Below are positions 1 through 64,000 of a stretch of 64,000 nt of DNA, one piece after another; position 1 is the stretch's first letter; the number at the start of each line of letters is the position of its first letter. The stretch covers positions 571,048-635,047 of the forward strand of contig JAFWYG010000005.1 of NCBI GenBank assembly GCA_017522765.1, in the 5' to 3' direction. A program made the translations under genes and the position numbers. The notes below the pieces were generated by a model, which saw nothing but the letters and a program-made list of their open reading frames with translations, searched no databases and was not told where the DNA came from. Source of the DNA: Clostridia bacterium. Lineage in GTDB: Bacteria > Bacillota > Clostridia > TANB77 > UBA1234.

Positions 1-552
1 TCTTTTTGCCATAGCAGATCTAATAATATTATCTACTAATTGAGCAACGTCTTTACCGTAAGAATCAAGAGCTTTTTCGTCTTCTAGTCTACTTTCAATT
101 CCTTTGATAATTGCATCTACATATGATTCAAAAGTAACATATACGTCCATCGAAAGACCTTTGTTTAATAAAATTAAACGTATCATCTTTTGAACGTCTT
201 TGTCTGTAGGATCTGCAAATGCAACCTTTATTCTATTATCATTTATTTCGAAAGGCATAACTTTATGTTGTTTAACGATATCCATTGATAAATATTGTGT
301 AAAGTTAAACTTAAAAGATTTAGGATCAAGTTGAACAGCTTTAAATCCTATAACCTCTCCTATTGTATTAATCAAATCTTGATCATTACATACTTGTAGT
401 ATGTGGAACGCTTCACCCAATTTAATTCCTTTATGAAGTCTTTGATATTCAATTGCCTTATCAATGTCTGAATCTTTTATTAAACCTTTTCTTATAAGTG
501 TAACGCCTAGTGGTGCTTTTTGCGCATTACTTTTGCTTTCAAAGATTGCCAT
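1..552 (-). CDS. Type IV pilus/T2SS assembly ATPase (PilB/GspE family), N-terminal GspE_N/MshEN domain only; the gene continues beyond the window start
   Basis: The reverse translation from the ATG at 552 gives MAIFESKSNAQKAPLGVTLIRKGLIKDSDIDKAIEYQRLHKGIKLGEAFHILQ...VMPFEINDNRIKVAFADPTD, the typical GspE N-terminal domain fold pattern. It lies in the pilus gene cluster. Confidence 0.6.
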   Translation of the reverse strand, partial: MAIFESKSNAQKAPLGVTLIRKGLIKDSDIDKAIEYQRLHKGIKLGEAFHILQVCNDQDLINTIGEVIGFKAVQLDPKSFKFNFTQYLSMDIVKQHKVMPFEINDNRIKVAFADPTDKDVQKMIRLILLNKGLSMDVYVTFESYVDAIIKGIESRLEDEKALDSYGKDVAQLVDNIIRSAMAKR

Positions 553-671
553 TTATAAGTCCTCCTCTTTTGTAAATCTATTTTTCCTAATTACTATTTT
601 ATAATATTTAATTCATAAGTCAACAAAAAACGACTCGCTTCATTTATTTACCAAGTATGGAAAAACATGCA

Positions 672-866
672 TTACTTAGCAAAAGCATCTGCAATCTCAT
701 ACATTCTATCTACATCTTTTGAATATGCTTTTTCTATTCTTATAAGTTCATCTTGTTGAATCTTGTAAGCAGTTACACTTCTACCATACACAGCTATACC
801 ATATATAGAAAAAATAAGCATCGCCATAAGTGCAGTAAGTGTAATAGAACCTCTATCTTTCCACAT
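672..866 (-). CDS. Minor pilin / pseudopilin-like protein
   Basis: Short positively charged leader MWKDRG followed by a hydrophobic helix SITLTALMAMLIF (prepilin-type signal). Located in the pil cluster. Confidence 0.45.
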   Translation of the reverse strand: MWKDRGSITLTALMAMLIFSIYGIAVYGRSVTAYKIQQDELIRIEKAYSKDVDRMYEIADAFAK

Positions 867-878
867 ATTCCTCTCTCC

Positions 879-1349
879 TTATCTTCCAACTTTCACATAG
901 ATGTCTCCACCTGTAAAAGAAGAATCCATCATTGTTATCTTAACCCATTCAGTTTGCTCAGTACCATTTTTCTTTTGACCAAAACCAAATGATAAGTTTG
1001 TCATTTCATCAGTTATCAACACATCATCTCTATACAATTCATAAACACTATATGATTGTGTCCCTGTTTGTTTTTCATTAGCACGATATTTAATGTAATA
1101 AGTTACACCGTTATCTAACACTAATTCATTTTCTGAAAAACTTAACACTCTATTAGCAGCTTTAATATCTGTAATAAGTGAAGCTTGTGCTTTTAAAACT
1201 TCATTTGATTTTTCACTTTCTTGAGACAGGTCTGCAATTTGCGACATAACATTTATGTTTAAGAAAGAAAGTGATGCCAAGATAACTATTGAAACTACTA
1301 TATAAACACTAAGTGACGTTAGCGTCACACCTTTATTATTACGTACCAA
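879..1349 (-). CDS. Pilin-like protein (prepilin-type N-terminus)
   Basis: MVRNNKG|VTLTSLSVYIVVSIVILA, a leader peptide with G at -1 and a hydrophobic stretch. Overlaps the upstream gene by 11 bp, which suggests an operon. Confidence 0.5.
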   Translation of the reverse strand: MVRNNKGVTLTSLSVYIVVSIVILASLSFLNINVMSQIADLSQESEKSNEVLKAQASLITDIKAANRVLSFSENELVLDNGVTYYIKYRANEKQTGTQSYSVYELYRDDVLITDEMTNLSFGFGQKKNGTEQTEWVKITMMDSSFTGGDIYVKVGR

Positions 1350-1830
1350 GTGCTTTACCCCCTATCTTTAGAGTTTGTAAAGTCATTGTTCTTTTACTTG
1401 TTGGATCACTAGTTCTTGTATAATATACCGCTTCTGATGTAACAAGTTTAACTGGTGAATCTACATAGCTCTTTCCATCTTTTGTTGGTAATATTTCTAT
1501 TGTTGTAGTAATTACGGTATTTGTTGTAATTAAATCACTAACATTTGGAATTGTTGTGACTACAACTTTTTTTAACTTTGTGTCTTCTTGAAGTTGCGTG
1601 TTTGCTGGGTTATCTGTAATAGGCATTTCGATTTCATCCAACAATGCATTTTCAATTGATTTAATTAAGTAGCCCATTATAATATTTCTTTGTTCCACAT
1701 ATCTATAAGTATTATAGGTGGCTTTCAACATCGTAACACTGTAATACATAAACACAACTATAATTACAAGTCCTACACCTATCTCTAAAAGAGAATATCC
1801 TTTTTGTGATTTAAGGTTCAAAATTAACAC
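1339..1830 (-). CDS. Type IV pilin (prepilin with G|YSLLE N-methylation-type motif)
   Basis: MLILNLKSQKG|YSLLEIGVGLVIIVV shows the classic class III signal with Glu at +5. Confidence 0.6.
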   Translation of the reverse strand: MLILNLKSQKGYSLLEIGVGLVIIVVFMYYSVTMLKATYNTYRYVEQRNIIMGYLIKSIENALLDEIEMPITDNPANTQLQEDTKLKKVVVTTIPNVSDLITTNTVITTTIEILPTKDGKSYVDSPVKLVTSEAVYYTRTSDPTSKRTMTLQTLKIGGKALGT

Positions 1831-1839
1831 CTCGTTCTT

Positions 1840-2646
1840 TTAAAAAATAAAAAATGTAATGTTCATTAAATCAGTAAGTTCTTTTAAATATGGACTAAAT
1901 ACCAGTACAATTACTGAACCGATACTTAAGAAATACCCGAAAGGAATTTCTTTATATTTTTTTACCAATGTTGTAATTAAAGCAATCACTATTGAAACTA
2001 AAATTGCTAAGACTTGTAGTCCAAACCCCATAAATAAACCTAGTAACGCAATATATTTTATATCGCCAAATCCAATTATTTTATTTTCATCCTTACCCAA
2101 TTTCTTTAATAGATAAACTACTATTAATAATATAGTAGGAATTCCTAAAAATCCAACTAAGTTCATTGTCATATATTGATTATAAAAATACGCGTTAAAT
2201 AAGCCATATACCAAAGCAACAACAATACCATATAACAACGTACCATTATGAATTTTTAGAGTTTCTTTATCTATTCCACCAATAATATAAATTGCGCAGA
2301 AAAATAAATATATAAAAAATAAATTTATAAATTCTAATAATGTGCTATATGCTGAAATTTTCAAAGTGTATGCAATTAGCATAAAAGCAAGTCCAGAAAA
2401 TATTTCTAAAAGTATGTATCTACTTCTTATTTTTGATTTGCAATATCTGCATTTACCACCTAAAAACAAGTAGCTCCATACAGGAATTAAATCCCAAAAA
2501 TTCAAATTGTGGTTACACGTTGTACAATGTGAACGCACATAAGTTATATTTTCTTTTCTAGGTAATCTATATATTGCAAGCGTAAAAAAGCTACCAAAAA
2601 CAGTACCCATTATGAAAATAACTACATAAATCATTACATCTAACAT
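1840..2646 (-). CDS. pilD: Prepilin peptidase (A24 family)
   Basis: Polytopic membrane protein with the N-terminal Cys-rich box CTTCNHNL...CRYCKSKI and a peptidase A24-like arrangement. Directly upstream of the pilin genes. Confidence 0.8.
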   Translation of the reverse strand: MLDVMIYVVIFIMGTVFGSFFTLAIYRLPRKENITYVRSHCTTCNHNLNFWDLIPVWSYLFLGGKCRYCKSKIRSRYILLEIFSGLAFMLIAYTLKISAYSTLLEFINLFFIYLFFCAIYIIGGIDKETLKIHNGTLLYGIVVALVYGLFNAYFYNQYMTMNLVGFLGIPTILLIVVYLLKKLGKDENKIIGFGDIKYIALLGLFMGFGLQVLAILVSIVIALITTLVKKYKEIPFGYFLSIGSVIVLVFSPYLKELTDLMNITFFIF

Positions 2647-2754
2647 TACATCAAATCCAATCTAAAATTTAAGGGATATACCAAATCAGCATATCCCTTA
2701 GTGTCAAATCATTAATTTATATTTTTCGAGACATTTAAATATATTTAAGTTGTC

Positions 2755-3105
2755 TTATTGTTGAACGTCGCCACTTCCGCCACCTATTGTTTCTGTAGGC
2801 AAATCATTTACAGATGAACTAGAAACAAAAGGATTTACAGTTCCTGGAGTATATCTATACTCTGTTAAATCATCTTCTATTTGTGAAGAAGAAACTTCGT
2901 AAGTTTGAGTAGCATTTTGTGCATCTTGAATGTCACCAACTACTTTGTACAAGTCTCTGTTTATAGTCGAATATTCATTTGCAGCAGGAACATCCATTGT
3001 CTTGAAGTAAATATCTTTAAACAAAAAAGCATCTACTCCCAAAGCAACTATTAAAAGTAACAAACATATTCCTACTTCTTTAGCTATCACTCCAAATTTT
3101 CTCAT
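2755..3105 (-). CDS. Small membrane protein in the pilus operon (PilP-like position), hypothetical
   Basis: A single N-terminal TM (GICLLLLIVALGV) and a GGAGGG RBS before the internal ATG (MRKFGV). Confidence 0.4.
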   Translation of the reverse strand: MRKFGVIAKEVGICLLLLIVALGVDAFLFKDIYFKTMDVPAANEYSTINRDLYKVVGDIQDAQNATQTYEVSSSQIEDDLTEYRYTPGTVNPFVSSSSVNDLPTETIGGGSGDVQQ

Positions 3106-3119
3106 ATAACCCTCCAAAT

Positions 3120-3722
3120 TTATTCGCCTGGCGATGTGATTACATTTACGTCTTTAACAACGAAATTAGCTTTTACTATTTGATCTGAACTTCCACCTTC
3201 TACTACGATACCATCAACTTTAAAGTTTAATTCGGCATCATTTTGAATGTCATAAATGAAGTTTATTACAGATACATATGAACCTGTGATATCGAAGCTT
3301 AATGTAGCATCCGCATCGTTTGGTGTCATTTTAAATTTAACTGCATTGTCATTAGCATAGTTTCCTACTCTAATCCATAAGTAATCTAATAAATATCTTT
3401 CAATTTTATTAGCTTCGGCTATATCTTCTTTTGATGCAGTTAATGCCAAAGTATCATATTCATTTTTCTTAGCTTCGTAATTTTTTTGCTCAAGTCTTAC
3501 ATTTTCAGCAGCTTCATCTAACTTAGTAGAATTTAAGCTGTTTAGTTGCTTCATATCATTGTCTAACTTTGTTCTGTTAGCTTTTAAATCTTCATATGAA
3601 ACAACATCCATCTTCAATTGGAACTTTTGAGTAACTAGTCCAAAATATCCTTTAGCAAAAGATGTGTAAGAACCATATGCACATATAACTATCGCTACTA
3701 ATAAGAGTAATTTCTTAATCAT
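3120..3722 (-). CDS. PilO-like pilus assembly protein
   Basis: N-terminal TM followed by a coiled-coil-rich periplasmic part. The start overlaps the stop of the PilM/N gene by 4 bp. Confidence 0.5.
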   Translation of the reverse strand: MIKKLLLLVAIVICAYGSYTSFAKGYFGLVTQKFQLKMDVVSYEDLKANRTKLDNDMKQLNSLNSTKLDEAAENVRLEQKNYEAKKNEYDTLALTASKEDIAEANKIERYLLDYLWIRVGNYANDNAVKFKMTPNDADATLSFDITGSYVSVINFIYDIQNDAELNFKVDGIVVEGGSSDQIVKANFVVKDVNVITSPGE

Positions 3723-5497
3723 GGCAAGACCCCACTAACTATAATTTTAATATTTCCATCTACACTTACTACTTCCATATCAACATCTACTAATGCTTTC
3801 TCAAGTTTAATTCTTGAAACTAAGAAACCAAGTTGAGCATATTGACCAGATTCAGCTCTTAATGAAACATCTCCAGTTTCTAAGACATTGATTGATGTCA
3901 CTTTAACACCTGCTGGCATAATAAACATCAATTTACTCATGAAGTTTGGAACGTTGTATGTCTTTCTAGATTCTTTATTAATCTTTGTAATTATTGCACT
4001 TAATTTTTCTGTGATTGCTACATATTCATCAGCACGACCTTTTAAATAAGTAGCATCTTCATCAGCTTTTGCTATTGCTGCATTTACTTTAGAAATTTCA
4101 GAATTTACTTCTTTATCTTTTGCAAGAATTCTGTTGTTTATCATCGTTCCTGCAACTATATATCCTATTAATAATGAAGCAACAAAAACTGTAGTCTTGG
4201 TAAGTATACTATCTATTCTTCCATATGATGTATCTGTGATTTCTCCATCGCCAGCCTCATCAAGCAAACTTTCGTCAAAATCAACATTTCTCTTTTTCTT
4301 CTTACTACCTATAGGAGCATTTAGCTTTTTGATAAAATCTCCAGCAGCCACCTTGGCATTTTTTATTCTACCTTTTATATCAAAAGCTTTGATTTTATCT
4401 GTTACTACTTTTGCACCTTGCAAATTCGCAGCTTTCTTTGAAGCAGCTATGAAGTTTAAGTCTTTATCACTCATACCTACACCATCAAGCGCAAGAGCGA
4501 TAGCACTGTTTACTTCAATGATTTCTTTCATATTTTCAGAATCTCTACCAGCGAAGAATGGTTTTAATATCTTACATGGTGTATCTAAAAATACTTCTCC
4601 GAAATACAAATCAATATTATTTATAACTGCACCAGCACCTGTTATATAGATAGCTTTTGCATCTTTTAAGTACGGTGTAACAATTGCATCAACTTGTTGA
4701 CGGATATCATATAACACAGGGATTACTACATCAAGAATATTTCTTGACTCATCATCCATATCATAAGAATCTTCAATATAAGCAGAAACTTTTTTCAAAG
4801 CTTCATACGCTTTTGATGCAGAATTATATTTTTCAGCAAGTTTACTGATTATTTCTTGTGTGCCAAGCGGAAGTGAAGTTACATATTGGATTTCACTTCT
4901 GTGGAAAACTGTAATTGTAGTTTTATCTTCTATATTAACTACTATGGCTTCTTCATCGATACCTTGATTTTCAAATAAGTTTTTAACACTGATTGAAAGT
5001 GGACATATCGAATCAACTTTATATTTTTCATAATTTCGTCTTATATTTGCAAGTTCACCAGTAGACGTCATAGCACATATTGCTAAGTGCTTATCGATTG
5101 ATCCACTATTTAACGCAAGCTTAACTCTCATTTCCATAACAGAACTTGATAATGCATTCTCACCCATTTTTTCTTGGTATTCAGAAAGAATAAGTTGATG
5201 CATATCTTTTTTCTTAAGATTAGCAAATACGTCTGTAATATAGAATTCTTCATTTGAAAGAGCTAAAGCTACAGAAGTAGCATTATTACTGCTTAATGTG
5301 ATTTGTCCAGGTGTTGCTGGAGCACTCATTCCTACTTCTTCAGCAATTTCATCAATTGTGGCTTGCAGATTGTCATAAAACTTGACACCATATGCATCTA
5401 ACGTAAGTATTTGCCCTGCAATCTTTTCAGTTACAGATGTTACTTTAGCGTATTTAATCATATTTCTGTCAGTGTAAATTCCTAAACAACTTGGCAT
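3719..5497 (-). CDS. PilM-PilN fusion protein (actin-like ATPase domain, then TM and PilN-like domain)
   Basis: The N-terminal half has an actin/FtsA-like PilM architecture. After residue 440 comes a TM (TTVFVASLLIGYIVAGTMI) and a PilN-like tail. Confidence 0.6.
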   Translation of the reverse strand: MPSCLGIYTDRNMIKYAKVTSVTEKIAGQILTLDAYGVKFYDNLQATIDEIAEEVGMSAPATPGQITLSSNNATSVALALSNEEFYITDVFANLKKKDMHQLILSEYQEKMGENALSSSVMEMRVKLALNSGSIDKHLAICAMTSTGELANIRRNYEKYKVDSICPLSISVKNLFENQGIDEEAIVVNIEDKTTITVFHRSEIQYVTSLPLGTQEIISKLAEKYNSASKAYEALKKVSAYIEDSYDMDDESRNILDVVIPVLYDIRQQVDAIVTPYLKDAKAIYITGAGAVINNIDLYFGEVFLDTPCKILKPFFAGRDSENMKEIIEVNSAIALALDGVGMSDKDLNFIAASKKAANLQGAKVVTDKIKAFDIKGRIKNAKVAAGDFIKKLNAPIGSKKKKRNVDFDESLLDEAGDGEITDTSYGRIDSILTKTTVFVASLLIGYIVAGTMINNRILAKDKEVNSEISKVNAAIAKADEDATYLKGRADEYVAITEKLSAIITKINKESRKTYNVPNFMSKLMFIMPAGVKVTSINVLETGDVSLRAESGQYAQLGFLVSRIKLEKALVDVDMEVVSVDGNIKIIVSGVLP

Positions 5498-5521
5498 AAC
5501 CTTTCCCCTTTTCTTTTGATC

Positions 5522-6397
5522 CTACTTATATTCTATAATTCCGTCTTCTGTCTCTCCATCTTCGCCTTCTTCAACTTCTACTGGATTGAAATCAAAAGTT
5601 TCAAATCTTCTGAAGAAAGTAAACATTTCTGCGTAAGTTAAATTTTCTTCTAACATCAAGCTATCTGAGTAACCTAAGATAACGCCTGATTCACTAAATT
5701 GATTTATAATTTCATCTTCACTAACATTTTGATCTGATAGCAAACTAAACATTACTACTAAGAATTCTTTTCTAGATATATCTGCTAGATATGGTTTAAT
5801 GCCATATTTAACTAAGTCTTTGTGTTTAACAGCTCCAACATTATGTGTCTTTGTAGGCGCTAGATTTAAAAGTACTAAATTTCTATAATCTCTATCGCTA
5901 ATTTTGTTAGCACATTCAAATTTAGTAAGTGATAAATATAGGTTAAGTTCTTTTAAATCATCTCTATTTAAAAGATCTGCATGATCAGCAATGATTTCTT
6001 TTACATGTTCAATGTAAGTAGCAAGTTCTCTGTATTCAGTTATAGTCAAAGATTCTTTTGATGAATAATTACCTACAGATTTAACAACGCCTTCAAGCAT
6101 CTTGTTTTGACTCTTGTATTCACCAACATTTTGCATTACAACACGGCCAGGATAAATCCCTTTGTATTTTAAATATTTTAAAACCGTAGCGTAAAAATTA
6201 TCATGTGACACTTTATTATTTAAAGCAGAGTTGTTAGCCATTGTAGTTAAGCCTTTACTTCTTGCCCATTCATAACCAGGTGTACCCCACCAAGCAGCAA
6301 AAGTAGCCGTTGAAAGAGTAGTTAAAAGTATAGTTAATGACATAACAATTTTTATAACATTGCTCATTTTCTTTCTCATGTTTTCACACCTTTTCAC
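5522..6397 (-). CDS. Secreted protein with SLH-like motifs, hypothetical
   Basis: Signal peptide LTILLTTLSTATFA, then WWGTPGYEWARSKGL and a C-terminal GVILGYSDSLMLEENLTYAEMFTFF, both resembling S-layer homology repeats. Confidence 0.35.
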   Translation of the reverse strand: MKRCENMRKKMSNVIKIVMSLTILLTTLSTATFAAWWGTPGYEWARSKGLTTMANNSALNNKVSHDNFYATVLKYLKYKGIYPGRVVMQNVGEYKSQNKMLEGVVKSVGNYSSKESLTITEYRELATYIEHVKEIIADHADLLNRDDLKELNLYLSLTKFECANKISDRDYRNLVLLNLAPTKTHNVGAVKHKDLVKYGIKPYLADISRKEFLVVMFSLLSDQNVSEDEIINQFSESGVILGYSDSLMLEENLTYAEMFTFFRRFETFDFNPVEVEEGEDGETEDGIIEYK

Positions 6398-6614
6398 TTA
6401 AAAATAATCTATATTGAAAATCTTGCAAATTCGTATATGCGTAAGAATATACCAACACACATTAATGCTACAATTATTCTACCTTTTTACCTATTTTTAA
6501 GCAATACATGTAACTAAAATGTAACAAAAGTGTAATATATAGGTAACTCTTATTGCTCTAATTTTTCCCTTTTTAAGAAATTTTATTCGTTCTAGACTTG
6601 AGAGAAACTAAAAA

Positions 6615-6661
6615 GGGACAGTCCTTGTTTGAAAAAGTTTTTTCAAACAAGGGCGTGCCCC
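6615..6661. repeat. Copy A of an intergenic palindromic repeat family (unit AACAAGG-RSY-GTCCCC, in inverted pairs)
   Basis: gggacagtccttgttt ... aaacaagggcgtgcccc. Same unit as at 31068-31150 and 33133-33220. Sits at the 3' end of ileS. Confidence 0.6.
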
Positions 6662-6673
6662 TAATTCAAGCAT

Positions 6674-9600
6674 TTATTTAACTACAACTAATTTAACTTT
6701 TAGCTTTTCTCCATTGATATCTAATTCATTCTCGCCTTCGCCAGCTGTTACTAAATCAGCAAGTGTTTCATCAGCGATTTGTTCTTTATTTCTTTCAATT
6801 ATTTCAGCTAATTTTTCGTTATCTGAGTAATACATTTCGATATGATTTTGAACCTCGAATCCAGAATCTTTTCTTAAATTTTGGATCTTAGAAATTAATT
6901 CTCTTACAAAACCTTCTTCGATTAATTCATCTGTTAATTCAATATCAAGAACTACTGTTGTAGCACCTTCTTGAGATGAAATGTATTTTTCAGATTTAGT
7001 TGTTTCAATTAATAAATCTTCTTCTAACAATTCAACTTTTGCATTTCCGATTTCAAGTGTTACTTTACCTTCTGTCTTTAATTCTTTAACAAAAGCAGTA
7101 CCATCTCCACCGCGAAGCATTTGGTTGATTGAAGGAAGTATTGCACCATATTTTGGTCCAACAGTTTTTAAGTTAGGTTTAACATTGTATGAAACAAAAT
7201 CACTTACATCATCTTTGAATTCAATATCTTTAACATTTAATTCTTCTTTTATGATGTAGTAATATTTTTCATCTAAAGAACCTTCTGTTGCAACATAAGC
7301 TTTAGCAAGTACTTGTCTATTTTTCATGTTAGAAACATTTCTACAAGCTCTGCCTAAAGTTACGATTTCAAGAACTTTTTCCATGTTAACTTCTAATCTT
7401 GCATCAATCATACTTTCATCAGCAACCGGGAAGTCACATAAATGTATACTTTCAGGAGCTGTTTTATCAAAGTTTCTTACTAAGTTTTGATAAATCTTTT
7501 CAGTCATGAATGGTACAAATGGAGCTGTAACTTTTGCAAGAGTTACTAAAGTTGTGTATAGAGTCATATAAGCATTTATCTTATCTTGTTCCATACCACT
7601 ACCCCAGAATCTTTCTCTACATCTTCTTACATACCAGTTAGAAAGTTCATCAGTAAAGTCTTGAATTAATCTAGCGCTTTCAGTTATCTTGTATTCTGTC
7701 ATTCCAGCATCTACATCTTTGATTAATGTGTTTAATCTAGATAATACCCATTTATCCATTTGAGATAATTTATCGTATTCTAGTTTGTATTTTGTTGGAT
7801 CGAATTTATCGATGTCAGCATATAAAACATAGAATGCATAAGTATTCCAGAAAGTTCCGATGAATTTTCTTTGATACTCACTTATTCCCTCCGGATAGAA
7901 TCTAGTTGGAAGCCATGGAGATGAACTTGCACAGAAATACCATCTAACAGCATCTGCACCTTGTTTATCTAAAACAGTCCATGGATCAACTACATTACCT
8001 TTATGTTTAGACATCTTCAAACCATCTTTATCTTGAACGTGACCTAAAACTAAGCAGTTCTCAAATGGTGATTTATCAAATAGCAATGTAGATATAGCCA
8101 TAAGTGTATAGAACCAACCTCTAGTTTGGTCGATAGCTTCACTTATAAATTGTGCTGGGAAATGTTTTTCAAACAATTCTTTATTTTCAAATGGATAATG
8201 ATATTGAGCAAAAGGCATTGAACCTGAGTCAAACCAACAGTCAATAACTTCTGGAACTCTAGTCATCATCTTTCCACACTTAGGACATTTAATCTTAATT
8301 GGATCTAAGTATGGTTTGTGTAGTTCTACATTATCAGGAACATTATCTCCTAATTCTTTAAGTTCTTCTCTACTTCCAATTACATGATAGTGACCACACT
8401 CACATTCCCAAACAGGAAGTGGTGTACCCCAATATCTTGAACGAGAAAGACCCCAGTCAATAACATTTTCTAAGAAGTTACCAAAACGACCTTCTTTGAT
8501 ATTATCTGGCATCCAGTTAACAGTGTTGTTGTTAGCAACAAGTCTATCTCTTAATGCAGACATCTTAATAAACCATGTGTCGATAGCATAGTAAAGAAGT
8601 GGTGTGTCACATCTCCAGCAGAAAGGATATGAGTGCTCATAAGGAAGAGCAGCAAATAATAATCCTCTAGCTTTTAAATCTTCAAGAACAAGTTTGTCAG
8701 CATCTTTAACAAAAGTACCAGCCCACTCACCTGTTTCTTTTGTGAAGTTACCAGCTTCATCAACTAATTGTAAGAATGGTAAATCATTATCTTTACCAAC
8801 TCTAGCATCGTCTTCACCAAATGCTGGAGCAATGTGAACAACACCAGTACCATCAGTTAAAGTAACGTAACCATCTGCAACTACGAAATATGCTTTTTTA
8901 TCTAAGTTAGCAAAATCAAATAATGGTTCATATTCCATACCATATAAATCATTACCAACATATTTTTTAAGAACATCATAGCTTTCAGAAATTACGCTAT
9001 CAACTAACGCTTCTGCTAAGATATAAACATCTCCGCTTTCAACTTTAATTTCAACATATGTATCTTTAGGGCTAACGCAAAGTGCAACGTTAGAAGGTAA
9101 AGTCCATGGAGTAGTTGTCCATGCAAGAATGTATTTATTATCTTCGCCTTTAACTTTGAACTTAGCTATACAAGAAGTTTCCTTAACATCTTTATATCCT
9201 TGGGCAACCTCGTGTGAAGATAAAGAAGTACCACATCTTGGGCAGTAAGGAACAATCTTGTGTCCTTTGTATAATAAACCTTTATCATTGATAGTTTTAA
9301 GAGCCCACCATTCAGACTCGATATAATCATCATGGTAAGTAACATATGGATCATCCATATCAGCCCAGAAGCCAACACGATCACTCATAACTTCCCATTC
9401 GTGTTTATATTTCCAAACACTCTCTTTACATTGTTTAATGAAAGGTTCAACACCATATTTTTCGATTTGAGGTTTACCATCGATACCAAGCATCTTTTCA
9501 ACCTCAAGTTCAACTGGTAAACCGTGAGTATCCCAACCAGCTTTTCTAGGAACTTCATAACCTTTCATAGTCCAGAATCTTGGAACAACATCTTTGAAAA

Positions 9601-9814
9601 CACGTGTTTCAATATGTCCTATATGAGGCTTACCATTAGCTGTTGGTGGACCATCATAGAACATAAAAGTAGGATGTCCTTCACGATTTTTAATACTCTT
9701 TTTGAAGATATCATTCTTTTTCCAAAACTCGATAACTTCTTTTTCTCTTTCAACGAAATTTAAGTCCGTTGAAACTTTCTCGTACATTGAATCACATTCT
9801 TTGCACATTTTCAT
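6674..9814 (-). CDS. ileS: Isoleucine--tRNA ligase, apparently type 2 (eukaryote-like)
   Basis: 1046 aa. FMFYDGPPTANGKPHIGH (HIGH) and KMSKHKGN (KMSKS) motifs. No C-terminal Cys zinc knuckles, and only 70 bp of upstream spacer. Confidence 0.95.
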   Translation of the reverse strand: MKMCKECDSMYEKVSTDLNFVEREKEVIEFWKKNDIFKKSIKNREGHPTFMFYDGPPTANGKPHIGHIETRVFKDVVPRFWTMKGYEVPRKAGWDTHGLPVELEVEKMLGIDGKPQIEKYGVEPFIKQCKESVWKYKHEWEVMSDRVGFWADMDDPYVTYHDDYIESEWWALKTINDKGLLYKGHKIVPYCPRCGTSLSSHEVAQGYKDVKETSCIAKFKVKGEDNKYILAWTTTPWTLPSNVALCVSPKDTYVEIKVESGDVYILAEALVDSVISESYDVLKKYVGNDLYGMEYEPLFDFANLDKKAYFVVADGYVTLTDGTGVVHIAPAFGEDDARVGKDNDLPFLQLVDEAGNFTKETGEWAGTFVKDADKLVLEDLKARGLLFAALPYEHSYPFCWRCDTPLLYYAIDTWFIKMSALRDRLVANNNTVNWMPDNIKEGRFGNFLENVIDWGLSRSRYWGTPLPVWECECGHYHVIGSREELKELGDNVPDNVELHKPYLDPIKIKCPKCGKMMTRVPEVIDCWFDSGSMPFAQYHYPFENKELFEKHFPAQFISEAIDQTRGWFYTLMAISTLLFDKSPFENCLVLGHVQDKDGLKMSKHKGNVVDPWTVLDKQGADAVRWYFCASSSPWLPTRFYPEGISEYQRKFIGTFWNTYAFYVLYADIDKFDPTKYKLEYDKLSQMDKWVLSRLNTLIKDVDAGMTEYKITESARLIQDFTDELSNWYVRRCRERFWGSGMEQDKINAYMTLYTTLVTLAKVTAPFVPFMTEKIYQNLVRNFDKTAPESIHLCDFPVADESMIDARLEVNMEKVLEIVTLGRACRNVSNMKNRQVLAKAYVATEGSLDEKYYYIIKEELNVKDIEFKDDVSDFVSYNVKPNLKTVGPKYGAILPSINQMLRGGDGTAFVKELKTEGKVTLEIGNAKVELLEEDLLIETTKSEKYISSQEGATTVVLDIELTDELIEEGFVRELISKIQNLRKDSGFEVQNHIEMYYSDNEKLAEIIERNKEQIADETLADLVTAGEGENELDINGEKLKVKLVVVK

Positions 9815-9885
9815 TTCCTCCTTTATATAAACATATAATTTTTAACTATATATTTTCGATTGGCATATCGCCAATCTGCAAATAA

Positions 9886-10623
9886 CTATCCTTCCGGTTC
9901 AGGATCTATATCTACAAACTTCATGTATTCTTCAACCATTTTAGGGTTATGACCAAACGCAATCGTGTGAAGCAAATATTGATTCACAAGTTCTTCATCA
10001 TTATCTTGAGTAAGAACTTCGTAACTTTTTAACAAATACTTTTTTAAACCTTCAATCTTACGATTAATCGGCTCACCTTTTAAAGTTGGTTTAAGTCTCG
10101 AAAGCGAAGAAGCATAAAATAATCCATAAAACAATAACGCTATAGCAGCAAATTCACAAAGGTCATACCAATAGCTGTCCTCCCCAGCAAAAATTGCGCA
10201 GAAAAACAAGAATATAATTGCCAAAATTATCATTTTTCCATGACCTTTATGCTTAGGGTTATTTTTTTCCAAAAGATTCATACCATCCACCAAGTCTTTA
10301 GCAGCATAAATATCAAGGTCAGAATAAAAAGAACTTTCAGTTCCCATTTTAAATCTTCCTTCTTTGATCTTACTAAGCAAAAACTTCTCACATTCAAAAG
10401 AAACGTTATCATCAATTACAATAAGAAATGGTCCATCAATTTTCACCTTTTTCTTGCGAATAAGGTCAGCTAACCCTGCCACAAAAACATTTTGATTCAT
10501 ATTTCTTCTACCATTTGGGTCATTAAGATATTTAGTAAGTATAGGAGAACCAAGTTCAAAAACTTCTTTGTAATATTCCAGATTGTCATCATAATCAGCT
10601 ACAATAAACTCTTTTTTACTCAT
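9886..10623 (-). CDS. Hypothetical membrane protein
   Basis: RBS AAGGA before the internal ATG (MSKKEF). One central TM (MIILAIIFLFFCAIFA). Preceded by a leader and terminator structure. Confidence 0.5.
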   Translation of the reverse strand: MSKKEFIVADYDDNLEYYKEVFELGSPILTKYLNDPNGRRNMNQNVFVAGLADLIRKKKVKIDGPFLIVIDDNVSFECEKFLLSKIKEGRFKMGTESSFYSDLDIYAAKDLVDGMNLLEKNNPKHKGHGKMIILAIIFLFFCAIFAGEDSYWYDLCEFAAIALLFYGLFYASSLSRLKPTLKGEPINRKIEGLKKYLLKSYEVLTQDNDEELVNQYLLHTIAFGHNPKMVEEYMKFVDIDPEPEG

Positions 10624-10671
10624 AAAAATCCTTTCCCTTGCCAAGATAAATAAAACAAAAAGCACTTTGTC

Positions 10672-10706
10672 CCATTGCTAGGACAAAGTGCTAAAACTTT
10701 GCTATA
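10672..10706 (-). terminator. Intrinsic terminator / attenuator hairpin immediately upstream of the 10623 start
   Basis: Perfect 12-bp stem agcactttgtcc/ggacaaagtgct, followed on the minus strand by TTTTTGTTTT. Confidence 0.55.
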
Positions 10707-10709
10707 CCA

Positions 10710-10960
10710 CCTACATACAATCATATGGATCCTCTATAACGTGAGAAAAAACGTCAAAACTTACTAGATTCAGTTTTGAAACTCAGAGGTGATTTTCGAG
10801 AAACTGTTCAACCACTGGCTTTCACCGTACCCAGCTCGCTTATTGGCCTAGAAGCAACCTACTCTCCTCTTCATAGTCATATATATTGGCACTAGTGTGC
10901 CGTACGAGTAGTATTATAACAAGGATTCTGTAGATTGTAAAGATATAAAATGGAGAATTT
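10710..10960 (-). promoter_or_regulatory. Candidate structured 5' leader (promoter, about 230 nt, then terminator); possible riboswitch or attenuator of unidentified class
   Basis: On the minus strand there is an extended -10 TGTTATAAT. A GC-richer 230-nt segment follows, ending in the terminator hairpin and then the RBS and ATG of the downstream gene. No known riboswitch consensus was recognised. Confidence 0.3.
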
Positions 10961-10968
10961 TAGTGTTT

Positions 10969-12510
10969 TTAAGCTTCTTCCATTTCTACTTTCTTTCCTT
11001 TATTTAATATAAATTTGGCTAAACTCTTAAAATATGCAAATTCTTCTGATTTTCTATAAATCAAGAATAATATTAAGTTAGGCACTACCAAGCATAGAGC
11101 TACTCTAGCGATGACATCCAACCACAAATTAGATATTGCAAAAGTCATTGATATTCCATAAGTAATAACGGCAATAACTACAAATAATAAGAAATATGTA
11201 AGATTTTCTTTTATATACTTTGAATATTTGCCACCAAGTAAATTTTTGTATACAAACTTAGGATATGTATAACACCATAAAGCCATGCTACTTATAATAG
11301 TTCCCATAAACACACCAGCAAGACCAAATGGTTTTATAAGTATGATAGAAAATATAATATTTAAAAGTGATTCGACAATTGGTACGTATTTAGTTTCAAT
11401 ACAAATACCTGCAGCATTATTAAATACATCATTAGTTTGTCTCATCATTTTTTGATATTGATTTATAACTAACACCACTAATACAGCTATCGAAAGTAAA
11501 AATTCTTCACCCATCCAAAGTTTTATAAAACTTTGCGTAACAATCAAGATTGAAATTGTTGAAAATGTTGTTATCCAGAAGTTAAAAAATCTAATTTTTT
11601 TATAAACGTCAAAAGAACGTTCCTTATCATTTTCTGTCAATAAATCTCCAACACTTGGCACTAAAGCAGATATCATTTGATTAACAACTTCTGAAACAGC
11701 ATAAATTATCATAAAATAATTCGAATATAATCCAGCAACGAGCAATCCAAAAAATTTAGAAATTATAATATTGTCTGTGCCATTTACAATAATACCGCCT
11801 ACTCTATGAAACAGTTGTGCCTTGATTCTAGCAAATATATCTTTTTCAAGTTCTTTATCTATTTTTTGTACATTCTTATCTTTTATAAAAGCATGTTTTT
11901 TATTTGCCACAAAAGTAATAACTATATTTTCAATTAATATACATACACTCTTAATTGCCAAATATAAATAATAATTTTTAGTAAAATACAAAATACCTAA
12001 TTGTGCTGCATTCATCGCAACAATATAAAACATATCTATTATGCTAACCATATAGTTTTCTTGATACGCATACAAAATCGAACGTTTATATGTTAATACA
12101 TATGATGCCAACGATTGTGATAAAAATAATATATACACAAGAACGAAGTTTAAGTCTAAAGTTGTTTCACCTATAAAAAAGTCCAAAAATGGTATCAAAG
12201 AAACACCTATAATAGCAACAATAACTGTAATCCAATTATATGCTTTTTTATATAAATTCATTAACGATTTAATGGTCTCTTTATCGTCATTTGCAATTGG
12301 TTTATATAAATTAAAAATAATAGCTTGTCCTATTCCAAGTTCAGCCAAACTTAACAATCCAATAACATTTGTAAATAAACCATTCGCACCTAAATATTCA
12401 GCATCTAATATTAAGACAAATATTTTTTGCGCAAGAAAAGTTATTAATATTTTTATTACCATCATCATTGTTGCAAATAAACTATTTTTTACCGAAGATT
12501 CTGTACGCAT
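10969..12510 (-). CDS. Polysaccharide biosynthesis flippase (Wzx/MOP family)
   Basis: 513 aa with about 14 TM segments. Typical Wzx N-terminus (LFATMMMVIKILITF...GLFTNVIGLLSLAELGIGQAII). Confidence 0.75.
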   Translation of the reverse strand: MRTESSVKNSLFATMMMVIKILITFLAQKIFVLILDAEYLGANGLFTNVIGLLSLAELGIGQAIIFNLYKPIANDDKETIKSLMNLYKKAYNWITVIVAIIGVSLIPFLDFFIGETTLDLNFVLVYILFLSQSLASYVLTYKRSILYAYQENYMVSIIDMFYIVAMNAAQLGILYFTKNYYLYLAIKSVCILIENIVITFVANKKHAFIKDKNVQKIDKELEKDIFARIKAQLFHRVGGIIVNGTDNIIISKFFGLLVAGLYSNYFMIIYAVSEVVNQMISALVPSVGDLLTENDKERSFDVYKKIRFFNFWITTFSTISILIVTQSFIKLWMGEEFLLSIAVLVVLVINQYQKMMRQTNDVFNNAAGICIETKYVPIVESLLNIIFSIILIKPFGLAGVFMGTIISSMALWCYTYPKFVYKNLLGGKYSKYIKENLTYFLLFVVIAVITYGISMTFAISNLWLDVIARVALCLVVPNLILFLIYRKSEEFAYFKSLAKFILNKGKKVEMEEA

Positions 12511-12522
12511 TTTTTCACCTCT

Positions 12523-14340
12523 TTATTCGTTATAGTCGAACATGTAATACCATACTACTTTTTCGTACTCTTTTATTTTTTCATAATATGGTGAACTCTC
12601 ATCATCATAAGAATAACGTTCCCCATTATTTCCAATATAATAATTAGCTGTAATTACCGGAATACTTTCTCTCATTTCTTTCATATAACTTGCATATTCA
12701 TCCAAAGGAATTCCAGCAGCCTCTAATAGAATACTTTGTAAATAGTTCACACTCGTTTCAACATCTGTTTGTTCTGGTATATCATAATTTGCATATATCA
12801 AAAACGGTACTATATATTTAGCTTCCTCTTCATCTACTAAAGTATCATACTGTTCTTGTCCAACATTAGGTTGATGGTCTCCAAAAAACAAAAGAATTGT
12901 ATCTTCTGGATATTCATCTATATATGCAACTAACTCTTTCAAAGCCTCCTCTGACATCTTCATTCTTTGAAGATATACATTTAATTCTTCATTACCTTCA
13001 ACATATTTTTCTCCAGAGCTTTCGTTGTAAGGTAAATGATTTTGCATAGTTACTATAAAAGAAAAATTGTTTTCACCTGACTCTTTCGAATCCATTATTT
13101 CATACCATTGTTCATATGTAGACTCATCTGTTGGATAACCTTCTTGTTCGTAAACTAGGTCGTCCATGTCTTCTTCGAATTTAATATTTTCAAATTCAAA
13201 CAATTCATATACTTTTTTACGACTATATCCAGACGCATACCATGAATGCATTCCATGCGATTCATAATCTAATTCTTCTAATGATGCAACAATAGATTCC
13301 GGAACTTCTTCAAACACATATTGTTGATATGGAATCGATCCTTTCGGTAAAAACGCAGTTGTGTTTTGAGTTAGAAATTCATATTCACAATTTGAAGTTT
13401 TTCCAGCAAAAACTGAGGAATGTAATTTTCCCTCTATGATATTTTCTTTATCTGATAATTGATTAAAGAAACTCATTACTTCTTTCTTTTGGTCAAAACC
13501 ATATATTTCTGTCAAATCCGAAAAAGATTCATTCATTACAACTAAAATATTTGGTGTTTTCTCATCAATCAAATTTGTCTTGGTGTCGTATTTTTCTAAA
13601 AGATGTTTTGTTTCAGTTGAAGAATATTGATTTGGCATATCTAACGATAAATTTTCTTTAAGCATCTTAACTAAAGACAAGCCTGCCCCCCAATCTCTAT
13701 AAGCATTATTTAAATTCCACATTTCCATTTTTGCAAACACTGAATTACTAAAGAATATTATTAAGATAAGAATCGTACCAACAAAAAAATTTGTTATGCA
13801 ATTCAAAAAATCTCTATTTTGTTTTTTATTTAACACCTTGAACATCACAGCATTAACAAGAAAAAAAATAAAGATAGATACAACGCAAAAGAAATCTATT
13901 TTTAACCTTAATCCTTTTGAAACATTAAGCGCTGTTTTTATTGTAAAAAAATCTGCTATACATATAGCCGATCCTCTAAATTGTATTACTGCATAATTTA
14001 CCAAAGCAAACAACCAACTCATTGTAGAAACAAGTAACGCTGAAATTTTTCGATTATTGATTAAAGATTCAAAGATGCAAAAAGTTCCAATATACAGCAA
14101 CATATTTAATAATATTTTTCTTGGTCTTACAAAGTAATATATTAATAGCAAGCACTCTTTTCCAAAAGTCTTTATAGAAGAAGCTTCCGCAAAAAGTTCT
14201 CTATATTTATAATTATTTAAAAGTTCACAAGCACCATAAACCAATAAAAAATAAATAATCACAAATATATATTGGTTCTTAAAAAGATTTTTTAATCTTA
14301 TCGAAAAATTTTTCTTAGCAACAATAATTTCTTTTGTCAT
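12523..14340 (-). CDS. LtaS-like membrane sulfatase-family transferase (phosphoglycerol/alkaline phosphatase superfamily)
   Basis: N-terminal 5 TM, then a sulfatase-like domain (NILVVMNESFSD..., GKTSNCEYEFLTQ, FFGDHQP). Confidence 0.65.
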   Translation of the reverse strand: MTKEIIVAKKNFSIRLKNLFKNQYIFVIIYFLLVYGACELLNNYKYRELFAEASSIKTFGKECLLLIYYFVRPRKILLNMLLYIGTFCIFESLINNRKISALLVSTMSWLFALVNYAVIQFRGSAICIADFFTIKTALNVSKGLRLKIDFFCVVSIFIFFLVNAVMFKVLNKKQNRDFLNCITNFFVGTILILIIFFSNSVFAKMEMWNLNNAYRDWGAGLSLVKMLKENLSLDMPNQYSSTETKHLLEKYDTKTNLIDEKTPNILVVMNESFSDLTEIYGFDQKKEVMSFFNQLSDKENIIEGKLHSSVFAGKTSNCEYEFLTQNTTAFLPKGSIPYQQYVFEEVPESIVASLEELDYESHGMHSWYASGYSRKKVYELFEFENIKFEEDMDDLVYEQEGYPTDESTYEQWYEIMDSKESGENNFSFIVTMQNHLPYNESSGEKYVEGNEELNVYLQRMKMSEEALKELVAYIDEYPEDTILLFFGDHQPNVGQEQYDTLVDEEEAKYIVPFLIYANYDIPEQTDVETSVNYLQSILLEAAGIPLDEYASYMKEMRESIPVITANYYIGNNGERYSYDDESSPYYEKIKEYEKVVWYYMFDYNE

Positions 14341-14369
14341 CTTTATTTTTCCACCTTACTGTAACAGCT

Positions 14370-15410
14370 TTATTTTTTCCAAAACATCATTTTTCTTATT
14401 ATCTTTCTTAATTTGTAATATAAAATCAAACTTTTTTTTCTGTTTTTTTTAATAAAAGTTATATGAATAGCCAAGTGCCAAGGCAAATTCCTTGTGTTAA
14501 CATTTTTCATAGCATTTTTCACTTCTTCGCTTTGCATTAACTGTTTTGTTTCTGTTTGCAGTTTTTTGTCGCCTGTTGCAAACGCCATAAAAGCATGATT
14601 AGCTATCAAATTCGCCATATTTGTATTTACTATATCTATTCTTTTATGTTTTTCAAATTTATCACGTTCAATTTGATTTAATAAATATTCACGTACCTTC
14701 AAAAAACTTTTTATTTTTTTTATATAATTATTTTTAGAATTAACACAGCCCTCTTCATTACAAAAATAATGATATGTTGGTTTATTTAAAAAATATATTT
14801 TATCAATAACATTCATTAAATCGCAATAAAAAACCGTATCTTCCATCACCGGTATTTCCTTTTGAAATAAAGGCGTCTTTAAAACACTTTCTTTCTTTAT
14901 TAAAAGTAGCCAAATATATCCTGGCATATTACCATTTAAAATTTCACAAATCACTTTTTGACAAAAGTCTTTTTCTTCAGTAGATACACATCGATTTAAT
15001 ATTGCCTCATCTATTTGTACTCCTAAATATTCTTTATTGCCTTCATTTATATAATAAGCCCCTCTGACAACATCAACCTTGTTTTCTACCAACGCCTCAA
15101 ATAAATTTCCAATCGCATCTCTTTCTAGCCAATCATCAGAATCTAAAAACGCAATATACTCCCCTGTACTATTTTTTATTCCATCATTTCTTGCTTCACT
15201 TACGCCTGCATTCTGCTTATTTACTATCACAACTCTACTGTCTTTAGCACTATATTCTTCCAATATTTTCAAACTATTATCTTTTGAACCATCATTAACG
15301 CAAATTATTTCAATATTCTTGTATGTTTGATTTATGGCTGAATCTAGACATTTTGAAATAAATTTTTCGGCATTATAAACAGGTATGATTATCGAAATTT
15401 TAGGATTCAT
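14370..15410 (-). CDS. Family 2 glycosyltransferase
   Basis: ISIIIPVYNAEKFISKCLDS...NDGSKD...FLDSDDW, the GT2 DXD architecture. Confidence 0.85.
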   Translation of the reverse strand: MNPKISIIIPVYNAEKFISKCLDSAINQTYKNIEIICVNDGSKDNSLKILEEYSAKDSRVVIVNKQNAGVSEARNDGIKNSTGEYIAFLDSDDWLERDAIGNLFEALVENKVDVVRGAYYINEGNKEYLGVQIDEAILNRCVSTEEKDFCQKVICEILNGNMPGYIWLLLIKKESVLKTPLFQKEIPVMEDTVFYCDLMNVIDKIYFLNKPTYHYFCNEEGCVNSKNNYIKKIKSFLKVREYLLNQIERDKFEKHKRIDIVNTNMANLIANHAFMAFATGDKKLQTETKQLMQSEEVKNAMKNVNTRNLPWHLAIHITFIKKNRKKSLILYYKLRKIIRKMMFWKK

Positions 15411-15420
15411 TTTTTCACCT

Positions 15421-16398
15421 CTATTTCATTTTTCCATTCGCTATCATCGCCATTTTCCTTAACAAGAAAATACATTTTAAATTAAACGCTTGCACATATA
15501 GTCTTGTTTTTAACGGCTCTTTTTTCAGATAAATATTTTTTGTGTATTTTGGATATTTTTCCTTCATTACTTTCAATGCTTTTTCTAATCTTGGTGCATA
15601 TATTTCTTTATCATATTTTAAGATTTCCATTGTGTACATTATTATCAAATGCTTTATATGTAGATATTCTATTTCGTTTTTATACTTATCGTAATTTCCA
15701 TGCTCTTTAAATGTGTTTTCAAGTGTTTCTAACGATATAAATTTGTCGTCCCTGTTAGGTTTAAATTTCACTTCTCTCATTATTGAGTTTGTTCTCACTA
15801 CATAATAGTACAAATATTCATCTATATGGCCTATGTTAGTTGTGTAATTTACTAGTCCTGGAGTTAATGCTAAATCTTCATAAATTATTCCTTTTTTGTA
15901 TTCTAAATTATTGTTTTTCCAGAAGTCATATTTGTATACTCTTCTCCATGCTGCCGGTGCAGAAAGCATGAATTTTATTTCATTGCCAACATCCCAATCC
16001 ATTTGTTTTGATTTTACTTCTTCTGTAGCTCCGTCAGAATATACGTAATTATTAAAACTCAAAATATCATACGGATGTTTTTCTAATTCTGTATTAAGTT
16101 TTTCTAATGCATCTTCTGTTATAAAGTCATCTCCATCTAAAAAGAAAACATATTCTCCTGCCGCATGTTTAAAACCGTAATTCCTTGCATCTGAAAGTCC
16201 ACCATTTTCTTTTTTTAAATGCTTGAATCTTGAATCTTTTGCTTCATATTCTTTACAAATTTGTGCGCTATTATCTGGAGAACCATCATCTACTAATAAC
16301 ACTTCAAAATCTTTATGTGTTTGATTTGTTATTGATTCTAAACATTTAGGTAAATATTCTTCAATGTTGTATATTGGTACTATTATAGAAAACTTCAT
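15421..16398 (-). CDS. Family 2 glycosyltransferase
   Basis: FSIIVPIYNIEEYLPKCLES...DDGSPDNS...FLDGDD. Confidence 0.85.
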   Translation of the reverse strand: MKFSIIVPIYNIEEYLPKCLESITNQTHKDFEVLLVDDGSPDNSAQICKEYEAKDSRFKHLKKENGGLSDARNYGFKHAAGEYVFFLDGDDFITEDALEKLNTELEKHPYDILSFNNYVYSDGATEEVKSKQMDWDVGNEIKFMLSAPAAWRRVYKYDFWKNNNLEYKKGIIYEDLALTPGLVNYTTNIGHIDEYLYYYVVRTNSIMREVKFKPNRDDKFISLETLENTFKEHGNYDKYKNEIEYLHIKHLIIMYTMEILKYDKEIYAPRLEKALKVMKEKYPKYTKNIYLKKEPLKTRLYVQAFNLKCIFLLRKMAMIANGKMK

Positions 16399-16417
16399 CT
16401 ACATTCCTCTTTTCGTA

Positions 16418-17383
16418 TTATCTTAATTTTAAATACATTTTTAAAAGTCTTGCTGTTATTTTAATTCCGCAGATTTTTCTTATCTTATTTACTAATTTTA
16501 CTTTTGGGTTGTTATCGTATTGTAAAATCCATTTATATTCATAAACATTATCTGTTACTTTTATTTTTTCTTCTTTAGACAAACTTAAATTATTAGCAAG
16601 TAAAATTATATATTCATATGCCAAGAAATTATTTATACATTCGTTTTCCTTATTGTTTGGATTTTTTATTGCATGTTTCTTTATAATTTCAATCAATGCA
16701 TTCACATTTCTTGCTTTTACCGTGTGAGTTATAGAACCAGCTCTATTTTGTCTGTAATAGTAATACGGAGTATTGTTGTAATCAATTGTTTTAGAAGCTT
16801 TTAACGCTCTAATCATCCACTCTATATCTTCAGATACCAAACCTTTTTCAAAGAACAACTCATTCGCTAATATAAACTCTCTTCTAAAAGATTTTGTACA
16901 TGCACTCCCCGGGAATTTTTTTAAAGAAGTTATATAGTTTAATTTTTCTTCTTTATTTTTTAGTTCATCCATATTTAGATCTTCATCTAATTCTTGTGTT
17001 TCTCTTGTGTCTGTAAAAAATTTAAAACCTTTTAAAAAGATTATATCTGCATTTTTTTCTTCACATGTTTTTGAAATTTTACTTAATGAATTTTCATGTA
17101 TGAAATCGTCCGAATCCAAGAAAATTATATACTCTCCTATAGATTCTCTTGCTCCACAGTTTCTAGCATCTGAAAGTCCACCGTTAGGTTTGTGAATTAC
17201 TTTTACTCTCTTATCTTGTTCTGCATACTCATCACAAATTTTTACACTATTGTCCGTTGAACCATCATCTACTAATATCAATTCATAATTTTCGAAATCT
17301 TGTTTTAATACACTATCCACACATTCTTTTAAATAATTTTCCGTATTATATATTGGAATTATTATGCTAAATTTGGGAGTCAT
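16418..17383 (-). CDS. Family 2 glycosyltransferase
   Basis: FSIIIPIYNTENYLKECVDS...DDGSTDNS...FLDSDDF. Confidence 0.85.
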   Translation of the reverse strand: MTPKFSIIIPIYNTENYLKECVDSVLKQDFENYELILVDDGSTDNSVKICDEYAEQDKRVKVIHKPNGGLSDARNCGARESIGEYIIFLDSDDFIHENSLSKISKTCEEKNADIIFLKGFKFFTDTRETQELDEDLNMDELKNKEEKLNYITSLKKFPGSACTKSFRREFILANELFFEKGLVSEDIEWMIRALKASKTIDYNNTPYYYYRQNRAGSITHTVKARNVNALIEIIKKHAIKNPNNKENECINNFLAYEYIILLANNLSLSKEEKIKVTDNVYEYKWILQYDNNPKVKLVNKIRKICGIKITARLLKMYLKLR

Positions 17384-17508
17384 TTTTTCACCTCTTCAAT
17401 TTGTTATTCTACTCTCATTTTGCTTCTTATAGTATATATAACAAGAGCCTATTTTTCAAGAAATACATAAAAAGAGCCTCGGCCATTTTTATAGCCAAGG
17501 CTTGTGTT

Positions 17509-18054
17509 TTATATACTTATTCCTAATTTTTCCATTGCAACTTTGTGATCTTCTCTTGTGATGCTTCCTATCCATTCGCCTTTTTCTTGCATTTCCATCA
17601 TTTCGTCTATTGTTACCCATTTAGCTGCGATTGCTTCTCCGTCTGGGAACGTTACTAATTCTGCTGGGATGTCTGTTCTAAATAGCCAGTAGTCTTTGAA
17701 ATATACATCTCCTTTGTGTGTTCTTAGGAATACGGCTTCTTCTTCTCTAAAGACTAGTCCAAGTTCTTCTTCCATTTCTCTTAAGATCGCTTGTACACTA
17801 GTTTCATCTTTTAATGCTGAACCACCGTTACATTCCCACATTAATGGATATTTTTTATGTGCAGCTCTTTGACTTATTAAGATTTGTCCTTTACTATTTA
17901 GTATCATCGCTTCTATTGCTATGTGGTACTCTCCTGGTTGTAATTTTGTCACTCCTCTTTCTGCTATTTTGCCTGTTTTGTTTTTGTTTTCATCATAGAT
18001 ATCCCATAATTCTCCCATGATCTTTCTTCCTTTCCTTTTTATTTCAAAAGGCAT
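17509..18054 (-). CDS. NUDIX hydrolase
   Basis: Nudix box GGSALKDETSVQAILREMEEELGL. Confidence 0.85.
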   Translation of the reverse strand: MPFEIKRKGRKIMGELWDIYDENKNKTGKIAERGVTKLQPGEYHIAIEAMILNSKGQILISQRAAHKKYPLMWECNGGSALKDETSVQAILREMEEELGLVFREEEAVFLRTHKGDVYFKDYWLFRTDIPAELVTFPDGEAIAAKWVTIDEMMEMQEKGEWIGSITREDHKVAMEKLGISI

Positions 18055-18077
18055 CGAGTTTCCCCAATGCCTCTTTT

Positions 18078-20327
18078 TTAATGTCCTATTTCCACTTCTT
18101 GATTACGCTCTCTAGTTTGTTCTATTGAATCTCCTGGTGCTCTTGTTTCTATGTGTTTTCCAAGGTATTGATCTATCCTTGGATCTCCTGTTTCGAATGT
18201 CATACTTTCAGCTCTGCCAGCTAATGTTTGCAAACTTCCCATTAATTGCACTTGTGCATCTGCAAGCATCGCTTGTTTTCTTCCGAATCCAAATGAGTTC
18301 ATCATTGCGATTTCACCTACAGTTAAGTTTGCTCCATCTCTTGTAATTGTTGCACACCAGTTATGTGCGTTTCCAATTATATATTTATTTTGATCTTGTT
18401 CAGTAAAGTCTCCAAGTCCGGCTTCTTCTCTTAATCTTCTAAATCCTTTTGCTTGTTCTGGAGTAAGGTCTGCAACTCTTAATACATCTCCTAAATCTCC
18501 TCTTGCACGATCTTGAGTTCCTGGAGAAATTACTTCGTATTGGCTATATACTAATTTCTTTTGTAGTTCTTTTATTTGTTCTGGATCTGATATTGCTGGA
18601 ACTTTATCTGATCTACCATCATACAAACTTCTTTGTTCATGTACAGCATCTGAATATGTTTGTCCATGTACTTTTTTGCGTTTTAATTTATGCGAACCAA
18701 TTGCACCCCAAGCTAAAAACGCTCCACCTACTAATGGTTCTGCAACCATCATAGCCGCACCTAAAGCAACGCCCGCCATTGTCATTCCTCTTGTTACTTT
18801 TCTTAAAAGTTCAGGACCTGTTACTCTATGTGCTTTTTTGTATATTGATTTATCTTTTTGAATGGCTGGTAATAGTTCCATTTCTTTTTTATCTAATTGT
18901 GGTAAATCTCCCAAGTACATACTTACTGGATTTCTACCAACTGTGATTCTACCATTTTTTATTAGCAATCTGTCATGTTCTTCTTGAGTTATTTCACCTT
19001 TTGCAAGTTGATCTCCTCTTTTTTGTTCATCTGCAGTCATTATATCTTGTGCTGCTGATTGATATGCTTCCATGATTTTTTTGTTTATTCTTAACGCTTC
19101 TAAATCTTTTTTGCTAATATGTTTTTGTTCAGGATTTTCCGCGAAGTATGCTTCTATCGTATCTATATCTGCATTTGGAATTATTCCTTTTTTCACAAGC
19201 TTATTTAATTTCTTTAATGTCTTTGAATATGCAACTGCTTTTATAGGAAGTTTTGATGCATTTACTTCTATACTATCAAAGCACACATAACTTCTCCCAT
19301 CTTTGTCTATCTTGTGTGTTACAAAGCTTCCCGCAACTGGTTTTCCTTTTTCATCTGAGACTATTACAACACGTGATGTTGCTTCGATAGCACTGTTTAT
19401 CATTGAAGTTTCTGCAGCGTTTCCTAAAGCTTGACAACACTTAACAGTTTCACCAAAACGCATTACTCGGATATCGTCAAATCCTAAAACTTCATAGCTA
19501 TATCCTTTATCTGTAGTGCCTTCTATTGTTGGCATTGAAGTTTCTGTACGACCTCTCATTTGGTCATATATTATTTTATATTTTTCTATTTTACTTTGTG
19601 GCACATTGTGATATGCCATGTAAGTATCAAATTCGTTTCCACCTTTTTCTTGAGATATTTGGATATATCTTTGAATGTTTTCAGGTGTTTTTATATCTAC
19701 ACATCTAGAAATACTTTCCCAGTGACTTTGTAGCTCTGCTAAGTTCATTGTGGTTAGTAGTTCTGGATTTTCTTTTACTAATCTAAAAAATTGCGGATCA
19801 TATTGCATTTCTAATCCGTTAAAGTGTTCTAAATCTTCAAAAGTTTTTCCTTGAAGCATGTTTACCAAACTGCTTAGTCTTGGACCAGCATCTGGATCAT
19901 TTTCAAACACACCATATATCCCCGCAAGTGTAAGCGCTAATTTTCTGCCATCATAATCTGCTTTTTTGAAATAATCTGTTTTAGTTAATGGTGCCCATGC
20001 TGATTGACTAAAGTTTTCTATATATTCTTTAGGAAATTCTTTTACTAATAGCGGTGGTGCAAAGCCGTGATGTTCTATAAATTTACTTGTATTTCCCGCA
20101 TAGTTAATTAATTCACCTATCTCTAATTCGCCAGCTTCTGCAAAGATTTTGTCTAGTGATGTAACATGTTTTTTTCCACCTACAACAATATCTGAAAGCG
20201 CACCAATTAAAGCCTGGCTTTCTATTCCTTTACTTTGGAAGAAAGCAGCTTTGTCTTCTTGGGTTCTTTCACTTGCTTGCAAATATGAAATTATGTCTTG
20301 AAAATCACCATAACTTATCCTTGCCAT
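18078..20327 (-). CDS. Large hypothetical protein (749 aa) with an internal TM segment
   Basis: No recognisable catalytic motifs. Hydrophobic stretch MTMAGVALGAAMMVAEPLVGGAFLAWGAIGS near residue 520. The start is 5 bp from the upstream stop. Confidence 0.5.
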   Translation of the reverse strand: MARISYGDFQDIISYLQASERTQEDKAAFFQSKGIESQALIGALSDIVVGGKKHVTSLDKIFAEAGELEIGELINYAGNTSKFIEHHGFAPPLLVKEFPKEYIENFSQSAWAPLTKTDYFKKADYDGRKLALTLAGIYGVFENDPDAGPRLSSLVNMLQGKTFEDLEHFNGLEMQYDPQFFRLVKENPELLTTMNLAELQSHWESISRCVDIKTPENIQRYIQISQEKGGNEFDTYMAYHNVPQSKIEKYKIIYDQMRGRTETSMPTIEGTTDKGYSYEVLGFDDIRVMRFGETVKCCQALGNAAETSMINSAIEATSRVVIVSDEKGKPVAGSFVTHKIDKDGRSYVCFDSIEVNASKLPIKAVAYSKTLKKLNKLVKKGIIPNADIDTIEAYFAENPEQKHISKKDLEALRINKKIMEAYQSAAQDIMTADEQKRGDQLAKGEITQEEHDRLLIKNGRITVGRNPVSMYLGDLPQLDKKEMELLPAIQKDKSIYKKAHRVTGPELLRKVTRGMTMAGVALGAAMMVAEPLVGGAFLAWGAIGSHKLKRKKVHGQTYSDAVHEQRSLYDGRSDKVPAISDPEQIKELQKKLVYSQYEVISPGTQDRARGDLGDVLRVADLTPEQAKGFRRLREEAGLGDFTEQDQNKYIIGNAHNWCATITRDGANLTVGEIAMMNSFGFGRKQAMLADAQVQLMGSLQTLAGRAESMTFETGDPRIDQYLGKHIETRAPGDSIEQTRERNQEVEIGH

Positions 20328-20331
20328 ACGC

Positions 20332-21267
20332 CTACACCATTCCTACCTTTTTATAATACATATCTGCTATATATATGTCTAACTCTCTTGCTATTGATGG
20401 ACTTGCATTTATAAATGAGAATTTGCATTTTACTCTTTTCATAAATACTCTTTGTGTTTCTGCATCATTTGAGAATATTGCAGCTGCATATCCTGCACCT
20501 TCTTTGTTGATGCGATTAATAGCCTCTTCAAAATTTGCAACTCTTGTGCCTGGCAAGTCTGTTGCTAAACTTTCTTTTACATATAGTTGTATGTTGTAAT
20601 CTACTTTTGATAACAGCTCTTTTACAAACTTTTCGTTTTCTAAATCATCTACATATATTTCACCATGACCATAACCACTTTTTAGTGTGTTTAGGTTTAA
20701 TGAGTTTACTCTAGTTTGTTTTGCTCTATCTCCGATTACTATAATTTGATCTAGGTCTTCGTTGGCAAGCTCTTCATTTTCCGAAAAATTTATTTCGACC
20801 AAACCTGCTGGTTTGTTATTCTTTTCTAATATTTCTTTTATACTTTTTACAATTAAGTTGTTGGTACCGATGTAATCATTTATACCAACGTTTAATATGA
20901 TAGCATTATTTGTTTTTAATGCTTTGGTTATAAGCTCTATTGTGGCATAAACATCGCCGTTATATATTACTCCTATAACGCCCATGTTTTGTTTGAATTC
21001 AAGTACTCTTCTTTCATCTATCATTTCATGAACTTCAGTATCGGCAAATTGATAATCTATAGTATCTTGAACGGCATCCAACATTCTTTTAATTATTAGA
21101 TTTTCTTTCTTGTTTGTGCCTTCTTTATCCACTTCATAACATTGTTTCAAAGAGTCTTCGTTTGCATCAAGCATATCGTATATATCTCTCAATACTTTTT
21201 GAACACCATCTGTGCTTGCAAATGCCATTTCTCTCATCACTTTTATTCTTTCAGATAACTCGCTCAT
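20332..21267 (-). CDS. ProA-like (gamma-glutamyl phosphate reductase / ALDH superfamily) domain protein, short
   Basis: MGVIGVIYNGDVYATIELITKALKTNNAIILNVG resembles the ProA NAD-binding motif. RBS AAAGGAG before the internal ATG (MSELSERIK). It is shorter than canonical ProA. Confidence 0.4.
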   Translation of the reverse strand: MSELSERIKVMREMAFASTDGVQKVLRDIYDMLDANEDSLKQCYEVDKEGTNKKENLIIKRMLDAVQDTIDYQFADTEVHEMIDERRVLEFKQNMGVIGVIYNGDVYATIELITKALKTNNAIILNVGINDYIGTNNLIVKSIKEILEKNNKPAGLVEINFSENEELANEDLDQIIVIGDRAKQTRVNSLNLNTLKSGYGHGEIYVDDLENEKFVKELLSKVDYNIQLYVKESLATDLPGTRVANFEEAINRINKEGAGYAAAIFSNDAETQRVFMKRVKCKFSFINASPSIARELDIYIADMYYKKVGMV

Positions 21268-21367
21268 AACGTTTTCTCCTTTGTAACCCATATATAAAAA
21301 TTTTAACATTTTTGGCAATTTGTGTCAACGCATGTACCCAACCGAGGCAACGGCTTTCCATATAAAA

Positions 21368-21400
21368 AACAGCGCCCCTCACGGGACGCCGTTTCTTGCT
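21368..21400 (-). terminator. Intrinsic terminator
   Basis: Minus strand ggcgtcccgtgaggggcgc followed by TGTTTTTT. Confidence 0.5.
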
Positions 21401-21814
21401 TTAATATAGGATCCAGAAGATAAATGCACTGATATATCCATATATCTTAGCTAAAAATAGAACACCGAAAGCAATGCTTGAAGCTAAATTGTGGGTGCCC
21501 ACGCAAAGGAAGCCCACTAACAAGCAAGTTACAACCACTACAACACATGCCAAAGAATTAGCCATCATGCATTTGCCAGCACGCGTATTGCGGTGATCAC
21601 TTCCATGGACAAACAACGCTAACATGCACAGCGCCCACACCATTAAGGTTGCACCAAGCAATCTTACGAAGTCGTTGGATGCAGTGCCACTTTTGTAGAT
21701 ACTTACCACATCTTCAAGATACATGTTGGTAAGCCCCAAAAATGTGCTAACTAGCAAAGCAATGAATGCAATTGCAGGGAGCCAGCTTTCGTTTCTACGT
21801 TCGTTTTTTCTCAC
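21401..21814 (-). CDS. Small 4-TM membrane protein, hypothetical, in a high-GC islet
   Basis: GTG start after GGAGG. About 47% GC against a 28% background. Four predicted TM helices. Confidence 0.5.
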   Translation of the reverse strand: MRKNERRNESWLPAIAFIALLVSTFLGLTNMYLEDVVSIYKSGTASNDFVRLLGATLMVWALCMLALFVHGSDHRNTRAGKCMMANSLACVVVVVTCLLVGFLCVGTHNLASSIAFGVLFLAKIYGYISAFIFWILY

Positions 21815-22059
21815 TTTAATACCTCCGTGAGAGCTTTTCAGCTTTCGCTTACTCAGATGAGAGTTTTGTGAATCGCACTCTCTTGCGAAAATAATTGAGT
21901 TGTCTTCTTTAATTGAGAAGACCGTTAGACAGACATGTCATAACAGTATTATTATAGCATATTTTAGCCTCTTTTTCAAGTTTTTACCAATTTCATCCCA
22001 CAATGAGTTCGTCCCCCAGCGGGACAAAAAAAGACGCCGAATAGTCGGCGCCATTAAAA

Positions 22060-23703
22060 TTATATTCTTGCGAATCTTTTTTGGATTCTTTCTGTTCCAA
22101 GATTTTTTAGAATTTCATATAGGTCTGGTGTATTTTTTCTACCAGTTAAAGCTACTCTTATTACTGTGCTTATATCTCCTACATGTCCTTTATAGTTTTC
22201 TGGGTTTTGTTTGTATTCTTTTACTTCTCTTGCGTAACCTAATTTTTCAGCTACGTCTTTCATTTTGCCGAACCATGTGTCTTTGTCATCAGCTGCATCG
22301 TATACTTTCATATACTCATCAAGAATTGCTTTGATTTCAGCTTTGTCTGTTACACTTTGCCATTCGTCTTCATGTTCTTTTTCAAAGAATACTTCATCAT
22401 ATAAATACTCTAAGTTGTCTCTTAATTCAGACCATTTAGCTATATCTTTTCTAACTTTTGTTCCTGTTCTTTCGATGTTTAATATGTTCTTTGTAAACTC
22501 AGCATGTGTTTTCATAAGTTCAGCTAAATCTTTATCATATTCTTCAGCCCATTCTAATCCTTCACTGTATACCTTGTCCGCTGTAAAGAATGATATTGTA
22601 TTTTTAGCTACGTCGTTTAATTTTACTAAATCAAATAACGCACCGCTTGAACTTATTTTGTGTGGGTCTACTTTAAACTCAGCTAAATCTGCGTGTGGAT
22701 TTTGTTTTCTCCACATTTCGAAGTTTGAGTTTAATATATTCATCAAGTAATCGATAACTGCTTCTTTTGGAATTCCGTTATCTTTATAATATGAAGCAGA
22801 AGCTTCTGGATCTTTTCTCTTACTAATTTTTCTCTTGCTTCCATCTTCTTCTTTCATAATTGTTGGTGTATGAATATATTCAGGCATATCAAATCCTAAA
22901 GCCTTGAACAATTCTACATGTAGTGGTACTGATGAAATCCATTCTTCTCCTCTGATTACGTGTGTAGTTCTCATTAAATGATCATCTACCGCGTGTGCAA
23001 AGTGATATGTTGGAAGTCCATCAGATTTGATAATTACTATATCTTGTACATTTTCAGGAAATTCAATTATTCCTCTGATCATGTCTTTAAATCTAATTTT
23101 TCTGCTCATGCTTCCTTGAGATTTAAGTCTGATGATATATGGATCTCCTTTTTTGATTCTTTCTATCATTTGACTTTCGCTCATTTTTCTGCACGCTGCA
23201 AAATCACCATAGTAACCTGGAACTATCTTTAATTTTTCTTGTCTTTCTCTTATTACATCAAGTTCTTCTGCTGTACAGAAACAAGGATATGCTAAACCTT
23301 TTTCAATTAAAGATTTCGCATAGCATTGGTAAATATCTTTTCTTTGACTTTGGATGTATGGGCCATAGTTCCCATTGCTTCCTTCTGTGCCTTTTGGACC
23401 TTCGTCAAATTCTATTTCAAATACTTTTAGACCATTGATTACAAGATTGATACCATCATCAACTTCTCTTTTTCCATCAGTATCTTCAATTCTTAGATAA
23501 CAAACACCGTTTGTCTGTGTTGCTAATCTTCTATCTAGGTTAGCACCAAATAGTGAACCTACATGTATAAAACCTGTTGGGCTTGGAGCAAATCTTGTTA
23601 CCATAGCTCCTTCAGGTAAGTTTCTCTTTGGATATAATTCTTCGTAATATTCTGGTGTTTTGTCTATATTAGGAAACACCAACTCTGCTAATTCTTTACT
23701 CAT
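22060..23703 (-). CDS. gltX: Glutamate--tRNA ligase
   Basis: VTRFAPSPTGFIHVGSL (HIGH region, GluRS class I) and KISKRK (KMSKS-like). 547 aa. Confidence 0.9.
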   Translation of the reverse strand: MSKELAELVFPNIDKTPEYYEELYPKRNLPEGAMVTRFAPSPTGFIHVGSLFGANLDRRLATQTNGVCYLRIEDTDGKREVDDGINLVINGLKVFEIEFDEGPKGTEGSNGNYGPYIQSQRKDIYQCYAKSLIEKGLAYPCFCTAEELDVIRERQEKLKIVPGYYGDFAACRKMSESQMIERIKKGDPYIIRLKSQGSMSRKIRFKDMIRGIIEFPENVQDIVIIKSDGLPTYHFAHAVDDHLMRTTHVIRGEEWISSVPLHVELFKALGFDMPEYIHTPTIMKEEDGSKRKISKRKDPEASASYYKDNGIPKEAVIDYLMNILNSNFEMWRKQNPHADLAEFKVDPHKISSSGALFDLVKLNDVAKNTISFFTADKVYSEGLEWAEEYDKDLAELMKTHAEFTKNILNIERTGTKVRKDIAKWSELRDNLEYLYDEVFFEKEHEDEWQSVTDKAEIKAILDEYMKVYDAADDKDTWFGKMKDVAEKLGYAREVKEYKQNPENYKGHVGDISTVIRVALTGRKNTPDLYEILKNLGTERIQKRFARI

Positions 23704-23742
23704 TGTATTTCTCCCCTTTTTATGAAAGTTATCTTTATAAGA

Positions 23743-24597
23743 TTATTCTCCCATTTTTCTTGCTACAAAAAATCCAATTACAAAAGTAATTATTGAAGCT
23801 ATCACAGTAAGTGCTGTGCAGCCTGCAAAACTTACTCCGTATAATATTGCAAATGGCGATGTAACAACCAAACCAATTATACCCCACATTGTCGCATTTG
23901 GGTATCTTTTTAGTAATTTCTCTATAATTTTTGCTATTACAACTACTCCTGCAATTACACCTATTCCAAACGGAATCAATGTTTGACAAGCAACCAAAGC
24001 TGTTGCAAAGTCTAACGCCACCGCTGCTTTTATAAAAGTACTAATAGTGCTAATTATCGTTTCATAGTAGCCTAACATCATAAGCATCATCGAACCGCTT
24101 ACACCAGGTATTATCATTGTACCTGCCGAAATCACTCCAAGTCCTGCAAATATTAAAACTGAAAGTAAACTAAACTCCACCGTCTTCATTGCATCTGCAG
24201 CACCTGCTGTAACTATTGTGGGAATTATAATTATAGCAGCCATTATTGCTAGTGTTATTAGATGTGTTGTTTTAAACTTTTCACCCTTTACTCTTCCATA
24301 TATAGAAGGTAGGCCTCCAAGTATCAATCCAACAAAAGCAAGTAACGTAGGAATTTGGAAGTTTGTCAAACAATATTCTATAAGAAATGTAAAGCAAACA
24401 ATTCCAGCTACAAGTCCAATTCCATAAGGAAGTAATGTTTTTAAACTTCCTTTAAAATCTTTCCATATATTATTTACTGCTCCAAGAATTTTTTCGTATA
24501 CTCCCATAGAAAGTGCTATTGTTCCGCCACTAAGGCCAGGAATTATATTAGCAACTCCTATGAAAACACCTTTTAAAATTTCTTTTAAGTATCCCAT
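23743..24597 (-). CDS. DUF368 family membrane protein (undecaprenyl-phosphate translocase UptA/PopT-like)
   Basis: Duplicated GLSGGT / PGVSGS motifs in a polytopic membrane protein. Confidence 0.75.
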   Translation of the reverse strand: MGYLKEILKGVFIGVANIIPGLSGGTIALSMGVYEKILGAVNNIWKDFKGSLKTLLPYGIGLVAGIVCFTFLIEYCLTNFQIPTLLAFVGLILGGLPSIYGRVKGEKFKTTHLITLAIMAAIIIIPTIVTAGAADAMKTVEFSLLSVLIFAGLGVISAGTMIIPGVSGSMMLMMLGYYETIISTISTFIKAAVALDFATALVACQTLIPFGIGVIAGVVVIAKIIEKLLKRYPNATMWGIIGLVVTSPFAILYGVSFAGCTALTVIASIITFVIGFFVARKMGE

Positions 24598-24625
24598 CGC
24601 TTTTCCTTTCGTATATTAACTCTGA

Positions 24626-26647
24626 TTAATATTCTATTTCTGAAATTATTGGAATTATCATTGGGTTTCTTCTAGTTTTTGTGAATACAAAGTCGTGAAC
24701 TGTATCTTTAATTCTTGTTTTGATTGTGCCCCAATCTTTGATTCCATTTGCTTGAATTTTTTCCAAATCTTTTAATAATTCTTTTCTCATAGCTTCCATT
24801 AAATCTTCAGATTCTCTAACATATACGAATCCTCTAGAAATAACGTCTGGACCAGACATGATTTGACCACTCTTGCTATCCATTGCTATTACTACAATTA
24901 TTAATCCATCTTGTGATAAATGTTGTCTATCACGAAGAACGATATTTCCAACGTCTCCAACACCTAAGCCATCAACTAATACTTGACCGGCTGGTATTGA
25001 GCCTGTTACTTTACAGAAATTTTTATCTAATTCTAATACATTACCATTTGATAATAATGTGATGTTATCTGGATCAACTCCAACTTTAACAGCTGTTTCA
25101 GCATGTGCTTGAAGATGTCTAAATTCACCATGGACTGGTATAAAATATTTAGGCTTAACTAATGATAAAATTAGTTTTTGTTCTTCTTGGCACGCGTGTC
25201 CAGAAACGTGAATGTCTTTTAATGTATGATAAATAACTTCTGCACCAATTTTAAATAAATCATCAATTACATTTGAAACTAATTTTTCATTACCTGGAAT
25301 TGGTGTTGCAGAAATGATTACTAAGTCTCTATTTGTAATAGTAACTTTTCTATGAGTACCTGCTGCCATTCTTGAAAGACCAGACATTTCTTCGCCTTGG
25401 CTTCCTGTTGTAACAAGTACTAATCTATCTGGAGCATAATTATCTATCTCATCCATATCTATAAGTATGCCATCTGGAATATCTAGATAACCTAAATCTT
25501 TCGCAACTTTCATTACATTTTCCATACTTCTTCCACAGATTGCAACTTTTCTATCATTCTTTGTTGCAGAATTAACAATTTGTTGAACCCTGTGAATATT
25601 TGAAGCGAATGTAGCTACGATAATTCTCTTTTGACATCCGGCAAAAATGCCATCGAATACTTTACCAACATTTCTTTCAGACATTGTGTATCCTTCTCTT
25701 TCGGCATTTGTACTATCTGCCATCAAAGCAAGTACACCTTGTCTACCAAGTTCAGCAAATCTTGGTAAGTCGATTACTTTACCGTCGATTGGTGTGTAGT
25801 CAACTTTAAAGTCACCAGTGTGAATTACTGTACCAACAGGTGTTGTAATAGCTAGTGCTACTGCATCTGCGATAGAGTGATTTACTCTGATAAATTCTAT
25901 TTTAAAGTTACCAAGCTTAATAACGTCTCCCGCTTGAATACATTTAAGAGCTGTTCCTCTAACTAATTTGTGTTCTTCTAATTTATTTTTTATTAAACCT
26001 AAAGTTAATCTTGTACCATAAATAGGTGTGTTAATTTCTTTTAACACATAAGGTACTGAACCGATGTGATCTTCGTGTCCGTGAGTAATAATCATACCTT
26101 GAAGTTTTTCTTTATTTTTAGTTAAGTATGAGAAATCAGGTATAACAAGGTCAACACCCAACATATCATCTTCTGGGAACGCCACACCACAGTCAACAAG
26201 TATCATTTCGTTTCCATACTCAAATACTGTCATGTTCTTTCCTACTTCTTCTAATCCTCCAAGTGGAATGATTTTTAATCTATCTCTTGCTATTCTAATA
26301 TTTTTCTTTTCTAATTTTTCTTCTTTTTGTGCTACTGCTTTCTTAATCTCTGCAGCTTTTTCTTGCACTTTCTTCTCAGCTTTTGGTTCTACTTTTTCTC
26401 TACCCTTTTGCTGTAGTTTTGGTTTGGCTGCTTGTTCTAATTTCTTTCTTCCAGCCATTTTGTTCTTTTCAAATCTTGAAGAAATAGATGTTGATATTTC
26501 TAATGTTTCAAGATTGTTAGTTTCCTTATTATTAGTTGCCTTAGTTTCTTTTGCAGCATTAGTTTTTTTAGTATCTCTAAAACTTTTGCCAAAAGATCTA
26601 CGTGGCTTTTTAGAAACATTTCCGTTCGATTTTGTTTCTTCTGTCAA
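24626..26647 (-). CDS. rnj: Ribonuclease J with a Lys/Glu-rich N-terminal extension
   Basis: Metallo-beta-lactamase HxHxDH motif (ITHGHEDHIGSVPY), a beta-CASP region and the typical RNase J C-terminus. The first 130 aa or so are low-complexity K/E-rich. Confidence 0.9.
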   Translation of the reverse strand: MTEETKSNGNVSKKPRRSFGKSFRDTKKTNAAKETKATNNKETNNLETLEISTSISSRFEKNKMAGRKKLEQAAKPKLQQKGREKVEPKAEKKVQEKAAEIKKAVAQKEEKLEKKNIRIARDRLKIIPLGGLEEVGKNMTVFEYGNEMILVDCGVAFPEDDMLGVDLVIPDFSYLTKNKEKLQGMIITHGHEDHIGSVPYVLKEINTPIYGTRLTLGLIKNKLEEHKLVRGTALKCIQAGDVIKLGNFKIEFIRVNHSIADAVALAITTPVGTVIHTGDFKVDYTPIDGKVIDLPRFAELGRQGVLALMADSTNAEREGYTMSERNVGKVFDGIFAGCQKRIIVATFASNIHRVQQIVNSATKNDRKVAICGRSMENVMKVAKDLGYLDIPDGILIDMDEIDNYAPDRLVLVTTGSQGEEMSGLSRMAAGTHRKVTITNRDLVIISATPIPGNEKLVSNVIDDLFKIGAEVIYHTLKDIHVSGHACQEEQKLILSLVKPKYFIPVHGEFRHLQAHAETAVKVGVDPDNITLLSNGNVLELDKNFCKVTGSIPAGQVLVDGLGVGDVGNIVLRDRQHLSQDGLIIVVIAMDSKSGQIMSGPDVISRGFVYVRESEDLMEAMRKELLKDLEKIQANGIKDWGTIKTRIKDTVHDFVFTKTRRNPMIIPIISEIEY

Positions 26648-26668
26648 ATTTTATCCTTCCTTTCTTTT

Positions 26669-27808
26669 TTATGAGATTCTTTCATATTTCATTTTTGGAT
26701 TTTTCTCCATAACGTTCAACCAATAATATAAATCAAATGTAACTTCTTTTTCTCCACCAGTTGCACGAACTCTTGGTAAAGTCAAAAGATTGTTCTTGCC
26801 CGAATTTGGCGCATACACAGGTTCAGCTCCAACCAAAAGTACTACTTTATTTTCGTAATTTTGTCCTTCATAAGAACCTTTCGCGATATATGATCTATAT
26901 TCTTTTGATGATACTCCATTAGGTAATGCAAGAGCATTTATTTCATAGCCGTTTGTTAATTTTTTCACAGTATTAGCTAAGCTTCCGATTTCTTTTTGAA
27001 TTTCATCTTTAGAAGCTTTACCTAAATTAACATGACTACTTGTGTGATTGCCGATTTCAAATCCTCTTGAAACAAGATAGTTTAATCTTTCTTCGTTTGT
27101 TCCCTCACCTGCAAAGAAAGTACTATTTATAAAAAATGTTCCGTTAAGGCCGAATTCTGGATACTCTTTATAAAACTTCTCCATAATTCCAACTGCCGAG
27201 TCTGGATTTGCAACTAGTTCACCCTTCTCATTTTTCACTAAATTAAATTGACCTTTTGTTCCATCGTCAAATGTGAAAATGATAGGTGTACAACCAACAG
27301 GCACACTCATAGTGTTGTTGATGTAATCTGTCAAAGAGACAGTTCTATATCCGTGATCATAAAGGTATTTTAAATCCTTGTAAAAATTATCATAAGAACG
27401 AGTCCATTCATCAGGTTCTGTACTCGCAAACTTATGGAACATCACGATAATAATTCTACCTGCTTCGTTGTATACACACTTATTATCTATATTCAAATTT
27501 CCAGTGACTTTCTCGTTTTCATCAGAAGGAGTTACCATCTCATTTGTAACTTCTTTTTCACCTGATGGTTCCGGAAAATCATAATCTACTTTGTCCTTTT
27601 CTACGTTTTCGCCAGAAGTAACTACTTGTACAGGTTCGTTTTCATCTCCTGAAACGTCATTTACTTCACCCGAAATAACTTCATTTTCTATTTCATTATC
27701 TGGGTTTTCTATAGGAATAAATAGATTTCCGCTCTTACAACCAACGGCGATTAGTATAACATATATAAAAAGTAAAGTCAATATAGTCAACATAATATAT
27801 TTCTTCAT
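26669..27808 (-). CDS. Polysaccharide deacetylase family lipoprotein (NodB domain)
   Basis: Lipobox LIAVGC, FTFDDG and GNHTSSH motifs. Confidence 0.8.
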   Translation of the reverse strand: MKKYIMLTILTLLFIYVILIAVGCKSGNLFIPIENPDNEIENEVISGEVNDVSGDENEPVQVVTSGENVEKDKVDYDFPEPSGEKEVTNEMVTPSDENEKVTGNLNIDNKCVYNEAGRIIIVMFHKFASTEPDEWTRSYDNFYKDLKYLYDHGYRTVSLTDYINNTMSVPVGCTPIIFTFDDGTKGQFNLVKNEKGELVANPDSAVGIMEKFYKEYPEFGLNGTFFINSTFFAGEGTNEERLNYLVSRGFEIGNHTSSHVNLGKASKDEIQKEIGSLANTVKKLTNGYEINALALPNGVSSKEYRSYIAKGSYEGQNYENKVVLLVGAEPVYAPNSGKNNLLTLPRVRATGGEKEVTFDLYYWLNVMEKNPKMKYERIS

Positions 27809-27985
27809 AATTCAATAAAACCTCCTTCGTTTCATGAAAATTTTACCCTATTTTTGAGTTTTTCTCAATTTTTTACAAGCATTTTTTGAATATTATTTTG
27901 AAAAATTTAAGATACTAAATGTGAATTCATAGATTTTAAACTTAGCAGCGCTTTGCGCAGTTCTATGAATTCCAGGAGGTTTAAT

Positions 27986-28480
27986 ATGTTTAACAAGAAA
28001 ATGCTTTTAACACTTACTCTAGTGCTAAGTTTAATGAGTTTTTCTTTTGTATTTGCTGCTAATGGAAATGGAGCAGTTGCCAATACAACTGGTGGTACAA
28101 CAACCAGAACCACTTCAACAGATACAAAAAACTCTATGTCAAACGCAGTAGATAACGTTGGAAATACTGCAGGCAATATGGTAAGTGATGCTGCTACAGG
28201 TATTGGTGGTGTTATAAACGGTGCTGGAAGTGCTGTAAATAGCGTTGGGAATGCCGTTACTAGAATGGGTCAAGATTTAGACAATGGTATGTCTGGAGGT
28301 AATGATTCAAGAACTGGTACTGACTCTAGAACTTATGATGCTACTAGAACTGCTACAACAGATAACGGAGAAACCACTACTATGTGGACTTGGGTTATCG
28401 TGATAGTTGCTGCAGTGGCGATATTTGGATTGATTGGATATTATGGTATGTCTGGCGATTCGAAACGTGATAACTATTAA
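27986..28480 (+). CDS. Secreted Gly/Thr/Asn-rich low-complexity protein with a C-terminal TM anchor
   Basis: RBS AGGAGG before MFNKKM. Signal peptide, low-complexity repeats, and C-terminal WTWVIVIVAAVAIFGLIGYY. About 43% GC. Confidence 0.5.
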   Translation: MFNKKMLLTLTLVLSLMSFSFVFAANGNGAVANTTGGTTTRTTSTDTKNSMSNAVDNVGNTAGNMVSDAATGIGGVINGAGSAVNSVGNAVTRMGQDLDNGMSGGNDSRTGTDSRTYDATRTATTDNGETTTMWTWVIVIVAAVAIFGLIGYYGMSGDSKRDNY

Positions 28481-28500
28481 TCGCGTATTTTAGTTTTCTA

Positions 28501-28585
28501 TAGCAATAACCCTTTATCGTCGCCGTGCTGTACTCGGAACTAAAGTTCCTGCGAGCGCACTTCTCGGATAAAGGGATTATTGCTT
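28501..28585. repeat. Copy 1 of an ~80-bp hairpin element with a conserved 48-nt GC-rich core; an inverted copy lies at 41316-41393
   Basis: Terminal inverted repeats caataaccctttatc / gataaagggattattg flank the core gtcgccgtgctgtactcggaactaaagttcctgcgagcgcacttctc. Confidence 0.6.
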
Positions 28586-28660
28586 TACATACTAATGAAC
28601 TATATTTCTGATTAATATGAAAAGAGTGGTCTCGCCAGACCACTCTTTTGCATCTTTTTG

Positions 28661-29836
28661 TTAGTTCTGGATTTGGTTCCAGATTGTGCCTACCATTTGT
28701 GTTAGTTCGCAGTATTGTTCCTCTATACTTTGAAGGAGTGCGATTTGCACTCTGGCGCGCTCTAAATTTTTAGTTTCGCGATTGTACATCCTGCCATTTT
28801 CATCAGGAACCAAATTGCTGAAATACTTATCTCCATCGAGATAGTCTGTCAAAAATCTAAGTGCTTGCTCATACGTAATTATCCATGCTGCATCAACCAA
28901 CATATCCACTTCACGCTGAGTAATTACTTCTTTCATTGTGGTCAAAAGACCTTTTACCAAATATGCGAATTTTTGACTATCGAAATGAACTTTTTCTGCT
29001 TCAACAGATTCTTCACTTTCAGTGTTGCATGCATATCTTGCAGCATCGCCTAAATCGTAAAGAACTGTGCCTGGCATAGTGGTATCCAAATCGATGATTG
29101 TTTTTTCCAGACCAGTATATGTGTCAAATAATACATTGTTGAGCTTGGTATCGTTGTGCGATACACGCTTTGGAATTTTTCCTCTTTCCAAAGGATGAGT
29201 AATCGCATCTGCGCGATAGCTTCTCAACACCAAAAACGTGATCTCTTCCATGCATGTTTTGGAACGTTTATATTCATCATCAGCAAGGATGCCTTCAAAT
29301 GTTTTGAAACGTGCCGGCGTGTTGTGAAAATCTGGAATTGTTTCTACAATTTGCTCAAATTTTTCTTTTGGTAAGTCCGAAAGTTGGAGTGAAAACTTAC
29401 CAATCATTCTTCCAAGCGCCAAAAAATCTGCCTCAGATTCTGGTGTGTTCTTTGTTCTTGATTCAATGTAATCACAAACAGTCCAATACTTTTGAGTTTG
29501 AGCGTCAAAATAAACTGTCGGTGATTCGCAGGTCAACTCCCCAATAACCGGATGGAAATACAGGGTTGTTTCACCTTTGTTACGAATGTGTTCAGTAATA
29601 ATTTGTGTGTTGTTCATCATAGCGACAAAATTTTTGAAAACGTGCGTGTTGATTGCCCGAAAAATAAAGGCTTTAAAACCCGCACCCTCAAAAGAAATTG
29701 CCACCTTATATGTCTTGTTGATTCTGCCGTTGTCGATTGGTTCAATAGACATTATCTTGCCTGCCAATCCTTCAAAATGTTCCTGAACCCTCCGTATTTC
29801 CTGGAGTTGTTCTTGAGATATTCCCTTAATTACCAT
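28661..29836 (-). CDS. Phosphotransferase-family kinase (APH/NahK-like)
   Basis: HNDTKLNNVLFD catalytic-loop-like motif and IDLDTTMPG (DFG-like). About 42% GC. Confidence 0.55.
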   Translation of the reverse strand: MVIKGISQEQLQEIRRVQEHFEGLAGKIMSIEPIDNGRINKTYKVAISFEGAGFKAFIFRAINTHVFKNFVAMMNNTQIITEHIRNKGETTLYFHPVIGELTCESPTVYFDAQTQKYWTVCDYIESRTKNTPESEADFLALGRMIGKFSLQLSDLPKEKFEQIVETIPDFHNTPARFKTFEGILADDEYKRSKTCMEEITFLVLRSYRADAITHPLERGKIPKRVSHNDTKLNNVLFDTYTGLEKTIIDLDTTMPGTVLYDLGDAARYACNTESEESVEAEKVHFDSQKFAYLVKGLLTTMKEVITQREVDMLVDAAWIITYEQALRFLTDYLDGDKYFSNLVPDENGRMYNRETKNLERARVQIALLQSIEEQYCELTQMVGTIWNQIQN

Positions 29837-30021
29837 GAGATTATCCTCCTATGTGTGATTTTCCTAATATGTCTTTTGTACTTTCAAGCGAATTCTACCA
29901 CTTTGATTTTTAAAATCAACTCTTGATTTTTCTAAAAAGATGCTTTATAAGTCCTTTATTACCTAATATTGCAGTGAAAACTATTCTATGCTATAATTAG
30001 CTACGTTAGTTAGGAGGATTT

Positions 30022-30489
30022 ATGGCTAAAAATAATGATGATAAAAGAATTATCGCCACTAATAGCAAAGCCTTCCATGATTACTTTATAGATTCTAGAA
30101 TGGAATGCGGTATCGCACTCGCTGGTACTGAAGTTAAGTCTATTAGAGATGGCAAAGTGAATATGAAAGATAGTTATGCCACAATTAAAGATGGTGAACT
30201 TTTTATAAATGATCTACACATTAGTCCCTATGAAAAAGGAAACATTTTTAATAAGGACCCTATGAGAAAAAGAAAACTACTTGTGCACAAACAAGAAATT
30301 TTAAAACTTGTAGGAATGGTAAAACAAAAAGGTGTTGCGCTTATTCCGCTTTCAATGTATTGGGATAAGAATCACGTAAAGGTTGAACTTGGTGTGGCTC
30401 GTGGTAAAAAGTTATATGACAAACGTCAAGACATCGCCAAGAAAGATGCCGAAAGACGAATTGCACAACACATGAATGAGCGTGGATAA
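30022..30489 (+). CDS. smpB: SsrA-binding protein
   Basis: Typical SmpB sequence ([13 protein letters not shown]...[17 protein letters not shown]...LLVHKQEI). Followed by the terminator aaaagcttgtaacgaaaagttacaagctttt. Confidence 0.95.
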
Positions 30490-30537
30490 AATTTAGAAAA
30501 AGAAAAGCTTGTAACGAAAAGTTACAAGCTTTTTATT

Positions 30538-30990
30538 TTATATATTCATTTCTTCAAACGGTGGAAATTGTTTTTCATCAATTAATTTAGTTAGGGCACT
30601 TACTTTTTGAAGTGCGTCTTCTTTTTGATTTTCTGTTATCAATCCCGCTGCAAGTGCCTCATCCAACTCTTCTACATCAACAACTTCGTATATACCATCT
30701 TCATGAATTATTACATCTACTAATAAATCTATCAATGTTATTGAATCTTCATCTTTAATGTGCTCGATGATATCGCAATACCAGTATAATAAGTTGTTGT
30801 TGTGATCGTAGAATTTGCTTATTTTCCAGCCTTTATCTAGCATAGTGTATGACACACCTCTCCCCACATCTGTGCGTGGTTTTATCGGAAGCCATTTTGT
30901 CACTAATAATTTTTCATCTTGATAAACAATCTCATCAGCAGAGATATCTATTATTTCATTTGGAATGTATCTTTTTCTATATATTTTCAT
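30538..30990 (-). CDS. DUF402/FomD-like protein, hypothetical
   Basis: C-terminal LIDLLVDVIIHEDGIYEVVDVEELDEA pattern typical of DUF402. Confidence 0.4.
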   Translation of the reverse strand: MKIYRKRYIPNEIIDISADEIVYQDEKLLVTKWLPIKPRTDVGRGVSYTMLDKGWKISKFYDHNNNLLYWYCDIIEHIKDEDSITLIDLLVDVIIHEDGIYEVVDVEELDEALAAGLITENQKEDALQKVSALTKLIDEKQFPPFEEMNI

Positions 30991-31067
30991 ACGAATTCCT
31001 CTTCTCTTTAGTTAGTTTCTTTATATTTTAATATTTGATATATGATATTGCAATAGGCTTTTTAAAA

Positions 31068-31150
31068 CAGGGACGCCCCTTGTTATAAAAAATTTAATAA
31101 TAAGGACTGTCCCCGTTGTCAAAATTTTTACAACAAGGGGCGTCCCTCTG
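31068..31150. repeat. Copy B (three units) of the AACAAGG-RSY-GTCCCC palindromic repeat family
   Basis: gggacgccccttgtt ... aaggactgtccccgttg ... aacaaggggcgtccc. The outer units are perfect complements. Confidence 0.6.
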
Positions 31151-31204
31151 TAAAAAAAAGAGACAGTTGCATTAAAGCAACTGCCTCTAAAAAGAAATCG
31201 TTAT

Positions 31205-32797
31205 TTATTTTTCTTCTTTTTTGTCTTTAATAATTTTTTTAGGTTCTTCGTTTGAAACGTTATTTACTAGAAGTCCTTTTGCAGGTTCAGTAATACTTCC
31301 TACTAGACCACTAATTTCTTCGTTGAATGATTTGCCATTTAAAGCTTTGTTTTCAACGTCTAATTTTTTCATTAATTCAGGAACATTTGCTAGTGTGTCT
31401 AATAACACATTACCTGTTCCGCCACCTTGTGGTCCACCATTGATATTAACGAACTCAGCGTTCTTACCAATGTCAGCCATGATTTGTGCTGTCTTTGTAG
31501 CAATTTCTACTTTAGCATTCATTTCAATCTTCAAACGTTCAATTTCGAAGTTAACTTTTTCATTAGATGCACGGGCGTCAGCAAGAGCTTTCTCACCTTC
31601 AGCCATAGCAAGTAATTTAACTCTTTCAGCTTCAGCTTCAGCCAAACCTTTTTGTTTGATGATTTCAGCTTCAACTAAACCTTTTTGTTTTACAACGTCA
31701 GCTTCAGCAACACCGTTCATCTTAGTAACTTCGGCTGATGCTTGACCTTCTTTTTTAGCTTTTTCTGCTTCAGCATCTGCAGTAATTTTGATAGCAGTAG
31801 CTTCACGTTCAGCAACTTCTACTAAGTTGTCTGCGTTAATGTTATTAACGTTTGCTTGTGCTTCAGCTTCGATCATTGCTTTTTCTTTAGCAGCGTTTGC
31901 TTCAGTTAATAATACTTCTTTACGTTTTAATGCAGCTAAGTTAGCTTGTTCTTGTCTAACAACTTCTACATGACCTTCTTCTTCAGCGATATCACGCATA
32001 CGAATTGTTGTTTGAAGTTGTCCGGCAATCATAGCGTCAGCATTAGCTTTATCTGTTTCTGCCTTATATTCAGCTTTTTTCAAGTTGTTGTCTCTTTGTT
32101 TTTCTGCAATAGCAAGTGCAGAATCTAATTCTGATTGAGAAGCGATTTGCTCAGATTCAGCTTTTTGTTTACGAACTTCTTGTTCAACAACAGCTTTTTT
32201 CTTAGCAGCTTCACGATGTTTATCTTGCATATCTAATGCAGCGATGTCATCATAGTATCCATTCTTATCTGAAATATCTTGGATGTTTAGTGATACAAGT
32301 TCCATACCCATGTTAATCATTTCGTCATTAACTGTATTCTTAACTTTTTGAGCGAACTCAACTTTATCTCTAAGAACGGCTTCTGGTGTCATGGAAGCAA
32401 CGATGTCACGAACCGCACCAGTAAGTGTTAATTTAACGTCTTGGATAATACCTTCTTGACCTCTTTCTTTAAATGACACAATCGCTTTTTTCAAGTTTTC
32501 AATATTTGATGTATCTGGTCTGATTTGGGCTGTCCAGTCTGTGATGATTGGAACAGATGTTACTGTACGAATTTCGTCTTTGTCAGCTCGTACTGTTAAC
32601 ATACACAAATCAAAATATGTAGCTTTTCTGAAAATAGGAATTACAAAACTACCTCCAGAAACAACTATCTTTGGTTTCTTTCCACCTGTAATAATTAACG
32701 CTTTGTCAATGTCGGCAACACGATAAATCATACATAGGAAAATAATAAATGCTAGTACTGCACCACCAATGATGCAAGCTAATGTCATAATATCCAT
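31205..32797 (-). CDS. Flotillin-like SPFH/band-7 protein
   Basis: N-terminal TM, SPFH domain and a long A/E/K-rich coiled coil (FloT/YuaG-like). Confidence 0.85.
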   Translation of the reverse strand: MDIMTLACIIGGAVLAFIIFLCMIYRVADIDKALIITGGKKPKIVVSGGSFVIPIFRKATYFDLCMLTVRADKDEIRTVTSVPIITDWTAQIRPDTSNIENLKKAIVSFKERGQEGIIQDVKLTLTGAVRDIVASMTPEAVLRDKVEFAQKVKNTVNDEMINMGMELVSLNIQDISDKNGYYDDIAALDMQDKHREAAKKKAVVEQEVRKQKAESEQIASQSELDSALAIAEKQRDNNLKKAEYKAETDKANADAMIAGQLQTTIRMRDIAEEEGHVEVVRQEQANLAALKRKEVLLTEANAAKEKAMIEAEAQANVNNINADNLVEVAEREATAIKITADAEAEKAKKEGQASAEVTKMNGVAEADVVKQKGLVEAEIIKQKGLAEAEAERVKLLAMAEGEKALADARASNEKVNFEIERLKIEMNAKVEIATKTAQIMADIGKNAEFVNINGGPQGGGTGNVLLDTLANVPELMKKLDVENKALNGKSFNEEISGLVGSITEPAKGLLVNNVSNEEPKKIIKDKKEEK

Positions 32798-33132
32798 AAC
32801 GATTTCCTCCTTTGTTTATGTGATATATTTTAAAAATTAAATTTCCAATAATTTCTAACTACAATGATATTATACGCCTCTAATTTTTAACCGTCAACAC
32901 ATTTTTGCTCGCAAACCCTTGATACAAGCGGATTTGAGCTGTGCAAAACTTGATTTACTACTTACGGAAATAAAGGGTTTGCGGACTCAAAAATTCAAAA
33001 AAAATTTTTTTATTTTATTTTTTTGAATTTTTACCGTTTTTTAGACTTTTTTCGCGCAAAAAAATCCCGCTAAACGCTTATTCCCTAAGGAATTGCTGCA
33101 ATTTAGCAGGATAGATTTTGTGTGAATTTTTT

Positions 33133-33220
33133 GTAACAAGGAGTGTCCCCAACTCGCGAAATTTTTAATTAGGGGACGCTCCTTGTTATCAAAATTTTAA
33201 CAACAAGGACTGTCCCTAGT
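33133..33220. repeat. Copy C (three units) of the AACAAGG-RSY-GTCCCC palindromic repeat family
   Basis: aacaaggagtgtcccc ... ggggacgctccttgtt ... aacaaggactgtccc. Confidence 0.6.
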
Positions 33221-33800
33221 CGCGAAAATCGCGCATTGAGTAGCCTAGTTTTTTTAGTTCATTATAGATTTTGTTTATAGGTAACCCTACCATTGATTTG
33301 TAGTCTCCAATTAGTTCTGTTATAAATAAGGCTGCACATTCGTCTGCAACATATCCAGCACAGTCATATATGTTTGGTTGATTATCTATATACCAATTAA
33401 TCTCATCATCAGATAATTCTTGAAGTTTTACTTTCACGTTATCTGTGAAACTTACCGTCTTATTTTGATATAAGTCTATTATTGTTACACCAGTAATAAA
33501 GTCATTTCCTTTACCTGATAGTTCGCTCATAAAGTTAAATGCTTCTTCTCTATCTTTTGGTTTTTCAAATCTTTTATTGTTCATGTGTCCAATCGTATCT
33601 GCAGCAAGTACTATACCCTCTTTGCATCTCTTTGCTACATCTTCAGCTTTTTCTTTAGAAAGCTCTAACACATACTCTTCTGGATTTGTGTATTCTATAT
33701 TTTCATCGCAATCACTTGGTATTGCTTCACATACAAAACCAGACATCTCCAATAATTGTTTTCTCCATTTTGATCCTGAAGCAAGTATTAATTTAGCCAT
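33216..33800 (-). CDS. maf: Maf-like nucleotide pyrophosphatase
   Basis: LILASGSKWRKQLL N-terminus and the Maf family pattern. Confidence 0.85.
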   Translation of the reverse strand: MAKLILASGSKWRKQLLEMSGFVCEAIPSDCDENIEYTNPEEYVLELSKEKAEDVAKRCKEGIVLAADTIGHMNNKRFEKPKDREEAFNFMSELSGKGNDFITGVTIIDLYQNKTVSFTDNVKVKLQELSDDEINWYIDNQPNIYDCAGYVADECAALFITELIGDYKSMVGLPINKIYNELKKLGYSMRDFRD

Positions 33801-33830
33801 TTAAATCCCCCATTTCTTGATGCAATTATA

Positions 33831-34864
33831 CTATTTAGTATTATAAATCTCAACACCTTGATAATAGTACTTTATTATTTCTTCATACGTAGCTCCAGTC
33901 TTTGCCATGGCATTTGCTCCTTCTTGACTCATTCCGACGCCATGGCCATAACCAATAGTTTTAAATGTCACATCGCCCGATTCGCTATATACTATTTCAA
34001 AATCAGTCGAGCGAAGACCTAATAGACTGCGTAGTGATGTTGCTTTTACCTCATGAATTCCCGCCTTTAAAGTATCTATTCTATTACTCCCTGTATATCC
34101 TAAGACTTCTAACTTTTCACCACTATAGTTAGGATACTTACTTTTTAATTTTGAAGTTAAATCTGCTTGTGAAATAGTTAGTGCATCTTCATAAAGATAA
34201 TCCTCTTTAGCCGGAACACTCTTTAAATATGGAATTTCTTCGTTTCCCCAAACGTATTTTACATCTTCAGTTGCACGTCCACTGTGCGCATGAAAGTATG
34301 CTGCAACTATATCTCCGCTATAAGTAATATATTCCCCAGAAGTTAAATTCACTGCTTTACAAAGTTTTTCCCATTTTGCATTTTCTTCATTGTCATCCCA
34401 AGAAGAAAATGCATACTCTTTTGTTTTAAAGCACTGGCAACAATTTATATCATCACACATGTCCGCACCATTATGTGCTGACGGATTATATTTTAGCTTA
34501 TGCATGGTGTATGATCTAGCAACTAACGCTTGTGCCTTAAGCGCTTCAAGCTCATAAGTAGACGGTACTTCGCCTATCAATACTCCCACCAAATAATCTT
34601 CAAAAGGCATCTCTACAATTTTATTTTCACCGGTTAATAGTAATTTGATATTTTCTTTTTCTTCTATATTTATAGTATCTAAATTATTAGTATCCTTACT
34701 TTCTTCAGGCAACTTGTCTCCACCAATTAATTCTTTTAGCCCTTCTAATACATCTATGTTTTTCACAAATTCACCAGCATCTACAATTAACATATCTCTT
34801 AAAAACAAGCTAGGTGTAGCAAAGCAAATAATCATAAATATAAAAAAGAACACAATAAATCTCA
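33831..34864 (-). CDS. spoIID: SpoIID/LytB domain protein
   Basis: C-terminal GYGHGVGMSQEGANAMAKTG motif. The start was moved to the internal ATG (MRFIVFFF) after a GGAGG RBS, because the longer ORF would overlap rplT. Confidence 0.75.
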
Positions 34865-34983
34865 TAACTCGTCCAACCTCCATTGATAAATTGTATGAGG
34901 ACAAGTTAAATTTAGAACAACAGATTTGTCCTATCTTGGACAAAAAAAAGAGACATCCGAAGATGTCTCGTAAGTTTTTAAAC

Positions 34984-35331
34984 TTATTTAGTAGCTGCAG
35001 CAACAACTTGTGCGAAACCAGCTGGATCATTAACAGCCATTTCAGCAAGCATTTTTCTGTTGATGTTGATGTTAGCTTTTTTCATTCCATTGATTAATGT
35101 GCTGTAGTTAACACCATTTGCTCTAGCACCTGCATTGATTCTTGAAATCCAAAGTTTTCTGAAATCTCTTTTCTTTAACTTTCTTCCAACATATGCATAT
35201 TGTAAAGATTTCATTACAGCTTGTTTAGCCATTCTGAATCTTGTGCTTTTTGCGCCATAATAACCTTTAGCCATTTTTAAAACTTTTTTATGTTTTTTTC
35301 TAGTAATAACCGCTGTTTTTACTCTTGCCAT
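34984..35331 (-). CDS. rplT: 50S ribosomal protein L20
   Basis: [16 protein letters not shown]... is canonical L20. Confidence 0.95.
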
Positions 35332-35365
35332 TTTTCATTAACCTCCTATATATATTCTCTTTAAA

Positions 35366-35563
35366 TTAAGCGTATGGTAGCATTTTCTTAACGTTTGCTT
35401 CCATTGTCTTGTCAACTGTTGTTGGTCTTCTAAGTCTTGCTTTTCTCTTAGCTGTTTTTGCATTTAATAAATGTCTTCTGTTCATTCTGTTTCTTTTAAT
35501 TTTTCCTGTACCTGTTAAGCTAACTCTTTTTGCAGTAGCTCTGTGTGTTTTCATTTTAGGCAT
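35366..35563 (-). CDS. rpmI: 50S ribosomal protein L35
   Basis: MPKMKTHRATAKRV... is canonical L35. Confidence 0.95.
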   Translation of the reverse strand: MPKMKTHRATAKRVSLTGTGKIKRNRMNRRHLLNAKTAKRKARLRRPTTVDKTMEANVKKMLPYA

Positions 35564-35600
35564 GATTTTCTTACTCCCTTCAAATATATTAATAATTAAA

Positions 35601-36125
35601 TTATTGTTGGTTTTTTGGATTAATCATAAGTATCATACTTCTGCCTTCAAGTTTTGGAGCTTTATCTACTGAACCTACATCACTTAGTGCTTCAGCAAAT
35701 TTAGTCAAAACGCTTGCGCCAAAAGCTGTGTTATTAACTTCTCTACCCTTAAACTTAATCGTTGCTTTAACTTTGTCACCAGACTCTAAGAATTTTCTAG
35801 CATTTTTTGCTTTGAATTCAAAGTCGTGTGTGTCAATTGTTGATGACAAACGAATTTCTTTAACTTCAACAATTTTTTGTTTCTTTTTAGATTCTTTTTC
35901 TTTTCTAGCTTGCTCATATTTGTATTTACCATAGTTCATGATTTTACAAACTACAGGATTTGCATTAGAAGCAACCTCTACTAAATCTAATTCCTTTTCT
36001 TCAGCTATTTTCAAAGCTTCAGCAATTGGTAACACTCCAAGTTGCTCTCCGTTTTCATCAATAACCTTAACTTCTTTAGCTACGATTTCCTCGTTTATAG
36101 AAAGTTCTTGTTTGATACAAATCAA
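35601..36125 (-). CDS. infC: Translation initiation factor IF-3 (non-ATG, ATT-type start)
   Basis: Typical IF-3 sequence. GGGAGG RBS followed by TTG ATT. The start codon is probably AUU, as is usual for infC. Confidence 0.9.
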   Translation of the reverse strand: MICIKQELSINEEIVAKEVKVIDENGEQLGVLPIAEALKIAEEKELDLVEVASNANPVVCKIMNYGKYKYEQARKEKESKKKQKIVEVKEIRLSSTIDTHDFEFKAKNARKFLESGDKVKATIKFKGREVNNTAFGASVLTKFAEALSDVGSVDKAPKLEGRSMILMINPKNQQ

Positions 36126-36170
36126 CCTCCCTTAAATTTATAAAGCCCTATGCTCATATTGGGCATAAAA

Positions 36171-36198
36171 AAAGACTTAAGATCAATCTTAAGTCATA
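36171..36198 (-). terminator. Leader terminator/attenuator upstream of infC (consistent with an L20-responsive leader)
   Basis: Perfect 10-bp stem gacttaagat/atcttaagtc, followed on the minus strand by TTTTTTT, about 45 nt before the infC RBS. Confidence 0.5.
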
Positions 36199-36376
36199 CC
36201 ACACAAAAATAACTCGTAAAATAAATACTAATTATTAACCGTTCATATCTCTTTATGACGGTGAGAAGTGGTTGACTTCTTCTTGACTGGTCCTATTATA
36301 ACCCCCTATTTATTTAATGTCAAGCATAAAGTTGGAGATTTTTGGGACTTTTTAGTATTCTTTTGCCATATTTTGG

Positions 36377-37015
36377 TTATTTAATTTTAACTCCTATTAG
36401 ATATAATAAGTCACCCGCCTGATACTCGCCTATTTCGGCTCCACGGATGTCTTCTATAGATATGTTTAGTCCACTAATTATTGCATCAGATAAGTCGATT
36501 CCTTTTAATGATGTCTTGAAGAAATTCGCACTCGTTAAATCAGCTTCTTTAAACACGATGTTTTTTAGCTTATTTTCTTGAAAGTTTGCACTTTTAAGTC
36601 CTGTATTATTAAATAGTATATTTTCTATACTTGCCAAAGATAAATTTGCGTAATTCATATTTGTCTCTGCAAAACAAACATTATACAATCTGCTATCTAC
36701 GAAGTTGCATCCTGTAAGTTTGCAATTATTAAATTCACATCTTACAAAACTAGAATTTTCAAATGAAGTATTTGAAAAGTTGCAATTAACAAATTCTACG
36801 TCTGTAAAGCTACTCTTTTCTAGATTTCCACCAACTATAGAAACATTTTTCAAAACAGCTTTTTCTATAGATACTTCATTAACTCTAGGGTTTTCTATAA
36901 AGCAATTTTCCACCGACACATTTTCAAATTCTGCGTCATCAGTTAATTCTAATGCAAAATTTTCTATCACTTTTAATTTATCAAATAAAACTTTTTGTGG
37001 TTTTAATATATTCAT
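36377..37015 (-). CDS. Pentapeptide-repeat protein (Qnr/MfpA-like)
   Basis: Continuous A(D/N)LxX pentapeptide repeats across the whole protein. Confidence 0.8.
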   Translation of the reverse strand: MNILKPQKVLFDKLKVIENFALELTDDAEFENVSVENCFIENPRVNEVSIEKAVLKNVSIVGGNLEKSSFTDVEFVNCNFSNTSFENSSFVRCEFNNCKLTGCNFVDSRLYNVCFAETNMNYANLSLASIENILFNNTGLKSANFQENKLKNIVFKEADLTSANFFKTSLKGIDLSDAIISGLNISIEDIRGAEIGEYQAGDLLYLIGVKIK

Positions 37016-37281
37016 TATTTAAGCTTCTTCTCCCATACTTTTCTAACCGCTTTTAACGATAACGTAGATAGTTCAAAACCGATTACAGGCACTAAAGAAC
37101 TTAACCACACATTTGTGATTTTACTTATTGAGTATGAATAAATAATAACTACTACATACGTTAAAATTCCGATACAAACTTTTCTAGTACCACTTGTCTC
37201 CCACTTTTTATCTAGTTCTACTCTTGCATTTCTTGCTTTAATTTCTTGAATTTCTTTTTCTAAATTTTCCATATTATTCAC
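37015..37281 (-). CDS. Small membrane protein, hypothetical
   Basis: 88 aa with two TM segments. Sits between the ABC-F gene and the pentapeptide-repeat gene. Confidence 0.4.
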   Translation of the reverse strand: MNNMENLEKEIQEIKARNARVELDKKWETSGTRKVCIGILTYVVVIIYSYSISKITNVWLSSLVPVIGFELSTLSLKAVRKVWEKKLK

Positions 37282-37287
37282 TCCAGT

Positions 37288-38775
37288 TTATTTTTCTAAT
37301 ATAACAATTTTCGTTGCTACTTTTTCTATAAACACATCATCATGTTCTACAAATATAATTGTCGGCGCGTATTTTAATATCACTTCTTCAATCTGAACTT
37401 TTGTAACTATATCTATATAATTAAGTGGTTCATCCCATACATATATATTCGCAGATTCGCTTATACTTTTGGCAATCAAAACTTTCTTTTTTTGTCCTTC
37501 ACTAAAATCACTAATTTCTTTTTCAAAATCTATAGTTGTGAATCCCATCTTCGAAAGCATAGCTTTAAATACACTTTCATTTAAATTATTCTTTTCTGAA
37601 AAGTTTTTCAAAGTTCCTTTTAAGTCTGATGTGCTTTGAGAAACATACGAAATTTTCAAATCATTCGCAACTTTAAATTCGCCTTCAAAATCAATTTTTT
37701 CTCCCATTATTAATTTTAATATACTCGATTTCCCCACGCCATTTTTTCCAACTATAGCTAATCTATCTCCTTGTTTTACTTCAAAAGAAATTGGTGCGAA
37801 TATACTTTTCTCATCGTATTTTATTTGTAATTTATCAGCATATACAATCGGACTTTTCTTTGTTTCTATCGGAATCATTTTCAAATCATCTATTCTATCA
37901 ATGTTATTTAACAATTTAGATTTTTCATCAATTGCTTTTTCAATTCTTTGTTCCATAACCTTCGAACGTTTCATCATCTTAGCCGCTTTATGTCCAACAT
38001 ATCCTTTATCTACAAAACTACCAGAATTACTATCTGGAGCATGCTTTGACTTTTCAACTGCATTTGACCATTTTTCTGTATTTCTCGCTGCAACTTCTAG
38101 TCTGATAATATCTTTTTTTAGTTTTTCATTTTGTGTTATTTCGAAGTTATCTTGTCTATCTTTATTTTCTTGCCAAGAACTAAAATTCCCTTTTTGAATT
38201 GTTATATCAGTATTATTAATTGAAATAATATGATCAACAACTTTATCTAAGAAAACTCTATCATGAGAAACCAAAATAAACCCTTTTTTCTTATTCAGAT
38301 ATTCAACCAAATTGTTTCTGGTTTCTAAATCCAAATGATTCGTAGGTTCATCTATTAATAAAAAGTTATTTCTTTTCAAGAATAAACTAACAAGTAAAAT
38401 TTTAATTTGTTCTCCACCACTTAACGTGTTAAAACTTCTATATAATACTTCAGAATTTGTTTTTAGCAAATTTAATTCTTTAAAAATTTCCCAATCTTCT
38501 GCTTCAGGAGCAATTGAATTTACTATTTCTATAGTCATTTGATTATCATCTTTTACTTCGAAAGGAAAATAATCAAATGAAACATTTTTAGATATATTAC
38601 CTTTGTATTCATACTCACCTAAAAGGAGTTTCAAAAATGTTGTTTTTCCTTTCCCATTACGACCAATAAGTCCTAACTTCCAGTCTGTGTCTATATTTAA
38701 AGAAACATCTTCAAACACATTTTGCACGCTACCATCGTAACCAAATGTAAGATTTGTAACACTTATTAAAGACAT
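37288..38775 (-). CDS. ABC-F family ATPase (two ABC domains, no TM; ARE/ribosome-protection type)
   Basis: Two Walker A motifs (GRNGKGKTT and GKNGVGKSS) and a signature LSGGE, with an interdomain linker. RBS AGGAGG before the internal ATG (MSLISV). Confidence 0.85.
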   Translation of the reverse strand: MSLISVTNLTFGYDGSVQNVFEDVSLNIDTDWKLGLIGRNGKGKTTFLKLLLGEYEYKGNISKNVSFDYFPFEVKDDNQMTIEIVNSIAPEAEDWEIFKELNLLKTNSEVLYRSFNTLSGGEQIKILLVSLFLKRNNFLLIDEPTNHLDLETRNNLVEYLNKKKGFILVSHDRVFLDKVVDHIISINNTDITIQKGNFSSWQENKDRQDNFEITQNEKLKKDIIRLEVAARNTEKWSNAVEKSKHAPDSNSGSFVDKGYVGHKAAKMMKRSKVMEQRIEKAIDEKSKLLNNIDRIDDLKMIPIETKKSPIVYADKLQIKYDEKSIFAPISFEVKQGDRLAIVGKNGVGKSSILKLIMGEKIDFEGEFKVANDLKISYVSQSTSDLKGTLKNFSEKNNLNESVFKAMLSKMGFTTIDFEKEISDFSEGQKKKVLIAKSISESANIYVWDEPLNYIDIVTKVQIEEVILKYAPTIIFVEHDDVFIEKVATKIVILEK

Positions 38776-38809
38776 TGCTCCTCCTTTCATTAGTAAGTAT
38801 CCTTACCAT

Positions 38810-39379
38810 TTATATATTTAAACTTTTTAACTTTTCTGTAAGTCTTCTATAAATAGGTTTCATTTTTTCTTCTGTTGTATAATTTTCAACTTCATCAAAA
38901 TCTATCCATTTTACACCGCTGTTTTCATCTTCTTTTATTCTTAAAACCTCTTCTTCATCAGCTTCGAATAAGAATTCAACATCGAAATGAAGATGTGAAT
39001 TTACAATCTTACCTCTCTTAATATGGTTATCTACGGTAACAATATTTACACCATATATATCATCTTGCAAAAGTTTAATATTAGTTAATCCTGTTTCTTC
39101 TTCAATTTCTTTTTTTACAACGTGAAGTAAATCTTCATCTCCATCAGCATGTCCACCTACCCATGCCCAAGAGTCATAAATGTTGTGGTAAATCATAAGT
39201 AGTTTTGTTCTGTCTTTGTTTGTTATCCAAGCTGATGTTGTCATATGTGCGATTTTATTGTTTCTTGTTAATACATCTTCGTTGCTTGCAATAAAATCCA
39301 AAATAACAGCCTTGTCTTCGCTCTCCTTATCATCATAAGGAACATACCCAGAAATTTTTTCGTACAAATACTTATTCAT
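38810..39379 (-). CDS. NUDIX hydrolase
   Basis: GGHADGDEDLLHVVKKEIEEETGL Nudix box. Confidence 0.8.
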   Translation of the reverse strand: MNKYLYEKISGYVPYDDKESEDKAVILDFIASNEDVLTRNNKIAHMTTSAWITNKDRTKLLMIYHNIYDSWAWVGGHADGDEDLLHVVKKEIEEETGLTNIKLLQDDIYGVNIVTVDNHIKRGKIVNSHLHFDVEFLFEADEEEVLRIKEDENSGVKWIDFDEVENYTTEEKMKPIYRRLTEKLKSLNI

Positions 39380-39414
39380 AATAAACCTCCATTAAAAATT
39401 TAACTAATATTAAA

Positions 39415-39804
39415 TTAATCTTCTTTTTCTGTTAGTCTTTTCTTTTGCCAACTTTTTTCTTCGCAATTAGGGCATCTCATATATCTTGTTCTTCCCATAT
39501 GTGGAGCCCAAAGCACACTTGAATATGTTGGGACATGTCTATGTCCACATTTTCCACATTCATAAAAGCCTGTTTCTGCTTCAATTTTGATTCCAAAAGC
39601 ACAAGCAACAATAAGTTCTGCAACGGCTATTGTTATCATTGCGGTTTGCCATACTATGCTTTGAACCGCATACGCTGCTGCAAAAATTAACACAAGAAAA
39701 GAAAATAAAGCGATGTATACAATTACAAATTCATACATCAAAAACTTCTTGTTGGTTTCACGTTGTTCATTAATCTTTGCTTTTTTTCCAAACAAATCGA
39801 TCAT
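39415..39804 (-). CDS. Membrane protein with a C-terminal zinc-ribbon (CxxC...CxxC)
   Basis: Two TM segments, then YECGKCGHRH...MRCPNCEEKS. RBS GGAG before the internal ATG (MIDLFG). Confidence 0.5.
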   Translation of the reverse strand: MIDLFGKKAKINEQRETNKKFLMYEFVIVYIALFSFLVLIFAAAYAVQSIVWQTAMITIAVAELIVACAFGIKIEAETGFYECGKCGHRHVPTYSSVLWAPHMGRTRYMRCPNCEEKSWQKKRLTEKED

Positions 39805-39997
39805 AAAATCAACTCCTTTATAGCTAGAATCGCTTTCGCGCAATTCCGCCAAATTACGATAAAATTATACCATATAGAATGTAGAAAATAAACCTTCGTA
39901 CCAACAATTCTTTCGTTGATACGACCTTTCTTTGACTTTTCAAGATTTCCTTGGTATAATCCACCCGTACTAAATATTTATAAGGAGGAACGCTCTA

Positions 39998-41101
39998 GTG
40001 AAAAATATTCATCGGATTGTATTAACCGGCGGACCGTGCGCTGGCAAAACTACTGCTTTCGCGCGGATTGAAACAGAACTCACAAATTTGGGCTATAAGG
40101 TTTTCGTTATGCCAGAAACTTTCACCGAGATGTACGGTGGCGGAATAAAGCTTCTCGAATACCCTAATGTAGAATTTCAAGACATGCTTTTTAGATTGCA
40201 GCGTGCTAAAGAACACATTTATGATGAAGCTGCTGAAAAGTGTGAAACTGAAAATGTAGTCATACTGTATGATCGCGGTCTGGTAGACGCTCTCGCATAT
40301 ACCTCTCCCGAAGATACTGAAGAAATCCTTCGTCGCAATAAGGTAACTATCAACACACTTATGAACATGTACGATGCTGTAATCCATATGGTTACTGCAG
40401 CAGATGGCGCAGCGGAAGCCTACATCGCTAACAAAGAAAACAACCCTGCGCGCTATGAATCTGTCGAAGACGCAATTAAGGTAGATCATGCTTTGAAAAA
40501 TGCGTGGACCGGTCATCCTCACCTTCGCATCGTGGATAATAGCACCGACTTTGCAAATAAGATTAATCGCATGATGGCTGAAATTTTTGCCGTTCTTGGC
40601 GAACCTGTGCCGTTGGAAATCGAAAAGAAATTCCTTATCAAAGCACCTGTTCTTGCAAACCTTTCTCAACATATTAATTTCTCTGAGCAGCAAATTATTC
40701 AGACTTATCTTTGTGACAACGGTAACGGCATCGAAAGACGTATTCGTATGCGTGGTACTGAAGGCGACTACACATTCTTCTACACCGAAAAGAAGTTTAT
40801 TCGTCCTGGTGTAAGAGTTGAAACCGAACGTAAGATTTCCGAAAGAGAATACATCAACTATCTGATGCAGACCGATTGTCAAAAACGTCAAATCCGAAAG
40901 ACTCGCTATTGTTTCATTTACAATAACCTGTACTATGAGCTGGACGTCTATCCCTTCTGGGAAGACAAAGCTATCCTCGAAATCGAGCTTTCTTCTGAAG
41001 CTTCGAACTTTGAAATTCCCGACTTCATTAGTCCTATCAAGGATGTTACTGATAACCCTGCATACAGCAATTATATGCTGGCAAGTAAAATCCCTGATTA
41101 A
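39998..41101 (+). CDS. P-loop NTPase (AAA_28/NadR-kinase-like) fused to a CYTH (triphosphate tunnel) domain
   Basis: Walker A GGPCAGKTT. The C-terminal domain has the CYTH hallmarks LEIEKKFLIK (ExExK), RIRMRG and a terminal EIELSSE. 45-53% GC. Own sigma-A-type promoter (TTGACT-17-TATAAT), GTG start after AAGGAGG, and a rho-independent terminator at 41119-41154. Confidence 0.7.
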   Translation: MKNIHRIVLTGGPCAGKTTAFARIETELTNLGYKVFVMPETFTEMYGGGIKLLEYPNVEFQDMLFRLQRAKEHIYDEAAEKCETENVVILYDRGLVDALAYTSPEDTEEILRRNKVTINTLMNMYDAVIHMVTAADGAAEAYIANKENNPARYESVEDAIKVDHALKNAWTGHPHLRIVDNSTDFANKINRMMAEIFAVLGEPVPLEIEKKFLIKAPVLANLSQHINFSEQQIIQTYLCDNGNGIERRIRMRGTEGDYTFFYTEKKFIRPGVRVETERKISEREYINYLMQTDCQKRQIRKTRYCFIYNNLYYELDVYPFWEDKAILEIELSSEASNFEIPDFISPIKDVTDNPAYSNYMLASKIPD

Positions 41102-41315
41102 TCACACAATTCATATCTATGATGCCCGCGCTATTTTAGCGTGGGCATCATTTTTCATTTGACATATCCTTCATCTATATATATAATGTTCGTAATAAAC
41201 AATCAAAAGTAAGGGATAGCCGATAAAAACAAATTAACATCATAATGCTAACGCAAAGTGGACCAAGCAAAGCTTGGTCCTTTGCCGTTTTATAAGACTT
41301 GTATTTTATATTTAC

Positions 41316-41393
41316 AATAAACCTTTATTTGAGAAGTGCGCTCGCAGGAACTTTAGTTCCGAGTACAGCACGGCGATGATAAAGGTTTATTGT
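41316..41393. repeat. Copy 2 (inverted orientation) of the ~80-bp hairpin element seen at 28501-28585
   Basis: caataaacctttat ... core (reverse complement of the copy-1 core, with 1 mismatch) ... ataaaggtttattg. A perfect 14-bp terminal stem with one compensatory pair change relative to copy 1. Confidence 0.6.
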
Positions 41394-41556
41394 TTTTATC
41401 TTTCTGTATAGTTTTTAAAAAGTAAGTACCCTTATGGTTCACTTTTGTAACAAACTTGTAATTTGAATACACAATATTCTTGTGATAGAGTTTAATCGGA
41501 AGTGTATATAACTAATTTATTCGACTATCAGTTTTTTCTGAAAGGAGGCAAATTCA

Positions 41557-42792
41557 ATGTGTGAGAAAACAAACACCACGTGGCGTGATCTTGCGCAGAA
41601 TCTTCATGAAGAAGGAACACCTGTAGAAGAAATTTGCAGTAAAGTGTATGAAGAATTTGGCTCGGCATTCAAGGCTAAGGACTCTTCTGCTCGGACTGTA
41701 AAGCGCTTTCTTCGTGAGACTTTTGGTGCCGCAAGCATCGCGCCTCCACCGAAGACTTTTGAGGAACAAGTATCCGAACGTCGCGACAAAATCTTAAGTT
41801 CGGAAGCCGCCAAACAAGACAAAAAGTTGCTTACCAAGATTGCTGTTACCGAAATGATTATTGACTCCATTCGCGATGTTGTTCGCGAACGTCCTTTTAG
41901 AGACATCAAACCCTTCGAGGTAAAAGTCGACCGCAACTATTCTGAAGAGACTATCGTGCTCATGATTTCCGACATTCAAGCGGGCACGTACATTTCTAAA
42001 GAATCCAGCGGTGGTCTTAATGAGTACAACTGGGATATCCTTGAGAAACAGTTTGTACAACTCTATAAAGGACTTGAAGAAATCGTCACTCGTCACAAAC
42101 AAGTCGCTCCCATCTCTTCTTTGCATGTGCACCTTATTGGCGACATCGTCGAGGGTTACGATATCTTCAAAGGACAAACCAGACAGATTGACCGCGAAAT
42201 TACCGAACAGGCAATTGGTGTTAAGGATTTGCTCTGCGAATTCCTTATCAAGACGCTCTACCTTTTCGATAAAGTTCACGTGGTAGCTGTTCCTGGTAAC
42301 CATGGTCGTATTGGTTCTAAGGGTGAAAACCTGCACTACGTAAGCTGGGACTACATCGTATACAAGTGGATGGAATCCGAGCTGAAACAGTATGACAGAA
42401 TCACCTGGCAAATCACAAAATCTTGGTGGCAGATGGACACAATCTATGGCTTCAACTTCTTGATGTTCCATGGTGATGACATTCGTTCTTGGCAAGGTAT
42501 TCCCTATTACGGTATCGACCGTGCAGCTAAGAACTATACTGAGCTTTTGCAGCTCATCGGACTCAACTACAACTACCTTGAGCTCGGTCATTTCCACGTT
42601 CCATCTGAACTTCCTGGTGTCACCACCGAAAAGTTTATCAACGGTTGTTGGCCTGGCGGCAGCTTATATTCCATGAAAGGACTTGTAACTGCAAACTATC
42701 CTGTACAAAAACTTTTTGCCGTTCATCCAACGCAAGGTGTAACCTATCGTTATCCTTTGCGTCTCACACTTCCGAAGAAAGGCAAGAAATAA
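41557..42792 (+). CDS. Calcineurin-like metallophosphoesterase with an N-terminal extension of about 130 aa
   Basis: Motifs LMISDIQAG, HLIGDIVEG (GDxxxRG-like), AVPGNHG (GNH), FHGDD and GHFH. About 43% GC. RBS GGAGG and the terminator aagactagagttgaaaagctctagtcttttt. Confidence 0.7.
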   Translation: MCEKTNTTWRDLAQNLHEEGTPVEEICSKVYEEFGSAFKAKDSSARTVKRFLRETFGAASIAPPPKTFEEQVSERRDKILSSEAAKQDKKLLTKIAVTEMIIDSIRDVVRERPFRDIKPFEVKVDRNYSEETIVLMISDIQAGTYISKESSGGLNEYNWDILEKQFVQLYKGLEEIVTRHKQVAPISSLHVHLIGDIVEGYDIFKGQTRQIDREITEQAIGVKDLLCEFLIKTLYLFDKVHVVAVPGNHGRIGSKGENLHYVSWDYIVYKWMESELKQYDRITWQITKSWWQMDTIYGFNFLMFHGDDIRSWQGIPYYGIDRAAKNYTELLQLIGLNYNYLELGHFHVPSELPGVTTEKFINGCWPGGSLYSMKGLVTANYPVQKLFAVHPTQGVTYRYPLRLTLPKKGKK

Positions 42793-42917
42793 TTTTCGAG
42801 TTGTCATATGATGAGAAAAGACTAGAGTTGAAAAGCTCTAGTCTTTTTGATTGAAAAACCTTCTTAAATATTGTATGCTATACGTATTATTAAATATTTG
42901 AGGAGGTATTATTTTAT

Positions 42918-43466
42918 ATGAAGAAAACATACGAAAACATTGAAAGAATACTTATTTCAAAAGATGAATTATCACAAAGAGTTAAAGAACTTGGCGCACA
43001 AATTACCAAAGATTTCGAAGGTGAAGAAGTTATTGTTGTTGGTGTCTTAAAAGGTTCTGTACTTTTTATGACTGATTTAATTAGAGAAATCGACCTTCCT
43101 ATGGATATTGATTTCATGGTAGTTTCAAGTTATGAAGGCTCTACTGTTTCTTCTGGAAATGTGAAAATTATTAAAGATGTAAACATCGATGTTGCAGGTA
43201 AAAACGTAATCATCGTAGAAGATATTATCGACTCAGGACGCACAATGCATAGTTTAAAAGAACTTTTTGAAGTTAGAGATTGTAAAGTGTTTAAAATATG
43301 CACTCTACTTGATAAAAAAGAAAGACGTAAAATTGAAATTGATGCCGACTATGTTGGCTTTGATGTACCTAACGAATTTGTTGTGGGATACGGCTTAGAC
43401 TACGATGGCAAATATAGAAACTTAGAAGATATCGGAGTATTAAAACCTGAAATATATACTAAATAA
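42918..43466 (+). CDS. hpt: Hypoxanthine phosphoribosyltransferase
   Basis: PRPP-binding motif VIIVEDIIDSGRTM and the Hpt family pattern. Low GC, so this is a native gene. Bidirectional terminator at 43468-43507. Confidence 0.9.
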   Translation: MKKTYENIERILISKDELSQRVKELGAQITKDFEGEEVIVVGVLKGSVLFMTDLIREIDLPMDIDFMVVSSYEGSTVSSGNVKIIKDVNIDVAGKNVIIVEDIIDSGRTMHSLKELFEVRDCKVFKICTLLDKKERRKIEIDADYVGFDVPNEFVVGYGLDYDGKYRNLEDIGVLKPEIYTK

Positions 43467-43509
43467 AAACAAGAAACCCGGCTGCTTTTTATTGCAGTCG
43501 GGTTCTTTT

Positions 43510-44217
43510 TTATTTGTTAAAAACTTGCATTGCTTTTGCGTAAATTTCATCGTGGATGTCATCGATAGTACGCAAGTTACCATTCTCATCAACGCAGTCG
43601 ATGATAGTCCAACCGTACTTCTTTGCCACCCAAAGAGATGTCTCGTACGCAGCTTTCAAATGCTCGTCGTCGGCTTCGTGAATGTCACGTTCGCCGCCAG
43701 AAGAAGTTTGTCCTCTTTTTGCCTTGAGAATTTTTGCTTGCTCATGAGGCATGTTCAGAAGGATAACTTCATCGTAATTAGGAATACCCATTATGCCATT
43801 TTCAAATTCGTACAACCAGTCGATAAGCTCTTGCTTCTCTTCTTCAGTCTTAAGCTTACACGCCTGGTGCAGAATGTTAGATGTGATGTATCTAGCCAAA
43901 AGTACGTTGCCACCAGCGCGGTAGGTTTCGCCCCACTCGCCTTTCATATATGATGCATATCTATCTACAGCGTAAAAGACTGAAGCTGTCTTCGCGCTGA
44001 CGTCAGACGCATTCGCACCGAAATCGCCGTTCAAATACTGTCTAACAAACCAGCTGCTATCAGACGGATAATCAGGGAAACTTGCCGTTGCAAACTTTAC
44101 ACCTTCAGCTTCCAATCTTTCACACAACTTGTTAAACTGTGTAGTTTTGCCACTGCAGTCAGTGCCTTCTATGACTATGATCTTACCCATGAGAAAATTC
44201 CTCCTTTTCAAATTCAT
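43510..44217 (-). CDS. Thymidylate kinase-like (dNMP kinase family) protein
   Basis: P-loop GKIIVIEGTDCSGKTTQ and a DRY-type motif (AVDRYASY). About 45% GC, an HGT signature. Own terminator upstream at 44330-44365. Confidence 0.65.
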   Translation of the reverse strand: MNLKRRNFLMGKIIVIEGTDCSGKTTQFNKLCERLEAEGVKFATASFPDYPSDSSWFVRQYLNGDFGANASDVSAKTASVFYAVDRYASYMKGEWGETYRAGGNVLLARYITSNILHQACKLKTEEEKQELIDWLYEFENGIMGIPNYDEVILLNMPHEQAKILKAKRGQTSSGGERDIHEADDEHLKAAYETSLWVAKKYGWTIIDCVDENGNLRTIDDIHDEIYAKAMQVFNK

Positions 44218-44327
44218 ATAGTTATATCAAATTTGTCTCTGGATTTCTGCTTCATTGATATCTTATATTAATGAAAGTAAAAGTCAACATGAAAAAATTT
44301 ACAATTACGCCCATCAAAAAAGAGCAC

Positions 44328-45431
44328 TTATTGTGCTCTCTTGTTTTTATTCTTTGCTTTCCAGAAAAGTCTCTTTATTCCAGTTAAAAACTTGGCCCAG
44401 TTTGTTTGCTCTTCTACATCAATTAAATATTTGACACCCGGCTCAACGCTAACAATTTCTTCTTTTTGATACACGCCTTTGCGAGCCGCATAAGTTTCTT
44501 CAGCTTCTGCTTGCATCACAGCATCTAATTCTTCAAGAAATTCCGCTACTGTTTTTTCACTAACATTTAGGTACTCTTGCATAAACGCCCAGTCTCCTTT
44601 TCCGTCTTTAATGTGTCTTGCTAATTTAAATAACTTCGTTTGCATATCTTCACCATAACTTGTACATTGTGAAAGCGCAACAGCAAACTTGTTTGCAAAC
44701 GCTGTTGAAAGTTCACCTGTATAAATTGTGTTGTCTATGTAATTAATTAATTTTTTAGTACCTGCTTCCAATAAAATTTCATTATCTTCAGAAACGTTAT
44801 AAATTTCAGCAAGTCCTGCAGAAATTTCTTTATGTCCAATTTCACCAGTTGTAGCTTTGCTCCAAATTGTTAAAAACATTGTTGCACATTTGTTTGGATC
44901 CTTAAAATGATTCTTTTTAACCGCGTGTGCCACAATCACTTCCGGACTCATGTTAAATACATTCTTTTCTTTCATATAATATATGAATGCATTTGAATAA
45001 TATACAGGTAAAAATTCTTTTAATAAAGTATATTCTCCATATTTTGATGCACCTTTTGCTTGCACACTCACCCAACGACGCATAAATTCATAAATCAAAT
45101 TATGAGCAGTATTAATTGTCCCATCAAAGTCAAACTTTGTTCTTTGTCTAATATATTCATTCAATAACGCACCTGATGAATCAATCTTAACAATAAATTC
45201 TTCTGTGAGATGATACACCATCGCGATATCTATTTTCATATCTGTACACGACACATCTATGTAACCATCGCGCACTTCGTCTTCGTAACGCATTAGTTTC
45301 AAAAAGATGTCCATGTTGTTTTGTACAAGTGAGTTATCTTTCAAAACTTGTACAGAACTTTTAATGTACTTCGCTATGGTCGCTTCACGTGCTGTTGCGA
45401 CATTTGTATTATCTGTACTTGTCTTTTGCAT
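44328..45431 (-). CDS. Hypothetical protein (367 aa)
   Basis: Long ORF with the terminator agagcacaataagtgctct+T6 downstream. No recognised motif. Confidence 0.5.
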   Translation of the reverse strand: MQKTSTDNTNVATAREATIAKYIKSSVQVLKDNSLVQNNMDIFLKLMRYEDEVRDGYIDVSCTDMKIDIAMVYHLTEEFIVKIDSSGALLNEYIRQRTKFDFDGTINTAHNLIYEFMRRWVSVQAKGASKYGEYTLLKEFLPVYYSNAFIYYMKEKNVFNMSPEVIVAHAVKKNHFKDPNKCATMFLTIWSKATTGEIGHKEISAGLAEIYNVSEDNEILLEAGTKKLINYIDNTIYTGELSTAFANKFAVALSQCTSYGEDMQTKLFKLARHIKDGKGDWAFMQEYLNVSEKTVAEFLEELDAVMQAEAEETYAARKGVYQKEEIVSVEPGVKYLIDVEEQTNWAKFLTGIKRLFWKAKNKNKRAQ

Positions 45432-45608
45432 AACTCCTCACTTTCTTCTTTAGTAAAAATAAATTTCCATATATAACTATTTTATCAATCTTAAAAATTT
45501 GTGCAATAGTTTTTTCGCTATTTATATTAGTAGAAATTTTAAAAAAATAAAATGGGGAAACCCCCGGGCATCTCAATTAAGAGAATGCTCCGAGGGTTTC
45601 AAAATTTG

Positions 45609-46148
45609 TTAGATGAATTCCAGATTCCATTCAGTGGAACGCAGCGCCTTGAATTCCTCTTCGCCACGCTCCGCCATCTTGTATCTGTCGAGGTCAATGG
45701 TTTTAAGCCAGTGAACATAGCACGCAAAGCGCTTCAGCTCGTAATAAGGGAGCCACAGCTTTGCTGCGACATTAAGAACAATGTCAACGGTTCTGCCGTT
45801 CTCATTGATGTGCAGTGCGGGAGATGCCTGCTTACCCAGGAATGTGTAGTTTACGGTTGCTCCGTATCTCTTGGGAATCGGGGCATTTTCATGCACGCAC
45901 AGCTGACGCATCAGATGAATCAGATAGTAAAGCGGAAGCTTGGTTTCGCCGTTGCTACCACCTTCGCTCACCACTTCGGTGATTTTCGCCGTTGTCGGCT
46001 CCATCTTGAAAAGAATCTCATAGGTGCACGTGCTCCCGTCCTTCTTCTCGATGATTTTGGTTGCTCGAACCATTTTTTCGTTTCCTACGTTTGCTTTTTC
46101 CATGTTGTCATTCCTCCCATGGTTGTTAATCTTCGACTTTGTACTCAC
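45609..46148 (-). CDS. Hypothetical protein, paralog A of a tandem pair (about 50% GC)
   Basis: Alignable to the upstream paralog (TYEILFKMEP / EYEYKIHFHINP; PLYYLIHLMRQL / RPYMLLHLLTRVY; IPKRYGA / GFPRKAEA). Overlaps its partner by 23 bp. Complex terminator at 45555-45600. Confidence 0.55.
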   Translation of the reverse strand: MSTKSKINNHGRNDNMEKANVGNEKMVRATKIIEKKDGSTCTYEILFKMEPTTAKITEVVSEGGSNGETKLPLYYLIHLMRQLCVHENAPIPKRYGATVNYTFLGKQASPALHINENGRTVDIVLNVAAKLWLPYYELKRFACYVHWLKTIDLDRYKMAERGEEEFKALRSTEWNLEFI

Positions 46149-46674
46149 ATGTCCACATCTCAGCGTGAACGGGATTCAGAGTATGATAAGGACTTCTTTC
46201 ACCCTCAGCACACATCAGCTCATAGGTGGGTTCATCATAGAACTGCAAGTTCTGAATGTATCTCACCATCTTGAGAATGTCCGGTGTGCTCATCCAGTCA
46301 CCATTCACCTGCTGATCCAGTCTGTAACGCTTGCCAGACTTAAAAATCTTCAGTGCAGGATGGTGCAGATATTTGCCCTTGGGGTGCTGCTTCGGATTCT
46401 TTACATACTGTGCTTCAGCTTTGCGCGGGAAACCGATCTGTACATTGGTTTCTTCGTAAACGCGTGTCAGCAGGTGCAGCAGCATGTACGGCCGAATCGA
46501 AATCTTGCCTTTCTCAGAGACAAAACGCGGCAGGCCGTTTTCCGGGTTGATGTGAAAATGGATCTTGTACTCATACTCTTTTCCAGAGTTCGACTTGAGC
46601 ATCGCCGTGGCGTACACATGCAAACGCTTCTTGTCTTTGTCGGGGTTGCCAACTTTTCCTACATCAGCTTTCAT
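46126..46674 (-). CDS. Hypothetical protein, paralog B of the tandem pair (about 50% GC)
   Basis: RBS GCAGGAGG. Preceded by promoter-operator element R1. Confidence 0.55.
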   Translation of the reverse strand: MKADVGKVGNPDKDKKRLHVYATAMLKSNSGKEYEYKIHFHINPENGLPRFVSEKGKISIRPYMLLHLLTRVYEETNVQIGFPRKAEAQYVKNPKQHPKGKYLHHPALKIFKSGKRYRLDQQVNGDWMSTPDILKMVRYIQNLQFYDEPTYELMCAEGERSPYHTLNPVHAEMWTCEYKVED

Positions 46675-46755
46675 TGATAAAATTCCTCCTGCATTAGCAG
46701 ATTAGTCAAGAGCTTGTTGCCTTGCTTAGGATATATACAAGTATTCTTGCCGAGG

Positions 46756-46862
46756 TCATTATATCACGACTTTTAAATTATGTAAAGTGTCCCATTTTGG
46801 GACGGACTCTTCGTGGGACAAGTTGTCCCATAATAGGTCCGTCCCAAAATGGGACAAAAACA
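46756..46862 (-). promoter_or_regulatory. Promoter-operator element R1: nested palindromes (GTCCCA-N4-TGGGAC, GGACGGAC, GGGACAA-C-TTGTCCC) immediately upstream of a -35 TTACAT / -10 TATAAT promoter
   Basis: The 19-nt perfect inverted repeat gtcccattttgggacggac / gtccgtcccaaaatgggac flanks the 15-nt palindrome gggacaacttgtccc. About 90% identical to R2 at 47814-47922. Confidence 0.6.
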
Positions 46863-46892
46863 CGAGCGCCACAATATGTGACGCTCGCTTCC

Positions 46893-47753
46893 TTAATATG
46901 TGATTTCGTTGTAGGGTTTGCCCCAGTTGTTTCTTACCCATTCGTTCAACTTCTCAACACCCGCCTCATCAGTGCCAAACTTTCTGCGCATCATGAGAGC
47001 CATATCATTGAAGCTCATATCTTCAGTGAACTTCTCCGGCAACGGCAACTCCCACTTAAGTCTCATATGCTCATAAACACTTCTAAGAGCACAGGAAAGT
47101 TCAAAGACATTCTTTGTCTTGATTCCCCATGCTTTAACAGGTACATCAGGTTTCTTGTTCTGCATTTCATGAAGGCCTGCAGCCACAAAAAGTTCTGTGA
47201 AATACGCCCAGTTCCGACTGTTTCCCCAGCACTCGATTGCGAAGAGATATCCCTCAGCTCTTTCATAAAGCTTCAGACTAAGACCAGATTCCTTATCTTC
47301 CAGAAAGTTTGCGATGTTAAGGAGCTGTTTAGAAACTTCAGACGGCTTCTTGCCCCAAGGCTTTTTAAGTGCCGTACACAACTCCGAAAAAACTGGCTGC
47401 GTGTCTTCCTTTTTGTTAGGAAAAATACTAATATGTGTTTCGTACCAATTCGGGCCACTGCGAGGATTACCATTAAAGGAAAACATCAGCCCACAGCGCT
47501 TCATGTTGATTGCCGCATTCAGCAGCTTACAAAGATTGTCCCGATCGCTTTTTAATGCGACATCAAGATATGCGAAGTGATGATCGCCAGCATCACAGCC
47601 AACAGTCTCAACACCTTTTTTGTGACAAAGCCACAGAAGTTCCTCCAGCATTTTATTACCTTCAGCCCATTCCGGGATAGCCACTTTAAGCTCAGCTTCA
47701 CTCAGCCCACCGATTGGAATCGATTTGCCGCAGTTCCACTTCGACCTATTCAT
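46893..47753 (-). CDS. Hypothetical protein (286 aa, about 48% GC) bracketed by R1 and R2
   Basis: RBS GGAGAAGGAGG before ATG (MNRSKW). The plus-strand ORF 46722..47555 is low-complexity antisense junk. Confidence 0.55.
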   Translation of the reverse strand: MNRSKWNCGKSIPIGGLSEAELKVAIPEWAEGNKMLEELLWLCHKKGVETVGCDAGDHHFAYLDVALKSDRDNLCKLLNAAINMKRCGLMFSFNGNPRSGPNWYETHISIFPNKKEDTQPVFSELCTALKKPWGKKPSEVSKQLLNIANFLEDKESGLSLKLYERAEGYLFAIECWGNSRNWAYFTELFVAAGLHEMQNKKPDVPVKAWGIKTKNVFELSCALRSVYEHMRLKWELPLPEKFTEDMSFNDMALMMRRKFGTDEAGVEKLNEWVRNNWGKPYNEITY

Positions 47754-47813
47754 AGAACGTTTCCTCCTTCTCCTATAGATGATTAGGATCTACAAATTTG
47801 TTTATTAAACAGG

Positions 47814-47922
47814 TGGATTATATCACGGCTTTTAATTTATGTAAAGTGTCCCAAAGGTGGACGGACTCTTCGTAGGACAATTTGTCCCGCAATGGGTCCG
47901 TCCCCTAGTGGGACAACAAAAA
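47814..47922 (-). promoter_or_regulatory. Promoter-operator element R2 (second copy of R1) driving the 46893..47753 gene
   Basis: Same palindrome architecture and the same -35/-10 (TTACAT ... GATATAAT). Followed upstream by the terminator gcgacttgagaaatcaagtcgc+T5 of the giant gene. Confidence 0.6.
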
Positions 47923-47951
47923 GCGACTTGATTTCTCAAGTCGCCTCTCTT

Positions 47952-50900
47952 TTACTCTTTAAACATATTTACGAATTCTTCTTCATTTATTTCGCCATGT
48001 TCTAACAAATATTCAACTACATTAGACATCTTATCTTTGTTATCTCTAATTAATTCTTTAACCTCTTCAAAACATTTTTTCAAGATTCTATTTTCTTCAT
48101 CATATATTGTTTTTTCCAATGCTGTATTATTTGAAGATACTTGTGCTAAACCTAAATCGGACATGCCGTATCTTGTAATCATGTTTCTAGCAACTCTTGT
48201 AGCATGCTCTAAATCAGAGGTTCCACCACTCTTATAGAATCCTAAGAACACTTCTTCAGCAGCAATACCTGCTAGCGATCTCTTTATCGAATTCATTAAT
48301 TCTTCTTTCGAATGAACGTAAGCCGCATTCGAATTGTCATACTCAACATATCCTAAAGCTCCCCAACCTTCTGCTTTACACGTAATCTTTTTGATACCAC
48401 ATCTCTTAACTAACAAGTATCCAACAGTTGCGTGACCAACTTCGTGAATCGCAGTCTTTCTCATTTCTTCTGGAGTAATCTTACTTGGATCAGCCATAGA
48501 TGCTCCGTCAAGCATTGAATTTGTAATCTCTTGTATTGTTGGAATATCTTCTGCTGTTATCGTTGTTACATCAGTTGGTGATGCAGTACCACTCTTAGAT
48601 TTTTCTGCAAAATTCTTAGAATGATTAACCATTGTCTTTGAAAATACTTTATCTGCAAATCTACCATTGCCAATGTTATCAACCTTGTAGAAATACTTCA
48701 TAACTTCTTTTACTTTTTCTATCGCACCATCGCTTAAAGTTAATCCACTCTTTTCAACTTTTCTTCTAAATATTTCTGTAAGTTCAGAATCAGAATAATC
48801 TTCAAAGTTAAATGTGTAACCAATTCTAGATGCAATACCAGGATTTATATCCAAGAAGTCTCTCATCTCTTTTTTGTATCCAGCAAAAATTACTACAAAC
48901 TCACCTTTATGATCTTCCATTGCTTTGATTAAAGTTGCAACAGCTTCTGCACCATAATCATGTCCCGGACCACCATGACCATTTGCAAGTGAGTATGCTT
49001 CATCTACGAATAATACGCCTCCCATTGCACGTTCTACAACTTCATTTGTTTTAATTGCAGTTTGTCCAACATATGCAGCAACTAAATCTTTTCTTTCAAC
49101 TTCTACAAGTTTATTCTCATGGATAACTCCCATATCAAATAACATCTTTGCAATGATTCTTGCTACAGTTGTTTTACCTGTACCTGGATTTCCAGTGAAT
49201 ATCATATGCAGATTTGAATCAGGAAGATTTATATTTTGTTTTTCCGCCTCTTTAATAAACGATACATATGTGCCTAAAGAAATTATTTCTTTCTTCAAAC
49301 TTTCCATACCAACAATCTTAGCTAAAGCTTCTTCAACATTTGCACTAGTACTAATTCCGCTTTCAGTAAGCTCTTCAATAGTTGGAATGTCTGCTTCAGT
49401 TATAAGTTCTATATTTTCTCTATCGGCCAAAGCATGTTTCATCAAAGTTTTTTGAATTACTTTATCAACGAAACGACCATTACCAAAGTTCTTTCTCTTA
49501 ACGAAATAATCACAAACTCTTTTTAATGGAACATCAATATCGTCAGCAAATTTAAAACCTGCTTTCTTCATCTTCATATAGAACATTTCCATTAATTCTT
49601 TTACGTTATAATCTTCGAAGTTAAATGTATAACCAATTCTAGATGCAATACCAGGATTTACATCGAGGAATGTTTTCATCTCATCTCTGTAACCTGCAAA
49701 GATTACTATCAAACTTTCTTTATGATCTTCCATCGCTTTAATCAATGTTGCAATAGCTTCAGCACCAAGTTTATCAGATGCAAGTGTGTATGCTTCGTCA
49801 ATAAATAGTACACCGCCCATTGCATGTTCTATTATCTCATTAGTTTTAATAGCAGTTTCTCCACCATGAGTACCAATTAAATCTTTTCTTTCAACTTCAA
49901 CAAGTTTATTCTCATGGATAACTTCCATATCAAATAGCATCTTCGAAATAATTCTAGCGATTGTAGTTTTACCAGTACCCGGATTACCTGTGAATATCAT
50001 ATGCATATTTGTGCTAGGAATGTTTAGTTTCTTTTGTTCTGCTTTCTTAACAAATTTAGCATACTTACCAAAAGTCCTAATTTCATTCTTCACATTTTCC
50101 ATACCGATAATCTTTTCAAGCATCTCTTCAGCAGTTTCATGCTTACCATTTTTAGACTCGTTTTGATTTAATTGTTCAATGCTTGGAATGTCTTTCTCAG
50201 TAATCATCTTCAAGTCTTCAGAATCACCCAAAGCATGATTCATCAAAGTTTCTTGAATTACTTTATCTACAAAACGACCATTACCAAAACTCTTTCTCTT
50301 CGAATAATAGCTAAAGATTCTCTTAAGTGGAACGTAAACATCATCACCACATTCAAAACCATTTTTTCTAATCTTCACACGGAAGATTTCGATCAATTCT
50401 TCAACTGTATAATCAGGGAAATCAAAAGTATAACCTATTCTAGAAGCTATACCAGGATTGATATCCAAGAAGTCTTTCATCTCTTTTTGATATCCTGCAA
50501 AAATAACAACTAGCTTATCTTTGTGATCTTCCATTGCTTTAATTAAAGTTGCAATAGCTTCACTACCAAAGTCGTTTTTACTTTCACTTGCTAAAGTGTA
50601 TGCTTCATCAACGAATAACACACCACCCATAGCTTTATCTATAACTTCAGTTGTTTTTGTTGCAGTTTGTCCAATATATTCTGCAACTAAATCTTTTCTC
50701 TCAACTTCAACAAGTTTATTTTCTTTTACAACACCAAGATCAAAAAGCATCTTCGCCATAATCCTTGCAACAGTTGTCTTACCAGTACCAGGATTACCTG
50801 TGAATATCATATGCATATTTGAAGAAGCTACTTTCAAACCATTTGCTTTGGCTTGCAATTGGAAGAACATATACTTTTCAAACTCTTTAACTTTTTCTTT

Positions 50901-53774
50901 TACACTATCTAGACCAATGATGTTATCCAAAGATTCTTTCTTATATATGTTTGGTGGGAACACCAATTCATTTCTTGAATTTGCGTAGTTAGCAAGATAA
51001 TTAACAATCTCCGGCTTACTAAATGGCATGAACTTTTGATTCAAGCTCACATACTCATTAAATTGTTTTTTATATTCCTCTTCTGTCTCTCTAAGCTTCG
51101 CAGACAAATCCGGATTCAATATTTTCTTGTAACTTACAAACATATCATCTAAAGAATATGTTGGAATATTAATTATATTATTTTGATAAACGAATTTAAG
51201 TCTTGCATCAAGATCCAAGAAAGATTCAATTTCATCAGGCGTTGCATTGATAATTACATAACCTTTAGAAGTAATATTTGCAAGCACGTCAATAGCATGT
51301 TTTATCATCTTCTTATCAAGATAATTTTTGTTGTAAAAATAGAAATCAGAAACAAATTCGCTAATAGAATCAAGCACATAAATCGCATTTGCTTCTAAAT
51401 TGTTTCTTCTATTAACTGTATATCCACCTCTGTATTTGATGTTGTTATTATCTTTTTTGAAACTTGGTTTTTCCTCTATTTCCAAATCATAATAAACTAA
51501 CTTTTCATCTTTATTGATTCTTAAATCAGTAGTGTGATAATAAAGTTTTGCAAAATGAGATGCCGGAATTTTTCTTACATTATCAATTTGATTTTGATTC
51601 TTAATAAGTTCAATAATCTTATCAATAAAGTTATTCTTTGCAGTCTCATCTTCACCAGCAACAATGCAGTGGAAATTAGTTTTACTACTTTCCATGATGC
51701 TGTTAATTGTCACATTCAGATTCTCAATCTTACCATCATAAGAACCTTTTAAATCTTGAAGTTTTTCTTCTTTCTTTGCATTTAACTCATCAATTTTTTC
51801 TTGTATAAAAGTATTTCTCTTAGCATCAATCTCATCTTTGTGAGCAGCATAAAACTCTCTATCTTCTTGTATCTTATGCTCTTGACCAGACTTAGTTAAA
51901 TACAAAATATATGCAGCAACAACAATTGCACAATAAGGCATTCTACAACTATATGAACCGCACAAATCATCAACTTCAACATTTGGTTTTCTATCTAAAG
52001 CTTTTGCTTTTTCCCAACTTTCTATCGGATTAATTTTATTAATATCAAAATCCGAAAATTGTGAATCAGCACAAGAGAAAAGTTCATCAAAATTCATGTA
52101 ACCATCTTTATCTAAAGATCTGCGAATTCTTATCATGTTTCTTTTTACAATTTCTTGTGCAAAATCAAAAGCTTTATCACTTACATTTTTCAAACCATTC
52201 TTTGTATTCCATTTAAAAGTAAAGAATCCATTATCATCTTTATTTACGTTTTTATATTTTTCTCTTGCAGAAAGCTTATCTCTCAAAAGATTTTTATTCT
52301 TCAAATACAATATGTATGCAGCCAAACGTTTTGGACAAGATTGATACTTACAAGTAAAACAAGAATCAGTACGAAAGAACTTTCCAGTACCAACTTTCCA
52401 AGTTCCACCTTTTACATTCACTCTGAAATTTTTATCTGCATTAGCTTTTTCAAGGAACTCATCATCAGTTTCATCACGATCACAAAAACCATATAATTTA
52501 GAACCAATTGCAACCGTATTATTTTCAAAAGCTAAACTAAGACTACCACGTTCAATTATATTTAGCGCAACTTCAATAGACTTATCATTTGCAGCATTTA
52601 AAAAGTCATCTTCGTCCCAATCAAAATCATAAGCTTTATTTTCAGAATTTCCAGCCTCAATTCGCGCAACAATTTGATCATAATTTAATGCAGGTGCTTC
52701 TGATTTTGGTGTAGACACTTCTTGTTCTGATTTAACTGGTGGTTCTAGTTTTGGTTTTTCAGCCAAGTGTACCGTCTTGTCCGCTGGCGGCGGCACAACC
52801 TTCTTTGCATTCTCATCTCTAAATTTAGGAGGTATCGCACCTTTAACATTCTCCATCTTAGGAGGTGTAGGATTTTTTATCGGTTCCTCTAGTTTAATGT
52901 GTTCTTCAACTTTAATTGGTTCGTCGATTTTAATTGGATCATCAAGTTTAATTGGTTCTTCAATCTTTATCGGATCTTCTACCTTGATTGGATCTTCGAT
53001 TTTTATTGGTTCCTCTACCTTAACCGTTTCTTCTTTCTTAATTGGTTCAACCGGAACCACTGGCTCTACCAAGGTTATTGGAGATATATCATCAACGATA
53101 GGTTCATCAACTTTTATAGGTTCGATGGGTTTTACTTGAGGAACTTCATCCTCCTCAGTTAAAACATTAAGCGTAATCGGTTCATCCTTTACCAACGGTA
53201 CAAAATCTGAAGGCAAATCAGAAAGTTTAATCGAAGTAGAATCTTCTTCTTTTTTTGTTGCTTCAGCCTTCGGCTCCATTCTCTTAGGAGCAGGTTTGGC
53301 CTTAAGCTTTGTCACATACTCATCAACCAATTTCTCGTATAATCTATATGCATCTTTATATTCATCCGTTCCATTTGCATATCTTTTAATACTGCTCGCA
53401 ATATAAAAAATCTCAACAAAAGAAACTATATCATCAAAATTATTTTCAAACTTTAACTCGTCAACAGTTTTAATAATTGCTGTGTTTTTCTCTTCATCAG
53501 ACAAAGCTTCAAATCTCAACATTCTAGCATTGTCTTCAAGCAAAGAAATAATATTTCCTATGTGCGAAGCATTAACTCCATCCTCAGAAAAATACATAGG
53601 AAAACGCGCAACAATCTTTTTATTATCAACTTCAAAAGCTCGATTCGCATCATCAGGACAAGCTATAAAATATTTTTTCGTTTCTTCATCAGGTATTCCA
53701 TAACCGATTAAATATTTATTTAACAGTATCTCTAAAACCGAAACACCATCGTTGAAACCAGTTTCCTTATCCAT
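47952..53774 (-). CDS. Giant (1940 aa) multidomain protein: N-terminal domain, EPIK proline/glutamate repeats, Cys-rich duplicated modules, three tandem SpoVK/CbbX-type AAA+ ATPase modules and a C-terminal FtsH-type M41 zinc metallopeptidase domain; no TM segment
   Basis: Walker A three times (MIFTGNPGTGKTT[VI]ARI) and Walker B three times (GGVLF[VI]DEAY[TS]LA). HEVGHATVGYLL...GGTSDLEHATRVARNMITRYGMSD is the M41 HExxH plus helical bundle. The AAYILYL Cys-flanked motif is duplicated. Strong RBS AGGGGGA. Confidence 0.8.
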   Translation of the reverse strand: MDKETGFNDGVSVLEILLNKYLIGYGIPDEETKKYFIACPDDANRAFEVDNKKIVARFPMYFSEDGVNASHIGNIISLLEDNARMLRFEALSDEEKNTAIIKTVDELKFENNFDDIVSFVEIFYIASSIKRYANGTDEYKDAYRLYEKLVDEYVTKLKAKPAPKRMEPKAEATKKEEDSTSIKLSDLPSDFVPLVKDEPITLNVLTEEDEVPQVKPIEPIKVDEPIVDDISPITLVEPVVPVEPIKKEETVKVEEPIKIEDPIKVEDPIKIEEPIKLDDPIKIDEPIKVEEHIKLEEPIKNPTPPKMENVKGAIPPKFRDENAKKVVPPPADKTVHLAEKPKLEPPVKSEQEVSTPKSEAPALNYDQIVARIEAGNSENKAYDFDWDEDDFLNAANDKSIEVALNIIERGSLSLAFENNTVAIGSKLYGFCDRDETDDEFLEKANADKNFRVNVKGGTWKVGTGKFFRTDSCFTCKYQSCPKRLAAYILYLKNKNLLRDKLSAREKYKNVNKDDNGFFTFKWNTKNGLKNVSDKAFDFAQEIVKRNMIRIRRSLDKDGYMNFDELFSCADSQFSDFDINKINPIESWEKAKALDRKPNVEVDDLCGSYSCRMPYCAIVVAAYILYLTKSGQEHKIQEDREFYAAHKDEIDAKRNTFIQEKIDELNAKKEEKLQDLKGSYDGKIENLNVTINSIMESSKTNFHCIVAGEDETAKNNFIDKIIELIKNQNQIDNVRKIPASHFAKLYYHTTDLRINKDEKLVYYDLEIEEKPSFKKDNNNIKYRGGYTVNRRNNLEANAIYVLDSISEFVSDFYFYNKNYLDKKMIKHAIDVLANITSKGYVIINATPDEIESFLDLDARLKFVYQNNIINIPTYSLDDMFVSYKKILNPDLSAKLRETEEEYKKQFNEYVSLNQKFMPFSKPEIVNYLANYANSRNELVFPPNIYKKESLDNIIGLDSVKEKVKEFEKYMFFQLQAKANGLKVASSNMHMIFTGNPGTGKTTVARIMAKMLFDLGVVKENKLVEVERKDLVAEYIGQTATKTTEVIDKAMGGVLFVDEAYTLASESKNDFGSEAIATLIKAMEDHKDKLVVIFAGYQKEMKDFLDINPGIASRIGYTFDFPDYTVEELIEIFRVKIRKNGFECGDDVYVPLKRIFSYYSKRKSFGNGRFVDKVIQETLMNHALGDSEDLKMITEKDIPSIEQLNQNESKNGKHETAEEMLEKIIGMENVKNEIRTFGKYAKFVKKAEQKKLNIPSTNMHMIFTGNPGTGKTTIARIISKMLFDMEVIHENKLVEVERKDLIGTHGGETAIKTNEIIEHAMGGVLFIDEAYTLASDKLGAEAIATLIKAMEDHKESLIVIFAGYRDEMKTFLDVNPGIASRIGYTFNFEDYNVKELMEMFYMKMKKAGFKFADDIDVPLKRVCDYFVKRKNFGNGRFVDKVIQKTLMKHALADRENIELITEADIPTIEELTESGISTSANVEEALAKIVGMESLKKEIISLGTYVSFIKEAEKQNINLPDSNLHMIFTGNPGTGKTTVARIIAKMLFDMGVIHENKLVEVERKDLVAAYVGQTAIKTNEVVERAMGGVLFVDEAYSLANGHGGPGHDYGAEAVATLIKAMEDHKGEFVVIFAGYKKEMRDFLDINPGIASRIGYTFNFEDYSDSELTEIFRRKVEKSGLTLSDGAIEKVKEVMKYFYKVDNIGNGRFADKVFSKTMVNHSKNFAEKSKSGTASPTDVTTITAEDIPTIQEITNSMLDGASMADPSKITPEEMRKTAIHEVGHATVGYLLVKRCGIKKITCKAEGWGALGYVEYDNSNAAYVHSKEELMNSIKRSLAGIAAEEVFLGFYKSGGTSDLEHATRVARNMITRYGMSDLGLAQVSSNNTALEKTIYDEENRILKKCFEEVKELIRDNKDKMSNVVEYLLEHGEINEEEFVNMFKE

Positions 53775-53914
53775 CGTAAATCCCCCTAATTATCATTTGT
53801 ATAGCTAATTTAAATTATATCTCACTTTGCAAAAAATTTGTATAGTAATTATCAAATAAAAAATAGAAAAAGATGCCATAAAATTTTCATTTATAGCATC
53901 TTAAAAATTATCTC

Positions 53915-54679
53915 CTATTTAGTTGCAACAATTCCATAAAGTACGCGTTTCAAAAGTATCCCCTTATCAGATTTGAACCTTCTCACATACTCATCAAACA
54001 AATCTTTTTCAATCATAGCTTTGTGTTCAAAATCAGAATTATCAAACTCAGAAAAATCATCCAAAATTGGAGCCTTCAAAAGTAGTGCCATCAAATCATC
54101 TTCCGTTTCATAATACTCATCTTCCAAAATCTCAACACGTTCAATTTTAGAAAAACCAGCATCAACTAAATCTTGGTAGTCCTTCTCAGCAATAGAAATA
54201 GGATCATTAAAAGCTTGACCTCTACCAAAAAGTTCTTTCATCTCCCAACAATCTTTTTGATCAACACCTTCAATCACAAGCACGCCACCAGGCACAAGAG
54301 CATCATAAATCTGCTTAGCATGAATAACAGTGTGACGCGCAGAGATAAGATCAAAAGAATTGTTGGGCACCTTCATATTTAAATTGTCCATTTGAGCAAA
54401 CTTAACACGCTTGCCAGGATGCTTCTTCAAATTTTCATTAGCAGTCTTAATCATCTCACTAGAAAAATCCGTAGCAGTAACCATCCCAACTTCCGGATAA
54501 AACTCAAGCACCTTCTCTCCACCACCAGTGCCAAGATCAAGGCAATTAGAAGTCGCGTTAGTATGAGCACGTATCACATCATAAAACTCCCAATCAGTAT
54601 GTCTCACAGTCACACACTTGATGTCATCAAAATTCCAATTGCCAATTCTTTCGTAATAATCAAATTCATTTACTTGCAT
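53915..54679 (-). CDS. Class I SAM-dependent methyltransferase
   Basis: LDLGTGGGEKVLEF (motif I) and an acidic motif II/III spacing. RBS AAGGAGAG before the internal ATG (MQVNEF). Terminator downstream. Confidence 0.7.
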   Translation of the reverse strand: MQVNEFDYYERIGNWNFDDIKCVTVRHTDWEFYDVIRAHTNATSNCLDLGTGGGEKVLEFYPEVGMVTATDFSSEMIKTANENLKKHPGKRVKFAQMDNLNMKVPNNSFDLISARHTVIHAKQIYDALVPGGVLVIEGVDQKDCWEMKELFGRGQAFNDPISIAEKDYQDLVDAGFSKIERVEILEDEYYETEDDLMALLLKAPILDDFSEFDNSDFEHKAMIEKDLFDEYVRRFKSDKGILLKRVLYGIVATK

Positions 54680-54957
54680 AAAAATCTCTCCTTCATTCTT
54701 AGCAGCTTGTAACTTTAGATTTATTTTATCACAAGCTACACTCTCTTTAAATTTGGTTGTAAGTATAAAAAAAGAACCTCCCTTCACAAACAGCAAAAAC
54801 AACCATAATTTTGCTATGGTTAAAATTTTTGCCATTCATAAAGAAAGATTCTCAACATTCTTTATTATAATTTCTCCGGTAACATCACGCGAATGGACGA
54901 ATTGAGATGTTACGAATAGATTATAGCATGGATTTGTCAGTAAATCAATGTTTTAAA

Positions 54958-55761
54958 TTACTCATTTATTAATTGGTTGTCTGCTATTAAAACGCTCTTT
55001 CCATTTTCAATTTTAACGCAATCCTTATATCGATTATTAAACAAATCTTTATATTCTATATAAATTTCACTTATACTAGGCACCTCAACGCCGCTATATT
55101 GATACATTCCTAAATCCGTTATTACAAGATTCATTTCCTTTTCTGAGGCAACATGAATTCTATCTTCATATTTATTTAAATATACTTTTTCAATTGTTGG
55201 CTCTGCATCATTTTCATTCTTATATAATTTTGAAATAATATATGATTTGTCAACATCTATTGCAGCCATCGTTTGCCCAGAATTTAAAATTCTTATAATA
55301 TATTTGTCGGAAGTTTCTTTTTGGTTATCAGAAAAATATATGTATCCATCTAAACCGCTATTAGCAAATCTAGAATTATTTGGAAGTTCTAGTCTTACAT
55401 TTAAGTTTGGACGCTGTGATTCTCTAACATTTTCTGTGTTCGCCTCTCTGTCCATTCTAGTAATGACTATTAAAAATACTGCACTAATTAGAGTTCCTGC
55501 ATATGTACCCAAGAAAGATAACCAATCATAATTCAGTGTTAAATTTTGAGTGAATTTAAAAACAGAAAACCAATCATATCTATCAAAGTAATACAATATT
55601 ACTGGTCCAAAAAATATCCAAAATATAAACTGATGTATCGCTTTATCTCTTTCATTACACATTTTATATTCAACAATTCCTTTTCTTATGTATTCTATAA
55701 TTCTATATACCGGAAACGGAAATATAATAATTATTAACAATAATAAATGCCAAACTTTCAT
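54958..55761 (-). CDS. Membrane protein (3 N-terminal TM plus a soluble domain), hypothetical; 24 bp downstream of the OLD-family gene
   Basis: TM helices LLLLIIIIFPFPVY, IFWIFFGPVILYYF and LGTYAGTLISAVFLIVIT. Confidence 0.5.
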   Translation of the reverse strand: MKVWHLLLLIIIIFPFPVYRIIEYIRKGIVEYKMCNERDKAIHQFIFWIFFGPVILYYFDRYDWFSVFKFTQNLTLNYDWLSFLGTYAGTLISAVFLIVITRMDREANTENVRESQRPNLNVRLELPNNSRFANSGLDGYIYFSDNQKETSDKYIIRILNSGQTMAAIDVDKSYIISKLYKNENDAEPTIEKVYLNKYEDRIHVASEKEMNLVITDLGMYQYSGVEVPSISEIYIEYKDLFNNRYKDCVKIENGKSVLIADNQLINE

Positions 55762-55784
55762 TTTAAATCTCCTTTTTCGCGAAA

Positions 55785-57560
55785 TTATAACAGCTTTCCA
55801 ATAAGTATGTCAAATTTTTTTATTGTTTCTTCATCATATAGAAACTCTTTTTTTTCTATTTTTTTCAGTACAGCTAAAGAATAGTATTTTTTTTCACCTT
55901 CATAATCTTTATTATTAATCCCAATTTCATTTCTATCTCTGTCTGAAAACAATGATTCTATGGTAATACTTTGTTCTTCTTTTGGAAGTCGTTCTGCATC
56001 TACAAATATAATATCATTTTCTTGTACTAAAAGTTTTTTTACCAGAACCTTATATTCATTCCTACCATCTCTATCCTGATCCAACAGAACTTTATATTTA
56101 TACCCCCACCCCATTAATATAGAAACTAAATTGTGAATGTTCGAAACTCCTGATGATGGAATTATATTACAGGTATCCTCGATTCCTTTTTGTATAAAAT
56201 ATGCTTTTAAATAATTAAAATCCGAAATTCCTTCTGTAATAATATTATTTTTTTCTGTACTCATTGCTGAAAAACTATACCCCATTTTCATTCCTATAGC
56301 TTCAAGAATTGGAGTAATAGTCTCTTGTTTTCCTGCCATAGAATGCGGCAAAGAATGGTATGCATTACTTATATTACTATTTTCATTTTCATCTTTTATT
56401 ATGGTTCTAACTCTATCTAAATGTTCTTGATATATCATAGAAGGATGTTGGGTTGTATATATTATTTGATTGTTTTTAGATACAAAATTTTCAAATAATT
56501 CTAGTATCATTTTTTGTGCATTAACATGTAAAAACACACCTGGTTCATCTAGCAAAACAACAAAATTTTCCAAATTTGTTTTTTGAGTTTGCGCAAGCAA
56601 CTGAATATAAAAGCTCAAATACCATTTCAGTCCATTACTTCTTTCGCTTAAATTCAGATATTTCTTGTTCGTTTTCACAAGAAAATTTATATATTCATTA
56701 TTAAAATTCATTCTTAATTCAACATTATCTTGTTTATAAAATTGATTAAATCCTTCCATAAATTTTTGAATTTTTTTATTGATTTCTTCCTGAAAATTAT
56801 ATTTATCGCCATCACAAGATAAAATCCAAAATCTTTTTACCTCATCCTTTTCAACACCTATTACTTTCAAAAAACTAGTCAACACATCATCATGCTTTCC
56901 GTTATCTAACACACTGTTTTTCGTATATTTTGATTCTAATTCTACATTTTTTAAAAATATAAAACGTGGTAATAAAGAATATATTGTTTTTATACGTTTA
57001 ATAAACTCTTCAAAAGTTTTTAAAAATTCTGAATATTTACTATTTCTACTCAAATTTTTAATCATAGTATCCATCATAACTGAATATACAAAAACTTTAT
57101 TCTCTATATTTTTAATATTTTCAATCATTTTATTCATAGTAATGTTATGACTCGGTTCACTAAAAGTAATTCCTTTAGATAGGTTTATCAATTCATTTTT
57201 ATAAAATTGTATATTATTATTTTTGCTTATTATTTCAGATAATCCACCTTCAAATTCAACAGCGCCATTTCCTTTTATTGTAAATTTTGTTTCTTTTTCC
57301 GAAAGATAAATTTCCTTTTCTTTTTCATAAGGGAATGCAATCATTGAAATTACAATTTCATCGTTTATATAATTTTTATTTTTGTCTTCATCATTTAAAT
57401 TTGAAAATCCATCAAAATTCAATTTACTAATAGCGTTAAGAAAATTACTTTTACCAGATTCATTTTTACCAACAATTGTTGTAATTTCTCCCAAATCCAT
57501 TCTATTATTTTCTTCTCCAAAAGACTTAAAATTTTTTATTTTTATAGATGTTATTTTCAT
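55785..57560 (-). CDS. OLD-family nuclease (N-terminal ABC-type ATPase plus C-terminal TOPRIM), class-1 architecture
   Basis: Walker A GKNESGKSN, signature-like LSERSNGLK, Walker B VVLLDEPGVFLH, and H-loop TTQHP. TOPRIM IITEGISD and LLDQDRDG. Confidence 0.8.
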   Translation of the reverse strand: MKITSIKIKNFKSFGEENNRMDLGEITTIVGKNESGKSNFLNAISKLNFDGFSNLNDEDKNKNYINDEIVISMIAFPYEKEKEIYLSEKETKFTIKGNGAVEFEGGLSEIISKNNNIQFYKNELINLSKGITFSEPSHNITMNKMIENIKNIENKVFVYSVMMDTMIKNLSRNSKYSEFLKTFEEFIKRIKTIYSLLPRFIFLKNVELESKYTKNSVLDNGKHDDVLTSFLKVIGVEKDEVKRFWILSCDGDKYNFQEEINKKIQKFMEGFNQFYKQDNVELRMNFNNEYINFLVKTNKKYLNLSERSNGLKWYLSFYIQLLAQTQKTNLENFVVLLDEPGVFLHVNAQKMILELFENFVSKNNQIIYTTQHPSMIYQEHLDRVRTIIKDENENSNISNAYHSLPHSMAGKQETITPILEAIGMKMGYSFSAMSTEKNNIITEGISDFNYLKAYFIQKGIEDTCNIIPSSGVSNIHNLVSILMGWGYKYKVLLDQDRDGRNEYKVLVKKLLVQENDIIFVDAERLPKEEQSITIESLFSDRDRNEIGINNKDYEGEKKYYSLAVLKKIEKKEFLYDEETIKKFDILIGKLL

Positions 57561-57597
57561 TTTTCTTCTCCTTATAATATTTCGTTTTTATAAAAAA

Positions 57598-58065
57598 CTA
57601 ATGTTCTAGCCAATACCCAAAGTTGTTATACCCATCATCCTGCACCCAGTCATATACATTAGCTATTTGAGAAAAATAAACATCCTCACCTCTGCAATCT
57701 TTTCCTAAAATACCAAAGCAAATGCTTCCTTTGTTTGATGTCAAACCAGTTCTCATATCTTTTATTTTGTGAATATATACACCAATAATTTTATTCCCTC
57801 TTTTATAGCTTTCTTGAAGTTCGTACCTCACAAATTTTCTGCTAGCCGTTTCTTCTCCTATTAATACAACTGTAACACTGGTACCTTTCAATTGTTCATC
57901 AATCCAATTGTATATAGCGGGATCTCCCCCTAATTTTATTTTTTCAAAATCTGCTTTATCAATAAAACCAGCCGCTTTATTTCCTGGTATTACCCAACTA
58001 TTTCTAACTACATTTGCTCTATTAACATCGTTCGCATAGTGAAAACTAAAAAATACATTTTTCAT
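57598..58065 (-). CDS. TIR-like domain protein of the ThsB / DUF1863 type (Thoeris TIR component-like)
   Basis: VFFSFHYANDVNRANVVRNSW ... SVTVVLIGEETASRKFVRYELQESYKRGNKIIGVYIH ... VYDWVQDDGYNNFGYW. This is the pattern and the conserved C-terminal tail that I recall for Bacillus ThsB and DUF1863, not verified by search. Confidence 0.65.
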   Translation of the reverse strand: MKNVFFSFHYANDVNRANVVRNSWVIPGNKAAGFIDKADFEKIKLGGDPAIYNWIDEQLKGTSVTVVLIGEETASRKFVRYELQESYKRGNKIIGVYIHKIKDMRTGLTSNKGSICFGILGKDCRGEDVYFSQIANVYDWVQDDGYNNFGYWLEH

Positions 58066-58081
58066 ATAAATCCCTCCATTA

Positions 58082-58537
58082 TTATATAAATTTCAACAAA
58101 ATTGTAATAACTATAAACAATATGTAATATCCCACTATAGAAAATGAAGTAATCGACTCTAACATCAAGCCCACTATTTCATATTTAAAATCTGTATTTT
58201 TGGGCTTCATATTATATATCTCGATTGTTTTTAATTTTCCTTTGTTTAAATCATTTACAAACACATTGTATTTTTGAACATATACTCGTTCTAACGCCAA
58301 ATAATACGCATCCATTAAAGCTCCAATAAAAGTTATTACTATACCAATACACCAGTATGGTTCAAAGATTTCTATAGCCGATAAAACCGTGGCATAAATT
58401 GTGTATATAACCGCAACAAGAGCTTTTGTGTTAGAACTATTAGTCGCCATACGCGAAATATTGTTTTGTAAAAATCCCAAATATGTACAGACAGATTGTT
58501 CGTTTTTGTTTTTTAAGATATTACTATATTTTTTCAT
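58082..58537 (-). CDS. Small 3-TM membrane protein (151 aa), candidate membrane effector/partner of the TIR-like gene
   Basis: TM helices ALVAVIYTIYATVLSAI, WCIGIVITFIGALMDAYYL and SFSIVGYYILFIVITILLKFI. 16-bp gap to the TIR-like gene. RBS GAGGAGG. Promoter TTGATA-17-TAAGAT upstream. Confidence 0.55.
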   Translation of the reverse strand: MKKYSNILKNKNEQSVCTYLGFLQNNISRMATNSSNTKALVAVIYTIYATVLSAIEIFEPYWCIGIVITFIGALMDAYYLALERVYVQKYNVFVNDLNKGKLKTIEIYNMKPKNTDFKYEIVGLMLESITSFSIVGYYILFIVITILLKFI

Positions 58538-58663
58538 ATTACCTCCTCACACAAAAATAAGTAGAGTTCAAAATCCCTACTTATCTTAACTTTCCATATA
58601 AATTTTATCAAAAACGAACATTCTTTCCCATGGACAAAATAAAGCAAACTCTCTGTTTTCTAA

Positions 58664-59035
58664 CTATTTTGTCGCATTTTGTGTCATTTTGTAACTTTCA
58701 AGAAGCAAATCAATATTTTCATATTTCAAAGCATCAAGCGCACCTTCCAAAATTTTTAATTTTCTATCAAAGGTTATATTCGAGCTCTGTAAAAACTTCT
58801 TAAAAATTTCTGTATATTCACTTTCACTTATTACTTTAGTTTCAAATAAATTATCTAGACTAACATTACATTCTTTCGCGATTTTTATAGCATCTTTTAT
58901 ATTCATATCTCGTTTACCATTTTCCCAACTAGATACTTTAGATCTACTTATATCTAATTTTTCTGCAAAATCTTCTTGTGTATAGTTATTTTTTCTTCTT
59001 ATTTCTCTTAGTCTGTTTATAATAGATTTTTTCAT
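58664..59035 (-). CDS. XRE-family HTH transcriptional regulator
   Basis: LREIRRKNNYTQEDFAEKLDISRSKVSSWENGKR is a Cro/CI-type HTH. Confidence 0.8.
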   Translation of the reverse strand: MKKSIINRLREIRRKNNYTQEDFAEKLDISRSKVSSWENGKRDMNIKDAIKIAKECNVSLDNLFETKVISESEYTEIFKKFLQSSNITFDRKLKILEGALDALKYENIDLLLESYKMTQNATK

Positions 59036-59178
59036 TAGCGCACCTTCTTCAAATTTTTCAATACGAATATATAACTCTAAAAAGCTCTAAAAAGCGACAA
59101 ATTTATGCAAATAAAAAAGAGACGCTTCACAGAGCTTCTCTTTTTTAACCTTCCTATTTTTATACACTTCAGCAAACC

Positions 59179-59526
59179 CTAGCAGCTCAACTTATATAAA
59201 GCATACTGATTTAAAGACACACCTTCTCTTTCAGCTTCTACAGTTAATTTATAATGTAATGACTTAGGAATTCTCACAACGAATTTGCCACTAAAATCAT
59301 CATATCCTACAGGCATAGGTATTTCTAACCCCGCTTCCAATTTTGCCTCAATCCATAACTTCATTGCTTCTTTTACATTCTCATAAGCTTCTTCAAAAGT
59401 TTCTCCTGAACTTTGACAACCATCCAATTCCAAAACACGAGCATAAAAATAAGTACCACTCTCATCTTTAATTGGTTGTACAATAAAGTTGTATGGCAAC
59501 TCTAAATACTCCTTAATTTTCTTCAT
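59179..59526 (-). CDS. hicB: HicB-family antitoxin
   Basis: N-terminal HicB/UPF0150 fold (YNFIVQPIKDESGTYFYARVLELDGCQSSGETFEEA) and a C-terminal DNA-binding tail (LNQYALYKLS). Confidence 0.75.
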   Translation of the reverse strand: MKKIKEYLELPYNFIVQPIKDESGTYFYARVLELDGCQSSGETFEEAYENVKEAMKLWIEAKLEAGLEIPMPVGYDDFSGKFVVRIPKSLHYKLTVEAEREGVSLNQYALYKLSC

Positions 59527-59583
59527 AAAAGGTCACCTCCAATAATATCTCTTATCATATAAGATACTCTAAAAGCAATTTCT

Positions 59584-59812
59584 TTATTCTCCAATTCTTT
59601 TGAGCACATCTTTAACATATACTGCTTTCAAAGGATTTTCTTCTTTTATCACAATGACATCCCCTCTCTCGTTAATAAAAACTCTGTGAGATGTTCCGTT
59701 TCTTAGCTTTCATATTATATCCATAGTGTTCCAAAACTCTTGTCAATTCTTGATACCTGATTCCATTAGGTTGTCTTTTCATTTTTAATATTAGCTTATC
59801 AACATCCGGCAT
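59584..59812 (-). pseudogene. hicA: hicA toxin gene with a +1/-1 frameshift (229 nt between ATG and stop)
   Basis: Frame 1 reads MPDVDKLILKMKRQPNGIRYQELTRVLEHYGYNMKAKKRN... and frame 2 reads ...SHRVFINERGDVIVIKEENPLKAVYVKDVLKRIGE. Together they reconstruct a HicA/YcfA-like protein with the GSH..F core. Confidence 0.45.
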
Positions 59813-59973
59813 TTATAACACTCTCCATTCTTAATATAAATACCTTCTATCGATATTTATATAGTACCATATTTAGTATCATTTGTCAAAACAAAAATGG
59901 GAGACAATTAAAGCTGTAAATTAACTCACAACTTCAATTATCCCCCATTTACATTCTACTTTTTATCTAATTT

Positions 59974-60294
59974 CTACTTCTTCCTCTTCTTCGCCTGCAT
60001 TTTCTTAAACTTAATCAAATCTAAAATCTCCGCTTTATCTTCTTTAGACAATTCTTCAAAACTTCTAGCAAAGACTAATGTTTTCTCTTTTTTCTTCTTA
60101 CCCTCCATAAGCTCTTCCATTGTGCAGTTATATATTTTCGCAAATTTAGCTAGTTCCTCTGCAGTAACTTTTCTACCATCGTTTTCAATGTTAGTTATAA
60201 TCACTCTAGAAACTTTAATCATTTTCGCAACGTCTTCTTGTGTTAAACCTTCAGCTTCTCTTATTTCTCTTAATCTTGTTCCCAAACTTTTCAT
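59974..60294 (-). CDS. XRE-family HTH transcriptional regulator
   Basis: LREIREAEGLTQEDVAKMIKVSRVIITNIENDGRKV. RBS GGGGGA before the internal ATG (MKSLG). 4 bp after the NUDIX stop. Confidence 0.75.
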   Translation of the reverse strand: MKSLGTRLREIREAEGLTQEDVAKMIKVSRVIITNIENDGRKVTAEELAKFAKIYNCTMEELMEGKKKKEKTLVFARSFEELSKEDKAEILDLIKFKKMQAKKRKK

Positions 60295-60318
60295 ATGAAT
60301 CCCCCATTTAAACAATTC

Positions 60319-60825
60319 TTACATATTTTCTAAGAACTTGCATACCTTCACAAAGCACGCAATTTGATTCGCATTTAATTCGTTTGTTTCCACCATATGA
60401 TTCAATTCATCCATCGAAAACCATCTAACCTCAGATAGTTCCTCCTCCTGGATTTGCATATCCGCAATGTCCACATCTTTATTCACAAAATACATTTTGT
60501 AGCAATCTCTGCCATCACAACCAGAATCGTATTCGATTAATGTCTCATTAGAAAAATCTAATCCCAACTCTTCTCTTACCTCTGTAATAATTCCCTCAAT
60601 TGGAGTTTCGCCAGCTTTAGGATGTCCACCAGTTACACCCCAGTCGCCACCTTTGCTCTCTACTCTCTTTTGCATAAGGAATTCCCCTTTTGAGTTTCTT
60701 ATCACAATCATAACAACCATAGGATAATACCCTTCAGGAATAGGTTCACCTTTTCTGTAAGTCTTGTCCGTTTTATTACTATTAACATCATATAAATCTC
60801 TTAATTCAGCCATACAATCCACCAT
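60319..60825 (-). CDS. NUDIX hydrolase
   Basis: GGHPKAGETPIEGIITEVREELGL Nudix box. Confidence 0.85.
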   Translation of the reverse strand: MVDCMAELRDLYDVNSNKTDKTYRKGEPIPEGYYPMVVMIVIRNSKGEFLMQKRVESKGGDWGVTGGHPKAGETPIEGIITEVREELGLDFSNETLIEYDSGCDGRDCYKMYFVNKDVDIADMQIQEEELSEVRWFSMDELNHMVETNELNANQIACFVKVCKFLENM

Positions 60826-61013
60826 CTTTCAAATCGAATTTTCGTTTCTACTGACATTATATCATCTTTGTAACATTTAGCAACATTTAATGTAATATTT
60901 TCTTACATTATTTTAGTAGATCTATTGATAAACGAATTTCATTGTTATAACATTAAGAGGTCCTCAGAACCACGGTTCTAATCCCGAGGCGAAAGGAGGA
61001 TTGAATCTACAAA

Positions 61014-61082
61014 TGATAAAACTTTCAATTAAATTTTATGTGTTGGTACTGATATACTTAATACTTAAGTTATTTGACTAAT
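61014..61082 (+). CDS. Candidate small hydrophobic peptide (22 aa; type I toxin-like)
   Basis: MIKLSIKFYVLVLIYLILKLFD. GGAGG 13 nt upstream inside a potential hairpin (cctc...gagg). Followed by a strong bidirectional terminator at 61093-61130. Confidence 0.3.
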
Positions 61083-61263
61083 ACATAAATAAAAAAAAGA
61101 CTAGTGTTGCAGCACTAGTCTTTTTTTGTCCTCTTGGACAAATCTACTAAATAAAACTTTCAATTAAAGTTTAGAAACAACTAAGTTTTCAAGCCAGCTG
61201 CCTCTTTGTAATATATATTTTATACACGAGGTAATTAAAAGTCAACAAAAAGTATACGTTTTA

Positions 61264-61476
61264 TCACCCCTTATTCATTCTTTCAACAATTTCCTTCGCT
61301 TTAGACACTTTCATCTTCTCTAATTCCCTTTTAACTTCATCAGGCTCACAAATATCGATCATAGCATGAACTGTAGCCTCAGCATCATCTAGTTGGGTAT
61401 TTTCTCCACGAAACACTTTTAATTCATATTCTGCAGATTTGGCACTATTGAACTTTTTTGTTTTTTCTAAATCCAT
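61264..61476 (-). CDS. Small acidic hypothetical protein (70 aa)
   Basis: ORF with an RBS GGAGGAAA. No motif recognised. Confidence 0.4.
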   Translation of the reverse strand: MDLEKTKKFNSAKSAEYELKVFRGENTQLDDAEATVHAMIDICEPDEVKRELEKMKVSKAKEIVERMNKG

Positions 61477-61764
61477 TAGTTTTCCTCCTTTCTCCTAAAA
61501 TTTTATAAAGATCTTTATTAATTCAAATTTAAAATACCTGATATCATTTTTTCTAGTCGACTACAAAAGAAAAATTATTATCTCTCCTTCTTATCTCGTA
61601 TATTATCTATTTTTTAAATAAAAGTAAATACAATGATACAAACATAATCGAAAATTGATCAAAATCTGATACAAATATGATACAAATAGTTTTTCGTTAA
61701 CTTTCAAAAACTATTTTCCCCAACAAAAAAGAGGCCTCTCAGCCTCTTTTATCACACATACACC

Positions 61765-62406
61765 TTATATACCATTCGCTCCATACTCCCCCTCAAACTC
61801 CACCACTATCTCACTCAACCTCTCATCCAAATACTCCATCGCTTTTGCTCTCATCTCTTCCGGTATTCCATAGTAAGCTTCGGCGATGCCGCCTGTGATT
61901 GCGCCGATTGTGTCGCTGTCGCCGCCTATAGAAATTGCATTTCGGATGGCATCTTCGAAACTTGTTGATTCTAGGAATGCGGTGATTGCTTGAGGCACGG
62001 TGCCTTGCCAACTTTCGTTGAACGCGTATCTTGGTCTTATCTCATCCAAAGTGAAGTTCATCGGATAATAGTTTGCATCTATGTAATCGTGAATTTCAGG
62101 AATCGTATGGCCTGTCCTTGCAAGATAGATTGCAACGGCTGTTGCTTCAGCGCCTTTGATACCTTAACAACCACCATAACCACAATGCGGATACAGCCTA
62201 CCGATTTCCTTCATATAGAAAATCGTTTTCTCCGACAAATCCTCAAAACCTTCTTGAGACTCGATTATAGCCTTCGCGATAGCAAGCGACATGATAGAAT
62301 CATCTGTACATTCACAATCGCTATGAAAAATCTCAAACTCTTTATTCTTATTATTTTCAAATTCAAATCTCGAACCGGCGATATCGCCGATGATTGCACC
62401 TAGCAT
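61765..62406 (-). pseudogene. ADP-ribosylglycohydrolase (ARH/DraG family) interrupted by a single in-frame TAA (plus coordinates 62164-62166)
   Basis: N-terminus MLGAIIGDIAGSRFEF (ARH signature). The two ORFs 62164..62406 and 61765..62061 are in the same frame. The sequence continues ...GIKGAEATAVAIYLARTGH...GGDSDTIGAITGGIAEAYYG (the second ARH metal-binding region). Confidence 0.65.
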
Positions 62407-62433
62407 GGGGACCTCCTTTTATGTTATTTGTTA

Positions 62434-63315
62434 TTAGATTGCACCATCAAAAGCATTCTCATGAATGTTCCGAGTAAGATATAACATGTATTCTAATTCA
62501 GCTTCATAGCAGTTATTATCATGTTTTACATTATTATTTTGATACTTAGTATAATTTTCTAATAATGTATAATACATATTTGATATTTCTTTACTTATGC
62601 CACCATCTCTCAAGAATTTCAATATTTCTTTAGCATTATTTTCTAAGCTCTTTTTATTTTTAAAAATTTCTTTCATGAGTAATTCTAAACTCAATCTTAA
62701 ATCATCAATTATATTTCTAATATCTTCTTTTTTAGCATACTTTTCTATTGCTTTTTCATATAGTGCTTTTACTTTTGGATATTCATTCAACCAATTTAAC
62801 ATATCATTTACCAAAGCATTATCTAACTCTTTTGCTCCTCTAGGATAAAGCAAATATTTTTTGGCACTTGTTTTCAAAATAACTATGTCTATACAAAACA
62901 GATCTGCAACTTCATTTATTTCCTTACAAAGTTTATTCTTTTCCGAAGCAGAAATTATATCACTTGGCATTAAAAAAATAACTTGAAGATATTTTATTAT
63001 ATTAGAAAGAGAACCTTTTTTAAAAGCTTTTCCAATGCATGTTTGTTCAAACTTTATGTAATTAGCTCCAAAGCAGTCACTCTTAACATTTCGTTGGCCA
63101 TAATCAATTTCTGTAAAAAAATCTATAGGCCTGCCATCCGAATAATCAATCCCAGTGTATTTTATAAAAATTTCTCTAAAAAAATTGTGTAGCGTAATAT
63201 TTCCAATATTATTTTCTAATATTTTCACTAGAGCATTCCTAAATTTTTCTTCGTTTTCATCATTAGTATAAGCTATATCAAATCTTTTCATTAATTCTTT
63301 TAATTCTTTTTCCAT
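62434..63315 (-). CDS. Hypothetical protein (293 aa) directly downstream of a UvrD-like helicase gene
   Basis: ORF with the RBS GGAGAA. No motif recognised. Confidence 0.5.
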   Translation of the reverse strand: MEKELKELMKRFDIAYTNDENEEKFRNALVKILENNIGNITLHNFFREIFIKYTGIDYSDGRPIDFFTEIDYGQRNVKSDCFGANYIKFEQTCIGKAFKKGSLSNIIKYLQVIFLMPSDIISASEKNKLCKEINEVADLFCIDIVILKTSAKKYLLYPRGAKELDNALVNDMLNWLNEYPKVKALYEKAIEKYAKKEDIRNIIDDLRLSLELLMKEIFKNKKSLENNAKEILKFLRDGGISKEISNMYYTLLENYTKYQNNNVKHDNNCYEAELEYMLYLTRNIHENAFDGAI

Positions 63316-63369
63316 ATTTTTTCTATTCTCCCTATATAATCAAAGTTTTATCTAACTTTTATTGTGTGA

Positions 63370-64000
63370 CTATAACAAACCATTTTTTATTCCAAAAACA
63401 TTTTTTTCATCATCTACAACAAAAGTCAAACTATTAACAGCTCTGGTCATTCCAACATATAATTTATTTTTTGTTCCTGAATTTAAAGTTGCTTTTCCTT
63501 TAGATATGTAGTTTTTCAAATCATTTGTTGGATACAACAATACTCTATCATACGTTGCACCCTTTGATTTTCCCATAGTTATCGCACATGACAACTTACT
63601 AACATTTGTTCTAGAATCATATATAATTTGAACAGGTCTATATTTATTTATATATTCTTCAATCTGTTCTTTTCTTATTATGAATACCCCCTGATGACTG
63701 TTTTCTTCAATATCATTACATTCCATAGGAGGATATTCGGCATAAAATTTATTTACAAATTCAATAATATCCTTATGACATCTATAACATTTATTTAATG
63801 TCGTATTATCAATATCACACTCAACGGCTTTGCATTCTTTGCGTATATATTCTTCCACATTTCCGTTTGAATATTGTCTGTTTTTTTGCTCATAATGTGT
63901 TTTATAAATTGTTTGTCTCGGATCACCAACCAAAACAACTTCTTCTGCACTGCTCATAAGTTTTTTTATAAACTCCAAATCATAACCAGCCATATCTTGA
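63370..64000 (-). CDS. UvrD/PcrA-like superfamily 1 helicase, C-terminal part (the gene starts beyond the window end)
   Basis: Helicase motifs VVLVGDPRQTIY (motif III-like), CYRCHKDI (IV), ITMGKSKGATYDRV (V) and YVGMTRA (VI). Confidence 0.7.
   Translation of the reverse strand, partial: QDMAGYDLEFIKKLMSSAEEVVLVGDPRQTIYKTHYEQKNRQYSNGNVEEYIRKECKAVECDIDNTTLNKCYRCHKDIIEFVNKFYAEYPPMECNDIEENSHQGVFIIRKEQIEEYINKYRPVQIIYDSRTNVSKLSCAITMGKSKGATYDRVLLYPTNDLKNYISKGKATLNSGTKNKLYVGMTRAVNSLTFVVDDEKNVFGIKNGLL

Follow-up and report, generated by a model that had tools for sequence, protein, structure and literature searches.

What is the function of a single soluble protein that joins three SpoVK/CbbX-type AAA+ modules to a C-terminal FtsH-type M41 peptidase domain? 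The question is raised by a gene in a 64,000-nucleotide stretch of contig JAFWYG010000005.1 from a Clostridia bacterium (hereafter the window). AAA+ protease architectures are few, and comprise FtsH, Lon, and Clp/HslU or proteasome activators combined with separate peptidases. To our knowledge, no AAA+ protease combines two or more ATPase modules with the peptidase in a single chain. The initial annotation had suggested that the architecture is undescribed, and we found no description of such a fusion in the searchable literature.

Gene and domain organisation

The predicted 1940-residue open reading frame is confirmed as a complete coding sequence (Table 1). It runs without interruption through 5.8 kb of sequence with a GC content of 32.5% (against 32.8% for the window), and the frame together with its domain content is far beyond chance expectation at 32.8% GC. 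Its N-terminus is kept in the homologues P0001-P0005. To judge from the nucleotide sequence, the gene is monocistronic with predicted terminators on both sides, the hairpin at the end of the upstream methyltransferase gene isolating it as a transcription unit of its own. The gene had been described as lying directly upstream of R1/R2-regulated genes, but this adjacency does not extend to transcription, which the downstream terminator separates from that of the R1/R2-promoted genes. The protein had also been called soluble and devoid of transmembrane segments, in agreement with a highest 19-residue Kyte-Doolittle mean of 1.36, which falls in a Cys module.

Table 1. Features of the gene, its flanking signals and the encoded protein, with nucleotide positions in the window.
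Feature	Residues	Position	Strand	Remarks
Ribosome-binding site AGGGGGA		53781..53787	-	6 nt 5′ of ATG, by sequence reading
Terminator-like hairpin and T-run, end of upstream methyltransferase gene		53870..53902	-	
Complete CDS	1940 aa	47952..53774	-	start ATG 53774-53772, stop TAA 47954-47952
N1 domain	1-170	53265..53774	-	no Pfam match; limited to close subgroup and L010
Pro/Glu-rich low-complexity linker	176-370	52665..53249	-	hypervariable or absent in homologues
Two tandem Cys4 modules	371-640	51855..52664	-	
Predicted long helix/coiled-coil connector	641-699	51678..51854	-	AF2 secondary structure; HMM matches in family members
M0	700-946	50937..51677	-	family-specific
AAA+ module 1	947-1207	50154..50936	-	best PDB match CbbX, E=3e-52
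AAA+ module 2	1217-1477	49344..50126	-	Walker A/B intact, pore loop degenerate (HGG)
AAA+ module 3	1482-1742	48549..49331	-	Walker A/B intact, pore loop YVG
FtsH-type M41 peptidase domain	1743-1940	47955..48548	-	Pfam PF01434 at aa 1766-1935, E=9e-30
Intrinsic terminator, GGCGACTTGA-gaaa-TCAAGTCGC + TTTTTGTT		47923..47944	-	8 nt past stop codon

The M41 assignment, originally made from a C-terminal HExxH motif, is borne out by alignment. HEVGH (aa 1777-1781, nt 48432-48446) and the third zinc ligand D1854 (nt 48213-48215) align with HEAGH and the corresponding Asp of T. maritima FtsH (2ce7, 3kds), within an alignment to solved FtsH structures that spans about 170 residues (E ~1e-21). The zinc ligands and the catalytic Glu are therefore all present, and H1777, E1778, H1781 and D1854 are each conserved at 90% or above across 58 family members.

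Upstream of the peptidase, Pfam finds three AAA domains (PF00004) with AAA_lid_6, as expected from the proposal of three SpoVK/CbbX-type modules, and both Walker A (GNPGTGKT) and Walker B (VLF[VI]DE) occur three times. In module 1 they lie at 993 and 1052, flanking a YIG pore loop at 1033; aromatic pore loops are kept in modules 1 and 3. Each module carries a sensor-1 GY signature (FAGY at 1092, 1359 and 1630), an Asn upstream of the Arg-finger region (NPGIASR at 1106, 1373 and 1644) and a retained sensor-2 Arg (GNGR at 1164, 1431 and 1702), the features by which the SpoVK-EccA-CbbX clade has been defined (PMC11513918). The best NCBIfam matches over the three stretches are SpoVK (723 bits), EccA (623 bits) and CbbX (583 bits), and a PDB search returned CbbX (3zuh, 3syl; E=3e-52, 180.7 bits) and EccA1 (9lur; 4e-51), with no FtsH match below 1e-10. 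At the level of sequence, this closeness to CbbX without an FtsH match argues against an M41 fusion that is ancestral to the FtsH/SpoVK split. All three modules read NPGIASR where CbbX has NPGFRSR, such that Ala replaces the Arg at Asn+4 and that at +6 is retained; the Asn+4 position of the SRH is rarely Arg across the family. The loss of one of the two SRH arginines could entail altered or lower ATPase coupling. AlphaFold2 (AF2) models built from alignments of 5-6 sequences were too poor to define inter-module packing, either for aa 947-1940 (mean pLDDT 56) or for aa 371-946 (mean pLDDT 61).

The three modules had been described as near-identical and recently duplicated, and neither description holds. 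They share only 58-64% amino acid and 68-72% nucleotide identity, reaching 72-78% over the best 300-nt stretch, and each is 66-94% identical to its orthologue in five homologues, above its identity to its own paralogues. It follows from the closer match between orthologues that the modules were triplicated long ago and do not reflect an assembly artefact. Three direct repeats of about 800 nt could in principle mislead an assembler, and the repeat might otherwise be a chimeric frame or a pseudogene. However, copies with 68-78% DNA identity are too divergent for mis-assembly, the frame is open throughout, and the three-module order with its module-specific orthology recurs at 60-79% identity in independent assemblies from different samples. 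This recurrence excludes an assembly artefact, and we regard the whole explanation as negligible. In two-module relatives, the orthologue of module 3 is the module proximal to M41; module 2 of the present protein is a lineage-specific insertion in the middle.

The N-terminal half (aa 1-946) has no match in Pfam (E ≤ 10), PHROGs or a PDB profile search. The (E/D)PIK proline repeats noticed earlier are located in the linker, as about nine copies with an 18-nt period (52882-53048). The two Cys-flanked AAYILYL modules are likewise real and conserved across the family; each closes with a C-x2-4-C-x4-C cluster and, after it, an A-A-Y-I-x-Y-L helix, with conserved cysteines at C431/C472/C475/C480 and C568/C605/C610/C615. 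The succession of a Cys cluster and an AA-hydrophobic helix gave us an impression of resemblance to the SWIM zinc finger. SWIM (PF04434) was rejected as an assignment: the modules have no Pfam match even at E ≤ 10, and their C...C-x2-4-C-x4-C pattern is without the conserved His of the SWIM pattern CxCxnCxH. The connector that follows corresponds to a helix at residues 262-306 of the low-confidence AF2 model, from which only secondary structure is taken. M0 always immediately precedes the first active AAA module, and its Walker A and B motifs are not intact; it looks like a putative degenerate AAA+ domain. The paired Cys4 modules and M0 thus represent two new conserved sequence modules without Pfam or PDB counterparts. 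Identity to the homologue P0002 differs between domains, at 82-93% for the AAA modules, 79% for M41, 78% for M0, 58% for the paired Cys4 modules, 54% for N1 and 37% for the linker.

Relation to known AAA+ machines

With FtsH the protein shares a C-terminal M41 domain with HExxH and an Asp third ligand, the placement of motor and protease on one polypeptide, and AAA+ modules that belong to the classical assemblage and bear aromatic pore loops. In contrast to FtsH, it has neither the transmembrane helix pair nor the periplasmic domain within its 1940 residues, it carries three AAA modules instead of one, its modules combine AAA_lid_6, GY sensor 1 and a sensor-2 Arg where the FtsH type has AAA_lid_3, and it possesses an N-terminal region of about 950 residues that is unrelated to FtsH. 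It was not assigned to FtsH proper, as the TIGR01241 score of 122.6 bits compares with a cut-off of 600 and comes from the M41 part alone.

Each module finds its best matches in the CbbX/SpoVK/EccA group, whose clade signatures are present three times. A variable N-terminal region has been said to serve substrate choice among SpoVK-EccA-like clade members (PMC11513918), and the variable N-terminal region here presumably does so as well. Known members of the group are single-module proteins of 290-600 aa, and those characterised are non-degradative chaperones of narrow specificity (PMC11513918); the one clade-wide survey we came across, published in PNAS in 2024, found no peptidase fusion or association (PMC11513918). 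The present protein, in contrast, has three modules and an M41 domain, and its gene context is not that of RuBisCO, T7SS or sporulation. SpoVK proper was also rejected as an assignment. The SpoVK equivalog model (TIGR02881) scores about 240 bits per module against a cut-off of 423, the value of 723 being the sum over three modules; moreover, SpoVK proper is a single module of about 320 aa, the architecture here differs, and sporulation neighbours are not conserved.

Tandem AAA+ modules are familiar from the type II unfoldases, where in ClpA/ClpC-ClpP and Cdc48/p97-20S they form stacked hexameric rings that feed a protease chamber. The present protein resembles these in having tandem AAA+ modules in one chain, and we infer that its modules may stack in a similar manner. 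The type II enzymes, however, combine two modules from different clades with a separate protease subunit, whereas here as many as three paralogous modules, all from one clade, and a degenerate one are covalently attached to the protease.

Family and genomic neighbourhood

The protein is not a one-off but a member of a family with one to three modules. An exhaustive search with the M41 domain recovered at least 57 cluster representatives (at 50% identity) in which one, two or three such AAA modules are coupled to M41, with a constant N-terminus and M41; two Cys4 modules and M0 lie upstream in most members. HExxH is kept in all 57 complete representatives and the Asp ligand is likewise conserved. 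Walker A is present in every module of these representatives, Walker B in all but two, and Y[IV]G-type pore loops predominate. Solubility appears to be general, since in 57 of 58 members the Kyte-Doolittle means over 19 residues stay below 1.6 throughout. All members come from metagenomes or metagenome-assembled genomes of uncultured gut and rumen Clostridia, and their sole name is "AAA family ATPase". Other searches reached less far: a word-index homologue search with the full protein, a query rich in low complexity, gave five matches, with M41 it gave mostly fragments and with the M0 alignment no matches, and pattern-based locus scans covered close relatives only (4 genome, 7 metagenome and 1 viral locus).

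One lineage (L003-L006) bears on whether the family is proteolytic at all. On 12 contigs it has kept the 1650-aa ATPase part intact and lost a continuous M41 through a frameshift within HEVGH, and at least some of the function may thus not require the protease. The protein could on this basis be a non-degradative remodelling chaperone of the SpoVK/CbbX/EccA kind, possibly linked to sporulation, in which M41 would be an oligomerisation platform or vestigial, and which would accord with SpoVK as the best NCBIfam model and with the narrow chaperone specificity of characterised clade members. We consider this improbable. The conservation of HExxH, along with that of the Asp ligand, across complete representatives indicates selection for catalysis, the per-module SpoVK scores fall below the equivalog cut-off, and the conserved neighbours at the examined family loci included no sporulation genes.

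The genomic neighbourhood invites a different explanation, namely that the protein is an anti-phage or abortive-infection effector whose putative Zn modules would detect a phage protein, after which its AAA+ tower and M41 would destroy a phage or host target. Such a role would be modelled on the ATPase-protease pairing of IetAS, or on the protease effectors of large NTPase sensors, and would suit a large monocistronic protein that combines an NTPase with an effector. The gene has neighbours in the window that encode OLD-like ATPase/TOPRIM, ThsB-like TIR, PDC-M50A-like and HicB proteins; upstream of its syntenic relatives lie defence-type genes of other kinds, SocA/Panacea, NERD and UvrD among them, and in the two-module relative L010 the gene that follows is AriB/DUF4435-like. 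Furthermore, sequence change in the N-terminus is much faster than in the motor, and also faster than in flanking housekeeping genes.

The initial annotation placed the gene at the boundary of a defence-like island, and it does indeed adjoin a variable island; the gene itself, however, belongs to the conserved backbone, in the order methyltransferase, 1940-aa gene, 286-aa gene, Tmk-like and Hpt. It occupies the same syntenic position in five related assemblies, whose defence genes differ, such that the five defence-adjacent loci amount to a single syntenic locus at which only the neighbours vary. Distant family members lie mostly among housekeeping genes, and the other independent loci neighbour genes for Lgt, EamA, ROK, TrkA, radical SAM and SpoVG-domain proteins. 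Clustering of neighbours in 16 loci revealed no conserved operon partner beyond the syntenic close group, and no neighbour gene is conserved across divergent family loci. The GC content of the gene is native, and the searches for viral relatives gave no PHROG match and a single IMG/VR match.

The protein resembles IetAS in that an AAA ATPase and a protease occur together (in IetAS, IetA and the subtilase IetS), and it has weak IetA matches from PADLOC (100.8 bits over three modules) and NCBIfam (NF042959, 91.7 bits). The latter compares with a cut-off of 510 and reflects generic AAA similarity, for which reason membership of IetA was rejected. The protein also differs from IetAS in carrying an M41 rather than an S8 protease, in being encoded by one gene rather than a two-gene operon, and in a context that is not consistently defence-related; no S8 protease or IetS-like partner was found among the neighbours. 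A defence role is therefore possible but without support from conserved gene context, and we judge it unlikely.

Proposed function and significance

We favour the reading, at a probability of roughly 60%, that the gene encodes a zinc metalloprotease of the cytosol, ATP-dependent and acting on its own, from a family not described before. Its M41 domains would assemble into a hexameric proteolytic ring, as in FtsH, with the AAA+ modules forming rings stacked upon it as three active tiers and possibly an inactive M0 tier. The occurrence of one to three modules on the same N-terminus and M41 fits the addition of tiers to a hexameric base that stays constant. The putative Zn modules of the N-terminus, which evolve fast, would choose a limited range of substrates or adaptors, and substrates would be unfolded and threaded along the pore loops into the chamber of M41. 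The most likely physiological role, as predicted from these sequence features, is the regulated breakdown of specific cytosolic proteins in these Clostridia, as opposed to general quality control of membrane proteins. The degenerate pore loop of module 2, the SRH Arg loss, the L003-L006 frameshift and the non-degradative nature of the clade's known members all count against the favoured reading.

A more elaborate proposal is offered tentatively, and we hold it to be doubtful as a whole: the family would constitute the first known peptidase-coupled branch of the SpoVK-EccA-CbbX clade, with as many as four AAA+ tiers (one degenerate and three active) stacked into a tower upon a soluble FtsH-like M41 ring, a number of tiers that is evolutionarily adjustable between one and three, and a diversifying putative Zn N-terminus that targets specific, possibly phage, proteins. 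We know of no solved precedent for a stacked-tier AAA+ tower on a soluble M41 ring.

Every family member comes from uncultured gut or rumen Clostridia, which sets a practical limit on further work. Nevertheless, the family provides a natural series of one, two and three motors on an otherwise constant scaffold, on which one could examine the contribution of additional AAA+ tiers, for instance to unfolding power or to substrate selection. Together, the locus and its family contradict the view that the SpoVK/CbbX/EccA clade is non-degradative and without peptidase association (PMC11513918), and show that this "chaperone-only" branch can also be wired to a protease domain.

Domain architecture of the window protein

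The initial annotation described a 1940-aa protein at 47952-53774, and a minus-strand ORF of 1940 codons with an ATG start occupies exactly these bounds. Its account of the domains, three SpoVK/CbbX-type AAA+ modules joined to an FtsH-type M41 peptidase, was also correct on Pfam, NCBIfam and motif evidence, with the age of the repeats as the exception. Pfam recognises three AAA cores (PF00004), each followed by AAA_lid_6, and a Peptidase_M41 domain at residues 1766-1935 (E=9e-30). The top NCBIfam models are SpoVK (723 bits), EccA (623) and CbbX (583), with three matches each; the FtsH model reaches 122.6 bits where its cut-off is 600, and its match is confined to the M41 part.

Walker A (GNPGTGKT at residues 993, 1263 and 1528) and Walker B (VLF[VI]DE at 1052, 1322 and 1587) recur in each module. 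Every sequence requirement for ATP binding and hydrolysis is present in all three modules. Modules 1 and 3 have aromatic pore loops, module 2 has HGG, and the SRH reads NPGIASR as compared with NPGFRSR in CbbX, one arginine fewer. The M41 part, with HEVGH at residue 1777, aligns with the solved FtsH structures 3kds, 2ce7 and 7tdo (E about 1e-21). HEVGH lies over HEAGH, and GGTSDLEHAT over GAANDIERAT, so that D1854 supplies the third zinc ligand; the active site is complete.

Like FtsH and Lon, the window protein carries motor and protease on a single chain. It lacks two of the three features that define FtsH, since it is a soluble protein without transmembrane helices (the peak 19-residue Kyte-Doolittle mean being 1.36) and its AAA modules differ in clade and number. 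All of its modules contain the GY, Asn and sensor-2 Arg that define the SpoVK-EccA-CbbX clade (PMC11513918). Among PDB matches, CbbX and EccA1 are their best structural relatives.

Residues 1-946 have no match in Pfam, PHROGs or PDB sequences. The (E/D)PIK repeat in this region is encoded by an 18-nt tandem array of about nine copies (52882-53048). A SWIM identity for the Cys modules, suggested by their layout of a Cys cluster plus AAYILYL, was rejected as the signature test failed.

An undescribed family with a variable number of modules

The M41 domain alone was used in an exhaustive HMMER search of 1.84 billion cluster representatives, and a local HMM of window-type modules was run on the best 150 matches. 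Among these matches, at least 57 complete proteins have SpoVK-type modules directly before M41, with one module in 24, two in 27 and three in six; a weak fourth module was also detected in one more protein. The window protein is a member of an undescribed family and not a singleton. All 57 listed proteins keep HExxH. None of their modules lacks Walker A and two lack Walker B, and the pore loops are predominantly of the Y[IV]G type. Conservation in the family reaches at least 90% at H1777, E1778, H1781 and D1854, and 57 of 58 members (57 representatives plus the window protein) have no transmembrane-like segment.

HMMs of the N-terminal parts revealed two elements common to most family proteins. 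The first consists of tandem modules of about 130 aa with four conserved cysteines each (C431/C472/C475/C480 and C568/C605/C610/C615). Across 12 diverse members, six of these eight cysteines do not vary and the other two are almost invariant. The second is M0, a putative degenerate AAA-like module of about 250 aa, always directly before the first AAA module. Every member that could be traced derives from a metagenome or MAG of Eubacteriales/Clostridia (human gut, rumen, omasum), under the database names "AAA family ATPase" or "ATP-dependent Zn protease" only.

In a human-gut lineage (L003 14895-14915; also L004-L006), a single C inserted after the Val codon and before the Gly codon of HEVGH splits M41 off as an overlapping ORF of 167-176 aa, and the ATPase part is retained. 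This sequence is identical in 12 contigs from several samples, and represents either a fixed protease inactivation or a site needing +1 frameshifting. Four other M41 matches listed (P0040, P0046, P0051 and P0107) have two tandem M41 domains without SpoVK-type modules, an unusual arrangement in this peptidase family; two HEAGH motifs were found in P0040 and P0046.

The modules had been called near-identical and recently duplicated, which they are not. Across entire modules, identity is 58-64% for amino acids and 68-72% for nucleotides, the latter rising to 72-78% in the best 300-nt stretch. In five homologues with 60-72% overall identity to the window protein (P0001-P0005), modules are closer to their positional orthologues (66-94%) than to paralogues (54-67%), so the triplication is older than the split of these lineages. 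This module-specific orthology also rules out an assembly artefact as its source. In two-module relatives the first module is nearest window module 1 (66-75%) and the second nearest window module 3 (60-70%); the middle module was therefore gained in the three-module lineage.

Genomic setting

The window is chromosomal, as it encodes IleRS, GluRS and RNase J. The big gene is monocistronic, bounded by the signals listed in the table, and its GC content is 32.5% against 32.8% for the window; that of the downstream block (45500-47900) is 45.1%.

Features in the window and at homologous loci
Locus	Feature	Coordinates	Strand	Remarks
Window	hairpin and T-run	53902-53870		ends upstream methyltransferase gene
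Window	ribosome-binding site			AGGGGGA, ahead of big-gene ATG
Window	intrinsic terminator	47944-47923		clean; 3' of big-gene stop codon
Window	286-aa gene	46893-47753	minus	repeat-associated promoter; no family match
L001, L007, L008, L009	286-aa gene	16830-17786, 18854-19723, 16545-17597, 13940-14797		downstream of big gene
Window	182-aa gene	46126-46674	minus	repeat-associated promoter; no family match
Window	103-nt direct repeats	46758-46860, 47817-47919
Window	267-aa gene	54958-55761	minus	no family match; precedes OLD-like gene
Window	OLD-like ABC-ATPase/TOPRIM	55785-57560	minus
Window	ThsB-like TIR protein	57598-58065	minus	PADLOC ThsB 9e-60, PDC-M50B 9e-52
Window	PDC-M50A-like gene	58082-58537	minus	adjoins ThsB-like gene
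L010	AriB/DUF4435-like (PARIS-type TOPRIM) gene	10467-11234		directly downstream of two-module member; roe-deer omasum MAG
L003	SpoVG-domain proteins, RsgA, Maf			neighbours
L011	DUF1847, TrkA			neighbours
L012	Lgt, EamA transporter, flavin reductase, metallophosphatase			neighbours
L013	ROK-family gene			neighbour
L017	radical SAM gene			neighbour
L019	recombinase zinc-ribbon fragment, RNase T-like exonuclease, HTH_38 protein			neighbours; IMGVR_UViG_3300029106_000323

Genes of defence type lie upstream of the methyltransferase; they encode an OLD-like ATPase/TOPRIM, a ThsB-like TIR protein with a PDC-M50A-like partner, and HicB and Xre regulators. The cluster spans 54958-58537 on the minus strand, with the HicB and Xre-type genes further upstream. 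Four related assemblies (L001, L007, L008 and L009) keep a backbone of methyltransferase, big gene, 286-aa gene, Tmk-like gene, Hpt and 411-aa gene, between which defence genes and small inserts vary; the big gene therefore borders a variable hot spot and is not its cargo. The 286-aa protein is kept downstream in five of five syntenic relatives despite differing inserts between, has no match in Pfam, PADLOC or PHROG, and is only 55% identical between window and L001, as against 84-93% for flanking housekeeping genes.

The two repeat copies (R1/R2 of the initial annotation) are 84% identical, and lie with the 182-aa and 286-aa genes in a 45% GC block of the 33% GC window. Each contains a 34-nt palindrome (TGTCCCA..GGGACGGAC / GTCCGTCCC..TGGGACA) directly 5' of a near-consensus TG-extended promoter (TTTACA-17-TATAAT), and these promoters drive the two genes. 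The 20-nt core has five matches in the window (up to two mismatches) compared with none in shuffles, and is also found at the corresponding position in L009. The palindromes look like a shared operator for a repressor.

Clustering of neighbour genes across 16 loci revealed no conserved neighbour of the family beyond the syntenic close group. Neighbours differ at independent loci, and hence the window protein is a stand-alone unit; a defence association is not established. At L010 a 503-aa protein without a match follows the AriB/DUF4435-like gene. The two-module member of L019 (1-4482) sits at one end of a 53-kb contig that IMG/VR classifies as viral. L012 encodes a separate 575-aa protein (753-2480) with one SpoVK-type module and without M41, 2.4 kb upstream of a two-module M41 member on the same contig.

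A possible mechanism

The M41 domains would form a hexameric ring as in FtsH, and the AAA modules stacked rings. Planar pseudo-rings would change in stoichiometry with module number; stacked tiers are favoured because one-, two- and three-module relatives keep the same N-terminus and protease, and tiers on a constant hexamer would be easier to reconcile with this series. The N-terminal Zn modules may give substrate or adaptor specificity. Identity to the homologue P0002 is 82-93% in the AAA modules, 79% in M41, 78% in M0, 58% in the Cys modules, 54% in N1 (residues 1-170) and 37% in the Pro/Glu-rich linker (176-370), with flanking Tmk, Hpt and methyltransferase at 84-93%, a gradient that fits conservation of the engine and diversification of the recognition end.

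Full-text literature searches yielded no description of an M41 fusion to SpoVK-type modules, and we know of no characterised AAA+ protease with two or more ATPase modules covalently joined to the peptidase. All hosts of the family are uncultured. The architecture is real, conserved and unusual; it is surprising for AAA+ specialists, and the module-number series is open to testing.

What the first reader, a model, noticed from the sequence alone, without database searches (positions are those of the whole stretch)
55785..59035. XRE regulator - 3TM protein - ThsB-like TIR - OLD nuclease string: a Thoeris-like locus with no recognisable ThsA
Four minus-strand genes form a tightly packed, very AT-rich accessory string. 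An XRE HTH (58664-59035) sits upstream. A 126-bp promoter region follows, then a 151-aa three-helix membrane protein (58082-58537), and after a 16-bp gap a TIR-like protein (57598-58065). The TIR-like sequence (FFSFHY...VVLIGEETASRKFVRYE...VYDWVQDDGYNNF) matches what I recall of Thoeris ThsB/DUF1863. After a further 37-bp gap comes an OLD-family ATPase-TOPRIM nuclease (55785-57560). Known Thoeris systems pair ThsB with a ThsA that carries SIR2-SLOG or TM-Macro domains. Here the only adjacent candidates are a minimal 3TM protein without a Macro or SLOG sensor, and an OLD nuclease. Either this is a new Thoeris variant whose effector is a bare membrane protein and/or an OLD nuclease, or it is a fusion of two defence modules under one HTH regulator. 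Both options appear undescribed.
Basis: partly seen in the sequence, partly recalled or inferred. Interest (0 to 1): 0.85.

Follow-up and report, generated by a model that had tools for sequence, protein, structure and literature searches.

The report
Type V Thoeris beside standalone OLD nuclease
The small membrane protein and the TIR protein form an already described kind of two-gene anti-phage system (type V Thoeris), and the OLD nuclease and XRE regulator next to it are unrelated neighbours in a crowded defence island, so the locus is ordinary.

Summary
All four genes are at the stated coordinates, and the domain calls hold: XRE HTH, a three-helix membrane protein, a ThsB-type TIR, and an OLD ATPase-Toprim. 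The "no recognisable effector, undescribed" reading does not hold.

**The 3TM–TIR pair.** The 3TM protein belongs to a large family (about 2,900 cluster representatives). PADLOC already lists it as PDC-M50A, partner of the TIR component PDC-M50B. In about 22 independent loci from bacteria and archaea, a member sits 4–34 bp (about 130 bp in one) from a ThsB gene. The TIRs come from at least four subfamilies. Their relatives in Yirmiya et al. 2025 (bioRxiv) are labelled "DUF2270 – Type V" Thoeris, whose ThsF effector has three membrane helices. Homologues of both validated type V ThsB proteins are also adjacent to members of this family (hhalign 99.6–99.8%).

**The OLD nuclease.** No 3TM locus carries OLD. 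None of about 87 OLD-homologue loci carries a ThsF or TIR gene. Its relatives are single genes in unrelated contexts, as for class 1 OLD.

**The XRE** is not conserved with the pair.

The region is a defence island that also holds Gabija, PDC-S32, NUDIX and HicB.

Verdict: a new member of a known kind, of low interest.

The parts
58082..58537 (-). thsF-like gene: a 151-aa three-TM membrane protein and the predicted Thoeris type V effector (PADLOC family PDC-M50A)
   Evidence: PADLOC PDC-M50A E=7.8e-14. The family has 2,934 representatives. It is always adjacent to a ThsB gene. hhalign gives 99.6-99.8% to the small proteins next to homologues of the validated type V ThsBs. Three TM segments with a positively charged N-terminus. 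AF2 pLDDT 95.
57598..58065 (-). thsB: a 155-aa TIR-domain sensor and signal synthase (DUF1863/ThsB_TIR type), catalytic Glu at E82
   Evidence: PF08937 E=4.7e-24. PADLOC ThsB 9.1e-60 and PDC-M50B 8.8e-52. BcThsB 6LHY/9B7D E~2e-30 with VRYE aligned. 59-68% identical to TIRs labelled 'DUF2270 - Type V' in Table S1 of Yirmiya et al..
58538..58663 (-). 126-bp intergenic region upstream of thsF. It holds a weak sigma-70-like site (58611-58583) and an 11-nt inverted repeat (58554-58564 / 58577-58587) between the -10 and the RBS, a possible operator
   Evidence: The repeat is at chance level for this AT-rich DNA and is only a lead.
58664..59035 (-). XRE-family HTH gene (123 aa). It is an adjacent, non-conserved neighbour and a possible local regulator
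   Evidence: HTH_3 E=1.2e-16. No homologue next to any other 3TM-TIR locus except one distant HTH about 2.7 kb away in L010. A terminator-like hairpin at 59112-59147 separates it from hicB.
55785..57560 (-). OLD-family ABC-ATPase/Toprim nuclease (591 aa) with a class-1-like single-gene context. It is a separate defence gene, not a Thoeris component
   Evidence: AAA_15 1.3e-18. PADLOC Old 8e-27. TsOLD 6P74 is the top PDB hit. Invariant Walker A/B, E443 and D494xD496. Homologues are single genes in unrelated contexts, with no ThsF or TIR nearby.

Best explanation
Genes 58082-58537 and 57598-58065 form a two-gene type V Thoeris anti-phage system. ThsB (the TIR protein) senses phage infection and uses its catalytic glutamate (E82) to convert NAD+ into a cyclic ADP-ribose isomer, most likely 3'cADPR. 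The 151-aa three-helix membrane protein (ThsF family, equal to PADLOC PDC-M50A) binds that signal at its conserved, positively charged cytoplasmic face (Q24, R29, S34, K38, D76, Y79, E83). It then oligomerises or opens as a membrane channel, which stops growth of the infected cell.

The OLD ATPase-Toprim nuclease downstream is an independent single-gene (class-1-like) defence gene. The XRE upstream is a non-conserved neighbour. All of them lie in a defence island that also carries Gabija.

Shown here: the domain identities, the conserved adjacency, and the family links to type V. Inferred: the signal identity, the binding site, the channel mechanism and the defence phenotype.
For: 1. The TIR is a ThsB with the catalytic Glu aligned.
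2. The 3TM protein hits PDC-M50A, and the TIR hits its partner PDC-M50B.
3. A family member lies 4-34 bp from a TIR gene in 16 distinct metagenome/MAG loci, and next to one in 6 plasmid loci (gaps up to about 130 bp), including haloarchaea, cyanobacteria and Firmicutes. At least four ThsB subfamilies are involved.
4. Those TIRs are 52-70% identical to TIRs labelled 'DUF2270 - Type V' in Table S1 of Yirmiya et al. 2025.
5. Plasmid homologues of both experimentally validated type V ThsBs are each followed by a 135-aa protein of this family. The Bacillus sp. 1NLA3E homologue is 67% identical and the B. thuringiensis DAR 81934 homologue is 45% identical. Support for the 135-aa proteins: PADLOC 1.8e-52; hhalign 99.65% and 99.8%.
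6. Type V ThsF is described as having three membrane helices, matching. DUF2270 is the Pfam family hit by the most members, weakly (14 of 100).
7. OLD, XRE and P267 homologues are absent from all other 3TM loci.
8. OLD homologues in 7 look-up loci and 80 metagenome loci (49 with at least 1.2 kb upstream) have no ThsF and no TIR of the four modelled subfamilies. The positive control worked.
9. The flanks hold a complete Gabija system, PDC-S32, NUDIX/PDC-S07 and HicB, so this is a defence island.
Against: - The window protein and 13 other tested members give no PF10028 (DUF2270) hit by hmmscan. The best weak hit in the family is E=1.6e-3.
- The equation 'this family = ThsF' therefore rests on TIR-label concordance and on neighbours of homologues of the validated ThsBs. 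I could not obtain the sequences of the validated effectors themselves.
- Table S1 also has a separate '3TM' effector class.
- OLD follows thsB by only 37 bp on the same strand with no terminator. Co-transcription, and hence some local functional coupling, cannot be excluded.
- One of the two validated type V systems did not respond to added 3'cADPR, so the signal is uncertain.
Confidence: 0.82

Rival explanations
1. Composite system. In this lineage the OLD nuclease has been recruited into the Thoeris operon as a second effector or partner. The XRE would control one transcript, thsF-thsB-old.
For: The genes share a strand. The thsB-old gap is 37 bp. No terminator-like site lies anywhere in 54800-59700, and no strong promoter lies in the gap. 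The arrangement is identical on all 10 contigs that carry this exact protein.
Against: Those 10 contigs are the same element. OLD is absent from about 22 other ThsF-ThsB loci. ThsF and TIR are absent from about 87 OLD-homologue loci. OLD has no recognisable nucleotide-sensor domain beyond its ABC ATPase. Tight packing of unrelated systems is normal in defence islands, and one is demonstrated here.
Confidence: 0.07
2. The 3TM protein is a divergent SLATT-type effector. The pair would then be closer to type VII Thoeris (canonical cADPR signal) than to type V.
For: A marginal SLATT_1 hit on the window protein (E=0.14, residues 31-99). One family member hits SLATT_6 at E=0.0077. SLATT effectors are also small helical-hairpin membrane proteins paired with TIRs.
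Against: Both hits are far below Pfam thresholds, and SLATT families are hit by 1 of 100 members each against 14 of 100 for DUF2270. All four associated TIR subfamilies are labelled type V, not type VII, in Table S1. Neighbours of homologues of the validated type V ThsBs belong to this family.
Confidence: 0.05
3. The TIR is an NAD+-depleting effector rather than a signal producer. The membrane protein would then be a sensor or anchor, not the killer.
For: Yirmiya et al. themselves caution that in non-verified configurations the TIR might be the effector. No biochemical data exist for this locus.
Against: The TIR is closest to B. cereus ThsB, a signal-producing TIR. Type V systems were validated with TIR-produced 3'cADPR, and effector toxicity was triggered by the molecule.
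Confidence: 0.03

Closest known systems
Type V Thoeris (ThsB + ThsF/'DUF2270'), Yirmiya et al. 2025, bioRxiv 10.64898/2025.12.03.692087
   Same: A two-gene TIR plus small three-TM effector operon. The ThsB is 59-68% identical to TIRs labelled type V. The effector is in the same family as the neighbours of homologues of both validated type V ThsBs. It sits in a defence island.
   Different: The gene order here is effector then TIR, whereas the validated Bacillus systems are TIR then effector; both orders occur in the family. There is no direct PF10028 hmmscan hit. The host is an uncultured Clostridia bacterium. Nothing has been tested experimentally for this locus.
PADLOC candidate system PDC-M50 (A+B), PADLOC-DB v2.0.0
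   Same: Both genes hit the two component models (A 7.8e-14, B 8.8e-52) and are adjacent.
   Different: PDC-M50 is only a candidate label with no mechanism attached.
Type I Thoeris (B. cereus MSX-D12 ThsB/ThsA)
   Same: The ThsB is the closest solved relative (6LHY/9B7D, E~2e-30, 49% identity over the TIR core) with the catalytic Glu conserved. It probably makes the same 3'cADPR-type signal.
   Different: There is no SIR2-SLOG ThsA. The effector is a membrane protein, not an NADase.
Type VII Thoeris / CBASS SLATT effectors
   Same: A small helical membrane effector activated by a TIR-made nucleotide, presumed to form an oligomeric membrane lesion.
   Different: SLATT Pfam hits are not significant. 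The associated TIR subfamilies are labelled type V.
Class 1 OLD nucleases (phage P2 Old; Thermus scotoductus OLD, PDB 6P74)
   Same: An N-terminal ABC ATPase with Walker A/B and a C-terminal Toprim with E and DxD. It is 591 aa long. Its homologues have a single-gene context, and TsOLD is the top PDB hit.
   Different: Sequence similarity to TsOLD is low (E=3.3e-5). Class 1 genes are described as lying away from other defence genes, whereas here the gene sits inside a defence island, 37 bp after thsB.
Gabija (GajA/GajB, class 2 OLD)
   Same: OLD-family architecture.
   Different: There is no adjacent UvrD-type helicase, and the GajA models score far lower than 'Old'. A genuine Gabija pair lies about 5 kb away in the same island (GajA 1e-188, GajB 2.6e-121).

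Membership tests
Thoeris type V (ThsB + ThsF) | A TIR-domain ThsB gene in the operon | tested here: met
   PF08937 E=4.7e-24; PADLOC ThsB 9.1e-60
Thoeris type V (ThsB + ThsF) | Catalytic glutamate of the TIR present | tested here: met
   E82 in FVRYE aligns with the VRYE glutamate of B. cereus ThsB 6LHY/9B7D. That this residue (E85) is catalytic is from my own knowledge of Ofir et al. 2021; I did not re-read the paper here.
Thoeris type V (ThsB + ThsF) | An adjacent small effector with three membrane-spanning helices | tested here: met
   Hydropathy segments at about 38-57, 61-79 and 129-151. AF2 helices at pLDDT 95. 16-bp gap to thsB.
Thoeris type V (ThsB + ThsF) | Effector matches Pfam PF10028 (DUF2270) | tested here: inconclusive
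   No hit for the window protein even at E<=10. 14 of 100 family members give weak hits, best E=1.6e-3. 0 of 13 further members hit.
Thoeris type V (ThsB + ThsF) | Effector in the same family as those paired with type V ThsBs | tested here: met
   Proteins next to homologues of the validated 1NLA3E and DAR 81934 ThsBs match the family profile at 99.65% and 99.8%. TIRs next to family members are 52-70% identical to 'DUF2270 - Type V' TIRs.
Thoeris type V (ThsB + ThsF) | 3'cADPR signal, homo-oligomeric channel and phage defence | not testable with these tools
   Needs LC-MS, multimer modelling (AF3) and plaque assays.
PADLOC PDC-M50 | Adjacent genes matching the PDC-M50A and PDC-M50B models | tested here: met
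   A: 7.8e-14; B: 8.8e-52
Thoeris types I/II (ThsA SIR2-SLOG or TM-Macro) | An adjacent SIR2-SLOG or Macro-domain effector | tested here: not met
   No such domain was found in any gene scanned between 47952 and 63993 or in L040.
Thoeris type VII (SLATT effector) | Effector matches a SLATT family | tested here: not met
   SLATT_1 E=0.14, 12.6 bits against a 26.3 cut-off
OLD family nuclease | N-terminal ABC ATPase with Walker A and Walker B | tested here: met
   AAA_15 1.3e-18. G31KNESGKS38 and VVLLDE339 are invariant in A3.
OLD family nuclease | C-terminal Toprim with a conserved Glu and DxD | tested here: met
   PF20469 gives 20.5 bits, below the 23.2 cut-off. PADLOC Old 8e-27 covers residues 256-499. 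E443 and D494-Q-D496 are invariant. Several homologues carry PF20469.
OLD class 1 | A single gene, with no adjacent UvrD helicase (class 2) or retron RT (class 3) | tested here: met
   The window neighbours are thsB and an unannotated TM protein. Homologues stand alone in unrelated contexts. Class definitions are from PMC10568477.
Gabija (class 2 OLD) | An adjacent GajB UvrD-like helicase | tested here: not met
   None adjacent to this OLD. The island's real GajA/GajB pair is elsewhere (L040 2423-5168).

The most novel reading that the evidence does not exclude
In this Clostridia lineage a class-1-type OLD nuclease has been captured into a type V Thoeris transcript (XRE-controlled thsF-thsB-old). 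It would act with the system, for example as a second, DNA-targeting arm that works alongside the membrane effector. That would give the first functional link between TIR signalling and an OLD nuclease, and a context in which a class 1 OLD defends.
Probability: 0.05. Interest if true: 0.55.

Novelty: new member of a known kind. Interest (0 to 1): 0.15.

Why it matters
It matters little beyond annotation. The locus adds an uncultured gut/rumen-type Clostridia example to type V Thoeris.

One practical point follows. The ThsF effector family is large (thousands of clusters, spanning bacteria and haloarchaea) but is invisible to Pfam, NCBIfam and RefSeq naming, where members are called 'hypothetical protein'. 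Readers and pipelines without the PADLOC or new DefenseFinder models will therefore keep reporting such loci as 'Thoeris without an effector'.

The tight OLD juxtaposition is a reminder that short intergenic gaps in defence islands do not imply a shared system.

Tried and rejected
- **AFDB fold search:** the library was not available.
- **Direct Pfam DUF2270 test:** done on the window protein, on 25 close members, on 100 diverse members, and on 13 further members. Only weak minority hits appeared.
- **RefSeq naming on plasmids:** every family member is named 'hypothetical protein'.
- **Literature search for 'PDC-M50':** nothing found.
- **Genome scan with the diverse alignment A2:** failed because there was no conserved stretch, so I used A1 instead.
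- **First attempts to reach a validated ThsF through ThsB homologues:** the B. cereus and Priestia loci L032, L033 and L037 had no small effector next to the TIR.
- **SLATT (type VII) reading:** considered and rejected as not significant.
- **PARIS/AbiL/Septu-type readings of the OLD gene:** the AriA, AbiLi and PtuA hits cover only the ATPase half, no partner gene is present, and 'Old' is the best model.
- **XRE operator search:** found only chance-level repeats.
Full report
**Observation.** The gaps are 126, 16 and 37 bp, and each gene has its own Shine-Dalgarno sequence. The stretch has 26-27% GC, at the low end for the window but not unique.

Profile searches confirm every domain call.
- XRE: HTH_3, E=1.2e-16.
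- TIR: ThsB_TIR PF08937, E=4.7e-24.
- OLD: AAA_15, 1.3e-18, plus a sub-threshold OLD-like_TOPRIM hit. PADLOC 'Old' gives 8e-27. Among homologues the Walker A, Walker B, Toprim E443 and D494-x-D496 residues are invariant.
- 3TM: three hydrophobic segments and a basic N-terminus. The AlphaFold2 model is confident (pLDDT 95): a long helical hairpin plus a third TM helix.

**What the 3TM-TIR pair is.** PADLOC gave the first clue. The 3TM protein hits PDC-M50A (7.8e-14). The TIR hits both ThsB (9.1e-60) and PDC-M50B (8.8e-52). The pair is therefore already a catalogued candidate system.

The 3TM protein has 29 close homologues. A profile of them finds 2,934 cluster representatives at E<=1e-3. None of the 120 best hits listed for the broader profile carries a Pfam label.

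In every locus I could retrieve, a family member lies 4-34 bp upstream of a TIR gene. This covers 16 distinct metagenome/MAG loci. In one of them (L001) the TIR is degraded. Plasmid loci show the pair too, in either gene order, with gaps from overlapping to about 130 bp: Halorhabdus, Haladaptatus, Priestia, C. botulinum, Ligilactobacillus and Pseudanabaena. The partner TIRs fall into at least four ThsB subfamilies. This is the sensor shuffling typical of Thoeris.

**Link to a described system.** Yirmiya et al. (bioRxiv 10.64898/2025.12.03.692087, Dec 2025) expanded Thoeris to eleven validated types. Type V pairs ThsB with ThsF, a protein 'annotated DUF2270' with three membrane-spanning helices. 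ThsF is modelled as a heptameric channel with basic pockets. In one system it is activated by 3'cADPR.

- Their Table S1 labels the nearest relatives of this window's TIR as 'DUF2270 - Type V' (59-68% identity).
- The same label is given to relatives of all four TIR subfamilies that I found next to the 3TM family (52-70% identity over full length).
- Plasmid homologues of both experimentally validated type V ThsBs are each followed by a 135-aa protein of this family. The Bacillus sp. 1NLA3E homologue is 67% identical, and its 135-aa neighbour scores PADLOC PDC-M50A 1.8e-52 and hhalign 99.65%. The B. thuringiensis DAR 81934 homologue is 45% identical over 90% of its length, and its 135-aa neighbour scores hhalign 99.8%.

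The weak point is the Pfam label itself. The window protein has no PF10028 hit. Only 14 of 100 diverse members give weak hits, although DUF2270 is the family hit by the most members. Thirteen further members give none. I could not obtain the validated effector sequences. I therefore file the pair under type V Thoeris at about 0.8-0.85 confidence, not as certain.

**Mechanism (inferred).** ThsB is closest to B. cereus ThsB (6LHY/9B7D, E~2e-30), with the VRYE glutamate conserved as E82. On phage sensing it should make a cADPR isomer, most likely 3'cADPR.

The nearly invariant residues of the effector are Q24, I27, R29, M30, S34, K38, D76, Y79, L80 and E83. They lie on the cytoplasmic halves of the two long helices, next to the membrane. 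This is the expected place for a nucleotide pocket between protomers. Signal binding would then open or assemble a membrane lesion and arrest the infected cell.

**OLD and XRE.** Neither is part of the system.
- tblastn finds no OLD, no XRE (apart from one distant HTH 2.7 kb away in L010) and no homologue of the downstream 267-aa protein in any other 3TM locus.
- Conversely, OLD homologues at about 52-57% identity are single genes next to an MmeI-type R-M gene, next to an AAA_13 gene, or inside a polysaccharide locus.
- In 80 further metagenome loci (49 with at least 1.2 kb upstream), HMMs for the 3TM family and for four TIR subfamilies find nothing. The positive control worked. The TIR HMM does not cover every ThsB subfamily, but the ThsF HMM found all known loci.
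- By genetic context and architecture this is a class-1-like OLD, using the definitions in PMC10568477. TsOLD 6P74 is the top PDB hit.

Co-transcription with thsB cannot be excluded. The gap is 37 bp and no terminator-like site lies in 54800-59700. A terminator-like hairpin (59112-59147) does separate hicB from the XRE.

**Context.** The exact protein occurs on 10 contigs from an uncultured Clostridia bacterium. The extended contig shows a defence island with these genes in order:
1. A complete Gabija pair (GajA 1e-188, GajB 2.6e-121). The GajB C-terminus is window 63370-63993.
2. A PDC-S32 candidate.
3. A split ADP-ribosylglycohydrolase.
4. NUDIX with a capH-like XRE.
5. HicB.
6. XRE.
7. thsF-thsB.
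8. OLD.
9. A 267-aa membrane protein.
10. A methyltransferase.
11. A 1,940-aa triple-AAA+/M41 protein.

Chance juxtaposition of independent systems is the simplest account of the OLD adjacency.

**Verdict.** This is a new member of a known kind, and interest is low.

Noticed in passing
window 63370-63993 (-), continuing beyond the window end (L040 2423-5168): A complete Gabija system. The ORF at the window edge is the C-terminal part of a GajB UvrD-like helicase (PADLOC GajB 2.6e-121 for the full gene), preceded by GajA (1e-188). The island therefore holds two different OLD-family genes, one class 2 and one class-1-like.
   Followed up: yes
window 62434-63315 (-): A 293-aa protein with no Pfam hit that matches PADLOC candidate PDC-S32 (1.4e-42). 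This is another candidate defence gene between Gabija and the NUDIX gene.
   Followed up: partly
window 61765-62061 and 62164-62406 (-): Two short ORFs match the C-terminal (2.7e-13) and N-terminal (4.7e-5) ends of ADP-ribosylglycohydrolase PF03747, with the middle missing. This is probably a disrupted gene. An ADPR-processing enzyme near a TIR/ADPR-signalling system could be a relic regulator or an anti-defence gene.
   Followed up: partly
window 59974-60825 (-): A NUDIX hydrolase (PADLOC PDC-S07, 4.5e-10) is directly followed by a capH-like XRE (capH 1.8e-15). This may be a regulated NUDIX defence or counter-signalling module. A NUDIX enzyme could in principle hydrolyse ADPR-derived signals.
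   Followed up: no
window 59179-59526 (-) and 59672-59812 (-): A HicB antitoxin gene (5e-14 class hits). The only upstream candidate partner is a 46-aa ORF with no HicA Pfam hit. A terminator-like hairpin at 59112-59147 follows hicB.
   Followed up: partly
window 54958-55761 (-), promoter-like site 55813-55784: A 267-aa membrane protein has no hit in Pfam, NCBIfam or PADLOC and no homologue in any fetched locus. It is preceded by a perfect 12/12 sigma-70 consensus with an extended -10 that overlaps the end of the OLD gene.
   Followed up: partly
window 47952-53774 (-): A 1,940-aa protein has three tandem AAA+ modules, a C-terminal M41 (FtsH-like) peptidase, a proline/glutamate-rich 'EPIKV' repeat region and faint nSTAND3 hits. 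PADLOC gives IetA/TRIP13-like hits. It is an unusual giant and a possible defence ATPase-protease.
   Followed up: no
window 58554-58587: An 11-nt inverted repeat (AAGATAAGTAG-N12-CTACTTATTTT on the minus strand) lies between the predicted -10 and the RBS of thsF. It could be an operator for the adjacent XRE, but it is at chance level for this AT-rich DNA.
   Followed up: partly
L016 4950-6608; L035 1758-3157; L001 6466-6951: Variants of the pair were seen. One ThsF is followed by two ThsBs of different subfamilies next to an integrase (L016). A haloarchaeal plasmid copy has an extra TIR fragment upstream (L035). One locus has a frameshifted, decaying TIR (L001).
   Followed up: partly
family-wide: The ThsF/PDC-M50A family (about 2,900 clusters at 50% identity) carries no Pfam or NCBIfam label and is named 'hypothetical protein' throughout RefSeq plasmids, including many Klebsiella and E. 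coli conjugative plasmids. This is an annotation gap.
   Followed up: partly

Follow-up and report, generated by a model that had tools for sequence, protein, structure and literature searches.

The locus examined here raises the question of what a 151-aa membrane protein, whose existing annotation reads hypothetical protein only, could do beside a gene for a TIR-domain protein in the genome of an uncultured Clostridia bacterium. The window, which is the whole 64,000-nucleotide stretch of contig JAFWYG010000005.1 that was analysed, had been described in an earlier note, made from its letters alone, as holding a small membrane protein that is a candidate effector coupled to the TIR gene. That proposal gains support from two sides, the homology of the protein to ThsF and the conservation of its pairing with TIR genes. 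With a probability of roughly 0.8, the 151-aa protein is a divergent ThsF and the pair is a type V Thoeris system, that is, a system of a known kind. Two hitherto unannotated genes of an uncultured member of the Clostridia would thereby receive a function.

Anatomy and control region of the gene pair

Both genes are encoded on the reverse strand. The thsF-like gene (58082..58537) is an open reading frame with an ATG start, and its product is a three-helix membrane protein of the PDC-M50A / phrog_19896 family. Its TAA stop codon (58082-58084) is followed, after a spacer of 16 bp (58066..58081), by the ATG (58063-58065) of the thsB gene (57598..58065), which encodes a TIR-domain protein of 155 aa that is predicted to sense phage and to synthesise the signal. 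These coordinates were read from the sequence and agree with the protein length and the gene spacing given in the earlier note. The spacer holds a ribosome-binding site, GGAGGG (58072-58077), which lies 6 nt ahead of the thsB start codon. Close homologues, each about 150 aa long, numbered 29 in a word-indexed search; their identity to the 151-aa protein is 44-65%, and the lowest E-value is 1e-57. One entry in NCBI, derived from the metagenome-assembled genome of a Clostridia bacterium, has exactly the same sequence as the 151-aa protein. The gene is therefore genuine and not a chance open reading frame.

The 126 bp upstream of thsF (58538..58663, reverse strand) are the probable control region of a thsF-thsB operon, a function suggested by the elements that they contain. 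These include AGGAGG at 58542-58547 and a promoter-like site, TTGATA-17-TAAGAT (58611..58583, reverse strand), which is the sole such site upstream of thsF. It had been claimed that the two genes have a common promoter, and one promoter for both is plausible in view of the 16-bp spacer, of the lack of any terminator-like site in 54800-59200, and of the spacing of at most 16 bp in 22 of 24 related metagenome loci. On the other hand, a promoter scan gave 22 sites against 29.8 expected in shuffled sequence, which is not above chance. The 126-bp region also contains a 13-bp hairpin (58554-58587, reverse strand; -13 kcal/mol, z -2.2), and a U-rich stretch comes directly after it. The hairpin is located between an XRE-family gene (58664-59035) and the thsF ribosome-binding site and overlaps the -10 element of the promoter-like site; it could serve to terminate transcription of the XRE gene or to control the Thoeris operon.

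Topology and predicted structure

Hydropathy analysis of the 151-aa protein (Kyte-Doolittle, 19-aa windows) showed that hydrophobicity peaks three times, with centres at 46-50, 66-73 and 133-142. Lysine and arginine are distributed unevenly, with five in residues 1-37, eight in residues 83-128 and none in the 59-61 loop, and this charge distribution predicts a topology with the N-terminus inside and the C-terminus outside. Both results concur with the three transmembrane (TM) helices and the cytoplasmic N-terminus that had been described earlier. An AF2 model based on 24 homologues (pLDDT 87) contains helices at 14-54 (the N-terminal region and TM1) and 64-98 (TM2 and a cytoplasmic extension), then short helices, and finally a helix at 132-150 (TM3). 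The accompanying statement that the protein has no soluble domain was too strong, as 83 of the 151 residues are predicted to be cytoplasmic and hold most of the invariant positions. A Foldseek search of the model against BFVD found nothing at E <= 0.001, and DUF2270 and SLATT proteins were among the non-significant matches.

Family assignment

Searches of Pfam and NCBIfam with the 151-aa protein gave no significant family and only sub-threshold matches to Kyano_Gp96, SLATT_1 and DUF6219. By contrast with these libraries, two dedicated model collections recognised it: the PADLOC model PDC-M50A matched residues 16-151 (E 7.8e-14), and the phage family phrog_19896 matched with an E-value of 9.2e-11. 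The adjacent gene product is matched by the second model of the same candidate system, PDC-M50B (E 8.8e-52), and hence both models fall on adjacent genes. Remote homology to the CBASS 2TM/Cap15 and pycTM families, which had been suggested as a check, was looked for with the PADLOC models and not found; apart from PDC-M50A, the sole model to match within an E-value limit of 1 was PDC-M53A, and that weakly. Sub-threshold Pfam matches to 8xMP were also seen, for which no literature on 8xMP was found, and the lead was dropped.

The PDC entries of PADLOC denote phage defence candidates, as yet untested, whose prediction came from guilt-by-embedding (Payne et al., bioRxiv 10.1101/2024.01.29.577857). 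The pair was flagged as candidate PDC-M50 in PADLOC-DB v2.0.0 (2023), and type V Thoeris was validated in late 2025. PDC-M50 thus names the same gene pair, but as an untested candidate it is silent on mechanism, and the term 'PDC-M50' was absent from the paper texts searched. Judged by the sequence matches, PDC-M50 and type V Thoeris are one system.

An exhaustive profile search identified 2,932 cluster representatives at E <= 1e-3 and 632 at E <= 1e-10, nearly all of them 135-160 aa long; the family size of about 2,900 clusters refers to clustering at 50% identity. The longer family members have low-complexity tails with no fused domains, none of the top matches of a second profile search has a Pfam domain, and a sequence search of the PDB with the family profile gave nothing relevant. 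Pfam and NCBIfam scans therefore miss ThsF although the family comprises about 2,900 clusters at 50% identity, implying that type V Thoeris stays unannotated wherever dedicated models are not used.

Relationship to validated ThsF

Type V Thoeris consists of ThsB and ThsF, the latter a protein with three membrane-spanning helices annotated as DUF2270 / PF10028 (Yirmiya et al., bioRxiv 10.64898/2025.12.03.692087, December 2025). Two such systems, from B. thuringiensis DAR 81934 and Bacillus sp. 1NLA3E, protected B. subtilis (bioRxiv 10.64898/2025.12.03.692087). The same study reported that the DAR 81934 ThsB synthesises 3'cADPR upon phage infection, that 3'cADPR in the medium inhibits the growth of cells carrying this system with no need for phage, that the 3'cADPR sponge Tad1 substantially lowers defence, and that ThsF is predicted by AF3 to form a homo-heptameric ring with positive pockets between protomers, whereas added 3'cADPR was not toxic in the 1NLA3E system (bioRxiv 10.64898/2025.12.03.692087).

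The window protein could be connected to these systems through a chain of homologues. A genome scan with the 1NLA3E ThsB domain located 71%-identical TIR genes in Exiguobacterium and Thalassobacillus; in both, a gene for a 135-aa three-helix protein comes next, at a distance of 2 bp. The homologues of this protein include P0314 (141 aa) from the B. cereus group, whose gene starts 14 bp after the gene for a 252-aa TIR protein, and this TIR protein is identical at 251 of 251 positions to the DAR 81934 ThsB as its sequence stands among the entries listed in Table S1. Because of this neighbour, P0314 is either the validated ThsF or indistinguishable from it by context. The models that match the window protein match P0314 with much lower E-values (PDC-M50A, 1.8e-48 vs 7.8e-14; phrog_19896, 9.4e-37 vs 9.2e-11). 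In BLASTP, the window protein aligned with P0314 over the full length (24% identity, E 3e-6) and with the 135-aa Exiguobacterium protein at E 2e-9, and an hhalign comparison of the window clade with the validated clade gave a probability of 98.6% over 121 columns (E 6.1e-16). Moreover, an AF2 model of P0314 (pLDDT 89.8) has a helix layout matching that of the window model, and its hydropathy profile likewise displays three peaks.

The DUF2270 label contributed little to this assignment. No match of the window protein to DUF2270 (PF10028) was found by hmmscan of Pfam at E up to 1; the validated-type P0314 was also unmatched, and its relatives P0313 and P0300 reached E-values of 0.16 and 0.53. 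Among 108 family members, only 14 had sub-threshold matches (best E 9e-4). Since both P0314 and the window protein fall below the cut-off, hmmscan does not reproduce the DUF2270 label given in the type V study, and this label is no useful test of membership in ThsF.

In summary of the comparison with type V systems, the window protein and ThsF have in common a length of about 135-150 aa, three helices with the same layout, the PADLOC and PHROG models, the motif Q..I.RM..NS...K before TM1 and the motif D...L..E after TM2, and in both cases the gene shares an operon with the TIR gene of a ThsB, located within a defence island. On the other hand, the window protein is only 24% identical to validated ThsF and belongs to a divergent clade; the gene order is thsF to thsB in the window and thsB to thsF in the Bacillus systems; the partner in the window is a short, 155-aa ThsB of a type I-like clade, and that of DAR 81934 has 251 aa; and the host is an uncultured Clostridia bacterium rather than a Bacillus. 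The two ThsB proteins match different PADLOC ThsB models and thus represent separate TIR clades.

The TIR partner

The product of 57598-58065 (reverse strand) matches the Pfam model ThsB_TIR (E 4.7e-24) and the PADLOC model ThsB1 (E 9.1e-60). Its identity to ThsB of the type I system of B. cereus MSX-D12 is 49%. Glu82, within FVRYEL, aligns with the Glu of WVRYEI, the RYE motif of the MSX-D12 protein, and this Glu is the catalytic E85 of type I ThsB. Among the entries listed in Table S1 of the survey, it is 59% identical to a TIR labelled 'DUF2270 - Type V'; this label of the closest TIRs holds for the listed entries, in which alphabetically early categories may be favoured, and in view of this possible bias the assignment relies on the direct homology chain instead. 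Plasmid relatives of the window TIR have SIR2, HIT or SLOG effectors as partners, a variety expected of an interchangeable signal producer. With the DAR 81934 ThsB as query, the plasmid matches H1 and H2 had no adjoining ThsF open reading frame, and their neighbours were other TIR, Macro or SIR2 genes.

Conservation of the pairing with TIR genes

Metagenome loci were scanned with alignment A1, which represents the closer effector clade. At 22 of the 24 loci found in this way, with the effector clade alone, a same-strand TIR gene was located at most 16 bp downstream or overlapped the effector gene, and at the remaining two the contig ended within about 170 bp of the effector gene. Other close homologues form the same pair in differing surroundings, such as type I restriction-modification genes, NERD, Schlafen-type helicases and integrases. 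The most distant match of the word search (32% identity) overlaps a TIR gene lying upstream, and one or two ThsB_TIR genes flank each of three distant members, whose contigs are 2-4 Mb long. The earlier note had regarded ubiquitous homologues in non-defence contexts as the observation that would count against an effector role. What was found instead is a TIR neighbour in every assessable sampled locus, and this adjacency across metagenome loci, megabase-scale contigs and an archaeal plasmid argues against such a distribution.

The archaeal example is a ThsF-family gene (PDC-M50A, E 1.2e-40) on plasmid pHTIA of Halorhabdus tiamatea (L015, 2074-3157), which overlaps its TIR gene by 8 bp. This pair is flanked by ISH3 transposases, suggesting horizontal spread of type V Thoeris into haloarchaea.

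Other loci illustrate variation in the arrangement. On a Dietzia plasmid (L019, 2350-2835), the ThsF-family gene lies on the opposite strand and converges on and overlaps a TIR-HIT pair, and on a Nostoc plasmid (L017, 837-1313) it diverges from an opposite-strand TIR gene at a distance of 181 bp; the operon layout is thus not uniform across the ThsF family. An extra TIR-like gene was present beside the ThsF-ThsB pair in some relatives (L030-L038, about 3440-4130; L054 and L055, 2578-4052), one form of which has 228 aa, starts MGHKIFVSYKYAD and lies 13 bp downstream. Other relatives with a second TIR have ThsB genes on both sides of ThsF; the window has one TIR gene.

Two further loci concern decay and fusion. 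In L009 (5466-5951), a ThsF homologue 62% identical to the window protein is intact, and the adjoining TIR gene is broken into short open reading frames, of which a 77-aa fragment still matches TIR (E 1.9e-14); this is a case of system decay with the effector gene retained. In Citricoccus sp. (L022, 1433-2329), a 298-aa protein combines an N-terminal HIT domain (E 2.6e-23) with a C-terminal ThsF-like membrane domain (PDC-M50A, E 8e-20), and its gene is flanked by two TIR genes. This fusion unites the effector module of type XI Thoeris with that of type V.

Conserved residues and proposed mechanism

Within a diverse set of 108 family members, a position was counted as conserved where at least 80% of the sequences agree. 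This holds for Q24, I27, R29, M30, N33, S34 and K38 before TM1; D76, Y79, L80 and E83 where TM2 ends; F93 in the part of the helix that extends into the cytoplasm after TM2; and S131, S133, position 137 and Y138 at the start of TM3, position 137 being mostly Phe in the family and Tyr in the window protein. Most of them are likewise invariant in the validated ThsF clade. In the predicted topology, three conserved clusters sit at the cytoplasmic face of the membrane. We infer that these residues form the ligand pocket that the type V study places between protomers. Sensing most likely takes place at the conserved juxtamembrane region, with no separate domain. R29 and K38, both invariant and located at the cytoplasmic face, would suit a pocket that binds phosphate and lend indirect support to a ring with positively charged pockets between its protomers.

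On this basis, a mechanism can be proposed for the pair. Infection would be sensed by ThsB, whose TIR active site (Glu82) would turn NAD+ into an isomer of cyclic ADP-ribose, with 3'cADPR as the most likely product. The signal would then bind ThsF, a three-helix inner-membrane protein which, by homology to the Bacillus protein, is predicted to form a homo-oligomeric ring. Binding would take place at positively charged pockets at the cytoplasmic membrane face, made up of Q24, R29, N33, S34 and K38 (before TM1), D76, Y79 and E83 (after TM2), and S131 and Y138 (before TM3). Once bound, ThsF would open or disrupt the membrane, and the infection would be aborted. The signal identity, the pocket residues and the oligomeric state of the window ThsF are all proposed by homology, and the defence function, the 3'cADPR signal and the ligand-induced toxicity are taken over from a homologue that is 24% identical. 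The conserved interface residues offer concrete targets for mutagenesis with which to locate where cADPR would bind to a receptor of this kind, in which a distinct sensor domain is lacking.

Several known effectors resemble the proposed ThsF in some respects. ThsC (formerly ThsA; type II Thoeris, two TM helices and a Macro domain), Cap15 and the Pycsar TM effectors are likewise membrane-disrupting proteins that respond to a nucleotide-derived trigger in abortive infection. They carry a separate soluble ligand-binding domain (Macro, beta-barrel or cNMP-binding). Unlike in these proteins, sensing in the window protein must reside in the juxtamembrane helices. PADLOC gave no match of the window protein to any of these families up to an E-value of 1, and no cyclase gene was found among the neighbouring genes scanned. 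A closer parallel is provided by the SLATT effectors of CBASS and of type VII Thoeris (ThsH), which are also small membrane effectors without a separate globular sensor; similar to ThsF, ThsH is a predicted oligomer in which TIR-made cyclic ADPR is bound in inter-protomer pockets. However, the signal reported for ThsH is canonical cADPR and not 3'cADPR, and the window protein has no significant SLATT match.

Alternative explanations

The identity of the signal is the weakest step of the mechanism, because 3'cADPR is non-toxic in the 1NLA3E system and the window clade is divergent, and the signal may differ between ThsF clades. It is conceivable, though unlikely, that the ThsF clade of gut Clostridia responds to a signal other than 3'cADPR or needs a second infection-derived cue. 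This reading is prompted by the 24% identity to validated ThsF, the thsF-first gene order and the short type I-like ThsB; a second cue is also suspected for the Bacillus sp. 1NLA3E system (bioRxiv 10.64898/2025.12.03.692087). Were it true, this family of about 150-aa proteins would represent a minimal and tunable membrane receptor for different TIR-made nucleotides, with the entire ligand site built from juxtamembrane helices.

The earlier note had reasoned that a bare three-helix effector needs another kind of trigger, for example direct contact with the TIR protein, and the corresponding explanation dispenses with the ligand site and with any diffusible signal. Such a protein would show no sensor domain recognisable in Pfam or NCBIfam, as is the case here, and its gene could be tightly coupled to that of the TIR, as are the window genes (16 bp apart) and those of relatives in which they overlap. 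The lack of toxicity of added 3'cADPR in the 1NLA3E type V system would also be compatible with it (bioRxiv 10.64898/2025.12.03.692087). The homologous DAR 81934 system nevertheless behaves otherwise, as exogenous 3'cADPR is toxic there without phage and Tad1 substantially lowers defence (bioRxiv 10.64898/2025.12.03.692087). In addition, ThsB has retained its catalytic Glu, ThsF has at its cytoplasmic face the invariant pair R29 and K38, which suits a phosphate-binding pocket, and the ThsF family pairs with several unrelated TIR clades, implying a small-molecule interface rather than a co-evolved protein interface. Direct activation by the TIR protein is thus quite improbable, and a ThsF that binds a TIR-made signal remains the preferred reading.

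The roles of the two proteins might also be reversed, with the TIR acting as a toxic, NAD+-depleting effector and the membrane protein as its sensor, anchor or regulator, so that no true Thoeris signalling would occur. The type V survey itself warns of an effector role of TIR proteins in unverified configurations (bioRxiv 10.64898/2025.12.03.692087), and in CBASS, Pycsar and pAgo systems there are bacterial TIRs that act as NADases. The configuration has, however, been verified for two systems homologous to the one in the window, and for DAR 81934 the verification extends to signal-dependent toxicity in system-carrying cells. The window ThsB is 49% identical to a type I ThsB that produces 3'cADPR, and its close TIR relatives pair with interchangeable SIR2 and HIT effectors, as would be expected for a signal producer. 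A reversal of roles is therefore very doubtful, and ThsB is better seen as the source of the signal to which ThsF responds.

Another explanation takes the 151-aa protein as a SLATT-domain effector, in which case the pair would be a type VII Thoeris system with canonical cADPR and there would be no ThsF. SLATT effectors are likewise small helical-hairpin membrane proteins paired with TIRs. The window protein has a sub-threshold SLATT_1 match at residues 31-99 (E 0.14), one of the 108 family members matches SLATT_6 (E 0.0077), and SLATT proteins occur among the non-significant BFVD matches. These matches are nevertheless far under the gathering scores (SLATT_1, 12.6 bits vs a cut-off of 26.3), the commonest sub-threshold Pfam match in the family is DUF2270, and the ThsF-containing models reach E-values of 1e-11 to 1e-14, with an hhalign E-value of 6e-16 against the validated ThsF clade. 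Membership in the SLATT group is thus highly improbable. Finally, it is scarcely credible that a housekeeping or otherwise unrelated small membrane protein lies next to the TIR gene by chance, as its hypothetical-protein annotation and the lack of a Pfam family might suggest, given that a TIR gene adjoins in every assessable locus across backgrounds, phyla and Archaea and that one relative is fused to HIT between two TIR genes.

The surrounding island

The putative type V pair is accompanied by further genes on the reverse strand. Downstream (54958-57560), a 591-aa OLD-family ATPase-TOPRIM protein is encoded from 37 bp after thsB (AAA_15 and OLD-like_TOPRIM; PADLOC Old, E 8e-27), and is followed by a gene for a 267-aa protein. 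The latter has hydrophobic N-terminal segments, and searches of Pfam, NCBIfam, PADLOC and PHROGs with it all came back empty; its gene is preceded closely by a sigma-70-like site (55813..55784) that is perfect at 12/12 positions. These two genes may constitute a separate two-gene defence system with an uncharacterised partner.

Upstream, the island (58664-60825) contains two XRE-type HTH regulators (58664-59035 and 59974-60315), a HicB antitoxin (59179-59526) and a NUDIX hydrolase (60319-60825), all on the reverse strand, as well as a 46-aa open reading frame (59672-59812, reverse strand) which has no Pfam match and is found at the place where a HicA toxin might be expected. Further along the same strand (61765-62406), two short open reading frames, 80 and 98 aa long, align with opposite ends of the Pfam ADP-ribosylglycohydrolase model and with nothing in between (positions 3-94 and 233-281 of 287), and the region looks like an internally deleted or decayed ADP-ribosylglycohydrolase gene. 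This remnant shares the island with a system that would signal by ADP-ribose derivatives.

Follow-up and report, generated by a model that had tools for sequence, protein, structure and literature searches.

A candidate type I toxin–antitoxin module with a par-like layout in an accessory island of uncultured ruminant-gut Clostridia

The locus and its relatives

The locus described here is located in a 438-nt gap (positions 60826–61263) between two minus-strand genes of the window, this being the whole 64,000-nucleotide stretch of DNA that was analysed. A Nudix hydrolase gene (60319–60813/60825, minus strand) forms one flank of the gap and the gene of a 70-aa protein (61264–61476, minus strand) forms the other. 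The gap contains a plus-strand gene encoding a 22-aa hydrophobic peptide, an intrinsic terminator, a direct repeat with one copy on each side of this terminator, and a predicted minus-strand promoter pointing back toward the peptide gene. An earlier note on this DNA had proposed a type I toxin-like gene with a nearby antisense promoter, and the parts of this reading that can be tested on sequence are supported by the present analysis. The interval to which that note had confined the candidate, 60961–61130, omits both promoters and the entire antisense side, which reaches to about 61250.

The surroundings had been described as a minus-strand island, in agreement with what is found: in the part of the window beyond about 48 kb, all long open reading frames (ORFs) that agree with called genes lie on the minus strand, and the few long plus-strand ORFs located there overlap larger minus-strand ORFs. 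The island around the module contains accessory and defence genes, namely a HicB gene with an adjoining 46-aa ORF (taken as HicA, without a family match), two XRE-type regulators, a ThsB-like TIR protein, AAA_15/21 ATPases, a Gabija-like OLD-ATPase/UvrD pair and a DpnD/PcfM-domain gene. This content would be compatible with a role of the module in stabilising mobile DNA or in abortive infection.

Three homologues of the neighbouring 70-aa protein, 70–73% identical to it and named as from the metagenome-assembled genome (MAG) 'Clostridia bacterium', were found on contigs from ruminant-gut assemblies with syntenic gaps. Among the neighbouring genes, only this one led through its homologues to informative alleles; exact look-ups of the neighbouring genes returned identical islands only, and homologues of the Nudix protein and more distant homologues of the HTH protein were observed in unrelated contexts from which the module is absent. 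A degenerate back-translated pattern of the peptide gave a single match in GTDB genomes, the locus L014 from an uncultured Eubacteriales MAG, and no match in viral contigs or in metagenomes. The allele set consists of three distinct intact alleles, those of the window, L003 and L014 (alignment A3), plus one deletion allele, and the three intact alleles all come from one lineage of uncultured ruminant-gut Clostridia.

The deletion allele is found in L007, L008, L009 and L011 (gaps L007:811–1102, L008:1562–1853 and L009:1898–2189, with the same gap in L011). In these loci, the sense promoter and the leader are missing and only the last codons of the ORF are left. The terminator is still present, as is the antisense side, with 98% identity, and the loci may be called 'orphan antitoxin' alleles. 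That the toxin side was lost and the antitoxin side kept is as expected of a decaying toxin–antitoxin locus.

Searches of phage and plasmid records with the gap (blastn) and with the peptide (tblastn) returned nothing, exact leader or ORF patterns gave no match in viral contigs, JGI metagenomes or GTDB genomes, and the pattern of the antisense 5′ hairpin described below gave no match either. The terminator pattern matched one viral contig, L043 (IMGVR_UViG_3300006201_000576), which carries at 3418–3439 the identical terminator hairpin GACTAGTGTTGCAGCACTAGTC followed by a T-run, beside a serine recombinase gene; beyond this hairpin, nothing on the contig was found to be similar to the module.

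Peptide gene and sense RNA

The peptide gene runs on the plus strand from ATG at 61013 to TAA at 61079–61081 and encodes MIKLSIKFYVLVLIYLILKLFD. Its Shine-Dalgarno sequence GGAGG (60995–60999, plus strand) stands 13 nt before the ATG; both the ORF and the GGAGG had been named in the earlier note, and both are present. The spacing of 13 nt is found in all alleles and is long for a Firmicute. An alternative in-frame start, TTG at 61001, would extend the product to 26 aa, and ATG 61013 is the likelier start because this TTG sits only 1 nt past the GGAGG. The plus strand is T-rich, and short hydrophobic ORFs are numerous on it. Among the 303 ATG-initiated ORFs of 18–60 aa in the window, 14 are equally hydrophobic and 2 have a GGAGG located 5–20 nt upstream, and the 61013–61081 ORF is the only one to combine both properties. 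Taken alone, the ORF is weak evidence and not beyond chance, and the case was therefore built on the related alleles from ruminant-gut Clostridia assemblies.

In L003, L004 and L005, the peptide is MIKYLKLLVLVLIYLILKMFD, which has 21 residues, the difference in length being due to a 3-nt indel that keeps the frame. Between the window and L003, the last 13 codons contain 11 base differences, by which 8 codons are changed synonymously and 1 non-synonymously; when 11 random substitutions were simulated, none of 200,000 trials gave one or no amino-acid change together with no stop codon. The ORFs of the window and L014 differ at 4 bases, all synonymous, and encode the identical peptide. The remaining two reading frames are filled with stop codons in all alleles. 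These substitutions show purifying selection on the amino-acid sequence of the peptide, and the ORF is a real gene. An inverted repeat (I9) forms a hairpin over the 3′ half of the ORF and its stop codon (61035–61089, plus strand); this hairpin is kept in all three alleles, and its G·U to A–U changes fall at synonymous sites.

Pro, Gly and Cys are absent from both peptide alleles. The peptide also contains no Trp, and its C-terminus, K-L/M-F-D, is without a charged tail. No match to the peptide was found among all Pfam-A and NCBIfam HMMs at E up to 10, a soft negative because HMMER filters are weak on 22-aa queries, or among the PADLOC and PHROGs models, and a literature search for the peptide core found nothing.

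Upstream of the ORF, the sigma-A-like promoter that had been proposed from TTGATA and TATAAC/TAACAT was recovered at 60925–60953 (plus strand) with a scan score of 9/12. It comprises a −35 hexamer TTGATA (60925–60930) and a −10 hexamer, which may be TAACAT (60948–60953) or, within TGtTATAAC (60943–60951), the alternative TATAAC (60946–60951) with a TG before it at 60943–44. Both hexamers are conserved in L003, with 7 of the 12 spacer bases compared being different. The sense RNA predicted from this promoter and the terminator, referred to here as RNA I, would be about 169 nt long (60959–61127, plus strand), extending from a probable start at G60959/60 to the end of the T-run. The fold of a 176-nt sense transcript was calculated to have −50.9 kcal/mol (z = −6.2), contributed chiefly by the terminator and the hairpin in the 3′ half of the ORF.

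In the 5′ leader (60959–61002, plus strand), the 5′ end GGUCCUC (60959–60965) is predicted to pair with the Shine-Dalgarno region GGAGGAUU (60995–61002). This pairing is seen in the minimum-energy folds of both leader variants (−13.0 kcal/mol in the window and −13.5 kcal/mol in L014), whose 5′ ends read GGUCC(U/C)C, and it is still predicted with about 14 differing positions in the roughly 30 nt that it encloses. An alternative inner leader hairpin, in which AGAAC/GUUCU becomes UGAAC/GUUCA by one compensatory pair, fits both of the two leader sequences. The structured leader proposed in the earlier note is a possibility on these folds, but the leader hairpin is not unusually stable when compared with shuffles (z = −0.47).

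Two other identities suggested by this part of the sequence were considered and rejected. The GC-rich leader had suggested a riboswitch; the whole window gave no Rfam match at gathering score, and the best hits of a permissive scan (E up to 10), plasmodium_snoR31 with 24.5 bits (cutoff 60) and RefA9 with 23.1 bits (cutoff 49), both lie over the terminator region, so that these sub-threshold matches are terminator-driven. The resemblance of GGTTCTAATCC to a tRNA T-arm had suggested a tRNA-derived attachment-site remnant; no tRNA was detected by ARAGORN.

The strong terminator with T7 that the earlier note had reported is present at 61099–61127. The complete element (61091–61127) consists of A8 (61091–61098), a stem (61099–61120) and T7 (61121–61127), and is regarded as bidirectional, and as common to both RNAs of the locus, because the stem is flanked by A8 and T7. 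It is conserved in all alleles, and was called on the minus strand by the terminator scan. It is located 137 nt downstream of the 70-aa gene, and since it is also used by the upstream minus-strand operon, its presence is not specific to the module. In the alignment A3 of the stem, the six central nucleotides read TTGCAG in the window and the reverse complement of this, CTGCAA, in L003; the RNA that gains a U·G pair instead of a C·A mismatch therefore switches between alleles.

Antisense gene and direct repeats

The earlier note had raised the possibility of an antisense promoter beyond the duplicated segment, and a consensus-like match conserved in three alleles was found there. It lies on the minus strand at 61217–61245, with a −35 hexamer TTGACT (61245..61240), a 17-nt spacer and a −10 hexamer TAAAAT (61222..61217), and its scan score of 10/12 makes it the best promoter match in the region. 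Across the three alleles, the −35 hexamer is identical, the −10 hexamer is TAAAAT or TAGAAT, and the spacer is variable. L014 carries a different gene upstream of this promoter, and homology to the window ends about 7 nt beyond the −35 hexamer. As the homology ends just outside the −35 hexamer, the promoter belongs to the module and not to the 70-aa gene.

The antisense RNA predicted from this promoter and the common terminator, referred to as RNA II, would be about 120 nt long (61086–61210, minus strand). Its first 38 nt form a 12-bp 5′ hairpin (61173–61205, minus strand) with predicted energies of −11.2, −11.6 and −10.9 kcal/mol in the three alleles, compared with −1.6, −7.4 and −8.7 kcal/mol for the same sequences read on the plus strand. 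All three variable positions of this hairpin are G·U to A–U exchanges. Promoter, homology boundary and hairpin together make the presence of an antisense gene likely.

The duplicated segment described in the earlier note is real and does lie beyond the terminator, but its second copy has the coordinates 61151–61168 rather than 61146–61165. The exact repeat comprises 18 of 18 nt (61016–61033 and 61151–61168), is extended to 22 of 23 nt over 61016–61038 and 61151–61173, and in a gapped alignment covers 35 nt at 88.6% identity. In this alignment, copy 1 (61004–61038, plus strand) spans positions −9 to +25 around the start codon and is the proposed antisense target, and copy 2 (61141–61173), when read on the minus strand, provides the anti-start-codon segment of the antisense RNA. 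Against the 18 nt observed, 1000 dinucleotide shuffles of the gap yielded no exact direct repeat longer than 14 nt.

Both repeat copies of the window and both of L014 contain ATAAAACTTTCAATTAAA. In L003, copy 1 is ATGATAAAGTATCTTAAGTTA and copy 2 is ATGACAAAAGTATCTTAAGCTA, which have a different common core, AAAGTATCTTAAG. The sequence between and around the repeats (leader, terminator and distal antisense side) is near-identical across the alleles. For the start-codon region, cognate sense/antisense duplexes were predicted at −31.6, −29.0 and −29.8 kcal/mol and non-cognate ones at −11.0 to −14.8 kcal/mol, with the paired region extending from about −9 to +25 around the AUG. The calculation was limited to this region because RNAduplex, when applied to the full-length 5′ parts, gave long bulged duplexes with poor discrimination. 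The comparison indicates that the two repeats co-vary between alleles, as expected for sense/antisense complementarity over the start codon; this covariation is based on few independent events, since the three intact alleles represent two repeat types and two leader types within one lineage.

A kissing-loop contact, in which the loop of a 7-bp hairpin of copy 2 would complement copy 1, was considered and dropped, as this hairpin is absent from the L003 repeats. There are hints of a second pairing region. The 6-mer GTCCTC at the sense 5′ end recurs directly past the terminator (61128–61133), where the antisense RNA contains a small hairpin, GUCC-AAGA-GGAC (61128–61139, minus strand), whose GAGGAC is complementary to the sense 5′ end GUCCUC. 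Both copies of the 6-mer are GTCCCC in L014, and this single parallel change is the basis for suggesting that they may pair.

Interpretation and comparison with known modules

In par, the plasmid-addiction locus of Enterococcus faecalis plasmid pAD1, convergent promoters share a common bidirectional terminator, the direct repeats DRa and DRb are read oppositely and mask the fst start site, a 5′ stem-loop sequesters the Shine-Dalgarno sequence, and an upstream helix protects the 5′ end (PMC7472228). The present locus resembles par (pAD1 RNA I/Fst and RNA II) and its Firmicutes homologues, including SprA1/SprA1AS (PepA1) of S. aureus, in its convergent promoters, which are predicted here, in its common bidirectional intrinsic terminator with complementary 3′ stem-loops, and in its oppositely read direct repeats, through which the two RNAs would be complementary over the start of the toxin. 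A small hydrophobic peptide and a location in mobile DNA are also common to both. A counterpart of the 5′ segment by which par can sequester its Shine-Dalgarno sequence is predicted here, in a fold that is no more stable than shuffles and that has an alternative hairpin beside it. The peptide itself is different, with 21–22 residues here and 33 in Fst. Fst/Ldr peptides contain a PXXXG(C) motif, a conserved tryptophan and a charged C-terminal tail (PMC7472228), all of which are absent here. In addition, the predicted antisense RNA is longer than RNA II of par (about 120 nt, with the extra 5′ hairpin), DRa and DRb are replaced by one long repeat and possibly a second one of 6 nt, and no YUNR U-turn motif was seen by eye in the terminator loop. 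The comparison with the Fst/TxpA/Ldr families that the earlier note had recommended was therefore negative: the peptide is not a member, there being no HMM match and no Fst/Ldr motif. With the par layout found and the Fst features absent, the module would therefore work like par without belonging to the Fst family. By sequence, what is new is a peptide unrelated to Fst, and what is known is the par regulatory design.

The best explanation, which we hold to be probable, is that the locus is a type I toxin–antitoxin module built like par of pAD1. We infer its transcripts and their ends, translational repression, membrane toxicity and a biological role as follows. A plus-strand mRNA of about 169 nt (approximately 60959–61127) would encode the 22-residue hydrophobic peptide, and its 5′ end could fold back on the Shine-Dalgarno sequence. 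A convergent minus-strand RNA of about 120 nt (approximately 61210–61086) would be transcribed from its own promoter to the same bidirectional terminator, and would bear a segment of about 30 nt complementary to positions −9 to +25 around the start codon of the peptide; the terminator stems of the two RNAs would likewise be complementary. Pairing of the sense and antisense RNAs would block ribosome binding. If replenishment of the antisense RNA ceased, synthesis of the peptide would follow, and its insertion into the membrane would arrest or kill the cell. This would stabilise the accessory/defence island that bears the module.

Type I modules of other bacteria share some of these features. 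Nearest in taxonomy, the Clostridioides difficile modules (CD0977.1–RCd11, CD0956.2–RCd10 and further ones) also come from the class Clostridia, reside on mobile elements and consist of convergent sense and antisense genes, and their antitoxin RNAs are specific for the cognate toxin (PMC7699646), as is predicted here from the duplex energies. C. difficile type I toxins have 34–53 residues, a lysine-rich tail and an AGGAGG located 7–8 nt before the ATG (PMC7699646), unlike the present peptide with its Shine-Dalgarno spacing of 13 nt and no charged tail. The antisense RNAs of C. difficile act by direct overlap and not through repeats flanking a terminator. In Escherichia coli, the toxins of Ibs/Sib and ShoB/OhsC are near-purely hydrophobic peptides of 18–26 aa without long charged tails, and are thus similarly short and hydrophobic; however, these systems are from Proteobacteria, with Sib fully overlapping in antisense and OhsC divergently encoded, and have no sequence similarity to the present locus, the scan of all Pfam-A having given no match. 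TxpA/RatA and BsrG/SR4 of Bacillus subtilis resemble it in having convergent genes that overlap at their 3′ ends and in being located on prophage-like elements. In these modules, the antitoxin works chiefly through the overlap of the 3′ ends and decay dependent on RNase III, and the toxins have 38–59 residues. The Rfam model of BsrG gave only 12 bits here (cutoff 55).

The coding and antisense evidence is silent on toxicity, and the ORF could instead encode a non-toxic but genuine small membrane protein, such as a membrane-protein regulator, with its translation tuned by the convergent antisense RNA and without any addiction or killing. Such a reading would accommodate a peptide that matches no toxin family and has no charged tail of the kind usual in Fst and in C. 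difficile toxins. It is nevertheless considered unlikely, as toxin modules are where a par-type layout has been known to occur to date (PMC7472228), as the module has HicAB, a TIR protein and a Gabija-like system for neighbours in a mobile island of accessory and defence genes, and as some alleles have lost the peptide gene and kept the antisense side, which fits the decay of a toxin.

Two further readings dispense with the antisense RNA or with the gene itself. If the repeat copies were operators for a DNA-binding protein, such as an XRE-type regulator of the island, their joint change would reflect altered specificity of this protein; two HTH genes are indeed nearby, and copy 2 contains a 7-5-7 palindrome, AAACTTT-CAATT-AAAGTTT (inverted repeat I3). 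This palindrome is absent from the L003 repeats, however, and neither copy overlaps a promoter. The adjoining 106-aa HTH protein is 92–97% identical in all alleles, and its segment VSRVIITNIEND, assumed to be the recognition helix, is unchanged, yet the L003 repeats are radically different. Operators would also not account for the conservation of the minus-strand promoter, for the hairpin specific to that strand or for the end of homology at the −35 hexamer, and we regard them as very improbable. Still more improbable, to the point of being scarcely credible, is a reading in which the plus strand carries just a non-coding RNA or an intergenic ORF arisen by chance, with the terminator belonging to the upstream minus-strand operon. 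The abundance of short hydrophobic ORFs on the T-rich strand, the location of the terminator downstream of the 70-aa gene and the non-significant leader fold would agree with this, but it conflicts with the overwhelmingly synonymous substitutions, the in-frame indel and the conservation of the promoter and GGAGG.

Under the par-like toxin–antitoxin reading, the natural alleles, with two recognition types and the toxin-lost form, would constitute a ready experiment on RNA–RNA specificity, and a par design of repeats flanking a common terminator combined with an Fst-unrelated peptide would mean that the regulatory scaffold is separable from the toxin family. Few type I toxins would be as short as this peptide, which could find use as a compact counter-selection marker. 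To our knowledge, annotation of type I toxins is very rare, and almost every example so far described is from a cultured pathogen or a model organism; the present one is from uncultured ruminant-gut Clostridia. Current understanding would not be overturned by it.

While the recognition segments diverged, there was hardly any change in the leader, the terminator or the 5′ hairpin of the antisense RNA. We tentatively raise, as a possibility that is on balance doubtful, that the locus founds a new family of very short (21–22 aa) Gram-positive type I toxins that reuse the par design, in which the recognition segments and the overlapping N-terminal half of the peptide diverged together to give at least two alleles in the same chromosomal slot. 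If so, diversifying selection may act for non-cross-reacting toxin–antitoxin RNA pairs among competing mobile elements, and the toxin-deleted 'orphan antitoxin' alleles could serve as anti-addiction elements.

Several other features of the window were recorded. A defence-type cluster occupies 55785–59812 and 63370–63993 (both minus strand), and contains an AAA_15/21 ATPase, the ThsB-like TIR protein, HicB with the 46-aa putative HicA, a predicted membrane protein of 151 aa and a UvrD-type helicase of which the C-terminal part is included; in L001, this helicase is paired with an OLD-family ATPase (Gabija-like) and adjoins the DpnD/PcfM gene. In the same island, an unusual, giant architecture is found at 47952–53774 (minus strand), where a 1940-aa protein combines three AAA+ ATPase modules, an nSTAND3-like region and a C-terminal M41 (FtsH-type) peptidase. 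The region of about 40000–48000 has a GC content of 0.40–0.44, compared with about 0.30 elsewhere, and long ORFs overlapping on both strands, three of which are without a Pfam match; it may be foreign or non-coding DNA. An ADP-ribosylglycohydrolase gene is split in the window into ORFs of 98 and 80 aa (61765–62061 and 62164–62406, minus strand) and occurs as one 225-aa gene in L003 and as genes of 126 and 139 aa in L010 and L012; the window copy is probably a frameshifted pseudogene. More than 1200 proteins are homologous to the Nudix hydrolase (60319–60813, minus strand) at E below 1e-40; many of these are 80–90% identical to it and located in unrelated gene contexts, and the Nudix gene looks like a widely exchanged cargo gene.
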